Shown: positions 1 to 32,000 of the stretch, one piece after another
How the letters are laid out: each line of letters opens with the position of its first letter
Position numbering within the stretch: the first letter of the stretch is position 1
From: Candidatus Scalindua sp.
GTDB taxonomy: Bacteria > Planctomycetota > Brocadiia > Brocadiales > Scalinduaceae
DNA length: 32,000 bases
Assembly (NCBI GenBank): GCA_031316235.1
Contig: JALDRA010000001.1
Location: 1,200,001-1,232,000 of the forward strand
Direction of reading: 5' to 3'
Notes under the pieces: model-generated
Database searches by the model: none
What the model was told of the DNA's origin: nothing
What the model saw: only the letters and a program-made list of their open reading frames with translations
Program-made: the position numbers and the translations under genes

Positions 1-106
1 CCGGTTCTATATCCAGGAGATTTCGGTATGATGTTTCTGCTGCAGCAAGGTTACCATCCTTATGATATTTGAGGGCTTTGTGAAATAAATCCTCGGAATT
101 TTCCAT
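1..106 (-). CDS. TPR-repeat protein, N-terminal fragment (gene continues past the left edge); fifth member of the TPR + GT9-like paralogue family
   Basis: Not in the ORF track. A reverse-strand ATG at 106-104 opens a stop-free frame to position 1: MENSEDLFHKALKYHKDGNLAAAETSYRNLLDIEP. This matches the shared N-terminal pattern of the four complete paralogues (compare MDTINRLFQSALEHHQAGDLVTAAHSYRKILEIEPGH). Confidence 0.6.
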   Translation of the reverse strand, partial: MENSEDLFHKALKYHKDGNLAAAETSYRNLLDIEP

Positions 107-188
107 AGATCATGAAATGCAGATAAATTCTAAAATCATACAAATTTATACTCATCTTATAATGAACAGAGATTTAAAATGGTAATTC

Positions 189-2312
189 CTACAGAATCAT
201 ATCGGCTTCAGTCTCTTTCCCGGAAGTCTTTAACCTGAAATCTTCCACCTCTTTTGTGAGAGCATCCTTCACGCGTTCTATCACTCCTTCCCATCCATCC
301 CGATGTGTCTGCCGAAACAAGCGCATACCAGGGTACCACTGACTCTCTTCACGTTTCAACATCCAGCGCCAATCAGGTGAAAATGGCAGTAATGTCCATA
401 CCGGTTTGCCGAGGGCACCAGCCAGATGTGCAACTGCGGTATCTACCGAAATCACAAGATCAAGATTTTCAATAACGGCTGCGGTATCTGCAAAGTCATG
501 CAACTCTTTTTCCAGATTATGGATTGTCATATTTTCCGGTGGATGCAATGCTTCAGCAGCAGCTCTACCTTTTTGAAGTGAATAGAAGGTCAATTCTGAA
601 ATCTCAGCTAACGGGGAAAAATCATTCAGCGTACAAGAACGATTGGAATAGACATAATTACGGGATGGACCGCCTGCCCAGACAATCCCAGTTTTAAAAG
701 AATTTTTATTGCTGCATATATTACCCCATTCAGCTGAAAGTCCGGGATCAACCTGAATATACGGCCCCCTTGAAGGTATAGTATCCAGTGTTGTTCCAAA
801 GATCCCCGGTAAGCTGAGGAGAGGCACTTGAAAATCGAACATTTCTGACAGCTCACCGGAAGAGTTCCGTGCTAAAATTTTATCAATACCTTCACAGCGC
901 CTTAAGAGAGATACCAGAGCCGGCTGGCATTCAAAAACCACATATCCACCTCGCGACTGAATCATTGGAAGATACCGTACAAATTGAATTGTATCACCGA
1001 AACCCTGTTCTGAATGCACAAGTACAGTCCTCTTGTTGAGCAAGGAACCGTTCCATCGTGGCTTCGGAAAGTTTCTGGAATTGTAACGTTCAGTCCGTAA
1101 TCGCCATTCATACTCCGGCCACCCCTCTTGATAGTTTCCCGACAAGAGCAACGCAATTGATTTATTCAGATGTGCCATGGCAAAGTCTGGCTTGAGAGCG
1201 ATTGCACGGTTACTGCTCGCAACGGCCTCTGCAAGTTTTCCCTGCTCCTGCAGTGCAGCACCAAGATTGCTGTATGCCTCCGCATAGTCCGGTTTCAGGT
1301 TCAGTGCTTTCTGGTAATTCCCGATTGCCTCTTCCAGCCTCCCCTGTTCCTGCAGTGCAGTACCCAGATTACCGTAAACAACTGCATTATCAGGTTCGAT
1401 TCCCACAGCCCTCACATAGTGAGCTACGGCTTCATCATACCTGCCCTGCCTCTTAAATGCATTCGCCAGATTATTATATGCTGCTACATAGTCTGATCTC
1501 AACGCCAATGCTTTCTGGTAATTCCCGATTGCCTCTTCCAGTCTGCCCTGTTCCTGCAGTGCGTCACCAAGATTACAAAAGGCTTCAGCATAGCCAGGCT
1601 CCCGTATGACAGCCTGTCTATAGTTTTTGATTGCCTCATCAAGCCGGTGCTGAGCCTTCAGCACATTTCCAAGATTATTGTACATTTTCCCATGGTCTGG
1701 TTTGATTTCAAGAACTCTTCTATAGATGTCTATTGCCTCATCTAATCTCCCCAATTCCTGAAGTATTGCGCCAAGATTACCACAGATTCCAACATTATCA
1801 GGATCAAGGGTCATTGCCACCTGATAGCTTCTCACTGCTTCATCCAGCATGTTTTCCTCTCTCAACACATTTGCAAGATTGGTATGTATTTCGGCATCAT
1901 GGGGACTGAGCAGCAATGCCTTCCGGTAATTCTTTATCGCCTCGCCAGATTTGCCCATTTTTTTGAGTGTATTGGCAAGGTTGTAATACCCTTCAGCATA
2001 GTCTGGATCAAGTGTAATTGCTTTTTGATAGCTTACGGTTGCCTCATGAAGTCTCCCTAATCCTTGAAGTGAAGAGCCAAGATTACCGTGGGCCTTACTA
2101 TAATCCGGTCTAAGCGCAAGTGTTTTTCGTAACAAGACAGATGCTGCATCAAAATTGCCTGACTGAAGGTTCAGTGTGCCAAGGAGAAAGAGAGTTTCAA
2201 TGTGCCCAGGTTCGATTTCCAGTATCTTGCGGTACGAGTGTGCCGCCGTAACCAAATCTCCGGCCTGATGGTGCTCAAGAGCACTCTGGAATAAACGGTT
2301 AATGGTGTCCAT
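189..2312 (-). CDS. TPR-repeat protein with C-terminal GT9 (heptosyltransferase-like) glycosyltransferase domain
   Basis: 707-aa ORF. The N-terminal ~380 aa are back-to-back 34-residue TPR units (recurring P.YAEAY.NLG..L...G+L.EA...Y.+AL). The C-terminal ~320 aa carry EQGFGDTIQFVRYLP, PLLSLPGIFGTT, NRSC.L.DF.PL, FYSLQKG and DTAVAHLAGALGKPVW. The last block resembles the nucleotide-sugar-binding end of GT9 GT-B enzymes. The start overlaps the upstream paralogue's stop by 14 nt. Confidence 0.85.
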   Translation of the reverse strand: MDTINRLFQSALEHHQAGDLVTAAHSYRKILEIEPGHIETLFLLGTLNLQSGNFDAASVLLRKTLALRPDYSKAHGNLGSSLQGLGRLHEATVSYQKAITLDPDYAEGYYNLANTLKKMGKSGEAIKNYRKALLLSPHDAEIHTNLANVLREENMLDEAVRSYQVAMTLDPDNVGICGNLGAILQELGRLDEAIDIYRRVLEIKPDHGKMYNNLGNVLKAQHRLDEAIKNYRQAVIREPGYAEAFCNLGDALQEQGRLEEAIGNYQKALALRSDYVAAYNNLANAFKRQGRYDEAVAHYVRAVGIEPDNAVVYGNLGTALQEQGRLEEAIGNYQKALNLKPDYAEAYSNLGAALQEQGKLAEAVASSNRAIALKPDFAMAHLNKSIALLLSGNYQEGWPEYEWRLRTERYNSRNFPKPRWNGSLLNKRTVLVHSEQGFGDTIQFVRYLPMIQSRGGYVVFECQPALVSLLRRCEGIDKILARNSSGELSEMFDFQVPLLSLPGIFGTTLDTIPSRGPYIQVDPGLSAEWGNICSNKNSFKTGIVWAGGPSRNYVYSNRSCTLNDFSPLAEISELTFYSLQKGRAAAEALHPPENMTIHNLEKELHDFADTAAVIENLDLVISVDTAVAHLAGALGKPVWTLLPFSPDWRWMLKREESQWYPGMRLFRQTHRDGWEGVIERVKDALTKEVEDFRLKTSGKETEADMIL

Positions 2313-4185
2313 TCGTTTCTCTCTGAAGTTTGTCTTGGAGCAGAGCTGCTTTTACCTGATCAAATACGCTTGCCCAGTCATGTAACGCTGTCTGCCGGAA
2401 CAGCCGCATATCAGGATACCATGGGCTGTCATGCCGGTTTAAAAACCAACGCCAGTCGGGTATGTAATGCAGCAGTACCCATACCTCTTTGCCAATAGCT
2501 CCTGCAAGATGAACAACTGCAGTATCTGTGGAAATGATGAGGTCCAGGTTGGTAATTACGGCTGCTGTCTCAGCAAAATCATTCAGCCTGTTTTCCAGGT
2601 TGACGATCTTCATCCCTTCCGGTGGCTGGAGTGTCTCATCTGAAGCGTTACCCTTTTGAAGACTGTAAAATGTTATTCCAGGAATATCCGCTAACGGTGA
2701 AAAATCAGCGAGGGAACAGGATCGATTACGGTTTTTAAACTTCGGGTTTCCGGACCAGACAATGCCAATCTTGAAGTTATCATCACTGTCAAGGTACCTG
2801 CGCCACTCCTCCGCAGGTTCAGGATCGACAGTAATATAAGGAACTCCGGAGGGTATTGTATCGGTAGTAGTGCCGAAGATTCCCGGCAGGCTCAAGAGGG
2901 GAACCTGGAGATCAAAAGGTATAGCACCATTACTGCGGGACGTACGTTCTACAATATTGTCAATACCTCTGCAATCTTTAAGCAGTCGATAGAGGTTCTG
3001 CCTGCACTCGAATATCACATGTCCCCCCAGCGACTGAACCATGGGCAGGTAACGGACAAATTGAATAGTGTCACCAAAACCCTGTTCTGAATGCACAAAG
3101 ATGTGCCTGCCATTCAACCGTTCACCCTCCCATTGAGGTTGCTGGAAGTCCCTCAGTCTATGATCCCTTGTGAGCAGTCTCCATTCATACTCAGCCCAGC
3201 CTTCCTTAAATTTTTCAGTTAAAAGAAGCACCGTAGCCCTGTTTTTATGTGCCGTTACCTCATCAGGCATAAGTTCTATCGCATGATCATAACTTTCCAT
3301 CGCTTCATCCAGTTGCCCAAGTTCCTGAAGTGCTGAACCAAGATTGCTGTACGCCATTGCATAATCCGGCTTCAGCTCTATCGCATGATCATAACTTTCC
3401 ACCGCCTCGTCAAGCTGCCCAAGTTCCTGAAGCGCGGAACCGAGATTGTTATATGCCATTGCATAATCCGGCTTCAGCTCTATCGCATGATCATAACTTT
3501 CCACCGCCTCGTCAAGCTGCCCAAGTTCCTGAAGTGCGGAACCGTGATTGTTATATGCCATTGCATAATCCGGCTTCAGCTCTATCGCATGATCATAACT
3601 TTCCACCGCCTCGTCAAGCTGCCCAAGTTCCTGAAGTGTGGAACCGAGATTGTTATATGCCATTGCATAATCCGGCTTCAGTTTGATTGCCTGCTTCTGG
3701 CACACAATTGCCTTATCGAATTTACCCTGCGCTTTAAACACGTTGCCAAGACTATAATGAACCAGAGCACACTCAGGTTTAAGAGCTATTGCTTTTTGAA
3801 AGCTATCTGCCGCCTCTTCAAGATTTCCTTTTGCCTGGAAAGCTGTTCCAAGGTTGTAATAAGCCTCGTCGTAATCAGGTTTCAGTTCAATTGCGTATTT
3901 AAACCGCTCTATGGCTTCATCAAGTTTTCCTTGCCCCTTCAGTGCTGTACCTATATTGTTGTGTGCGGCAGTATGTTCGGGTTTCTGTGCTATTACCTGG
4001 AGGAGAAACATGGTCGCCGTATCGAGATGCCCCTGTTGGAGATTAAGCGTTCCAAGAAAAAAAATGGTGTCAAGGTGTCCCGGATGTCTTCTGAGTACCT
4101 CCTTATAGAAGCTTGCTGCGCAGACAAGTTTACCAGACTGATGGAGCTTCAATGCTTTTTTAAATAAAATCTTACTGTTTACCAT
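2299..4185 (-). CDS. TPR-repeat protein with C-terminal GT9-like glycosyltransferase domain
   Basis: 628-aa ORF with the same architecture and the same C-terminal blocks (SEQGFGDTIQFVRYLPMVQ, PLLSLPGIFGTT, DTAVVHLAGAIGKEVW). It contains four nearly identical consecutive TPR units (ELKPDYAMAYNNLGSALQELGQLDEAVESYDHAI). Confidence 0.85.
   Translation of the reverse strand: MVNSKILFKKALKLHQSGKLVCAASFYKEVLRRHPGHLDTIFFLGTLNLQQGHLDTATMFLLQVIAQKPEHTAAHNNIGTALKGQGKLDEAIERFKYAIELKPDYDEAYYNLGTAFQAKGNLEEAADSFQKAIALKPECALVHYSLGNVFKAQGKFDKAIVCQKQAIKLKPDYAMAYNNLGSTLQELGQLDEAVESYDHAIELKPDYAMAYNNHGSALQELGQLDEAVESYDHAIELKPDYAMAYNNLGSALQELGQLDEAVESYDHAIELKPDYAMAYSNLGSALQELGQLDEAMESYDHAIELMPDEVTAHKNRATVLLLTEKFKEGWAEYEWRLLTRDHRLRDFQQPQWEGERLNGRHIFVHSEQGFGDTIQFVRYLPMVQSLGGHVIFECRQNLYRLLKDCRGIDNIVERTSRSNGAIPFDLQVPLLSLPGIFGTTTDTIPSGVPYITVDPEPAEEWRRYLDSDDNFKIGIVWSGNPKFKNRNRSCSLADFSPLADIPGITFYSLQKGNASDETLQPPEGMKIVNLENRLNDFAETAAVITNLDLIISTDTAVVHLAGAIGKEVWVLLHYIPDWRWFLNRHDSPWYPDMRLFRQTALHDWASVFDQVKAALLQDKLQRETNGHH
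3277..3684. repeat. Intragenic tandem repeat, 4 x 102 bp (one TPR unit per repeat)
   Basis: The motif tatcgcatgatcataactttcca recurs at 3277, 3379, 3481 and 3583, an exact 102-bp period. By hand alignment, units 2-4 differ from each other at only 2-4 of 102 positions. Unit 1 differs at roughly ten positions. Confidence 0.9.
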
Positions 4186-4230
4186 AAAAAAACCGATCGT
4201 ATTTTTCTTAAAATTTTTCAGTTATTTTAT

Positions 4231-5175
4231 TCAGTGAAATTCTTTGCTCCAGAAATCAATAAGCTCTCGCTGCTGTCTTTCAGAAGAATATTGAGCGGCC
4301 TTTGCCTGTGCTCCAGCCTTTATCTTTTCTACTGTTTTATCTTTCTTATTTATGAGACCAATTACGTGCCCCAGTGTTCTTGCACACTCGACAAGATTCC
4401 CCTCCTCACACCAGAACCCATTATCTCTGGATGCATATTCTAACCCCCCATCTCCATGAAAACCCACGACTACACAACCACATGCCATCGCCTCTATGGG
4501 AGGTAAACCCAACCCTTCGTAAATACTTGTCGAAAGAAATATTTCAGATTCACTTAGTATCTCCGCAACCTTCTCCTCATTCACGTTATCTATGCGGACC
4601 CAGGGTACCTGTTGATATTGTTTAAACAGAAAACGAAAGAGAGTCTTGATAAAATCCAGCTCTCCAGGCGTTTTTCTGGGCATATATGCTACCTGTAATT
4701 TTTTCTCACGCGGTTTGAAAATGTCTGAACACACCGCATTATGAATAACTGGAACTTCTCCGATTTCAAAAACTGACCGGATAAACCGGCTGATAATATC
4801 TGAACAGCAGAAGATCCTCGATATACCGTAGTCAGCCCACGATTTGCCATCTCTTATACCCTTGAAAATATAATAATGGTTCTGACAGAAGATATATTTT
4901 CTGGCCTGCACATCTCTGAATGCCCGAATTGCCGTTTTATTATCCTCAGGGATAACAACTATATCGTTTGGAGAAACCCGAAAACCGTTTTTAGCATAAA
5001 GTACCGGAACATTGGATTTCAACCAGGGAAGAGTAAAACCTTCATTAATATGAACTACAAATGAAGGAAACCCGTTCCTCACTAAATGGGAAACGTGCGA
5101 ATAGATCACTTTCACACCACCTGAAGGTTCAAGGCAATCGTGACAGATGTATAGGATTCTGCCGTTACTGTTCAT
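4231..5175 (-). CDS. Glycosyltransferase, GT-B fold, GT4/group-1 type
   Basis: 314-aa ORF. It has the N-terminal ILYICHD...PSGGVKV pattern and the C-terminal E-x7-E-type block LSTSIYEGLGLPPIEAMACGCVVVG typical of group-1 glycosyltransferases. It lies 45 nt upstream of, and co-directional with, the TPR/GT9 genes. Confidence 0.8.
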   Translation of the reverse strand: MNSNGRILYICHDCLEPSGGVKVIYSHVSHLVRNGFPSFVVHINEGFTLPWLKSNVPVLYAKNGFRVSPNDIVVIPEDNKTAIRAFRDVQARKYIFCQNHYYIFKGIRDGKSWADYGISRIFCCSDIISRFIRSVFEIGEVPVIHNAVCSDIFKPREKKLQVAYMPRKTPGELDFIKTLFRFLFKQYQQVPWVRIDNVNEEKVAEILSESEIFLSTSIYEGLGLPPIEAMACGCVVVGFHGDGGLEYASRDNGFWCEEGNLVECARTLGHVIGLINKKDKTVEKIKAGAQAKAAQYSSERQQRELIDFWSKEFH

Positions 5176-5407
5176 CTCAAATAGTTTATCCCATTACAAA
5201 TAAATTCAATATTTTTCTCAAGATACTCTTTTCAATGTCCTTCTCCTCACATAACTGCTGATTCATACTGCACGTTCGTGTTCAGCTTTCATCGATTCCA
5301 AAAAGCTTCCCAGAAAAGGAAAGAGGTACCGCCATGTGGTGAATACCATATCGACAATACAGAAAATGTTCCCCGGTTTTAAGGAAAGCATGAGATGTTC
5401 CCGCTCC

Positions 5408-5860
5408 CTATTTCACAACGAACTGATTATAATTTTTAACGGGAAGCGTATCTAAATCCCGGTTATACAGTAACTGCAGTGTCCCTTCAAAGACCCCTCC
5501 TTTTTTTATCACGAATCTGCGACAGGATATTTTGCCACAAAATTTACCATCTTCTAAAATTTTCACGGTACCGGAAGAGGAGAGATGCCCTTTAAACTCG
5601 CCTCCAATGACAGCATTTCCAACAAATAATCGTGAGACTTCCAGCCGATGGTACTTCTCTAAATAGAAATCACTATGTTTTATCGGATCAGTATCTTTTC
5701 CCGGATCTACCCTCTTATAACTGAGATCAATCTGCCCTTTGCAGTGACGACACGGAAACGATACACAATGGCCTGGTACAGAAATGAGTCCCTGGCAATA
5801 TGGGCAGGAGATATCTTTTGCCCTTATATTGGCAGCAACAGGAGTCGCAAGATTATACAA
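5408..5860 (-). CDS. Small protein with N-terminal zinc ribbon and a C-terminal bactofilin-like (polymer-forming cytoskeletal) segment
   Basis: 150-aa ORF with a TTG start at 5860 and AAAGGGGA about 10 nt upstream. Two Cys pairs (CPYCQG...CRHCKG) suggest a Zn ribbon. The C-terminal half, VGNAVIGGEFKGHLSSSGTVKILEDGKFCGKISCRRFVIKKGGVFEGTL, has the short repetitive G-x-hydrophobic beta-helix rhythm of bactofilin domains. It covers only about 60 aa, so the family call is tentative. Confidence 0.45.
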   Translation of the reverse strand: MYNLATPVAANIRAKDISCPYCQGLISVPGHCVSFPCRHCKGQIDLSYKRVDPGKDTDPIKHSDFYLEKYHRLEVSRLFVGNAVIGGEFKGHLSSSGTVKILEDGKFCGKISCRRFVIKKGGVFEGTLQLLYNRDLDTLPVKNYNQFVVK

Positions 5861-5945
5861 ACTTCTGACATCCCCTTTCCTGAATTAAAAAAATACGCAA
5901 TAAGAGAAAACTCGTACGTTAACGGGAACACCGTAGACGAACGAA

Positions 5946-7013
5946 CTAAAACCTGAAAGGTATCAGGGACAGAAGTGTTTCTACAACTTTTCTGAAATAG
6001 GTATTCCTTACATACCTCCAATCTTCCCCATTATCCCGGTTTTCAGATGTTGAAAGATTATGGATAATAGGTAACCCTCGTAATCCTTTTTCCATATTCA
6101 TAGCGTGTGTCCTTCCCGAAGCCTCACCACCGGGCATAACATCTGTAGCAAGATCCAGCACAACCTGGGCGTTATCAAAAATCCTGGTTGTTGCCTTTCT
6201 GCCGATCTTATGATTTCCAATCGTAGCATCAGGTATCGTCTCCAGAGTATTTAATCCGGCAAACAAAAGATCCTCTCCCACATTGATCACACTTCTGGGT
6301 ACCCCCTTCACCACATCTCCCAGTATTGCATCTTTAAAGATTTTTCCAAAAAAATGTTTTATTCTTTCAATTCCACCTTGCGGAGCCACTTCACTTGCAG
6401 GAGTATAGGAGCCAAATGTTAATCCGCTTGCAATATTCTTAAAGAAATGCACCATGGTCTTCGCAAAACCGACCTTTCTCGCCTCTTTTATCTCTCCGCG
6501 ATTATTTACATAGTTAAATTTCGCGCCAATTCCAACATCTTTAGCTGCATTCAAAAGATTTCCACCCGCATCCTTTAAATCCTTCCCTACCCTTTTCGCA
6601 AACGAACTATGGTCAAAATTGTTGCTGACCACACCGGTAGTCTTGTCAATGAAGTAATCGTCTCCACCTGGATTTGATAGCAACTGGTCCTCCTTGTAAA
6701 TCTTATACTGCTGGAGAACTGCTGACTTTGGAAGTTTTCCTATCCCCTTAGGTGATACATATGTTTCCGGATATTGATTCGCCGTGGTTTTCTCTGAAGG
6801 TCTTACCCCGTCTCCTTCCGGCTGAAATATCATCATTTTCTGTTTTTGCCGGTTAAACTGCTTTATACCTTTTAACTCATTATTAAGAAATATATCAAAC
6901 TGATGCAGATCTGCTCTCTCCAGAGTCTCACGGTTTGTTACGGTATTCTTATTAATTGTATTGGGAGATCGTTTGACAGAAACCTTTGAGTTACTCATAT
7001 CTGGAGTATCCAT
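5946..7013 (-). CDS. Hypothetical protein, no recognisable domain (orphan)
   Basis: Long stop-free frame. The track starts it at TTG 7031. I prefer ATG 7013 (MDTPDMSNSK...), and ATG 6998 is also possible. None of these has a convincing SD. There is no signal peptide or TM segment by eye. The N-terminal ~100 aa are polar and low-complexity, and the rest is G/K/D-rich. It sits 85 nt upstream of, and co-directional with, 5408-5860. Confidence 0.6.
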   Translation of the reverse strand: MDTPDMSNSKVSVKRSPNTINKNTVTNRETLERADLHQFDIFLNNELKGIKQFNRQKQKMMIFQPEGDGVRPSEKTTANQYPETYVSPKGIGKLPKSAVLQQYKIYKEDQLLSNPGGDDYFIDKTTGVVSNNFDHSSFAKRVGKDLKDAGGNLLNAAKDVGIGAKFNYVNNRGEIKEARKVGFAKTMVHFFKNIASGLTFGSYTPASEVAPQGGIERIKHFFGKIFKDAILGDVVKGVPRSVINVGEDLLFAGLNTLETIPDATIGNHKIGRKATTRIFDNAQVVLDLATDVMPGGEASGRTHAMNMEKGLRGLPIIHNLSTSENRDNGEDWRYVRNTYFRKVVETLLSLIPFRF

Positions 7014-7031
7014 AGTGCAAGAAACTCGCAA

Positions 7032-7599
7032 AAGAAATACCTAACTGAAAAAAATCGATTAGAGAAGAAAAACAAGCACCTAAGTATCTATAAATTCTAT
7101 CTTTACAACAGCACAACCTTATTTAGCCAACTTGAAACCATAAAGAGTACAACTTTTAAAATGTAGAAAAAAACAACTTGTATCAGGAAAAAGCTTACCT
7201 ATAAAAGAATCGTGAACTCAGCACAAACAGACAACAACACGTTTGCTTTTTAGCAGAAACTCATCCTCACATCGTCAAAACAGAATCAATAAAAATAAAT
7301 ACTATTTTTGTAAAAAATAAGTAAAAAAGCTTGATTTATCATTACAAGTATATAAAATGTATACTTTTTGAAGTCCATTTCTTTCCATAGAAACACCCTG
7401 ATACGTTAAAATTTACGACACACAAGTTTTTTAAAACGTTGTTTTCTTATTGAAAATGATAATTGCTTTTCAAGTTACCTGCCTCCATTTTTACAAAAGA
7501 AACTAGTTTCTACAAAATAACCTTGTTGATTCTGTACGTAAAAAAGCAAAAAACTTCTTCTGTTATCAGTAAATTAAACCTCTTTAAGGTGTGAATTGT
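7032..7599. promoter_or_regulatory. Unusually long, very AT-rich divergent intergenic region (putative shared promoter/regulatory region)
   Basis: About 560 bp with no credible ORF and many A/T tracts, lying between divergently oriented genes (7013 minus, 7600 plus). I could not place a convincing -35/-10 pair by eye, so only the region is called. Confidence 0.4.
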
Positions 7600-8367
7600 A
7601 TGGCAAATCGCAACAGCAAAAAAAAGTCGGGCAGTAATCTTCAGAGTTTTCTCAAAAAAAATTCGTCACAGCTTCAACACGCTGGAAGACAAAGAGAACA
7701 GGCTGAAAAAGAGATAACGTTAAAGAAAAAAAGGCGTCTTGAAAAAAAAACATTGTTAGATTCCGTAATGAAAAAACCAGCGGAAACTGCTGGCTCCATT
7801 GCGATACAGAATTTTGTTGAAACCTTTTCAAATGCTGATACCACTTTGAAAGAAACAACATTCAGGAAAACCAGTAATGAAGAAAAGGATACCCTGGTAG
7901 ACTTTCTTGAGATGAAATCATCACGACAAACACAGATTTTTCAAGAACGTGCCCACGCTGAACCGGAACATGAGAAGCTTCCTGCTGTAAAGAGCCAACC
8001 GACTGGAAAACCATTTGATGACTCAGAAAAAGAGCAGTCTGAAATAAAGGAGAGTCTAAAGAAATGGATTCAGGAACTCATGAATAAGACCCTGGAAGAG
8101 CAGAAGAAGTGGACAAAAGGCGCGATTACCGATATCAAAAAAGAACTGATCCTGAGTGAAAAAAATCAAAAGAAAATAATGAATGAGTTGATAAAAGGTG
8201 TTGTGGAAGAATATATGCAGCCTGTCAAAAATTCGAAGATTGCGGGTTCGGAAAGGGGGGTAACGAAGAGCGAAGAGGAACCAAAAAGGTCGGTTATCAG
8301 GAAGAACGTAAAGAAATCGGTACCACAAGTGGAAAAAGAGAAGATCGCAAAAAACCAACAACATTGA
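7600..8367 (+). CDS. Highly charged K/E-rich low-complexity protein, probably disordered or coiled-coil
   Basis: The track starts at GTG 7591. I prefer ATG 7600, with AAGGTG at 7586-7591. By hand count there are about 44 K and 32 E in 255 aa. The N-terminus is basic (NSKKKSG, LKKKRRLEKK) and there are no TM segments. It ends 58 nt before the actin-like gene on the same strand. Confidence 0.7.
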   Translation: MANRNSKKKSGSNLQSFLKKNSSQLQHAGRQREQAEKEITLKKKRRLEKKTLLDSVMKKPAETAGSIAIQNFVETFSNADTTLKETTFRKTSNEEKDTLVDFLEMKSSRQTQIFQERAHAEPEHEKLPAVKSQPTGKPFDDSEKEQSEIKESLKKWIQELMNKTLEEQKKWTKGAITDIKKELILSEKNQKKIMNELIKGVVEEYMQPVKNSKIAGSERGVTKSEEEPKRSVIRKNVKKSVPQVEKEKIAKNQQH

Positions 8368-8425
8368 GTAAAAAAGTGCGCTAAAAAAGAAAAAGAGATA
8401 ACCCCTTACGTGGAGGAATTTAGTC

Positions 8426-9475
8426 ATGACAAAAGCTCAAAGCACATCAGAATCAAACTTTATCGTTGGAATAGATCTGGGAACATCACGTTCCGCTATT
8501 GTTACAGAAAACGGGGTAAAGGGAGTAGTAGAATCTATCGTTGGATGGCCGCAGGATATTATTGGTCTCAAGGTGCTGGGAAACTCTATTGCAATTGGTG
8601 ACACCGCACTGGAATTTCGAGAATTCCTGGAGATCAGTTATCCATTGGCAAACGGAGTTATCAAAGAAGGGGTTAAGAGGGACGTTGAAGCCGCTGATGA
8701 ACTTATTAAATATATCCTTTCCCTGGCAGAAATTCCCGAGAAAAAGAAAATATGCGGGATCGTTGGGGTTCCAGCCAAAGCCTCTCTGCAAAGCAAACAA
8801 GTCTTATTGAATCTAACAAAGAAGCATATGAGCCAGGTAACACTCATCAGTGAACCATTCGCTATCGCCTATAGAGAAGAAAGACTGAATAATTCAATTA
8901 TCATTGATCTTGGGGCCGGTACAATAAATTTTTGTACTATGAAAGGAAGAATCCCTGATGAGAACAGCCAGGTCTCCCTGGAAAAAGCAGGAAATTATGT
9001 TGATACCATCTTGTTTGATGCTTTGAAGCGCAAATTTCCTGATGCTCAACTGACCCTGAATATTGTAAAAAAATTCAAAGAAAAACATGGTACCATACTA
9101 AGCGGTGGTGGTAATATCATGGTTGAACTCCGAATGCATGGCAAACCGCAGACTCTCGATATTACTGAGGAAATGATCAACGCCTGTTCGACATTTGTAC
9201 CCAACATGATTGAGGAAATCAAAAAACTGGTCGTCAGCTTTGACCCAGAATCCCAGGAGGAGGCCATGAAAAATATCATACTGGCAGGCGGTATGAGCAA
9301 AATAAAAGGATATGATTCCGTGATCAAAGAAGCTTTATCTGATTATGGGGATGCACAGGTTCACGCTTTAGAAGATCCTTTATATGCAGTTGCTGAAGGC
9401 GCTTTAAAGATTGGAACCGATATACCGGTAAAATACTGGTCCCAGTTAGGTGAAACAGTCGCTGTGGGAAAATAA
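8426..9475 (+). CDS. Actin-like ATPase of the MamK family (MamK-like filament protein)
   Basis: 349 aa, with GGAGG at 8412-8416, 9 nt before the ATG. Actin-fold motifs are present: VGIDLGTSRSA (phosphate 1), GVPAKAS, ISEPFAIAY, IIIDLGAGTINF (phosphate 2) and ILAGGMSKIKG (adenosine). Block-by-block it resembles my recollection of Magnetospirillum MamK: SIVGWPQDIIGLKVLG vs VVGYPKDVIGLKLLG, ISYPLANGV vs IRYPLQDGV, EKAGNYVD vs TKAGNYVD, PVKYWSQLGE vs PPQYWRQLGD. Confidence 0.8.
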   Translation: MTKAQSTSESNFIVGIDLGTSRSAIVTENGVKGVVESIVGWPQDIIGLKVLGNSIAIGDTALEFREFLEISYPLANGVIKEGVKRDVEAADELIKYILSLAEIPEKKKICGIVGVPAKASLQSKQVLLNLTKKHMSQVTLISEPFAIAYREERLNNSIIIDLGAGTINFCTMKGRIPDENSQVSLEKAGNYVDTILFDALKRKFPDAQLTLNIVKKFKEKHGTILSGGGNIMVELRMHGKPQTLDITEEMINACSTFVPNMIEEIKKLVVSFDPESQEEAMKNIILAGGMSKIKGYDSVIKEALSDYGDAQVHALEDPLYAVAEGALKIGTDIPVKYWSQLGETVAVGK

Positions 9476-9535
9476 AGAGAAAAAAGAGTGAAATATCAGC
9501 CGGTAACCCTTATCCCCCAAAAAAAAGAATACGGG

Positions 9536-11503
9536 TTACAGGAGACCATGTAATCTCCTCCTCACCTGTCGAAATACTCCCAGCCAGTCTTTGGGGTGAG
9601 AATGACGAAATAACCGCATAGTTGGATACCAGGGGCTTCCATCCCGGTCTTGCAGCCAGCGCCAGGCTGGTGCAAATGGCAACAGGTTCCAAACAGGTTT
9701 GCCCATTGCCCCTGCTAAGTGGACGATTACTGTATCGATTGATATAACAAGGTCAAGGTTGGCAATCACTGCTGCCGTATCAACAAAGTCTCTGAGTTCT
9801 CTTTCCAGGTTAACGATATCCATACCCTCTGGAATAGTAGATGCTTCCGCTGCAGCTGCCCCTTTTTGAAGTGTGTAAAAAGTTATATTCGGGATGTCTC
9901 TCAGGATGGCAAAATCCTGTAATGAGCAGGAGCGGTTGCGGTCGTTTGCATTCCTGGGGTTGCCAGACCATGCAATACCAATTCTGAGGTTATTATTCCT
10001 GCCAAGCCTCATACCCCATTTCATGCGAAGGGCAGCATCAACCTTGATATAGGGTATATCAGCAGGTACGGTTTCAAGGGTAGTTCCATAAATTCCCGGC
10101 AGACTTAAGAGGGAAATGTGAACATCAAATGGCACAGAAGGTTTACAGGTCGGAACATATTCTACAAACTCGTCAATCCCTGAACAGCCGCTTAATAATC
10201 GAATGAGCTCTTTCTGGCACTCGAGAATAACCCGGCCGCCCCGTTCCTTCACCATGGGCAGATAGCGTGCAAACTGGATCGTATCACCGAATCCCTGCTC
10301 CACATGTATCAATATTGATCTGCCATTAAGGGGTAAGCCATCCCACAAGGGTTTTCCCAGTGTCTTGGGAATATGTTCACGTATCTGAAGCCTCCACTCA
10401 TACTCCTGCCAGCCATCTTTAAAATTCCCTGCCAGGAGGAGTGCAAGTGAGTTATTCATGTGTGCCAGTGCATAATCAGATTTCAGTGATATCGCCTTTT
10501 TATAACTTTTTATCGCCTCGTCAAGACTCCCTGTTTCCTGAAGAGAAGTGCCGAGATTATTGTGTGCTTCTGCGTAGTCAGGGCTGACCTCGATTGCCCG
10601 ATTACAGCTCTCTATCGATGTATCCAGTTTGCCAAGTTCCCTCCATACCGTACCAAGATTGCTGTAGGCCATAGCGTAGTCTGGTTTAAGTTCTATCGCC
10701 AGATTATAACTGGCCACAGCTTTATGAAGTTCTTTCTTTTCGAGAAATACCGTACCAAGATTATTATGGGCCTCTGCATAATCAGGTTTTAAAGTTATAG
10801 CATTACGATAACACTCTTCCGCCTCGTCAAATCTTCCCAGTCTCTTCAATACTGTCCCGAGATTATTTTGGAGGACCTCATTGTCCGGTTCGAGTTGCTT
10901 TGCCTTCAGGCTGCTCTTTAACGCTTCGTTTAAGAGCCCAGATTCCTGAAAAGCCATGCCAAGGTTACTGTGTGCCAGTGCATAATCCGGTTTGAGGTCC
11001 AATGCACTGCGATAGCAGAAGATTGCATCATCCATCCGCCCCATTTTGTGAAATACTGCTCCGAGATTACAATGTAATTCTGCACTATCCGGATTGTATC
11101 TCATCGCATACCGGTAACTTATAACGGCATTACCGAATTTTCCCTGTTCCCGATAGATATCCCCTAAGTTACTACGGACTTTTGGATCCTCTGGTATTAA
11201 GAGACACGCACGATGATAACACTCCTCAGCTTTTTCCAGTTGTCCCAGCTCTTGAAGTGCAGTACCAAGATTATTATACGCCATTGCATGATCAGGCTTT
11301 AGTGCCAGAACATTTCTCAGTAATTGACAGGCCGTCTCAATATCATGTTGCTGGAGATGGAGTGTACCTAAGAGAAAGAGTGCATCAATGTTTTCAGATT
11401 GCTTTTCTAATATAGCCTTATACGAAGCTGCCGCCGATTCAAGGTTTCCCGTCTGATGCTGCTGTATGGCACCCTCAATCAAGTTTATTACCGGAGTATT
11501 CAT
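9536..11503 (-). CDS. TPR-repeat protein with C-terminal GT9-like glycosyltransferase domain
   Basis: 655-aa ORF. It has a TPR array followed by VEQGFGDTIQFARYLPMVK, SLLSLPGIYGTT, NRSCSLQDF, FYTLQKG and DTVIVHLAGAMGKPVW. Its start lies 4 nt after the stop of the upstream paralogue. Confidence 0.85.
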   Translation of the reverse strand: MNTPVINLIEGAIQQHQTGNLESAAASYKAILEKQSENIDALFLLGTLHLQQHDIETACQLLRNVLALKPDHAMAYNNLGTALQELGQLEKAEECYHRACLLIPEDPKVRSNLGDIYREQGKFGNAVISYRYAMRYNPDSAELHCNLGAVFHKMGRMDDAIFCYRSALDLKPDYALAHSNLGMAFQESGLLNEALKSSLKAKQLEPDNEVLQNNLGTVLKRLGRFDEAEECYRNAITLKPDYAEAHNNLGTVFLEKKELHKAVASYNLAIELKPDYAMAYSNLGTVWRELGKLDTSIESCNRAIEVSPDYAEAHNNLGTSLQETGSLDEAIKSYKKAISLKSDYALAHMNNSLALLLAGNFKDGWQEYEWRLQIREHIPKTLGKPLWDGLPLNGRSILIHVEQGFGDTIQFARYLPMVKERGGRVILECQKELIRLLSGCSGIDEFVEYVPTCKPSVPFDVHISLLSLPGIYGTTLETVPADIPYIKVDAALRMKWGMRLGRNNNLRIGIAWSGNPRNANDRNRSCSLQDFAILRDIPNITFYTLQKGAAAAEASTIPEGMDIVNLERELRDFVDTAAVIANLDLVISIDTVIVHLAGAMGKPVWNLLPFAPAWRWLQDRDGSPWYPTMRLFRHSHPKDWLGVFRQVRRRLHGLL

Positions 11504-11507
11504 AAAT

Positions 11508-13619
11508 TTATTTCCCAGACAAACACGTTGATGAACCAGATTGCTTCAGCCTGGCTATCTCTTGTATCAACGCCTCGGTTATCTCTTCAAACACAGAAGT
11601 CCAGTCATCTGGTTCCGGCTGCCGAAACAACCTCATGCTCGGATACCATGGACTATCCTCACGGCCAATCAACCAGCGCCAATCTGGATCAAACTGCAGG
11701 AGAGTCCACACCGGTTTGCCGATAGCACCAGCGAGGTGAGCAACTGCAGTATCAACAGAGATAACGAGATCCAGATGAGCAATAACCGCTGCAGTCTCAG
11801 CAAAATCAGGCAACTGATTTTCAAGATTGTTGAGTTTCATATTTCTCGGTGGGGTAAGAGCCTGCCCTGATGCTGTTCCCTTTTGAAGAGTGTAGAAAGA
11901 GACACCCGGAACATCTGCCAGGGGTGCAAAATCATCCAGAAAACATGAGCGGATACGGTCTTTCCTGTTATGAGGATTCCCGGCCCAGACCAGGCCAATT
12001 TTGAAATTACGGTCGTGAACAAACCTTGCACCCCAGCGTCTTACAAGATCCGGATCCAAAGAAATATATGGTATACCTGAGGGTATGGTCTCTGTTTGAG
12101 TACCAAACAGCCCTGGAAGACTTAAGAGGGGAATATGAAAATCAAATTGTTCCGTTATTATACCGGTGGAAGTTCTTTCCACAAGCCTATCGATACCGGG
12201 ACAATTTTTTAAGAGACTAATAAGGCTCTGCCTACACTCAAAAATCATATACCCGCCTCTCTCCTTTACCAGAGGGAGAAAACGGACGAACTGTATCGTA
12301 TCACCATATCCCTGTTCAGCATGAACGAGGATAGATTTCCCCTCAAGAGATGAACCGTCCCATTTTGGCTGTTTAAATGCTCTCAATCCATGGTCACTCG
12401 TCTGCAGTCTCCACTCATATTCAGACCACCCCTCTACAAAGTCTTCGTTCATCAGTAATATAAAGGCCTTGTTCATGTGTGCCTCAGCAAAGTCAGGTTT
12501 CTGGAAGATAGCCTTTTTATAGTTTATGATTGCCTCATCAAGTCTCCCCATTCTTTGCAGTAATGCACCCATGTTATTATAGAAATAAGCACTGACGGGT
12601 TTAAGATAAATTGCCCTTTGACAACATTCCAGAGCAGCATCATTTCTCCCCTGATCTTTCAATGCCATACCGAGATTGCTGTAAGCCACAGCATGTTTAT
12701 GATTGAGTTTTATTGCCTGTTCGTAACAGGAAACTGCTTCCTCAAGTCTGCCCTGTTCGTAAAAGCATGTCCCCAGAGTGTTATGTGCCTCCACGTAGTC
12801 CGGTTTTATTGTAATAGCACGACAGCAACATTCAACAGCCTCATCAAGTCTCCGCTCTTCCTTAAGCAATGAGCCAAGATTCGTATGGGCTTTAACATTA
12901 TCGGGTTCAATTTGTAATGCATTCGCATAACTCTCGATTGCCTTTTCACGTTTACCCTGTTCCTGAAGTACCAACCCGAGATTGATATGCGCTTCAGCAT
13001 AATCAGGTTTTAATTCCAATGCCCGACGGCAGCACTCCTCAGCTTTATCGAATAGCTGTTTATCTTTTAGTGCCACAGCCATGTTGCTGTATGCCACAGG
13101 CTGATCTGGTTTTAATTGTATTGCTTTTCTGTAGCACTCAATAGCCTCGCTGCACCTCCCTTGCTCCTGCAGTACTGCTCCCATATTGATGTAGGCTTCG
13201 AAATAGTCCGGTTTCTGAGACAGTGCTTCCTTATAGCTTTCCAGGGCACTATCTAATCTGCCCTGTAAGTGGTAAAGGGACGCAAGATTACTGTGTGCAC
13301 TTACATAAGCCGGATTAAGTTCTATTGCCCTCTTGTAACTTTCAATAGCCTTCTCGTATTCACCCTGCTGTTTCTGAATAGTACCGAGATAATTATACGC
13401 GGTTAAATGCACTGGGTTTACTAACAACGTCTTTTGAATATATTCTGAAGCCCTATCAAGATTTTCCTGTTGCAGATAGAGAATACCCAGGAGACAGATT
13501 ACGTCAATTTGTCCAGACTCATTTTTGAGCAGCTTGTGGTACAGTGATGCTGCAGCGGGAAGATTACCTGCTTCATGCTCATTCAATGCCATTTGCAATA
13601 CGCTGTTAATATTTTCCAT
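11508..13619 (-). CDS. TPR-repeat protein with C-terminal GT9-like glycosyltransferase domain
   Basis: 703-aa ORF. It has a TPR array followed by AEQGYGDTIQFVRFLPLVK, PLLSLPGLFGTQ, IRSCFLDDF, FYTLQKG and DTAVAHLAGAIGKPVW. Confidence 0.85.
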   Translation of the reverse strand: MENINSVLQMALNEHEAGNLPAAASLYHKLLKNESGQIDVICLLGILYLQQENLDRASEYIQKTLLVNPVHLTAYNYLGTIQKQQGEYEKAIESYKRAIELNPAYVSAHSNLASLYHLQGRLDSALESYKEALSQKPDYFEAYINMGAVLQEQGRCSEAIECYRKAIQLKPDQPVAYSNMAVALKDKQLFDKAEECCRRALELKPDYAEAHINLGLVLQEQGKREKAIESYANALQIEPDNVKAHTNLGSLLKEERRLDEAVECCCRAITIKPDYVEAHNTLGTCFYEQGRLEEAVSCYEQAIKLNHKHAVAYSNLGMALKDQGRNDAALECCQRAIYLKPVSAYFYNNMGALLQRMGRLDEAIINYKKAIFQKPDFAEAHMNKAFILLMNEDFVEGWSEYEWRLQTSDHGLRAFKQPKWDGSSLEGKSILVHAEQGYGDTIQFVRFLPLVKERGGYMIFECRQSLISLLKNCPGIDRLVERTSTGIITEQFDFHIPLLSLPGLFGTQTETIPSGIPYISLDPDLVRRWGARFVHDRNFKIGLVWAGNPHNRKDRIRSCFLDDFAPLADVPGVSFYTLQKGTASGQALTPPRNMKLNNLENQLPDFAETAAVIAHLDLVISVDTAVAHLAGAIGKPVWTLLQFDPDWRWLIGREDSPWYPSMRLFRQPEPDDWTSVFEEITEALIQEIARLKQSGSSTCLSGK

Positions 13620-13952
13620 GAGTCGTCTTTGTTGGCCATGGTTCAGTCACAGGGTTTCCGTTCAATCACTGCTTATTAATTCCGCTAAAAACATGCCAAA
13701 ATACATTTTGGCCTAAAATTTGTATACTAATAAGAGAACCATGGTACTGTGAGCTCTCCCTGTTCATATTCTGGCCATTCCTGTATAATTCTTCACCATG
13801 GCAATTACCTGGAATATTTATGAAATACGATACATCAGGAATCAGTTCAAAAGATAAGAGATTCAGATGGGGAATAAAAGCTATTCGTATTCAGTAATCT
13901 GCTCTCACCACAACCTGGAATATCCCCTTTCGAAAATGCAATAATTGAAGAG

Positions 13953-14291
13953 ATGAGAGAATATACTTCACCATTAAAGGCAGGCTATCATTCGAAATAC
14001 GATGATGAACCACGCAGAGATCTTATGCAGCTTATCAGGGTCCTCCCTGAACGGGTTTTGATTGGTTGTGGCACAGGTGCAACCGGAGCCGCATTGAAAC
14101 AGAAGTTTTATGGAGTTGAATACACTGGATTTGAATCCAAAGAGAATATTGCACACATTGCGCGGAGACGTCTGGACACGGTTCTTACTGCGGACATAGA
14201 AAAAGTGCAGTTACACGACTGTGGATTGAACAGGGGATATTTCGACTTAATCATATGGAGTGATGTCCTTGAGCATCTTTATGATCCCTGA
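13953..14291 (+). pseudogene. Class I SAM-dependent methyltransferase, 3'-truncated remnant
   Basis: The 112-aa ORF has a degenerate motif I (RVLIGCGTGATG, lacking the usual acidic residue) and the motif DLIIWSDVLEHLYDP. It then stops where such enzymes normally continue for roughly another 80-100 aa. A MITE copy begins 25 nt downstream. I saw no continuation in any frame after the MITE. Confidence 0.55.
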
Positions 14292-14315
14292 TACAAATCA
14301 GCAGCATTATCATAA

Positions 14316-14428
14316 TATACTCATCTCATACTGGATTTCGGATAAAATCCGAGACAAAATTGAGCGAGTATAACTGTGACCAAGATTTGGTTTCCGGTAA
14401 ATCCGAAAACCAAATCGGTTTTAATATA
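14316..14428 (+). mobile_element. MITE-like repeat, family 1, copy A (113-bp form)
   Basis: tatactcatctcatactggatttcggataaaatccgagacaaaattgagcgagta...ccgaaaaccaaatcggttttaatata. It shares ends and an internal core with five other copies in the window. Confidence 0.85.
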
Positions 14429-14561
14429 ATACCCCTGGAGTTTATAACTGTAATTCATGGCAAACCCATGACGATGGCCAGTAAAATGAGACGCAACGAT
14501 AAGATGCTCTCCACAAACTTTCTGTTTCCTTAAAATTCCTGTTTTTTTAGGAGTATTGCAA

Positions 14562-15503
14562 ATGAAGATTTTCCTCACCTATGCATCAAATCCGCAAACA
14601 ACTGCGTTTTATCTCGAAAAGGCGCTGCGGGAGATATGTGATGTAATCACTTACGGTCCCGCTATCAGTAAGGAGACCTTGAAAAAATGGAACCTGATGG
14701 CCATTGCCGACAGGGTCCAGGAACATCAGATCCCTTTGACAGATGGAGACATGATAAATGCATTAAATGGACTACCAAAAGGATGGAAACCGGATGCTCT
14801 TCTCTTTATCGATACCGGTGTCTTTTTCCCGTTAACAAATATCAGTGCCGTCAATTGTACCAAGGCGTGCTACATGATCGATTCCCATATAAATTTTGAG
14901 CGGCATCTCGACTTTGTGAAGAGCTTTGATATAGTATTTACCGCCCACAAACCTGCTGTTGAGATGTTTAATGGAGAGGGTTTTAACCATGTCTTCTGGA
15001 TACCTCCCGCCTGTGATCCGGAAATTCACGGCAGGAAAACAGGTGAAAAACTATACGATATAGGTTTCGTCGGCAGCCTGAATGCAAATTTTAATCCTGA
15101 AAGGGTACACCTTCTCAATGAGCTGAAACAGAGATTTCATGTCCATTACGAGAGGTGCTTTTTAGAGCGTATGGCAGAGGTCTTTTCCCGGTCAAAGATA
15201 GTCTTCAACAAATCAATCATGAATGGCCTCAACATGAGGGTCTTTGAGGTTCTGGCAGCTGGAAGTCTGCTCCTTACAGATGAAAGTAAAGAGAGCGGCC
15301 TTACAGAACTGTTTGAGGAGAAAAGGGATCTTGTAATCTACCGTAACGAAGAGGAACTCTTCGAGCTTGCGTATCATTATTTAAGACATGGAGAAGAGAG
15401 GGAGAAGATTGCCGAAGAGGGGAGGAAAAAGGTTCTGAAAGAACATACCTACCACCACAGGGCAAGAGATATTATAGAGACACTATCCGCTTTCAAAAAA
15501 TGA
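14562..15503 (+). CDS. CgeB-family / Glyco_trans_1_2-type glycosyltransferase
   Basis: The track starts at TTG 14556. I prefer ATG 14562, with AGGAG at 14549-14553 and an 8-nt spacer. The C-terminal blocks IGFVGS, SKIVFNKS...GLNMRVFEVLAAGSLLLTD and REKIAEEGRKKVLKEHTYHHRA match the CgeB-like glycosyltransferase pattern. Confidence 0.75.
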   Translation: MKIFLTYASNPQTTAFYLEKALREICDVITYGPAISKETLKKWNLMAIADRVQEHQIPLTDGDMINALNGLPKGWKPDALLFIDTGVFFPLTNISAVNCTKACYMIDSHINFERHLDFVKSFDIVFTAHKPAVEMFNGEGFNHVFWIPPACDPEIHGRKTGEKLYDIGFVGSLNANFNPERVHLLNELKQRFHVHYERCFLERMAEVFSRSKIVFNKSIMNGLNMRVFEVLAAGSLLLTDESKESGLTELFEEKRDLVIYRNEEELFELAYHYLRHGEEREKIAEEGRKKVLKEHTYHHRARDIIETLSAFKK

Positions 15504-15756
15504 CTCTACTAGCTAATAACCTTCCTTATTAGTATCAATCGTATCGAGAATCGAGGAAAGGGCTGTGATTTGATTGCCTATCTGTGTATCTATTGAGAAC
15601 TGTACGTCAAGGGGTTATATTCCACTTGTTTTGTTGGCGGAGATACTTACCGGATCCTGATACACGTCTGTATACACGGTTATGGTGTTTACGCCTATTT
15701 CCAGAAATATGTCGTTGACTGCAAATTCACTCTCTGGCACCTCCCCAAAGAAACTT

Positions 15757-15884
15757 AGTGGTTGAACGAAAACTGCCGATATACAAGGCGCGTGCTGATT
15801 TCGTAATCCTCACGTACTAAAGTACGTGAGGATTACGAAATCAGTGCAGCAACGCAGCAGATGAGTAGTTTTCATTCAACCACT
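15757..15884. mobile_element. Palindromic 128-bp element (MITE-like family 2), intact copy
   Basis: The outer inverted repeats agtggttgaacgaaaact (15757-15774) and agttttcattcaaccact (15867-15884) match at 17/18 positions. The central arms 15795-15818 and 15821-15844 form a perfect 24-bp palindrome (ctgatttcgtaatcctcacgtact aa agtacgtgaggattacgaaatcag). The element sits between two convergent genes, and its right end overlaps the stop codon at 15883-15885. Confidence 0.85.
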
Positions 15885-16836
15885 ATTTGAATACGATATC
15901 CTTCGCTGATACCCCCAGAGATTCAATATACTCTCTTGGTATCCGATTGTTCAGTAACCCTATTTCTATCAAATCTCCATTCGCCGTCACAGCAACCAGC
16001 GCACCTGAATCAGTAACCTCTTTTATGTTACCAGCCATTTCAATTCCGCTCGATACCCCCCGATCATACAGACGTGATTGACCCACGGTTGCCTGCAATT
16101 GCTGTCCGTCCGGCATCTGGAATGATGTTACCGGTTGCTGGAAAGGATCAAAAGAGAATGCACATATCCTTCTATGTATCTCACTTCCCGTCTTACGCCA
16201 ATCGATAATCTGATCACGGGCAAACTCAATACTGTCTTTGGTGTAATACAGCTTTCTCGTTAAATCCTGAGGAGATGACCCTGCCGTCCCTTCCAAAAGT
16301 GACGGATATGAATCAATGAACAGATGAACGGCTGTTTCAGTCAGGGAATCAAACAATTCACGTGCTGTAGTATTATCGTCGATGGGTATGGATGTCTGCG
16401 CAATGATGCCTCCCTCATCAAATTTATCCACCATGTAGTGTAAGGTCACTCCAGCTTTCTTCTCACCATTCAGGATTGCCCAGGCAACCGGATAACAGCC
16501 GCCATAACGGGGAAGGAGACCGAAATGCAGGTTTATACAGCCATGAATGGGAAGATTTAAGAGAGCGGTTTTCAGTAAGGAGCGATACTGAAGTGAGAAA
16601 ATAAAATCAGGTTTCAGAGAAACAAGTTCTTCAACATAATCGTTTATATTGCCTACAAAAGTTTTGATACGTCTCTCTGCACCGAATGAAATCAAGTCGG
16701 CCTGCCAATCTTCCGGTGCAGCCACTATGGCACAAATCTCTGTATCACTTCGGCTGTACAGGAATTGAAGACACCGCTCCGCCACCAGTTTCTCTCCGCA
16801 TACGACAACTTTTTTCTTCTTACAACCATTTTTCAT
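15883..16836 (-). CDS. Formyltransferase-family protein (Fmt/ArnA-N-like; probable sugar N-formyltransferase)
   Basis: 317 aa. It has an N-terminal Rossmann-like KVVVCGEK segment. The block GCINLHFGLLPRYGGCYPVAWAI corresponds to the N-x-H...SLLPxxRG formyltransferase motif. It is followed by YMVDKFDEGGIIAQ, which supplies the catalytic Asp region, and by a C-terminal Fmt-like domain. Confidence 0.75.
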   Translation of the reverse strand: MKNGCKKKKVVVCGEKLVAERCLQFLYSRSDTEICAIVAAPEDWQADLISFGAERRIKTFVGNINDYVEELVSLKPDFIFSLQYRSLLKTALLNLPIHGCINLHFGLLPRYGGCYPVAWAILNGEKKAGVTLHYMVDKFDEGGIIAQTSIPIDDNTTARELFDSLTETAVHLFIDSYPSLLEGTAGSSPQDLTRKLYYTKDSIEFARDQIIDWRKTGSEIHRRICAFSFDPFQQPVTSFQMPDGQQLQATVGQSRLYDRGVSSGIEMAGNIKEVTDSGALVAVTANGDLIEIGLLNNRIPREYIESLGVSAKDIVFK

Positions 16837-16982
16837 TTCAGATTAAACCCTTGCAGTGAAAGAGAAGAGTTCGGGATACTGATTTTTTTCATTGATAACG
16901 AATAAACATGCATTGCATTGATTATGTCCAGAAATCCTGAATCAGAATTTTGAAATTATGTGATGACTACAGCTTTAAAAAC

Positions 16983-18104
16983 TTAAGACTGAAGGCAAAC
17001 TGCAGCATTTTCTTCAACAGCATCTTCCCTTTTAATAGAACAGCTTGACAACCCTACCAGTACCGAATCAATCAGGTAACCAAACTTATAGTTGTTGCCA
17101 GGCACAAGGTCAAGTGAGAGCGTATGGTCTCCGTTTCTCTCTTTTTTCATGGGATTACAGTGTGAATTCCAATTGTTAAAATCACCGACAATATAGACAC
17201 TCATTGCCTTTGAAGCCGCAAACCTCGGCAGTCTGAACGTTACCCTGCGCAACATTTCTTTTTGTGAAAACAGTCCTGCCTGATCGTACCCTTCCTCAGC
17301 CCGATCTGTAATCCTCTCACTACAACTGCTTACCATTTCAGTGTGCTCATCACCTATGACCACATCCTGAGCAATTCCATTTGTACCAGCGTCCCTTTCT
17401 GACATTGTCTCAGAGTGAGTATTTCTCATCTCGATATTTTTGATAGTTTTTTCACGATCTTCCTTTTTACTGAGAATACCGGAACACCCCTGACAGAATA
17501 ATTTCCCATAATGTTCCCTTGCAGAACCTGTTGCTGTATCTCTGGTAGAGATGCTTTTATTACAGCTGCAACACACCTTCATTTCTGCGAGATCTTCCTG
17601 TTGCAGACCTGAAGTGTTTTCCTGTAATGGTTCTGCAGCTACGTCACGTCTTTTCATAAAATTAACCATTTTCACGAATTTATAAAAAGAGAAATTCTTT
17701 TTTTTCGATTTCCTGCTTAAGATTTCTTCGATAGTCACCTTTAGCTCTTCCTTACTTTCTGCACTGATCTCTATAAACTCTATTGCAGTACAGTACCCTG
17801 AAAGATGCTGGCGTTCTTCAATCCGAACTATCCTCCCTACACAGCTTATGTGAGGCATGGATTGAGTAATTCCAAATTTAACATGTAAAATTGAATCAAT
17901 TCCCAGGTCCTTATAATAGGTAAAAACCATGCCACCTGCGCTCAGATTCTTTACGGCAACTATATCCCATTCAGGAGACCGGTTATCGTTGTCTTTGGAT
18001 TGCCTGGTATGAAACCTTGCTATACAGGGGGTTTCAATTTCTTTATATTTTCTGTTTTCCAGTTCTATTCTTGCATATTTCCTTTTTTCGGGAAGACTGT
18101 ACAT
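16983..18104 (-). CDS. PilZ-domain protein with central Cys-rich (Zn-ribbon-like) region and C-terminal CBM48/AMPK-beta-type carbohydrate-binding domain
   Basis: The PilZ signature pair is present: RKYAR (RxxxR) near the N-terminus and NLSAGG (D/NxSxxG) about 50 aa later. The central region reads CCSC...CQGC. The C-terminus, VYIVGDFNNWNSH...LSLDLVPGNNYKFGYLID, matches the glycogen-binding-domain pattern V+..G.FNNW...L..G.+.YKF.VDG. Confidence 0.75.
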   Translation of the reverse strand: MYSLPEKRKYARIELENRKYKEIETPCIARFHTRQSKDNDNRSPEWDIVAVKNLSAGGMVFTYYKDLGIDSILHVKFGITQSMPHISCVGRIVRIEERQHLSGYCTAIEFIEISAESKEELKVTIEEILSRKSKKKNFSFYKFVKMVNFMKRRDVAAEPLQENTSGLQQEDLAEMKVCCSCNKSISTRDTATGSAREHYGKLFCQGCSGILSKKEDREKTIKNIEMRNTHSETMSERDAGTNGIAQDVVIGDEHTEMVSSCSERITDRAEEGYDQAGLFSQKEMLRRVTFRLPRFAASKAMSVYIVGDFNNWNSHCNPMKKERNGDHTLSLDLVPGNNYKFGYLIDSVLVGLSSCSIKREDAVEENAAVCLQS

Positions 18105-18138
18105 AGTAATCTGCCTCCTTTTTCTCTTCGAATCAGGT

Positions 18139-18278
18139 TATACTAAAACCGATTTGGTTTTAGATGTTTCTAGACACCAGAGCCTGTTTGCTGGTATCCC
18201 CGGACAGAAAACGCCGAGGATTTTGCCTGCTCTGTTTTTTCCCGGATTTTGTCCGATAATCATTATATGATGAGTATA
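18139..18278 (-). mobile_element. MITE-like repeat, family 1, copy B (140 bp, divergent)
   Basis: It begins tatactaaaaccgatttggtttt and ends gatgagtata. It shares the internal tatccccggacagaaaacgccgagga core with copies C and F, but the remainder has diverged. Confidence 0.7.
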
Positions 18279-18343
18279 AGTATCATCATTTTTCCGTGAA
18301 CGGTTACAATCTTTCCCGCAGAAAGCAGGCTTTGCGATGCACA

Positions 18344-19606
18344 CTACCCTTTCCCCACACCAGGCCTCCATTGGGTAATTTCCGTGTAGTGATTAAAAAG
18401 CTCACCAAAGAGACGTGTAATTTCATCACGGCTTAATTCATTTGTGGCAACAAAGGATTCATACTCACCTTGACGTCCCTTTACCCAGCTCTTTTCCTCA
18501 GGCACTTCATATATCTGAATATCATAATGATCAGGATGTTTATAAACTGGTGTACCCGGATAAGGCATAAATATATTAAAACCAAACTTTTCCGGGCGGA
18601 CACGCTCCATCCAGAGACGTGTCTCTTCAACCGTTTCATATGTTTCTCCCGGAAGCCCGATCATGAGAAAGACATTTGCCGTAATCCCAACTTCCTTGCA
18701 TAAACTGACAAATCTTGCATTCTCCTCTACCGTCTCTTTTTTATCAACACCATCCAGGATCCTCTGTGAACCGCTCTCAACACCGACACCAATCTCAACG
18801 CAACCTGCCTCCTTCATTGCCAGGAGCATCTCCTTCGTTGCTGTAGTCCTTGCATAACAACGCCACTTGATGTCAAGTGATTTCATTCTCCGGCACAGCT
18901 CCAATAACCTGTCTCTGCGTAAGGTGAGCGTATCATCGAGAAACAAAAAATGCTTGAAACCATAGTTGTGAATAAGATGTTCAAGCTCAGAGATCACATA
19001 GGAGTTGCTATGAAAACGTGTACCACGCTGCCAGACCTCCTTTGAACAGAAAGAACACGTAAACGGACATCCTCTGCTCGTAATCAAGGTAGTACCCAGA
19101 CCATCTTCAATTTCATACCCGAAAGAGAGGATATCAACCTGGTGCCGGGCAGGAAAAGGAATGGTGTCCAGATCCTGAATGTAGGAAGCATGAAGGATCC
19201 CGGGTTTTTGTCTTTTCTCTTTACCTGTAATCAGCTGGAATAGTGCCTCTTCCCCCTCACCTTTGATCACAAAATCAAAACCGTCTCGAATACACCTGTC
19301 CGGCATTGAAGAGGGAAAAGCTCCTCCGATAGCTATGGGAGCTTTCGGGTTGAGTCGACGTAAAATCTTCAATATTTTCCGCGCCTGTGGATATTGTGGA
19401 GATGTTGATGTGATTCCATACAACTCTGCATCGGCATATTGCTCCAGGGCAGTATCAAGTCCAGATTCCCTGTTAGCCAGATCGGCAACATTTATTGAAA
19501 TCCCTTTATCCTCCAGGAATCCTGCAAGGTAAAGAATACCAAGGGGAGGAAAAGCCTTTTGATTAATCAGAAAGGGACTCGGAGGTGAAACCAATGTTGT
19601 CTTCAA
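18344..19606 (-). CDS. B12-binding-domain radical SAM enzyme (class B type)
   Basis: The radical SAM cluster motif is present in SRGCPFTCSFCSK (CxxxCxxC). The N-terminal region (LVSPPSPFL...PPLGILYLAGFLEDKG) is typical of the B12-binding domain. The track starts at ATG 19633. I prefer TTG 19606-19604, because GGAGGT lies 6 nt upstream and the TTG overlaps the upstream stop as TTGA. The start is uncertain. Confidence 0.75.
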   Translation of the reverse strand: MKTTLVSPPSPFLINQKAFPPLGILYLAGFLEDKGISINVADLANRESGLDTALEQYADAELYGITSTSPQYPQARKILKILRRLNPKAPIAIGGAFPSSMPDRCIRDGFDFVIKGEGEEALFQLITGKEKRQKPGILHASYIQDLDTIPFPARHQVDILSFGYEIEDGLGTTLITSRGCPFTCSFCSKEVWQRGTRFHSNSYVISELEHLIHNYGFKHFLFLDDTLTLRRDRLLELCRRMKSLDIKWRCYARTTATKEMLLAMKEAGCVEIGVGVESGSQRILDGVDKKETVEENARFVSLCKEVGITANVFLMIGLPGETYETVEETRLWMERVRPEKFGFNIFMPYPGTPVYKHPDHYDIQIYEVPEEKSWVKGRQGEYESFVATNELSRDEITRLFGELFNHYTEITQWRPGVGKG

Positions 19607-20613
19607 TTGAGAACCTCCACCGGTGCTCCGCATTTCTCCAACGACATATTGATGGCATCCATCACCCTTACCACGTCAAGGCCATTCTGCCCGTCTGTAA
19701 GGGGAAAGCGTCCATTTGACACGCAAGTGATGAAATGGCTGCATTGATTCTTCAGGGGTTCATCCGAATCAATACGGGGGCTTATTATATCTCCATCACG
19801 CAATTGGAGTTGGAATTCACCGAATGTGTCTGCCTCACCGGTTATTGCCGCCCCTTTTTCAAAGATACGGACACGCTCCATGCTGTTGAGATCATCGAAG
19901 ACCATTCGTTTTTTACTCCCGACGACTGAGAGTTCCCGTACCTTATTGGAATTTATCCAGCTCACGTGAATATTGCCAAGAATATTTTGCGGATATCCAA
20001 GCGTTATAAACCCCACATCAGGACGTCCATTTAAAAAGTTTCCGCCTATGGCACTTACCCAGAGTGGTTGTTTATCAAGAAGATATGAGAAAATTGATAT
20101 ATCATGAGGTGCCAGATCCCAGATAGCATTGACGTCACTGCGTATCAAGCCAAGATGTGTACGTGTTGAATGAAGATAGTAAATCGAACCTATATCTTCA
20201 TTTGATATGTATTCCTTTATCTTGAGAATGGCAGGATTATAAAGAAACGTGTGTCCAACCATGAGCTTCCGCGCTCTCTCTTCTGCAATCTGAACCAACT
20301 CCTCACCTTCCGCAATAGAGGTGGTAAGCGGTTTCTCTACCAGAACATGTTTGTCATGTAACAGGCATGCCTTGGTAATGCTGTAATGTGTTGATGCCTC
20401 AGTTGAGACAACAACTGCGTCAACCTCTTCATCTGACAGGAGTTCTTCCAGACGCTTTGTCGGAAATACATAAGGAAATTTCCGGTGCATCATTACAAGT
20501 CTCTCTTCATTCATATCGCACACTCGTACTACCGTAGCACCAGGCAATTCACTAAATACACGAACATAGTTTATGCCCCAGTATCCGCAACCAATAATAC
20601 CTATGCGTATCAT
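19603..20613 (-). CDS. Gfo/Idh/MocA-family NAD(P)-dependent oxidoreductase (probable sugar dehydrogenase)
   Basis: 336 aa. It has the N-terminal dinucleotide fold MIRIGIIGCGYWG, then HVLVEKPL and a C-terminal alpha/beta domain, which is the typical family layout. Confidence 0.8.
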   Translation of the reverse strand: MIRIGIIGCGYWGINYVRVFSELPGATVVRVCDMNEERLVMMHRKFPYVFPTKRLEELLSDEEVDAVVVSTEASTHYSITKACLLHDKHVLVEKPLTTSIAEGEELVQIAEERARKLMVGHTFLYNPAILKIKEYISNEDIGSIYYLHSTRTHLGLIRSDVNAIWDLAPHDISIFSYLLDKQPLWVSAIGGNFLNGRPDVGFITLGYPQNILGNIHVSWINSNKVRELSVVGSKKRMVFDDLNSMERVRIFEKGAAITGEADTFGEFQLQLRDGDIISPRIDSDEPLKNQCSHFITCVSNGRFPLTDGQNGLDVVRVMDAINMSLEKCGAPVEVLN

Positions 20614-20805
20614 ACAATTCCTCCTGGACAGCTAGATCATTTCTCGGAAATAGATGACTCATATTCAGCATCTTGTGCCACTTATCCATGATGAATCAAT
20701 AGATGCCGGATGTTTACAATTTCAACCGCTAATAACATGCCAAAATGGTAACCATTTTGTACTGTTTTCAGGGGAATCAGGAATGGGAAACTCTCTTACG
20801 CAGAG

Positions 20806-20944
20806 TATACTAAAACCGATTTGGTTTTCGGTTTTACCGGAAATCAAATCCTGGTGAAGGTATCCCCGGATAAAAAACGCCGAGGACTTTACTCGCTCAA
20901 TTTTGTCTCGGATTTTATCCGAAATCCAGTATGAGATGAGTATA
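20806..20944 (-). mobile_element. MITE-like repeat, family 1, copy C (139-bp long form)
   Basis: It is the reverse complement of the long form: tatactaaaaccgatttggttttcggttttaccggaaatcaaatcctgg...ctcggattttatccgaaatccagtatgagatgagtata. It is near-identical to copy F over most of its length. Confidence 0.85.
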
Positions 20945-20978
20945 TTATTGAATTGCAGGTGAATGTTGATGAAATGGT

Positions 20979-21419
20979 TTATGTACGGCCATGCGTAGGT
21001 ATGACAAGAACGGGGCAGGAAGCGCGCCGCAGCACTCCCTCACTCACACTGCCAAATATCAAATGGTGGACGCCTCCATGTCCATGAGAACCTATGATAA
21101 TGATGTCAATTTCCAGCATCTTCGATTTCTGGAGTATAATTTCGACGGTTGAACCTTGCTCGAGAAGAGGTGTGGTGTCTAAATTAAAATTCTGAAATGT
21201 ATCTACCTCTTTGAGTAATGCCTTATATTCCCGGGGAAATTCCCGGGAGAGTTGATCACGTTCCGGTTGTGAACCAAACTCATCGTCCAGAAAATCTGGA
21301 TCTTGATCAACAACATGGAGCAACCACACTTTAGCAGACAACCCAATTGCAAGAGTTTTTGCCCTTTCCAATATTCCAATAGAGGCCCTGGAGAAATCTA
21401 CAGTAACCAGAATATTCAT
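20979..21419 (-). CDS. Universal stress protein (UspA family)
   Basis: I shortened the track ORF (20979-21527) to ATG 21419-21417, preceded by GGGAGAGAAGGT. The removed 36 codons run into the degenerate palindromic element. The protein MNILVTVDFS...VWLLHVV...IIIGSHGHGGVHHLIFGSVSEGVLRRASCPVLVIP carries the Usp ATP-binding G-2x-G-9x-G(S/T) type motif. Confidence 0.8.
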   Translation of the reverse strand: MNILVTVDFSRASIGILERAKTLAIGLSAKVWLLHVVDQDPDFLDDEFGSQPERDQLSREFPREYKALLKEVDTFQNFNLDTTPLLEQGSTVEIILQKSKMLEIDIIIIGSHGHGGVHHLIFGSVSEGVLRRASCPVLVIPTHGRT

Positions 21420-21498
21420 ACCTTCTCTCCCACAAAAAAATGTACCCTTTACATCACCTCTCTGTTGCTTTAGTCGTTCTTTCTTGAATAGAAATCGC

Positions 21499-21625
21499 GT
21501 AGCTGAACCAAATCTGCCCAGATACAAGGTGCGTAGTAATTTCGTAACCGGAACGTACTGATGTACTTGAGGATTACGGAATTATTACAGTAACGCAACA
21601 GATGGGTAGTTTTCGTTCAACCACC
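21499..21625. mobile_element. Palindromic element (family 2), degenerate second copy
   Basis: It aligns along its length to 15757-15884 (…ctgcccagatacaaggtgcgtagtaatttcgtaacc…gaggattacggaatt…gggtagttttcgttcaaccac). The central hairpin arms carry several mismatches. Confidence 0.7.
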
Positions 21626-21750
21626 AGGTAATAATCTAGTTTTTTATCAACACCCTGTCAATGAATTTTTCTCCATTGAACAGAAATGTTCGAATTCCCG
21701 GACTGCTTGAAATACGAATCCGCACAGACAGATAACACAAAGATTTACTT

Positions 21751-21841
21751 TATACTCATCTCATACTGGATTTCGGATAAAATCCGAGATAAAATTGAGC
21801 GAGTATACCTTCACCAGGATTTGGTTTCCGGTTTTAGTATA
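21751..21841 (+). mobile_element. MITE-like repeat, family 1, copy D (91-bp short form)
   Basis: tatactcatctcatactggatttcggataaaatccgagataaaattgagcgagtataccttcaccaggatttggtttccggttttagtata. It has the same ends as the long form with two internal deletions. Confidence 0.85.
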
Positions 21842-22194
21842 TCTGTTTCCTCTGTCTAAAAACACTACAGTCAGTTGAAAACATCAACAACAACTCCTCC
21901 GTAATAATTCCACCAGGACATTCTGGAAGAGCCGAAACAATACGACACGGTTGCCACCCAGGCCGTGGATTAATGAATAGTTCTCTGAGTGACAGTCCCT
22001 GTTGAGCAACAGCAGACACCTTTTCTCTTCTTCAGGGAAAGCCTGACAACCGGAGCGGTCCGGGACATATCATATGCCTCTCCTTTTTTCTGGTCATGGA
22101 TCAGCCGGGGTGGGGACGGTATTTGATTTGCGGTTTAATTCCTGAAAATTTCACGAGAACGGTTAATAACGGATGAAAGGATCTGACGAAAACC

Positions 22195-23058
22195 ATGATA
22201 CATGATCCCGCAAAATCAGAAACATACTCATCTCATACTGGATTTCGGATAAAATCCGAGATAAAATTGAACGAGTATACCATTAACCAAGATTTGGTTT
22301 CTGGTAAAACCGAAAACCAAATTGGTTTTCGTATATCACGCAGTTTTATCATACCGGTCCTGGATTTGTCTCCGCATAGTCCATACAATATCAAGACATT
22401 ACTCAGTGATCTCGAAAACGTACAGGGGGAGGTCATCTGCATCTTTAACAGCAGATCTGTTTACGAAGAACTCTACAGACATCCGCGCATCAACAAATAT
22501 TGCTATAATAACCTCAACGCAGGTGTAAGCCGCTCATGGAACATAGGCATTAACCTGGCTGAAGGAAAAGCTGTGTTCATATTAAACGCAGACCTGCACC
22601 TGCACTCTCAGTCCATTGAACAATTGGAATCGTATCTCTTCACCCTTGACAGGGCAGTTATCGTTGGTCCACAGGGCACACACATTGATTATGGAAAACT
22701 GGCTATTATCAGGTATTTTGAAAAAGGGACTTTCCTTGAGCCGGTCCAGACACATGACGTCTCAGGTTTCTTTTTTGCTATACACCGTGACAGATTTCTC
22801 CAGAACCATTTGCTGTTTGATGTACAATTCAGTCCATGCTTTTTCGAAGAGTGGGATATGGGGCTTCAGATTATTCGGGCTAATCTTGCCTGTTATGCTG
22901 TCCCGGTAGATAGTTTTGAACATCATTGGGGCGCTTCTCAATATAAGAAGCTTTCCGTAAACTATTTTGGAAGAGAGATGACAGGTATAGACATCATGAG
23001 AAAAAACAGGCAGAGATTCATGGCAAAGTGGAATACTATTGTTTCTGTGGAAAATTAA
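22195..23058 (+). CDS. GT2-family glycosyltransferase whose first ~47 codons are MITE-derived (possibly 5'-disrupted)
   Basis: From RSFIIPVLDLSPHSPYN onward it is clearly paralogous to 23740-24510. It carries GT2-like features (IIPV..., NAGVSRSWNIGINLAEGKAVFILNADLHL). Upstream of that point the frame stays open through MITE copy E to ATG 22195. There is no ATG, GTG or TTG in frame between the MITE and the conserved core. Confidence 0.65.
   Translation: MIHDPAKSETYSSHTGFRIKSEIKLNEYTINQDLVSGKTENQIGFRISRSFIIPVLDLSPHSPYNIKTLLSDLENVQGEVICIFNSRSVYEELYRHPRINKYCYNNLNAGVSRSWNIGINLAEGKAVFILNADLHLHSQSIEQLESYLFTLDRAVIVGPQGTHIDYGKLAIIRYFEKGTFLEPVQTHDVSGFFFAIHRDRFLQNHLLFDVQFSPCFFEEWDMGLQIIRANLACYAVPVDSFEHHWGASQYKKLSVNYFGREMTGIDIMRKNRQRFMAKWNTIVSVEN
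22223..22335 (+). mobile_element. MITE-like repeat, family 1, copy E (113-bp form), lying inside the 5' end of an ORF
   Basis: catactcatctcatactggatttcggataaaatccgagataaaattgaacgagta...ccgaaaaccaaattggttttcgtata. It has the same length class as copy A. Confidence 0.85.
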
Positions 23059-23678
23059 TGAATACCAGTCAGCTGAAGATCAGGAAATTTGAAAATTTCG
23101 TAAAAAGGATCAGTGAAGAATCATATCCTGAACCAACGAGCAGTATCCACACGGCTATAACTGAAAAAATGATAGAATCGTTGATTATCCACTACTCTTT
23201 ACCAGACAAGGGGAGGATATTAGATGTTGGATGCGGCCATGGTTCAGCACTGAAACTCTTTCATGAAAAGGGATTCAGGGCTGTCGGTATTACCATTAAC
23301 CGGGAGGATTTTCTGGCCTGCAGGGAAAAAGGATTTGAAGTGCATCAAATGGATCAGACTTTTATCGAATTCAGTGACGAGGAATTTGATTTCGTCTGGT
23401 GCAGGCATTGCCTGGAGCATAGTTTTTCCCCATATCTTACTTTACTCGAACTTTCAAGGGTACTGAAACAGAAGGGGTATATGTATATTGAAGTACCTGC
23501 TCCCGATACTGTCAGTAACCATCAGGCAAATCGAAACCACTACAGCGTATTGGGAAAAAGCATGTGGACAGAATTAATAAAGCGCTCGGGATTTGATCTC
23601 TTAGATAGCAGCATCATAACAATTGATCTGAAAATCGGGCAGGATGTATACTGGTCATTCGTCATACAAAAACCTTAG
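23058..23678 (+). CDS. Class I SAM-dependent methyltransferase
   Basis: I prefer ATG 23058, which overlaps the upstream stop as TAATG, over the track start 23028. Motif I is RILDVGCGHGSALK. The later motifs FDFVWCRHCLEHS and VLKQKGYMYIEVP are present. Confidence 0.75.
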   Translation: MNTSQLKIRKFENFVKRISEESYPEPTSSIHTAITEKMIESLIIHYSLPDKGRILDVGCGHGSALKLFHEKGFRAVGITINREDFLACREKGFEVHQMDQTFIEFSDEEFDFVWCRHCLEHSFSPYLTLLELSRVLKQKGYMYIEVPAPDTVSNHQANRNHYSVLGKSMWTELIKRSGFDLLDSSIITIDLKIGQDVYWSFVIQKP

Positions 23679-23739
23679 AACCCGGGAAGAAACTCGAATA
23701 AAGAGCAACTCAACATACCAGCAATTAGATTGATATCAT

Positions 23740-24510
23740 ATGGATAATGGTGAAACAAGTTTGACAATACCGAGAAGTTTTATCATACCTGTCCTGGATT
23801 ATTCTCCGCACAGTCCTTACAATATCAGGACACTCCTGGATGACCTTGAACATATTGAAGGAGAGGTGGTCTGTATATTTAACAGCAAAGAGATTTTCGA
23901 TGATCTTAATACCCATCCCCGCATAAACAAATATTGCTATAACAGCTTAAACAGCGGCGTCAGCCGTTCATGGAATGCTGGTATTAACCTCTCCGAGGGT
24001 AAAACATTGTTCATTCTTAATTCCGATGTACACCTGTTACATTCGGCAATTGAACAGTTGGAATCTTATCTTTTCAGCCTGGATAAGGCTGTTATTGCAG
24101 GGCCACAGGGAGCGCACATAGATTACCGTACACTCAGCGACCAGCGATATTTCAGGAAAAGAACTTTCTTCAAACCTGTTCAGGTTCATGCGGTCTCGGG
24201 TTTCTTCTTTGCTATCCATCATCAGAGATTTCTCGAACACTGCCTGATGTTTGATGTACAGTTCAGTCCATGCTTTTTTGAAGAGTGGGATATGGGATTG
24301 CAAATCGCGCTGGCAGGTCTCGCCTGTTATGCCGTTCCTGTGGAAGGTTTTGAACATCATTGGGGGGCATCTCAGGATGGTAATCTTTCCGTAAATTACT
24401 TTGGAAGAGAGATGACCAGGTCTGATATATTGTCAAAAGGGAGAGAAAGGTTCAAGGCCAAATGGCACGATGCTATTTTCAGCAATAAACAGGAACAAAC
24501 ACTAGTATGA
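23740..24510 (+). CDS. GT2-family glycosyltransferase (paralogue of 22195-23058)
   Basis: 256 aa: RSFIIPVLDYSPHSPYN..., NSGVSRSWNAGINLSEGKTLFILNSDVHL, and FEEWDMGLQ...ACYAVPV..FEHHWGASQ shared with its paralogue. Confidence 0.75.
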   Translation: MDNGETSLTIPRSFIIPVLDYSPHSPYNIRTLLDDLEHIEGEVVCIFNSKEIFDDLNTHPRINKYCYNSLNSGVSRSWNAGINLSEGKTLFILNSDVHLLHSAIEQLESYLFSLDKAVIAGPQGAHIDYRTLSDQRYFRKRTFFKPVQVHAVSGFFFAIHHQRFLEHCLMFDVQFSPCFFEEWDMGLQIALAGLACYAVPVEGFEHHWGASQDGNLSVNYFGREMTRSDILSKGRERFKAKWHDAIFSNKQEQTLV

Positions 24511-25736
24511 TCTATCTTATACTGCCCAGAGGCAATAATTTCGGCTGGGGTGTCTGCGGTAAATATCTTGTCCGGGAGATATCCGACATCCGTCAGATAA
24601 CGTATGTTACGGAAGATTTTGGTGTTCATGACATAGGTGATGAATTTGAATACCATTTTCTCAAAAGCCGGCTGGCTGACACAAGAGAAGCCACCGATAT
24701 CAGGAGCGGTGCAACAAAACAGGTACGTTTCCCTATTCTCCAGGCCATAGGTAGTCAGGCACTGATGCCCTGGGGACCGGAAATCCATGGCACCTTCAAG
24801 GCAGGATATACCTTTTTTGAAGAAAACATCCTGAAGCAGGAGTATATCCGGAATGGAAAAAATAACTTCGATCTCATTATTACGGGTTCAACGTGGTGTG
24901 AAGATGTTCTCAGAAACCATGGGCTGGAAAATGTGACAACCGTCATTCAGGGAATAGACCAGCAGCTCTTTAACCCATTTCATTCAGAAAAGGAGATCTA
25001 CAGAGACAATTTCCTGGTTTTCTCCGGGGGCAAATTTGAGATCCGCAAGGGACAGGACATTGTAATACGTGCATACAAAGTCCTTCAGGACCGGCACCAG
25101 GATGTCATTCTCGTGAACTCATGGTTCAACATGTGGGGCGAGAGTATGAGGACTATGTCAGCCTCCCCGTATATCAAGTTCAATATTACGTCAAATGATT
25201 ATGTTCCCGGAATGAACACTACTCTCGCTGATAACGGCATTGACATACGGAGAGTCATTACCATGCTGCCACGTCCGAATGCCTTAATGGCAAAGATATA
25301 CAAAAATACTGATGTTGGCCTCTTTCCCAATAGATGCGAAGGGGGAACAAACCTTGTCCTCATGGAATACATGGCATGTGGAAAACCCGTAATTGCATCA
25401 TACAGCAGTGGTCATAAGGATATAATCAACAATGATAACGCACTTTTGTTAGAGAGAATGAAACCCATTACGATAAAGAGAAACGAAAACAAAATTGCAG
25501 AATGGGACGACCCGGATCTCGATGAGACGGTAGAGCGGTTAGAGTGGGCGTATCAGAACAGGGATGCATTGAGATCATATGGTTTAGCGGCCGGAAATAC
25601 CCTGAAAAAACTTACGTGGAAGAGGAGTGCTGCGCAGTTTGTTGAAATCATCGAGGAGCATACCCACCATCAGGAAGAGAGCAGGCAGGTGAATACATTG
25701 CACAAAAAACAGGACCAATGCACTGTTTCTTCGTAA
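24507..25736 (+). CDS. Glycosyltransferase, GT-B fold, group 1 (GT4-like)
   Basis: 409 aa. The start overlaps the upstream stop as ATGA. The C-terminal block VGLFPNRCEGGTNLVLMEYMACGKPVIAS is the E-x7-E group-1 signature. Confidence 0.75.
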   Translation: MIYLILPRGNNFGWGVCGKYLVREISDIRQITYVTEDFGVHDIGDEFEYHFLKSRLADTREATDIRSGATKQVRFPILQAIGSQALMPWGPEIHGTFKAGYTFFEENILKQEYIRNGKNNFDLIITGSTWCEDVLRNHGLENVTTVIQGIDQQLFNPFHSEKEIYRDNFLVFSGGKFEIRKGQDIVIRAYKVLQDRHQDVILVNSWFNMWGESMRTMSASPYIKFNITSNDYVPGMNTTLADNGIDIRRVITMLPRPNALMAKIYKNTDVGLFPNRCEGGTNLVLMEYMACGKPVIASYSSGHKDIINNDNALLLERMKPITIKRNENKIAEWDDPDLDETVERLEWAYQNRDALRSYGLAAGNTLKKLTWKRSAAQFVEIIEEHTHHQEESRQVNTLHKKQDQCTVSS

Positions 25737-26179
25737 TATGCAGTGTCTCTGAATAAACTACTTTTTTATACTAATTGTAAACGTTGATAGGTTCTGAGTT
25801 CACCGTTCTCTGTTACCTTCCTTTGTCAATTGCCGAGACCTCGTCGAAAATCCAGAATTCCGGCACGTCCGACCAAATTGCTTAGGCAATTCACAAAATC
25901 TCCCCTCGTCCTTCAATAGTTAATCCAATATCTTTAATTCTCACACAATCTTCTTCAAACAACAAAGGACCAGTAACAGCCTATCAGGGCCATGACAAAT
26001 GGCAAGCAATAGCGATAATTACTAATCAAAGTTTGATGCCATTCTTTTTTATTTGTCAGTTCAAGAACTTATGGTAAAATTACGGTGAAACATGTTCTCT
26101 TCGCGTCTTGTCGCCTCCATGGCAAATTCATTTTGGATGCAGCTACTTTGCACTGCGATTTAAAAGGAGTTTTATCACC

Positions 26180-26728
26180 ATGACAACTATTATTGAAAAG
26201 AAAAAGTATACTTATGAAGATTATCTTAAAGCCCCTGAGGACAAGAAATACGAGCTTATAGAAGGAGAGCTGATTATGGCGCCGTCGCCTATACCAAAAC
26301 ATCAAAGAATCTCTGGAAAGATTGAATATGAACTAAGAAAATTTGTAACAGAAAACAAACTCGGAGAGGTTTTTGATGCGCCATGCGATGTATATCTTGA
26401 TGAAGAGAATGTAGTTCAGCCTGATATTCTGTTCATTTCGAAAGAGAGATTAGATATTATAGGTGAAAAAAATATACAGGGAGCGCCCGACCTTGCAATA
26501 GAGATAATCTCAGAAAGCAGCGCTTACAGAGATATGGTACAGAAAAAGAAACTTTATGCTGTTTTTGGTGTAAAAGAATACTGGATAGTGATTCCGGAAG
26601 AAGAATCAATAGAGATATTTATCTTGAAAGATAAGACTTGCCAGTTTTATAATAAATACGCCAAAGATGATACACTTCAGTCCCCTCGGATGAAAGACCT
26701 AAACATTGCGCTAAAAGGAATATTCTAA
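26180..26728 (+). CDS. Uma2-family (DUF820) putative endonuclease
   Basis: I prefer ATG 26180, with AAGGAG at 26164-26169, over the track start 26108. The sequence YTYEDYLKAPEDKKYELIEGELIMAPSP...HQRISGKI...VQPDILFISKER...GAPDLAIEIIS is the characteristic Uma2 layout, including the D...(D/E)xK-like PD-(D/E)XK residues. Confidence 0.8.
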   Translation: MTTIIEKKKYTYEDYLKAPEDKKYELIEGELIMAPSPIPKHQRISGKIEYELRKFVTENKLGEVFDAPCDVYLDEENVVQPDILFISKERLDIIGEKNIQGAPDLAIEIISESSAYRDMVQKKKLYAVFGVKEYWIVIPEEESIEIFILKDKTCQFYNKYAKDDTLQSPRMKDLNIALKGIF

Positions 26729-26937
26729 AACACTAAACATTTCGTAATTTCAATTACGGTATCTGTCTCCTATCCTGGCCCTGATAGAAGCTCATGCTAT
26801 CTCGGTATAACTATGATTCTTATACTCAAAAACAGATCTGTAGGAAAACTTGTCAGGGCTCTTGAGCAAGATGGTTTTAAAACCCTTATGGCAACTGGAG
26901 AATTATTGAAAATTGTGAGCAATGAAGAGGAGAGAAA

Positions 26938-27201
26938 GTGGGCCTAATCACTGCGGAAATTGAATCAGCTAACCCTGGAGACAGGCAGACAAGGCCTATC
27001 AAAGTAAAGTCCCTTGTTGATACCGGCTCACTTCACCTCTGTATACCTGAGCATGTTGCCATCCAACTTGAACTTGAAGAATTATACAAGCGAAAGGTAA
27101 CTACTGCTGATGCAATAGGGAATCATGTATCAAATTCAAGAACTGCTCCAGAGTATCCTACCATTACCAACTATTCTATGTATTATGGTTATGTTAGTTG
27201 A
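26938..27201 (+). pseudogene. Retropepsin-like (clan AA) aspartic protease, truncated remnant
   Basis: GTG start. MGLITAEIE...IKVKSLVDTGSLHLCIPEHVAIQLELEE contains the DTG active-site motif and the family's usual N-terminal half. After about residue 58 the sequence no longer resembles the family (from recollection) and stops at 87 aa, whereas members are usually around 120-140 aa. Confidence 0.5.
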
Positions 27202-27214
27202 ATACATACGGTTA

Positions 27215-29203
27215 CTATTTTATATAAATAGTAATTGCCTCCCATTTCCGGCCGATGATTTTGCCTGTCTTCAGTAAAAATACATCGGCTTTTAATTTCG
27301 CCTTGCCAGGAGCAGCATCAACCGGAATGCCGGCTTTGTCAAAAACTAAATAGTGGTGCCCGGGTTTAACCCTCTTCCAGTGTCTACCGAGAAGAAAAAC
27401 GTTCTTTTCACTATCGATCAATCGGTATAAATGTTTCAGACCATACTCATTATCATCCGGGTCTGATACAGTGTACATATCGTGAATGATTAATCCATCA
27501 CCAGTATTAAATTCACCTGTAAATTGTCCTCCAAATTCAGCACTCCACATCTGATCAAGCACCACTTTGCCTTTGAGAATATTCGAGATGATTTTATCCT
27601 TAGACCCGAACTCTACTGCACCAATATCACAAACAACTATTCCGTCATTATTTCCATCTACCGGCCGGATTCTCCCAAGCTGATCATCTCCAGGGCATGC
27701 AGCTTCATCAGCAGCATCTATAGCTGGACTATCTGACAGCAAGGGAATATGTCCATAGCCTGGAGTCCCGTCATCGATAAATTTTCCTAAACGTGGATCT
27801 CCGGTAATATCGCTCTCTAAAAGAATAGTGCATAGCCCAGCACCAATAATATTATTGCCAAGTGAAGTTAAGGTGCCTTCACAATTGGACGGTTTCCGAT
27901 CACCGTCAGACAATATATTCTCTGCAAGGATACTGTTTTTCAAATTCACCGTACCTGTGTACCAGTTAAATATTCCACCCGGCCCATGGTCTGCTGAATT
28001 GTAAGCTAGCGTGCTGTTGACAATGTTCATTGAGCCATAATTTTCAATTGCACCTCCTTCGGTGCTAGAATGATTTTGAGCAATAGTACTATTCGTAATT
28101 AATACCGTATCATCGTTTAAAATCCCACCACCTGATTCGCTAGAGTTGGAAGAAATAGTACTACTCATGATCTCCACCTTCCCACTACTGTTATGAATAC
28201 CTCCACCAAGAAATCCGCGATTTCGGGCAATAGTGCTACTTGTAACAGATATCGTACCAGTATAATTATAGATGCCACCCCCGGTTTGATATGATGAATA
28301 CTCTGCATCATTTTTTTCAATAATACTGTTCGTAAGAGTAACGAGGCCTCCTTCGTTAAAAATACCTCCCCCATCACCGTCTTCTGCTAATAATGAATTG
28401 TTAGAGACAGTTGTGCTGGTGAGAGTAACTGAGCCTCCTTTGCTATAGATCCCACCACCATCTCCCCTACCATACCCATCATAAACTCCCACTGCATTAT
28501 CAGAGATAGTTCCATTTGTGACAGTAACGGTACCGCCATCATTATAGATACCACCGCCTTTTGTATTGAAACTAGAGGAATCTTCATATCCTAAGGATTG
28601 GTTGGTCTCCACTGTGCTATTTTCGATAGTAATGTCCCCGGTATTAAAAATACCACCTCCATTACCTGCTGTGTTAGTTGAGACAGTACTGTTTCTCATT
28701 GTAACGGCTCCGGCGTTGTACAACCCTCCACCGTTAAAGGTTTCGGTTTGCTCATGAGTAACACGAAAAGGAGCAATACCACCCTGAATAGTCAAACTCT
28801 CTAACTGTATATTCCCTGTATTTGCAACATGGAAGATACGAAAGAGAGGTATATGTGGAGAATCTATATTCCTCTCTATGATTGTTGAATTGTCAGTTAC
28901 ACCGTTGAGTGAAATGTTGCTTGTAATGGATGGCAGGCCATTGGGACCATTGATATCATTGTTCTTTTGAGTCAGGGAGTAGATCCCACCCTGCAAGTTA
29001 ATTGTATCGTCTTCACCGTTCCCGTTTGCGGTATTAATTGCATCAATAAGGGCTGCAACATCGCCTGATGGTATGGTAAATTCTGCTGCGTTAACAGCAA
29101 CAATACGAAGATGACAGAAAATATGCAGAGCTAATAACATACTTAAGACTATCTTAAACATCCGTGTTGTGCGTTCTGTTTTCGTGTTATCTGCTATGTT
29201 CAT
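27215..29203 (-). CDS. Secreted right-handed parallel beta-helix repeat protein (Pmp-like / choice-of-anchor-Q-like) with a C-terminal domain of unknown function
   Basis: 662 aa, with AAGGA 8 nt upstream of ATG 29203. It has a signal-peptide-like segment, MFKIVLSMLLALHIFCHLRIVAVNA. There are more than 12 iterations of GGGI(Y/F)N.G.(V/I)T(L/V).NST(I/V)..N. The repeat region ends in CDIGAVEF. The last ~125 aa have no motif I recognise. Confidence 0.75.
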   Translation of the reverse strand: MNIADNTKTERTTRMFKIVLSMLLALHIFCHLRIVAVNAAEFTIPSGDVAALIDAINTANGNGEDDTINLQGGIYSLTQKNNDINGPNGLPSITSNISLNGVTDNSTIIERNIDSPHIPLFRIFHVANTGNIQLESLTIQGGIAPFRVTHEQTETFNGGGLYNAGAVTMRNSTVSTNTAGNGGGIFNTGDITIENSTVETNQSLGYEDSSSFNTKGGGIYNDGGTVTVTNGTISDNAVGVYDGYGRGDGGGIYSKGGSVTLTSTTVSNNSLLAEDGDGGGIFNEGGLVTLTNSIIEKNDAEYSSYQTGGGIYNYTGTISVTSSTIARNRGFLGGGIHNSSGKVEIMSSTISSNSSESGGGILNDDTVLITNSTIAQNHSSTEGGAIENYGSMNIVNSTLAYNSADHGPGGIFNWYTGTVNLKNSILAENILSDGDRKPSNCEGTLTSLGNNIIGAGLCTILLESDITGDPRLGKFIDDGTPGYGHIPLLSDSPAIDAADEAACPGDDQLGRIRPVDGNNDGIVVCDIGAVEFGSKDKIISNILKGKVVLDQMWSAEFGGQFTGEFNTGDGLIIHDMYTVSDPDDNEYGLKHLYRLIDSEKNVFLLGRHWKRVKPGHHYLVFDKAGIPVDAAPGKAKLKADVFLLKTGKIIGRKWEAITIYIK

Positions 29204-29245
29204 TGGTATGTCCTTTTTGCTGTTTTGTTTAATTTTTCAGCCTCC

Positions 29246-30487
29246 TCAGTAAAATCTGTGGGTAATTGGAGGCTCTGGTAATTTTCCAAGTGTATGATAT
29301 AAAGCAATTTCTATTGATTTTAAAGTACGAAAACCAAACGATCTTCTCATAGTCAGTTTAGCTTTAAGATTAAAACCTTCAACAATACTATTAGATAGAC
29401 GCTCTTTGACAGAAAAATAATTTAACAAAAGCTCCTGGTGCTTGCGTAACCGCTTGGCCACTTTCTTCATTTCAGGTAACCTTGATCTCATTGCCCTGGT
29501 TGTCCAGGTTCTTAAGAACCTCTCGGCACCCCAACGTGTTTTGTAAGTCCAGAAGTGTTGAAATGCTTCTTTAAGTAAATAGCAACGAACCGTCTTTAGA
29601 TTATATTGAACCAGTTCACGGAGTCTGGCTAACTGTGATGTCTTCTGGTTCCTTTTATTCTTTAATAAACACCAACGAGACTTTTCAAGGATTGGCTCAT
29701 AACCATCTTGTTTTAACTGAGCAGTCTCAGCTCTTCTTGTTTGATCTACAGCATCGTTAAGATATTTCATCACATGAAAGCGATCGAGAATATGGATAGC
29801 CTTCGGAGCTTTACGTTTTACAACCTTTAAATATGGTTTCCAAAGATCACTGCAAATTGCCTTTAGCTGTTGGGATCGTTCTTTACCAAAGAAATGAAAG
29901 AATCGCAACAATGTCTTAGCCGATCTGTTCTGGCCGACAAATAACAATCTTTTACAAACTGAGTCTATTTGGAAAACCAATGTCAGATACTTGTGATATT
30001 TTAAATATTGTATCTCGTCAATACCTAGTGCGTTAACATTATCTAAGTTGCGATGCTTTAATCCGTATTCAACAACATGTTCTACCGATTCAAATACGTT
30101 TTTCCATGAAACACGAAATTGCCTGGCCACTTCTAGCCAGGAAAGGTACTTTGCCCAATGTGCAAGAAATATCCTGAACGGTTCACTAATTGGACTCTTC
30201 CCCTGGGCCCAAGGAATATGTTCTACGGTCACCCCATGCTGGGGGCAGCTTACGCGCCGGGGTCTATAAGCCAACATAACTATGTAACCCCACAAAGGAA
30301 CAAAACGAAAACATCGTTCCTGTAGATGATCATAAGTTGGGGCTGCCTTTTTGCACTGGCTACATATGCCTTGTGATCCTTTGCGTTCTTTTACTTTTAC
30401 CGTAATCCTGGTTTCTTTTAAAATAACTTTGCCGTAGATGAATCCCTTGACAGGATAACATCTATTGAGTAACGTTTTAATGAGCAT
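29246..30487 (-). CDS. ISL3-family transposase
   Basis: 413 aa. It has the N-terminal zinc-finger layout C..C(18)...RRVSCPQHG, a helix-turn-helix region (WLEVARQFRVSWKNV), then ALGIDEIQYLKYHKYLTLV and a C-terminal DDE region ending SNSIVEGFNLKAK. This matches the ISL3 (IS204/IS1001/IS1096/IS1165) transposase organisation. Confidence 0.8.
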   Translation of the reverse strand: MLIKTLLNRCYPVKGFIYGKVILKETRITVKVKERKGSQGICSQCKKAAPTYDHLQERCFRFVPLWGYIVMLAYRPRRVSCPQHGVTVEHIPWAQGKSPISEPFRIFLAHWAKYLSWLEVARQFRVSWKNVFESVEHVVEYGLKHRNLDNVNALGIDEIQYLKYHKYLTLVFQIDSVCKRLLFVGQNRSAKTLLRFFHFFGKERSQQLKAICSDLWKPYLKVVKRKAPKAIHILDRFHVMKYLNDAVDQTRRAETAQLKQDGYEPILEKSRWCLLKNKRNQKTSQLARLRELVQYNLKTVRCYLLKEAFQHFWTYKTRWGAERFLRTWTTRAMRSRLPEMKKVAKRLRKHQELLLNYFSVKERLSNSIVEGFNLKAKLTMRRSFGFRTLKSIEIALYHTLGKLPEPPITHRFY

Positions 30488-30726
30488 TGTTGTTAATCTG
30501 CAGTTGTTAATAATATGGTTAGTGAGAGACCTTATTTTAACAAATTGCAGAGCAACAATGCTTATGTTTCAAATTCTTTGAGGTTTTATTTTTTATTCCC
30601 TTCTCCGCCACCCACCTTCACCCAGAAGAGAGGTGGGTGGCGGAGAAGGGAATAAAAAATACTCCTTAAGGTGAGCTTTACTACAATCAAATCTATGCTT
30701 TTCCTTATTTTTACCCACAGATTCTG
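29247..30726 (-). mobile_element. ISL3-family insertion sequence (boundaries approximate)
   Basis: There is a 13-nt perfect inverted match aatctgtgggtaa (29253-29265) / ttacccacagatt (30711-30723). It extends to cag...aatctgtgggtaa with a 3-nt indel and brackets the transposase gene. The implied length of ~1.48 kb is in the ISL3 range. I could not identify a target-site duplication, so the ends are uncertain. Confidence 0.5.
30587..30661. repeat. Perfect 31-bp-stem inverted repeat (75-bp hairpin/cruciform) in the transposase leader
   Basis: The arm 30587-30617 (tatttttt attcccttctccgccacccacct, spacing added) pairs base for base with 30631-30661. I checked this position by position. The loop is 13 nt. 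No U-tract follows on either strand. Confidence 0.9.
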
Positions 30727-30958
30727 TAAAAGACCCATTTTTCAAAAATAAAATTTTACCGTACTTCCCTGATAGGAGATAAGTAGTTTGTCAAAATTCG
30801 ACACGTAAACAAAATAACAATACCTCTATCCTGAGTCTTACGAAGTTCCTGTTTTTTTTATTTTTTTCAAAGTTTTCCCTGACGACTCAGAGATTTTCTC
30901 TTCTATAAAAGCTGTTTCCAGTTTCCAGACTCCTCACAAATGTTACAAGTTCTTTATG

Positions 30959-31098
30959 TATACTCATCTCATACTGGATTTCGGATAAAATCCGAGATAA
31001 AATTGAGCGAGTAAAGTCCTCGGCGCTTTTTGTCCGGGGATAACTGCAACCAGGATTTGATTTCCGGTAAAACCGAAAACCAAATCGGTTTTAGTATA
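30959..31098 (+). mobile_element. MITE-like repeat, family 1, copy F (140-bp long form)
   Basis: tatactcatctcatactggatttcggataaaatccgagataaaattgagcgagtaaagtcctcggcgctttttgtccggggataactgcaaccaggatttgatttccggtaaaaccgaaaaccaaatcggttttagtata. Confidence 0.85.
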
Positions 31099-31225
31099 AC
31101 ACAAATAACTTAATTTTGTCTTGACACAGTACAAACTTTGCAACTAGTAACATTTCATGAATTATCTATGGAATTTTTAGAATATTTACACGTTATTTCA
31201 GATCTGATTTTCTGCTGATACTTTC

Positions 31226-32000
31226 TTATTGTAAGCTTACCAATACCAACACAAGTCCCCTCCCTTCCTCCAGTGAAGACATGGCCTTCCCTATAATAGC
31301 CCCCTGTGCTTTCTCATGATCGCATACTTTCATCACATGACCGGGTGTATCTGAAGTCGTAAGAAGATCTCCTGCTTGAATGGGTGAAGCCTTCGCATCT
31401 GCCTTGCAATAGACACGGCCGGTCAGGGCTACCGGAAATTCACCATCGGCGACAGAATCAGTCTGCCCCATCAGCATACCCGGACTAACACCTCCTGCCC
31501 CACTGATAATGCCGGCGACTGTACGGTCATACGCCTGATGGCTGATTAAGAGCTTACCCGGGTTCTTCGTGTCGATACTCGCAACCATGCCGGGCTCTAT
31601 CGTAAATTCTCCCTCTTTGATGTAATCCTTCAGTTCATGTGGTTTCCCTATGTCAAACTGCTCAGAGAGATCGGAACCACCGGTTATTTCAATTGAGGAA
31701 GTTCTTGTTCTACCAATTACGTCAAGCCTTGCAGCAGGATTCGTTGTCCCAATACCAGTGTTGCCATTCTTCAGTACTGTCATTGCATTATCGGGTTTAG
31801 TATCATCAATCCCATTCCCGATTACAAACAATGGATCAGTTTCTACCCAGTCTGACGAGTCTCCGGAAATAACATTATACTGGCCAATAACAAATGAGGT
31901 TGAGGACTGAGCGGTTGTTTTTACTCCCATAGCAGTTGAATACTTCCCGCTCGCAGTTGTGGCGCTTCCTATAGCAGTTGATCTGCTTCCACTGGCAGTT
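31226..32000 (-). CDS. Tail-fibre/adhesin-like repeat protein, C-terminal part (gene continues past the right edge)
   Basis: The track gives 31226-31930. The same frame stays open upstream to 32000 (TASGSRSTAIGSATTASGKYSTAMGVKTTAQSSTSFVIG). This shows the short S-T-A-x-G repeats seen in YadA-head / phage tail-fibre-like proteins. It is followed by VLKNGNTGIGTTNPAARLDV and a ~150-aa globular C-terminus. Confidence 0.6.
   Translation of the reverse strand, partial: TASGSRSTAIGSATTASGKYSTAMGVKTTAQSSTSFVIGQYNVISGDSSDWVETDPLFVIGNGIDDTKPDNAMTVLKNGNTGIGTTNPAARLDVIGRTRTSSIEITGGSDLSEQFDIGKPHELKDYIKEGEFTIEPGMVASIDTKNPGKLLISHQAYDRTVAGIISGAGGVSPGMLMGQTDSVADGEFPVALTGRVYCKADAKASPIQAGDLLTTSDTPGHVMKVCDHEKAQGAIIGKAMSSLEEGRGLVLVLVSLQ

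Follow-up and report, generated by a model that had tools for sequence, protein, structure and literature searches.

A MamK-family actin gene and its small upstream neighbour in a Candidatus Scalindua subclade, with a possible origin in a magnetosome gene cluster

The locus belongs to Candidatus Scalindua, a marine anammox bacterium, and was analysed within a window of 32,000 nucleotides, which is the whole stretch of DNA under study. The ORF scan recovered four genes, here called A, B, C, and D, and the ORF coordinates and GC content agreed with the layout that had been proposed from the sequence, with B and A on the minus strand, C and D on the plus strand, and a single divergent AT-rich spacer between B and C (559-586 bp, GC about 0.33 vs 0.40-0.47 in the surroundings). 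A lies 85 bp downstream of B. The features are shown in Table 1. The longest ORF of C spans 7591-8367 (plus strand), and all orthologues begin at the ATG at 7600. The longest ORF of B spans 5946-7031 (minus strand, 361 aa), while the orthologues favour a start at 7013 (355 aa) and the NCBI call is 350 aa. The TPR proteins that flank the block carry a weak GT9 domain, as in the original prediction of a uniform TPR and GT9 run around it, but one GT4 gene (4231-5175) breaks that uniformity. No mreCD, ftsZ/ftsA, parR-like, or mam gene was present among the window ORFs of at least 150 aa, so the usual partners (mreCD, ftsZ/ftsA, parR-like) are missing as had been claimed. All four genes were under purifying selection (dN/dS 0.05-0.41), and none of them is therefore a chance ORF. 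The Scalindua contigs bearing the locus measure 2.3-4.1 Mb, which shows that it is not a binning artefact.

Table 1. Genes and intergenic features of the locus, with positions in the window.
Feature	Position	Strand	Basis
A: 150 aa, N-terminal Zn-ribbon and short bactofilin-like beta segment (aa ~73-131)	5408-5860	-	Pfam PF04519, CxxC...CxxC
B: conserved protein, ~355 aa	5946-7013	-	orthologue starts
B-proximal spacer half, AT-rich	7014-7329	.	poor conservation
Predicted sigma-70-like promoter for C-D, TTGATT-N16/17-TATAAAAT	7330-7360	+	promoter scan, conservation
Leader upstream of C, ~240 nt	7361-7599	+	conservation
C: K/E-rich protein, 255 aa, MamJ position	7600-8367	+	directly upstream of D
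C-D intergenic gap, 58 nt	8368-8425	+	GGAGG ribosome-binding site
D: MamK-family actin-like ATPase, 349 aa	8426-9475	+	NF040964, PDB 5ljw alignment, tree

D matched the NCBIfam MamK model NF040964 at 424.5 bits (cut-off 400), while its orthologues scored 421-426 bits and the MamKs of Nitrospinota magnetosome clusters 412-413 bits. It aligned without gaps to the MamK structure PDB 5ljw (E 7e-86, residues 3-344 on 3-344) and kept the actin nucleotide-binding motifs DLGTS, SEPF (E143), and DxGAGT (D161). E143 and D161 are needed for MamK dynamics, which MamJ stimulates (PMC5059902). The ATPase residues and the full length of D were intact in all six genomes, and its dN/dS (0.05-0.11) was the lowest in the region. 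In an unrooted NJ tree set among MamKs of Magnetococcales, Azospirillaceae, and Desulfobulbaceae, the Scalindua D proteins and the Nitrospinota magnetosome-cluster MamKs formed a joint clade with 100% bootstrap. The five nearest outgroup MamKs, one of which carries the label Nitrospinota, were 52-57% identical to D, and all five lie inside mamI-E-x-K-F...M-N-O-P clusters. Judged by family models and tree, D is a bona fide MamK-family member, and the earlier MamK-like call is confirmed over MreB, FtsA, or ParM.

The other actin families were rejected for D. Its scores lay far below the cut-offs for MreB (63.8 of 293 bits), mreB TIGR00904 (49.9 of 366), FtsA (20.9 of 176), and BeeR (194.9 of 530), and ParM was not among its family-model matches. 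An actin-fold ATPase beside a small partner gene does recall the ParMR and Alp7AR operons, but unlike the ParM/AlfA/Alp7A partition systems the Scalindua locus is chromosomal and lacks plasmid genes, and centromere-like repeats were not noticed in its spacer.

C adjoins D upstream with the same 58-nt gap in all six genomes. This gap showed 93-96% nucleotide identity to loci L013 and L014, and its conservation and GGAGG support co-transcription of C and D. C matched no family in Pfam or NCBIfam, and a search among 1.84e9 representatives gave only four matches; the claim that C has no recognisable family thus stood, with its relatives confined to the Scalindua subclade. The protein evolves fast (44-58% identity, dN/dS 0.31-0.40) around conserved islands, N/DFLKxKS...LKKKR..EKK..LLDS (aa 17-55), DFLE (aa 101-104), and W-x14-W (aa 156-181).

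The same gene order, a small gene followed by mamK on one strand, was found in five Nitrospinota-type magnetosome clusters (L010, L012, L093, L096, and L097), where a small charged gene sits directly upstream of mamK as mamJ does. BLASTP of C against the genes upstream of Nitrospinota mamK returned short N-terminal motifs only, and hhalign of C against the MamJ-position family gave a weak match over 36 N-terminal residues (P 0.037, probability 1.4%). With N-terminal HMMs, C and the MamJ-position proteins were reciprocal top non-self matches among 7,106 decoy ORFs (best E 0.0066). The two N-terminal motifs, DFLExK and LLDS(M/V), which were chosen post hoc after both families had been viewed, occurred together in 7 of the 7,106 ORFs, all from the C and MamJ-position families. 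A Gly/Val-rich hydrophobic C-terminal segment was present in five of five MamJ-position proteins and in no orthologue of C. All of these C proteins have a Lys-rich tail at their end; C is also net basic rather than acidic.

The promoter scan placed the C-D promoter at 7331..7358 on the plus strand, in a block that is nearly invariant in five genomes. Identity to L013 and L014 over 7300-7599 was 89-90%, compared with 73-74% for the C coding sequence and 85-87% for that of D; that about 300 nt upstream of C are better conserved than the C and D genes was unexpected. Promoter and leader were conserved above synonymous sites. The leader matched no Rfam family and folded no better than its shuffles (z -0.42); a weak consensus structure with possible anti-SD pairing was seen. 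The B-proximal half of the spacer showed 69-75% identity over partial lengths.

The magnetosome gene search covered about 20-32 kb around each copy. None of mamA, B, E, I, M, O, P, and Q was found beside D in the 32-kb window (Pfam), and tblastn of Nitrospinota Mam proteins gave no mam gene in any Scalindua locus, which for five further genomes covers 20 kb. Nor was any mam gene seen near a B locus. The original prediction of a locus with no magnetosome genes is therefore correct for the neighbourhood, but the sister clade of D consists of MamKs from canonical magnetosome clusters, so the preferred reading of C-D is a piece captured from such a cluster and not a de novo orphan system. The nearest known counterpart is MamK with MamJ/LimJ of magnetotactic bacteria, above all in the Nitrospinota mamAB-type clusters. 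Unlike these clusters, the Scalindua locus has no MamI, E, F, M, N, O, P, A, Q, or B nearby, and its host is an anammox planctomycete. C-D is probably a two-gene operon of a MamK actin and a MamJ-position partner that the ancestor of the Scalindua subclade acquired from a Nitrospinota-type magnetosome cluster and kept without nearby magnetosome machinery. The weak similarity of C to the MamJ-position proteins speaks against this reading. We infer that the transfer ran from Nitrospinota to Scalindua from the distribution only, with an unrooted tree.

It is very unlikely that these Scalindua are magnetotactic, with a full magnetosome cluster elsewhere in the genome to which the locus would be an auxiliary mamK-like islet. 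The sister position of D to magnetosome-cluster MamKs counts for this reading, and the lack of mam genes in the 20-32 kb searched around each copy counts against it. Magnetospirillum magneticum has a second mamK-like gene outside its main cluster, which counts for an islet. Magnetotactic Planctomycetota also exist (PMC7449369, PMC7602337), but those in the database-wide search of Uzun et al. have about 49% GC, the text of that paper does not mention Brocadia, and the literature search found no link of Scalindua to magnetosome genes. Finally, C-D could be a decaying, now functionless relic, left behind when a magnetosome cluster acquired earlier disappeared. The fast evolution of C fits such decay, as does its loss of the hydrophobic C-terminus that its ancestors presumably had. 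This is extremely unlikely given the strong constraint on an intact D, the dN/dS and conserved motifs of C, and a promoter and leader conserved above synonymous sites.

For A, the call of a Zn-ribbon/bactofilin-like protein held in part. The Zn-ribbon cysteines (C19, C22, C37, and C40) were invariant and the match to PF04519 exceeded its cut-off (35.5 vs 27.9 bits, E 1.2e-8, aa 78-128), but it covered only half of the domain (profile positions 47-97 of 98, about 51). A thus resembles bactofilins (PF04519/DUF583, e.g. BacA and CcmA) in the C-terminal half of the profile, where the AF2 model is all-beta (63-130), and differs from them in its N-terminal Zn-ribbon. The model is of low confidence (mean pLDDT 51) and did not confirm a beta-helix; Foldseek of this model against the PDB gave nothing below E 3.5, and the A-family profile search matched no solved bactofilin. 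Only six homologues of A were found, all in the Scalindua subclade and all with a precomputed PF04519 match, and its dN/dS was 0.15-0.41.

B proved not to be the orphan it had been taken for, with 166 homologues (E<=0.001) and an occurrence in 80 species-level genomes; it is present in Scalindua, Kuenenia, Brocadia, Anammoxibacter, Desulfobacterota, Omnitrophota, and Latescibacterota. It had no match in Pfam, NCBIfam, or the PDB, its AF2 model had a pLDDT of 48, and its dN/dS was 0.18-0.27. With 58 invariant columns over 42 sequences, B represents a strongly conserved uncharacterised family that every anammox genus has in common with several phyla of anaerobes.

A, C, and D had an identical and narrow phyletic pattern, being limited to one small Scalindua subclade, where they co-occur beside B in six or seven lineages. 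Among the best 120 matches to D, the proteins with at least 70% identity came from this subclade only, and no D-like protein of Kuenenia, Brocadia, or other Scalindua appeared. The expected co-localisation of the four genes was seen in at least five other genomes, but a broadly co-conserved set was not, since in about 75 other species-level genomes none of A, C, and D lies less than 10 kb from B. The original observation nevertheless withstood the refuting conditions that had been set for it. The subclade occurrence of A, C, and D is a single evolutionary event.

It is possible, but doubtful, that all four genes form one cytoskeletal module, in which two polymers, the MamK filament and a bactofilin-like one, would be expressed with two accessory proteins from a shared divergent control region and would jointly position one cargo. 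The exact phyletic pattern shared by A, C, and D fits such a larger unit as well as it fits the capture of C-D; the three genes always adjoin B in the same arrangement, which has been kept over dS 0.5-1.7, and B, which lies beside a che cluster in other Scalindua, moved here solely in the clade bearing the three genes. However, every occurrence stems from one ancestral event, and within the subclade the TPR-GT flanks are as syntenic as the four-gene block, so that the linkage is no evidence of function and a four-gene module is unproven. The solitary B of the other genomes, the confinement of spacer conservation to its C-proximal half, and the half bactofilin domain of A, which lacks structural confirmation, also count against it.

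Under the capture of C-D from a magnetosome cluster, D would polymerise into dynamic ATP-dependent filaments like MamK, and C would bind or regulate the filament through the conserved N-terminal DFLE/LLDS motifs that it has in common with the Nitrospinota MamJ-position proteins. C would have lost the Gly-rich hydrophobic, presumably magnetosome-side, C-terminus, its place being taken by a tail that is basic and an amphipathic segment that contains Trp, and this exchange may retarget the filament to a non-magnetosome cargo. B would be a resident conserved gene and A a lineage-specific one, either formed within the same subclade or acquired by it; the B-A pair may take part in the C-D system or may be a mere neighbour.

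MamK has been deemed specific enough to serve as a marker of magnetosome clusters (PMC7449369). The Scalindua D is a clear counter-example, being a cluster-less MamK that neighbours cluster-resident MamKs in the tree and is under the strongest purifying selection locally, in a host with a different organelle. It suggests that the filament and its adaptor can be passed on, and then kept, separately from the rest of the magnetosome system. The locus may thus be viewed as a natural experiment in adaptor retargeting of a bacterial actin, with the motifs common to C and the Nitrospinota MamJ-position proteins as candidate MamK-binding motifs.

Anammox bacteria have a membrane-bound organelle, the anammoxosome, with iron-rich particles. 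A speculative and rather unlikely extension is that this lineage has turned an actin that once positioned magnetosomes, along with a rebuilt adaptor and perhaps A and B, to the positioning or partitioning of a non-magnetic cargo. This cargo would be the anammoxosome or the iron particles inside it, or else the machinery for envelope glycosylation that is encoded in the surroundings. If true, organelle-positioning machinery would have moved horizontally between two unrelated bacterial organelles. Two of the block-carrying genomes (SCAELEC01 and AMX11) are Scalindua MAGs derived from enrichments, which may bring them within reach of transcriptomics and cryo-tomography.

Four ORFs encoding a Zn-ribbon/bactofilin-like protein (A), a conserved protein of about 355 aa (B), a K/E-rich 255-aa protein (C) and a MamK-family actin (D) were all found as described in the original prediction, and their coordinates are shown in the table below. 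The dN/dS ratios of A, B, C and D against four orthologous loci were well below 1, so all four are real genes. The divergent spacer is AT-rich, as had been noted, with a GC content of ~0.33 compared with 0.40-0.47 in the surroundings. The window comes from the chromosome of a marine anammox planctomycete, since B matches at 100% identity a protein from a Candidatus Scalindua sp. MAG, encoded on a 4.15-Mb contig carrying MRK01_05080, and the Scalindua contigs with orthologous loci reach 2.37 Mb in length.

Coordinates of the four genes in the window
Gene	Position	Strand	Remarks
A	5408-5860	-	ORF of 150 aa
B	5946-7031	-	Probable start at 7013, giving ~355 aa
C	7591-8367	+	ORF; true start almost certainly ATG 7600, used by all orthologues
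D	8426-9475	+	ORF of 349 aa

Searches with curated models showed that D is a MamK-like actin, as first proposed, with 424.5 bits on the MamK model (cut-off 400) and scores far under the cut-offs of BeeR, MreB, FtsA and other actin families. D aligned without gaps to the solved Magnetospirillum MamK (5ljw; E 7e-86) and retains DLGTS, SEPF (E143) and DxGAGT (D161); MamK depends on E143 and D161 for its ATPase activity and for the dynamics of its filaments (PMC5059902). It is the most constrained gene of the region (81-91% amino-acid identity, dN/dS 0.05-0.11). The absence of the usual partners was confirmed: the ORFs of at least 150 aa in the 32-kb window included none of the mam, mreCD, fts or par type. 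D belongs to the MamK family by every sequence test, but the magnetosome cluster, the defining genomic context, is missing locally.

Relatives of D with at least 70% identity were limited to a few Scalindua MAGs and to contigs not assigned to any bin. Identity next fell to 52-57%, and then to ~45% for the MamKs of Magnetococcales, Desulfobulbaceae and Gammaproteobacteria; no proteins of Kuenenia, Brocadia or other Scalindua were among the best 120 matches of D. All six loci inspected from the 52-57% group lay within canonical magnetosome clusters, with the gene order mamI, mamE, an unannotated ~300-aa gene, mamK, mamF/mmsF, small ORFs, mamM, mamN, mamO and mamP, and longer contigs of these six clusters added mamA, mamQ, mamR and mamB. 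Two members of the group carry Nitrospinae/Nitrospinota names, and the layout agrees with the Proteobacteria-like, mmsF-containing Nitrospinota magnetosome clusters that Lin et al. reported (PMC7602337). A metagenome scan with the MamK alignment yielded a single useful locus (L093). In a bootstrapped neighbour-joining tree, a distance method, the Scalindua D clade was recovered at 99% and the grouping of Scalindua with the MamKs of Nitrospinota magnetosome clusters at 100%. An ancestor of this Scalindua subclade would have taken mamK from a Nitrospinota-type magnetosome cluster, and the acquired gene appears to have been kept functional in the subclade since.

C was originally described as having no recognisable family, and this was upheld: no curated family matched, and HMMER, run exhaustively over 1.84 billion representatives, returned only C itself and three orthologues. 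C is a true lineage-restricted gene. It lies directly upstream of D, with a conserved 58-nt gap, and so occupies the same position relative to mamK as mamJ and as the unannotated ~300-aa genes of the Nitrospinota magnetosome clusters (here termed MamJ-position genes). Comparison of C with the MamJ-position proteins on BLASTP produced a short motif only, while hhalign aligned the N-terminal 36 residues (P = 0.037). When the C N-terminal HMM was run against a 7,106-ORF decoy set, its six best non-self matches included four Nitrospinota proteins out of the five, and the top non-self match of the reciprocal HMM was a C orthologue (E 0.0066). Only seven ORFs of this set contained both of the motifs [DNSE]FL[EKA]x[KR] and LL[DES]S[MV], which had been picked after inspecting both families, and each of the seven came from the C or the MamJ-position family.

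The MamJ-position genes lie at 3338-4282 in L010, 435-1328 in L012, 6833-7783 in L093, 4851-5744 in L096 and 864-1832 in L097. Their products, which had no Pfam or NCBIfam match, share a DFLExK motif at the N-terminus, repeats of ALLDSM and a hydrophobic C-terminus rich in Gly and Val. The family is a candidate functional analogue of MamJ. C has no such hydrophobic end and carries an amphipathic island (W-x14-W) and a tail rich in Lys instead (net charge +16). On balance, we lean towards C being a descendant of a MamJ-position gene in which the filament-side motifs were kept and the cargo side was replaced.

The closest known system to C-D is MamK with MamJ, and C-D would be classified as a pair of MamK and adaptor that has come away from its cluster and been kept by an anammox bacterium. 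As an alternative to a repurposed stand-alone MamK, the D locus could be an auxiliary islet of a magnetotactic anammox bacterium, which, if true, would be an even more remarkable outcome. Uzun et al. found no non-Mam homologues within MamK clades; they used MamK as a search marker and discarded matches on scaffolds without other mam genes (PMC7449369), a filter under which a locus like C-D would have dropped out. Literature searches revealed nothing relevant on MamK, actin-like or bactofilin genes in Scalindua or anammox bacteria. For researchers who study MamK or the cell biology of anammox bacteria, a detached pair of this kind is a surprising and testable finding, limited to one subclade.

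The non-coding DNA around C unexpectedly exceeded the adjacent coding sequences in conservation among Scalindua genomes. The 300 nt of spacer nearest to C (7300-7599) were 89-90% identical to two genomes, compared with 85-87% for the D and 73-74% for the C coding sequences (dS 0.6-0.9), and the C-D gap (8368-8425) showed 93-96% identity to the same two genomes. A sigma-70-like promoter was predicted at ~7330-7360, conserved in five genomes and followed by a leader of ~240 nt; the promoter/terminator scan overall showed no enrichment (15 versus 9.7±3.4 in shuffles), and solely this conserved promoter is reported from its output. A structured RNA in the leader was rejected as unsupported: no Rfam family matched, the folding z-score (-0.42) was no better than shuffled controls, and the consensus fold was weak with a negligible covariation term (-0.38). 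A candidate anti-Shine-Dalgarno pairing in the leader was uninformative because it is invariant. The conserved block seems more likely to be a protein-binding regulatory region than a structured RNA. The SCAELEC01 spacer has a relatively GC-rich insertion of ~115 nt (L013 ~9545-9660; alignment A4 columns ~318-434) just upstream of the conserved promoter block. This insertion is absent from the other four genomes and could be a small mobile element.

The original Zn-ribbon/bactofilin-like call for A held in part. A matched Pfam Bactofilin above the cut-off and has invariant N-terminal CxxC...CxxC cysteines, but the match covered profile positions 47-97 of 98 only, and the A family profile had no meaningful match among PDB sequences. 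The AF2 model, built from six sequences, was all-beta in the bactofilin-like region but at a confidence too low for use (pLDDT 51), and Foldseek of this model against the PDB gave nothing under E 3.5. Only six A homologues were present among 5.8 billion clusters, all six in the same Scalindua subclade. "Bactofilin-like" is therefore an acceptable label.

B, initially regarded as an orphan, proved to belong to a strongly conserved family with 166 matches and 58 invariant columns across 42 sequences, the conserved motifs including YKEDQLLSNPGGD, PDATIGN and YVRNT. A scan of species-representative genomes placed the family in Scalindua, Kuenenia, Brocadia, Anammoxibacter and Wunengus, with every sampled anammox genus represented, as well as in Desulfobacterota, Omnitrophota and Latescibacterota. 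Member-wise Pfam scans and a family profile against PDB sequences gave no meaningful match, and the AF2 model from 42 sequences (pLDDT 48) was too poor for use. The B loci examined included L002, L004, L006, L009 and L013-L092. In most Scalindua, B sits beside a che cluster. In Brocadiaceae its neighbours are three genes, encoding a 580-aa protein, a dCache protein and a 300-aa protein, and in other groups they vary. Neighbourhood clustering of 85 B loci revealed only promiscuous signalling domains and clade-specific neighbours with no cross-phylum partner, so no function could be inferred for B.

For co-conservation of the four genes, A, C, D and eleven Nitrospinota Mam proteins were searched by tblastn against all fetched loci. 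None of the Mam proteins had a match in any Scalindua locus. A, C and D stood beside B in six genomes only: that of the window, AMX11 (GCA_004351875), SCAELEC01 (SHMT01), CBDCUS01 (CBDCUS010000013.1), RBC_AMX3 (JALDRB01) and GCA_024449855. A 4.7-kb JGI contig represented a seventh lineage with the block, and ~75 other B loci were without A, C and D. Co-conservation of the four genes holds within the subclade and does not extend to B elsewhere. The subclade order TPRGT4-TPRGT3-D-C / B-A-(GT4)-TPRGT2-TPRGT1 was conserved, flanks included; since the flanks are equally syntenic, block integrity reflects shared ancestry, not by itself functional coupling, and was rejected as module evidence. That A, C and D share one and the same narrow distribution is suggestive, though it reflects one single event, and it is unlikely that A, B, C and D form one integrated module.

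The flanking minus-strand run, described as uniformly TPR plus GT9, did contain TPR proteins whose C-terminal halves match GT9 weakly (25.1 and 22.4 bits, cut-off 22), but one GT4 gene lies among them. One TPR-GT9 protein (2299-4185, minus strand) has 3-4 nearly identical consecutive 34-aa TPR units (…DEAVESYDHAIELKPDYAMAYNNxGSALQELGQL…), which points to a recent event, either a duplication inside the gene or gene conversion among the paralogues of the array. The remaining window genes encode glycan-synthesis enzymes, a PilZ protein, Usp, Uma2 and an ISL3 transposase. The ISL3-family transposase gene (29246-30487) adjoins a 662-aa ORF without Pfam match (27215-29203), and the Uma2-family endonuclease gene (26108-26728) lies in the same stretch (26108-30487); the ORF at 31226-31930 has no assigned family. 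Within the glycan-synthesis gene set, the protein encoded at 16983-18104 (minus strand) has both a PilZ domain and a glycogen-binding module of the CBM48/AMPK type and may be a c-di-GMP-responsive polysaccharide regulator.

Follow-up and report, generated by a model that had tools for sequence, protein, structure and literature searches.

A mamK gene, encoding an actin-like ATPase of the MamK family, was identified in a Candidatus Scalindua sp. in which, to judge from the sequence searches described below, there is no detectable magnetosome cluster. In our preferred interpretation, to which we assign a probability of roughly 0.7, this mamK is functional and belongs, together with the ORF located directly upstream, to a pair of genes left over (or escaped) from a mamAB-type cluster, one that was ancestral in Scalindua and persists in complete form in Ca. 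Scalindua sediminis. The gene lies within the stretch of DNA that was analysed as a whole (32,000 nt; referred to as the window), and its surroundings comprise the following features:

4231..5175, minus strand: group-1 glycosyltransferase (Pfam Glycos_transf_1, 47 bits), part of a conserved syntenic block
5408..5860, minus strand: 150-aa protein carrying part of a bactofilin domain (Pfam Bactofilin, 35.5 bits; cut-off 27.9) and, at its N-terminus, a CxxC...CxxC motif resembling a zinc ribbon
5946..6998, minus strand: 350-aa conserved hypothetical protein (the mechanical ORF extends to TTG 7031)
7032..7599, no strand: AT-rich intergenic region (approximately 33% GC) between the divergent 350-aa gene (minus strand) and the partner/mamK pair (plus strand), presumed promoter region
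7600..8367, plus strand: lysine/glutamate-rich soluble partner protein, 255 aa (start codon ATG 7600; the mechanical ORF starts at GTG 7591)
8426..9475, plus strand: orphan mamK, MamK-family actin-like ATPase, 349 aa (ATG start)
9536-11503 and 11508-13619, minus strand: two TPR + GT9-like fusion proteins with TPR matches in Pfam, convergent with mamK

Organization of the mamK locus

A preliminary description of this DNA had reported an ORF with actin-fold motifs at 8426-9475. This ORF is present, and the ATP-site residues of its product are conserved. A GGAGG ribosome-binding site is located 8 nt 5′ of the ATG. The protein is 100% identical to P0122 of Ca. Scalindua sp. and is annotated by NCBI as a "rod shape-determining protein". 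The partner ORF ends 58 nt before mamK on the same strand, and the two genes are probably co-transcribed. Matches to sigma-70-like promoter and terminator consensus sequences around the pair did not exceed shuffle expectation, and therefore no specific promoter is claimed in the region 7032..7599. Neither a tRNA gene, an integration scar nor repeats other than those of TPR type were found flanking the pair. A ParM/Alp-type segregation system was considered and rejected, since no ParR-like gene, centromere, plasmid or phage context is present around mamK.

The 350-aa protein has 321 homologues, the named ones all from Brocadiales (Scalindua, Kuenenia, Brocadiaceae), and the window copy is 100% identical to P0253. 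It gave no match in Pfam or NCBIfam, and an AlphaFold2 model of the family (56-sequence alignment) reached a mean pLDDT of 48.8 and a pTM of 0.34. The gene is a syntenic neighbour of mamK, with a functional tie between the two being a candidate at most. The S. japonica copy adjoins che genes and is accompanied by neither mamK nor a gene for a bactofilin; this locus was considered as an "empty site" and discarded, because its che-gene context does not make it a syntenic orthologue and it is uninformative on insertion. The position of the bactofilin-domain gene is conserved in loci L002 and L012/L013. Both this gene and the 350-aa neighbour were examined as possible magnetosome-cluster genes and rejected, as phmmer searches against the ORFs of five cluster loci and BLASTP were negative. 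The glycosyltransferase gene 4231..5175 has dN/dS values of 0.07-0.10.

Two further TPR-GT9 fusions are encoded at 189-4185. All four are 630-710 aa in size and form a surrounding glycosylation island; their C-termini match Glyco_transf_9 with 22-30 bits (cut-off 22). The TPR proteins of the window were rejected as candidates for MamA, because they are TPR-GT9 fusions and the MamA model gives 155 bits, which is below its cut-off of 200.

Assignment to the MamK family

The window protein scores 424.5 bits with the NCBIfam MamK model NF040964 (cut-off 400), matching profile positions 2-333 of 335. The controls gave 547 bits (MamK of Magnetospirillum magneticum AMB-1) and 404-413 bits (cluster-encoded MamKs of Nitrospinota and S. 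sediminis); the score of the window protein is thus at least as high as those of the cluster-encoded MamKs of its own clade. In a comparison with PDB sequences, the MamK entries 5LJW, 5JYG and 5LJV were matched with approximately 291 bits (E ~1e-85), ungapped. Identity with AMB-1 MamK amounts to 38.9% over an ungapped alignment of 342 residues (3-344:3-344). The four family-specific strings that the preliminary description had listed as shared with Magnetospirillum MamK all occur in the translation and align without gaps with the AMB-1 protein (window versus AMB-1): (i) GWPQDIIGLKVLG versus GYPKDVIGLKLLG, (ii) SYPLANGV versus RYPLQDGV, (iii) KAGNYVD versus KAGNYVD and (iv) YWSQLGE versus YWRQLGD.

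Residues D17, G19, T20, E143, D161, G163, G165, T166, K218, G288 and G289 of the ATP site are kept in all orphan MamKs; E143 and D161 correspond to MamK residues that are important for ATPase activity. The ATP site deviates in the window protein at D168 of the GAGTTD motif, which is replaced by N, and at T167, replaced by I.

We also considered a generic actin of the MreB, ParM or BeeR type, acting in cell shape or DNA segregation. The NCBI label and the fact that Pfam offers only MreB_Mbl (PF06723; 65.6 bits, cut-off 27) would fit such a protein. The more specific models point elsewhere: the MreB models of NCBIfam give only 50-64 bits against cut-offs of 293-366 (NF010539, 63.8 bits, cut-off 293; TIGR00904, 49.9 bits, cut-off 365.75), and the next-best family after MamK, BeeR (NF053558), reaches 194.9 bits against a cut-off of 530, whereas the solved BeeR 8R2N scores 591.6. 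The remaining actin-fold models (ParM/Alp, FtsA, PilM, crenactin, salactin) give at most 36 bits, with Alp7A, FtsA and PilM below their cut-offs. Among PDB entries, the best scores are 291 bits for MamK, 131.6 for BeeR 8R2N and 48 for MreB, and the locus has no ParR-like, centromere or plasmid context. On these family scores the Pfam match reflects common membership of the actin superfamily only, and the generic-actin explanation is effectively refuted, retaining hardly any probability.

A search of metagenome contigs with the single window MamK gave no match; the matches that belong to the Scalindua clade all derive from NCBI, ENA or Logan, and none from JGI.

Phylogeny and selective constraint

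A neighbour-joining tree was constructed from 57 sequences (338 columns, 200 bootstraps). The Scalindua MamKs all fall into a single clade (bootstrap 100), made up of an orphan subclade, likewise with bootstrap 100, and a subclade of cluster-encoded proteins (Ca. S. sediminis, P0005 and P0128). The sister group of the Scalindua clade consists of cluster-encoded MamKs of Nitrospinota (bootstrap 84), while the deeper nodes are weak (40-51). BeeR and MreB branch outside the MamK family. Every outgroup MamK whose context was examined is encoded within the order mamI-E-X-K-F-...-M-N-O-P-A-Q-R-B, i.e. in a canonical mamAB-type cluster. The window MamK shares 69% identity with the cluster MamK of Ca. 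S. sediminis and 54-57% with those of Nitrospinota. The MamK-family membership proposed in the preliminary description is therefore borne out by the curated model, by the PDB sequence comparison and by the position of the protein among cluster-encoded MamKs.

The locus architecture is repeated at three further loci, whose MamKs are 91% (L002) and 80% (L012/L013) identical to that of the window. The reading frame is intact in at least five lineages (76-91% identity), and only 5 substitutions in MamK are fixed and specific to the orphan subclade. Compared with its Scalindua orthologues, the orphan mamK has dN/dS values of 0.05-0.11 (dS ~0.8-1.2) and is under strong purifying selection; its dN is the lowest in the neighbourhood, and it is the most conserved gene of the syntenic block. 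The orphan gene may be either a relocated orthologue or an ancient paralogue of the cluster mamK; no genome carrying both was seen, although MAGs are incomplete.

The gene upstream of mamK

In every orphan locus of Scalindua that was seen (L002, L003, L012), the partner gene directly precedes mamK, and in the cluster loci L005, L007, L009, L014 and L016 a gene also lies directly 5′ of mamK on the same strand. With BLASTP, the partner matched the 624-aa upstream protein of Ca. S. sediminis (E 2e-5; residues 31-123 versus 22-113). Shuffle tests of the partner against the cluster upstream protein gave z values of 4.1-5.6, and none of the 500 shuffles reached the real score. A comparison of the two families with hhalign gave a probability of 95.3% (E 2.3e-8, 70 columns); an earlier profile comparison with few sequences had yielded only 19%, and the link became clear only when the protein of S. 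sediminis and additional members of the family were included. Direct BLASTP against the upstream proteins of L014 and L005 was not significant, and at database scale the homology, which spans only the N-terminal ~80-120 residues, is below significance. The family of the partner has only 4 representatives among 1.84 billion proteins, and neither the partner nor the cluster-type upstream proteins match any Pfam or NCBIfam model. As comparisons of sequence, these results show that the N-terminal ~80-120 aa of the partner are homologous to the protein whose gene directly precedes mamK in the magnetosome clusters of Scalindua and Nitrospinota.

The common N-terminal module is basic and contains a (D/E)FLE motif. 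The partner lacks both the acidic repeats and the C-terminal glycine-rich hydrophobic segment of the cluster-type proteins, the latter being a putative membrane anchor. This difference is reflected in the maximum 19-residue Kyte-Doolittle values: 0.44 for the partner and at most 0.71 for the orphan-type partners versus 1.56-2.28 for all six cluster-type proteins. In Magnetospirillum, MamJ is an acidic repetitive adaptor that links magnetosomes to MamK. The cluster-type proteins, of which those of Ca. S. sediminis and L014 are acidic and repetitive, occupy the mamJ position and are likened to MamJ by position, not by sequence. The window partner has their N-terminal module; unlike MamJ, it is basic (net charge +16) and non-repetitive, and has no hydrophobic segment.

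Fast evolution of the partner (dN/dS 0.32-0.48; interspecies identity 43-57%) and the loss of two of its three regions are what would be expected if the pair were a decaying leftover with no present role. Such a relic is highly improbable in view of the dN/dS of mamK itself, its frame kept intact in at least five lineages, and the retention of all catalytic residues.

A complete mamAB-type cluster on a contig assigned to Ca. Scalindua sediminis

A complete mamAB-type cluster is present on a contig that was assigned to Ca. Scalindua sediminis by metagenome binning. Its mamK (L016:7715-8761) is part of a mamI...mamB operon, flanked by the MamJ-position gene on one side and by a mamF/mmsF-like gene (PF09685, weak match) on the other. 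The searchable literature yielded no paper that connects anammox bacteria with magnetosome genes and none that describes magnetosomes in Scalindua, nor are we aware of such a report; the complete cluster is apparently unreported. Ca. S. sediminis is a dominant anammox bacterium in sediments of the Arctic Mid-Ocean Ridge and has so far been reported from marine sediments only (PMC7768721).

The assignment of this contig bears directly on the origin of the window pair. If the contig were mis-binned, Scalindua might never have had a cluster, and the mamJ-like/mamK pair could have been gained horizontally and directly, the donor being a magnetotactic organism. In favour of this, the contig spans only 27-28 kb, with flanks that resemble phage or island DNA (P63C, HTH), the cluster is nearest to Nitrospinota clusters in both gene order and sequence, and similar binning methods can repeat the same error. 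Several observations argue against this scenario: (i) at least two MAGs that were deposited separately under the name Scalindua contain cluster proteins (MBO12252xx, HDY677xx), and the flank genes recur in a third (MEE96057xx), (ii) the GC content of the contig (36.7%) matches that of an S. japonica locus (37.0%), (iii) the TPR-GT9 family flanking the orphan locus is represented at the right end of the contig by an N-terminal fragment (48-54% identity), and (iv) the cluster MamK is sister, with a bootstrap of 100, to MamKs encoded in megabase-sized Scalindua contigs. We therefore regard a direct horizontal gain as unlikely. With the full island located in a sister species, the interpretation of the window gene shifts from a MamK-like actin of unknown origin to a remnant of a magnetosome cluster.

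Search for magnetosome genes in the orphan-bearing lineages

Scans of all large ORFs of the window with Pfam and NCBIfam revealed no magnetosome genes in the 32 kb besides mamK. The statement in the preliminary description that no such genes lie nearby consequently holds for genes recognizable in these scans; it had missed the upstream ORF 7600-8367, a diverged magnetosome-cluster gene. Using phmmer, the complete set of 19 proteins encoded on the cluster contig of Ca. S. sediminis was also compared with the six-frame ORFs of the window and of two syntenic Scalindua loci (L002 and L012), covering 74 kb of orphan loci. Only MamK, a weak match to the partner, and generic TPR similarity were detected.

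One search of a word-indexed database with the nearest cluster MamM found no MamM orthologue in the orphan-bearing Scalindua lineages. The matches were orthologues with 90-100% identity from Ca. S. sediminis and one relative, followed by proteins with 52-56% identity, including some from Nitrospinota-type cluster contigs. The 2.3-4.1-Mb Scalindua contigs carrying the orphan mamK are in this database and gave no match. The absence of a detectable cluster in the source genome is based on this MamM search and on the 32 kb of sequence.

The preliminary description had left two alternatives: an off-island paralogue in a magnetotactic organism, or a MamK filament in an organism with no magnetosome cluster. 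According to the first, the source would be magnetotactic, with a full cluster elsewhere in its genome and the window copy as an accessory second MamK; the MamK-like protein of AMB-1, described below, is the nearest precedent. The apparently complete cluster of the congeneric Ca. S. sediminis is in line with this, and a duplication would also be expected to place orphan and cluster MamKs in sister clades. However, the MamM search gave no orthologue from the orphan-bearing lineages, magnetosomes in Scalindua are absent from the searchable literature, and, as far as the named members of the cluster go, the MAG of Ca. S. sediminis showed no orphan-type MamK. The paralogue explanation is very unlikely, and the second alternative, a MamK in a lineage with no detectable cluster, is favoured.

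Proposed function of the mamK pair

The window MamK would bind and hydrolyse ATP and polymerise into MamK-type actin-like filaments; we infer this because its catalytic residues are strictly conserved and it shares 39% ungapped identity with a solved MamK. The partner has kept the N-terminal module of the MamJ-position protein of the cluster, with the acidic repeats and the C-terminal hydrophobic segment having been lost. By analogy with MamJ and MamK, the module would contact the MamK filament, and the lost segment would attach proteins of the cluster type to the membrane of the magnetosome. Since this segment is missing, the filament would be uncoupled from magnetosomes, and it would serve another, non-magnetosome cargo or scaffold. 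Speculative candidates for such a cargo are the anammoxosome or its contents, or a polar or envelope assembly involving the neighbouring bactofilin.

Comparison with known systems

The window protein resembles Magnetospirillum MamK in family (by the model cut-off), in length, and in the presence of E143/D161 and both phosphate loops. It differs in that it is encoded outside a magnetosome cluster, in an anammox planctomycete with no detectable MamM, carries the changes D168N and T167I, and forms a filament by prediction only. The cluster MamKs of S. sediminis and Nitrospinota are its nearest relatives and have a homologous gene directly upstream, whereas the window gene lies between a bactofilin/glycosyltransferase block and TPR-GT9 genes. 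M. magneticum AMB-1 has a second MamK, MamK-like, encoded outside the magnetosome island. In this strain the full island is kept, and MamK and MamK-like are reported to cooperate on magnetosome chains. Both MamK-like and the window gene are thus MamK-family genes located away from a main cluster, but no island is detectable in the genome of the latter. BeeR (8R2N), the second-best family match, is clearly distinct, the window protein scoring far below the BeeR cut-off and BeeR branching outside MamK in the tree.

Saltatorellin is reported to be a MamK-like actin of the non-magnetotactic Saltatorellota and to constitute a separate family branching near MamK (bioRxiv 10.1101/817700). It is similarly a MamK-related actin of a planctomycete-related, non-magnetotactic lineage; the Scalindua protein, in contrast, is placed within the radiation of the cluster-encoded MamKs and scores above the MamK cut-off, and it is by that published description that the two are set apart. 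Rhodovastum atsumiense is reported to be a non-magnetotactic phototroph with silent magnetosome clusters, the whole cluster having been acquired horizontally (PMC9938234). On that account it is likewise a host not known to be magnetotactic that carries magnetosome genes, and it is relevant to the S. sediminis cluster; a whole cluster is present there, whereas the window contains a two-gene remnant.

Apart from saltatorellin, the occurrence of MamK homologues in bacteria that are not magnetotactic is known in general terms (bioRxiv 10.1101/682252, citing Lefevre 2013), and mamK has served as a marker for the detection of magnetotactic bacteria (bioRxiv 10.1101/682252). The orphan mamK of Scalindua would count as a true mamK in marine surveys.

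Significance

Because the window protein falls inside the cluster MamK radiation and passes the family model, and because a fragment of a neighbouring cluster gene has been retained, this locus would represent an unusually clean and datable case of a gene outliving its organelle. If the S. sediminis cluster is real and expressed, it has implications for sediment magnetism and iron cycling, as well as for the way in which anammox cells find the nitrate-ammonium transition zone.

Anammox bacteria have a membrane-bound organelle of their own, and to our knowledge no positioning or segregation machinery has been assigned to the anammoxosome. A conserved cytomotive actin that is under strong constraint and confined to part of one anammox genus is a candidate for such a role. 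We tentatively suggest, as a possibility well short of probable, that Scalindua descends from, or once included, magnetosome formers, that S. sediminis, with its complete cluster, may still make magnetosomes next to its anammoxosome, and that the other species, after loss of the magnetosome, kept the actin and a stripped adaptor, re-used for the anammoxosome or its contents. If true, this would be the first time that a magnetosome cytoskeleton is seen to serve a different prokaryotic organelle, and anammox and magnetotaxis would be linked for the first time.

Identification of an orphan mamK gene

The genes that form the orphan locus are as follows:

4231-5175 (-), GT1 glycosyltransferase
5408-5860 (-), Zn-ribbon/bactofilin protein
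5946-6998 (-), 350-aa protein
7600-8367 (+), 255-aa ORF, the putative partner of mamK
8426-9475 (+), mamK, 349 aa, with an ATG start and a GGAGG ribosome-binding site 8 nt 5′

ORF 8426-9475 had been assigned to the MamK family of actins in the preliminary description, and this assignment was borne out. Pfam places the protein no finer than the actin/MreB superfamily (MreB_Mbl, 65.6 bits). The NCBIfam MamK model (NF040964) matched it with 424.5 bits (cut-off 400), while the BeeR model (194.9 bits; cut-off 530) and the MreB models (50-64 bits; cut-offs 293-366) remained below their cut-offs. The MamK structures of the PDB (5LJW/5JYG/5LJV; ~291 bits, E ~1e-85) share with it 38.9% aa identity in one gapless alignment (residues 3-344 : 3-344), compared with 131.6 bits for 8R2N, a BeeR-family protein (591.6 bits on the BeeR model, as a control), and 48 bits for PDB MreB. 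The ATP site is intact: all phosphate-loop and catalytic positions (D17, G19, T20, E143, D161, G163, G165, T166, K218, G288 and G289) are kept. The four motifs of the preliminary description are all found in the ORF, aligned with their MamK counterparts, and in a neighbor-joining (NJ) tree (57 sequences, 338 columns, 200 bootstraps, rooted with MreB) the protein is located among the MamKs, with BeeR outside the family. It is a MamK family member on every sequence-based criterion and departs from the family in context, since it lies outside any magnetosome cluster and core mam genes were not detected in its host by the MamM search described below. The observation is real and its overall reading is supported.

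At 100% identity the MamK matches P0122, named "rod shape-determining protein [Candidatus Scalindua sp.]" by NCBI, the longest contig of which measures 4,149,782 bp. P0253, 100% identical to the 350-aa neighbor, is encoded by the same contig as P0122. Logan contig L001 exactly matches window positions 3652-14341. The host is a marine-type anammox planctomycete. Close orthologs of the orphan MamK (76-91% identity) occur in further MAGs of Ca. Scalindua, among them sp. AMX11, as well as in a "Planctomycetes bacterium". The NCBI labels of the protein and its Scalindua orthologs are "rod shape-determining protein" or "hypothetical protein", despite a score of the window's protein that exceeds the cut-off of the MamK model of NCBI itself.

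Inspection of the alignment also revealed that codon 168 (8927-8929), which follows the GxGTT phosphate-2 loop, specifies N in almost every Scalindua MamK, whether orphan or cluster-encoded (including that of cluster locus L016), with D in the protein P0003. D occupies this position in 47/47 other sampled MamKs and in BeeR, and E in MreB. Orphan-type MamKs additionally carry T167I. Residue 168 aligns with actin H161, and N168 might tune ATP hydrolysis.

Cluster-encoded relatives and the origin of the orphan gene

Beyond the Scalindua group, MamK identity falls to 52-57%, and the named matches at this level are from Nitrospinota. All of these relatives with readable context sit in canonical mamAB-type clusters, in the order MamI, MamE, an unannotated protein, MamK, MamF/MmsF, small proteins, MamM, MamN (CitMHS), MamO (trypsin + TauE), MamP (magnetochrome), MamA, MamQ (LemA), MamR and MamB. 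P0128, of the 70%-identity MamK group, is likewise encoded in a mamAB-type context (locus L014).

In the NJ tree the Scalindua MamKs form one clade (bootstrap 100), within which the five orphan proteins make up one subclade (bootstrap 100) and the cluster-encoded ones (S. sediminis, P0005 and P0128) the other. Its sister group consists of the cluster-encoded MamKs of Nitrospinota (bootstrap 84); MamKs of Magnetococcales, Alphaproteobacteria (AMB-1) and Desulfobulbaceae are placed further out. Since cluster context flanks the orphan clade on both sides, it is, by parsimony, ancestral, and the bactofilin/TPR context is derived.

When MamM of L014 was used as a query, its sole close match (90%) was annotated as Candidatus Scalindua sediminis. 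A complete mamAB-type cluster (L015:3595-18352; also L016, NCBI GCA_008636105.1, VSDH01000034.1, and L017) is present on a 27-28 kb contig binned to this species. It starts with MamI, MamE, a 624-aa acidic repeat protein, MamK, MamF, MamM and MamN, and ends with MamO, MamP, MamA, MamQ, MamR, MamB and a 194-aa protein. The top NCBIfam match of the cluster proteins is always the corresponding Mam model, with MamI, MamK and MamB exceeding the cut-offs. Two MAGs that were deposited separately, MBO12252xx (Ca. S. sediminis) and HDY677xx (Ca. Scalindua sp.), contribute accessions of these proteins; the flanking genes recur in a third MAG (MEE96057xx), and the LCGC14 sediment metagenome of Loki's Castle contains fragments. 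The G+C content of the cluster contig (36.7%) equals that of an S. japonica locus (37.0%). Near the right end of the contig, beside the cluster, a 139-aa ORF (L015/L016:18671-19090) constitutes an N-terminal fragment of the TPR-GT9 family, with 48-54% identity to the N-terminal parts of those TPR proteins that flank the orphan block (the best match being the one adjoining GT1); this may reflect a shared neighborhood of the cluster and the orphan locus, or merely a multi-copy family. The 194-aa protein (L015/L016:17768-18352, after mamB) is a second, short paralog of the protein encoded directly upstream of mamK, with a basic N-terminus and a hydrophobic C-terminal segment, and without acidic repeats. 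PGAP already names MamB of this cluster.

The same MamM search retrieved S. sediminis-type orthologs (90-100%), followed by matches of 52-56%, including known Nitrospinota-type cluster contigs. A MamM ortholog from an orphan-bearing genome would be expected to rank at the top, with roughly 60-70% identity, and none came from the 2.28-, 2.37- and 4.15-Mb orphan-bearing Scalindua contigs, all of which are in the searched database. This is good, but not conclusive, evidence that these genomes contain no magnetosome cluster.

The partner gene

The 255-aa ORF upstream of mamK, whose start is probably ATG 7600 ("MANRNSKK...", as in its orthologs), has no Pfam or NCBIfam match, and its family has only four representatives among 1.84 billion proteins. 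Aligned N-terminus to N-terminus, it resembles the 624-aa protein upstream of mamK in S. sediminis (BLASTP E 2e-5, 35% identity over 95 residues, including the motif KDTLVDFLE/KKTIKDFLE). For all three orphan-type proteins the real score exceeded those of all 500 global and all 500 local 20-residue shuffles (z 4.1-5.6), and a profile-profile comparison of five sequences against five gave 95.3% probability (E 2.3e-8). A glycine-rich hydrophobic C-terminal segment is found in 6/6 cluster-type proteins (19-residue hydropathy 1.56-2.28), and those of S. sediminis and L014 also contain long acidic repeats. In contrast, the orphan-type partners are basic proteins with a net charge of +16 to +31; they contain no repeats and lack the hydrophobic segment (19-residue maximum 0.71). 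The window therefore retains a two-gene module of magnetosome-cluster origin, from which the putative membrane-reaching part (the anchor) of the adaptor has been removed.

Genomic surroundings

The window is mostly a glycosylation island, with four fusions of TPR and GT9-like domains, several methyltransferases and glycosyltransferases (GT1, GT2 and GT1_2), as well as a formyltransferase, a B12/radical-SAM enzyme, a GFO/IDH oxidoreductase, Usp, Uma2 and an ISL3 transposase. GT1, bactofilin and the 350-aa gene are divergent from the 255-aa ORF and mamK, which are followed by convergent TPR-GT9 genes. This block recurs in the Scalindua loci L002 (MamK 91% identical) and L012/L013 (80%); in L003 (84%) the partner gene is present upstream of mamK. 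As the preliminary description had stated, other magnetosome genes are absent from the vicinity: a phmmer search with all proteins of the true magnetosome cluster against 74 kb of orphan loci returned only MamK, the weak upstream-ORF match and generic TPR similarity.

The 350-aa neighbor is an anammox-specific conserved protein. Its family has 321 detectable members, with many invariant residues; those that carry an organism name belong without exception to anammox bacteria (Scalindua, Kuenenia KsCSTR_43690, Brocadiaceae). Neither Pfam nor NCBIfam offers a model for it, and its AlphaFold2 model was unusable. The linkage of mamK to the bactofilin/350-aa/GT1 block does not extend beyond close relatives (MamK identity 80-91%), and we claim no functional link, because members of the 350-aa family are found in every anammox family and in differing gene neighborhoods.

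Other features of the window are:

13953-14291 (+), methyltransferase ORF, 112 aa, versus 253 aa (L002) and 295 aa (L012) at the corresponding position; a truncation or frameshift may have shortened it here
16983-18104 (-), 373-aa protein with an unusual combination of PilZ (c-di-GMP-binding) and CBM48/AMPK-type glycogen-binding modules
18344-19633 (-), the B12-binding radical-SAM enzyme, surrounded by the glycosylation and methylation genes of the island, with sub-threshold matches (among them HpnJ-like; TIGR04072 "lipid biosynthesis B12-binding/radical SAM protein", 121 bits, cut-off 360)
26108-26728, Uma2-family endonuclease
27215-29203, 662-aa protein with a choice-of-anchor Q domain
29246-30487, ISL3 transposase

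The Uma2/ISL3 region lies ~17-20 kb from mamK and is therefore too distant to be implicated in moving the mamK pair.

Selection on the block

Pairwise comparison of the window genes with their orthologs (Nei-Gojobori) revealed purifying selection on mamK, the most constrained gene of the block (dN/dS 0.049 versus L002, dS 0.90; 0.114 versus L012, dS 0.84). The values were 0.07-0.10 for GT1, 0.13-0.16 for TPR-GT9, 0.17-0.25 for the 350-aa gene, 0.26-0.43 for bactofilin and 0.32-0.48 for the partner. Only five fixed differences (D29N, V112I, A171T, V237M and H244L) separate the orphan subclade from all cluster copies of the clade, with four in the reciprocal direction. The low dN/dS and few fixed substitutions mean that neither decay nor a burst of change is visible in orphan mamK. 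The filament protein looks unchanged, and the change lies in the adaptor and the genomic company. Comparison of the cluster-encoded MamKs of L016 and L014 gave a dN/dS of 0.41, which is unreliable given the low dS (0.29); the orphan gene may be more tightly constrained than the cluster copy (0.05-0.11 versus 0.41).

Possible role of the module

By analogy with the MamJ-MamK pair, the conserved N-terminal module of the partner would be the filament-binding part. Orphan MamK probably assembles into ATP-dependent MamK-type filaments, which would now work on something other than magnetosomes; any proposal as to their cargo would be speculative.

MamK homologs in non-magnetotactic bacteria have been acknowledged (bioRxiv 10.1101/682252), and saltatorellin provides a planctomycete-related precedent, for which filament formation was shown (bioRxiv 10.1101/817700). 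The published magnetosome clusters of Planctomycetota are described as being of the Fe3S4 type, or of an Fe3O4 type grouping with Omnitrophota, in a paper that never names Brocadiales. Magnetosome genes are not discussed in the Ca. S. sediminis papers ("magnet" is absent from PMC7768721, and in PMC10060263 it is confined to the title of a cited reference), and we found no paper mentioning the S. sediminis cluster. Nor did a search that covered a minority of subscription-journal papers find a relevant one in which MamK or magnetosome genes are connected with Scalindua, Brocadiales or anammox; provisionally, such genes are unreported in anammox bacteria.

The fuller picture, of a strongly constrained orphan mamJ-like/mamK module in anammox Scalindua and of a complete magnetosome cluster assigned to its sister species Ca. 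S. sediminis, is more interesting than that of the preliminary description.
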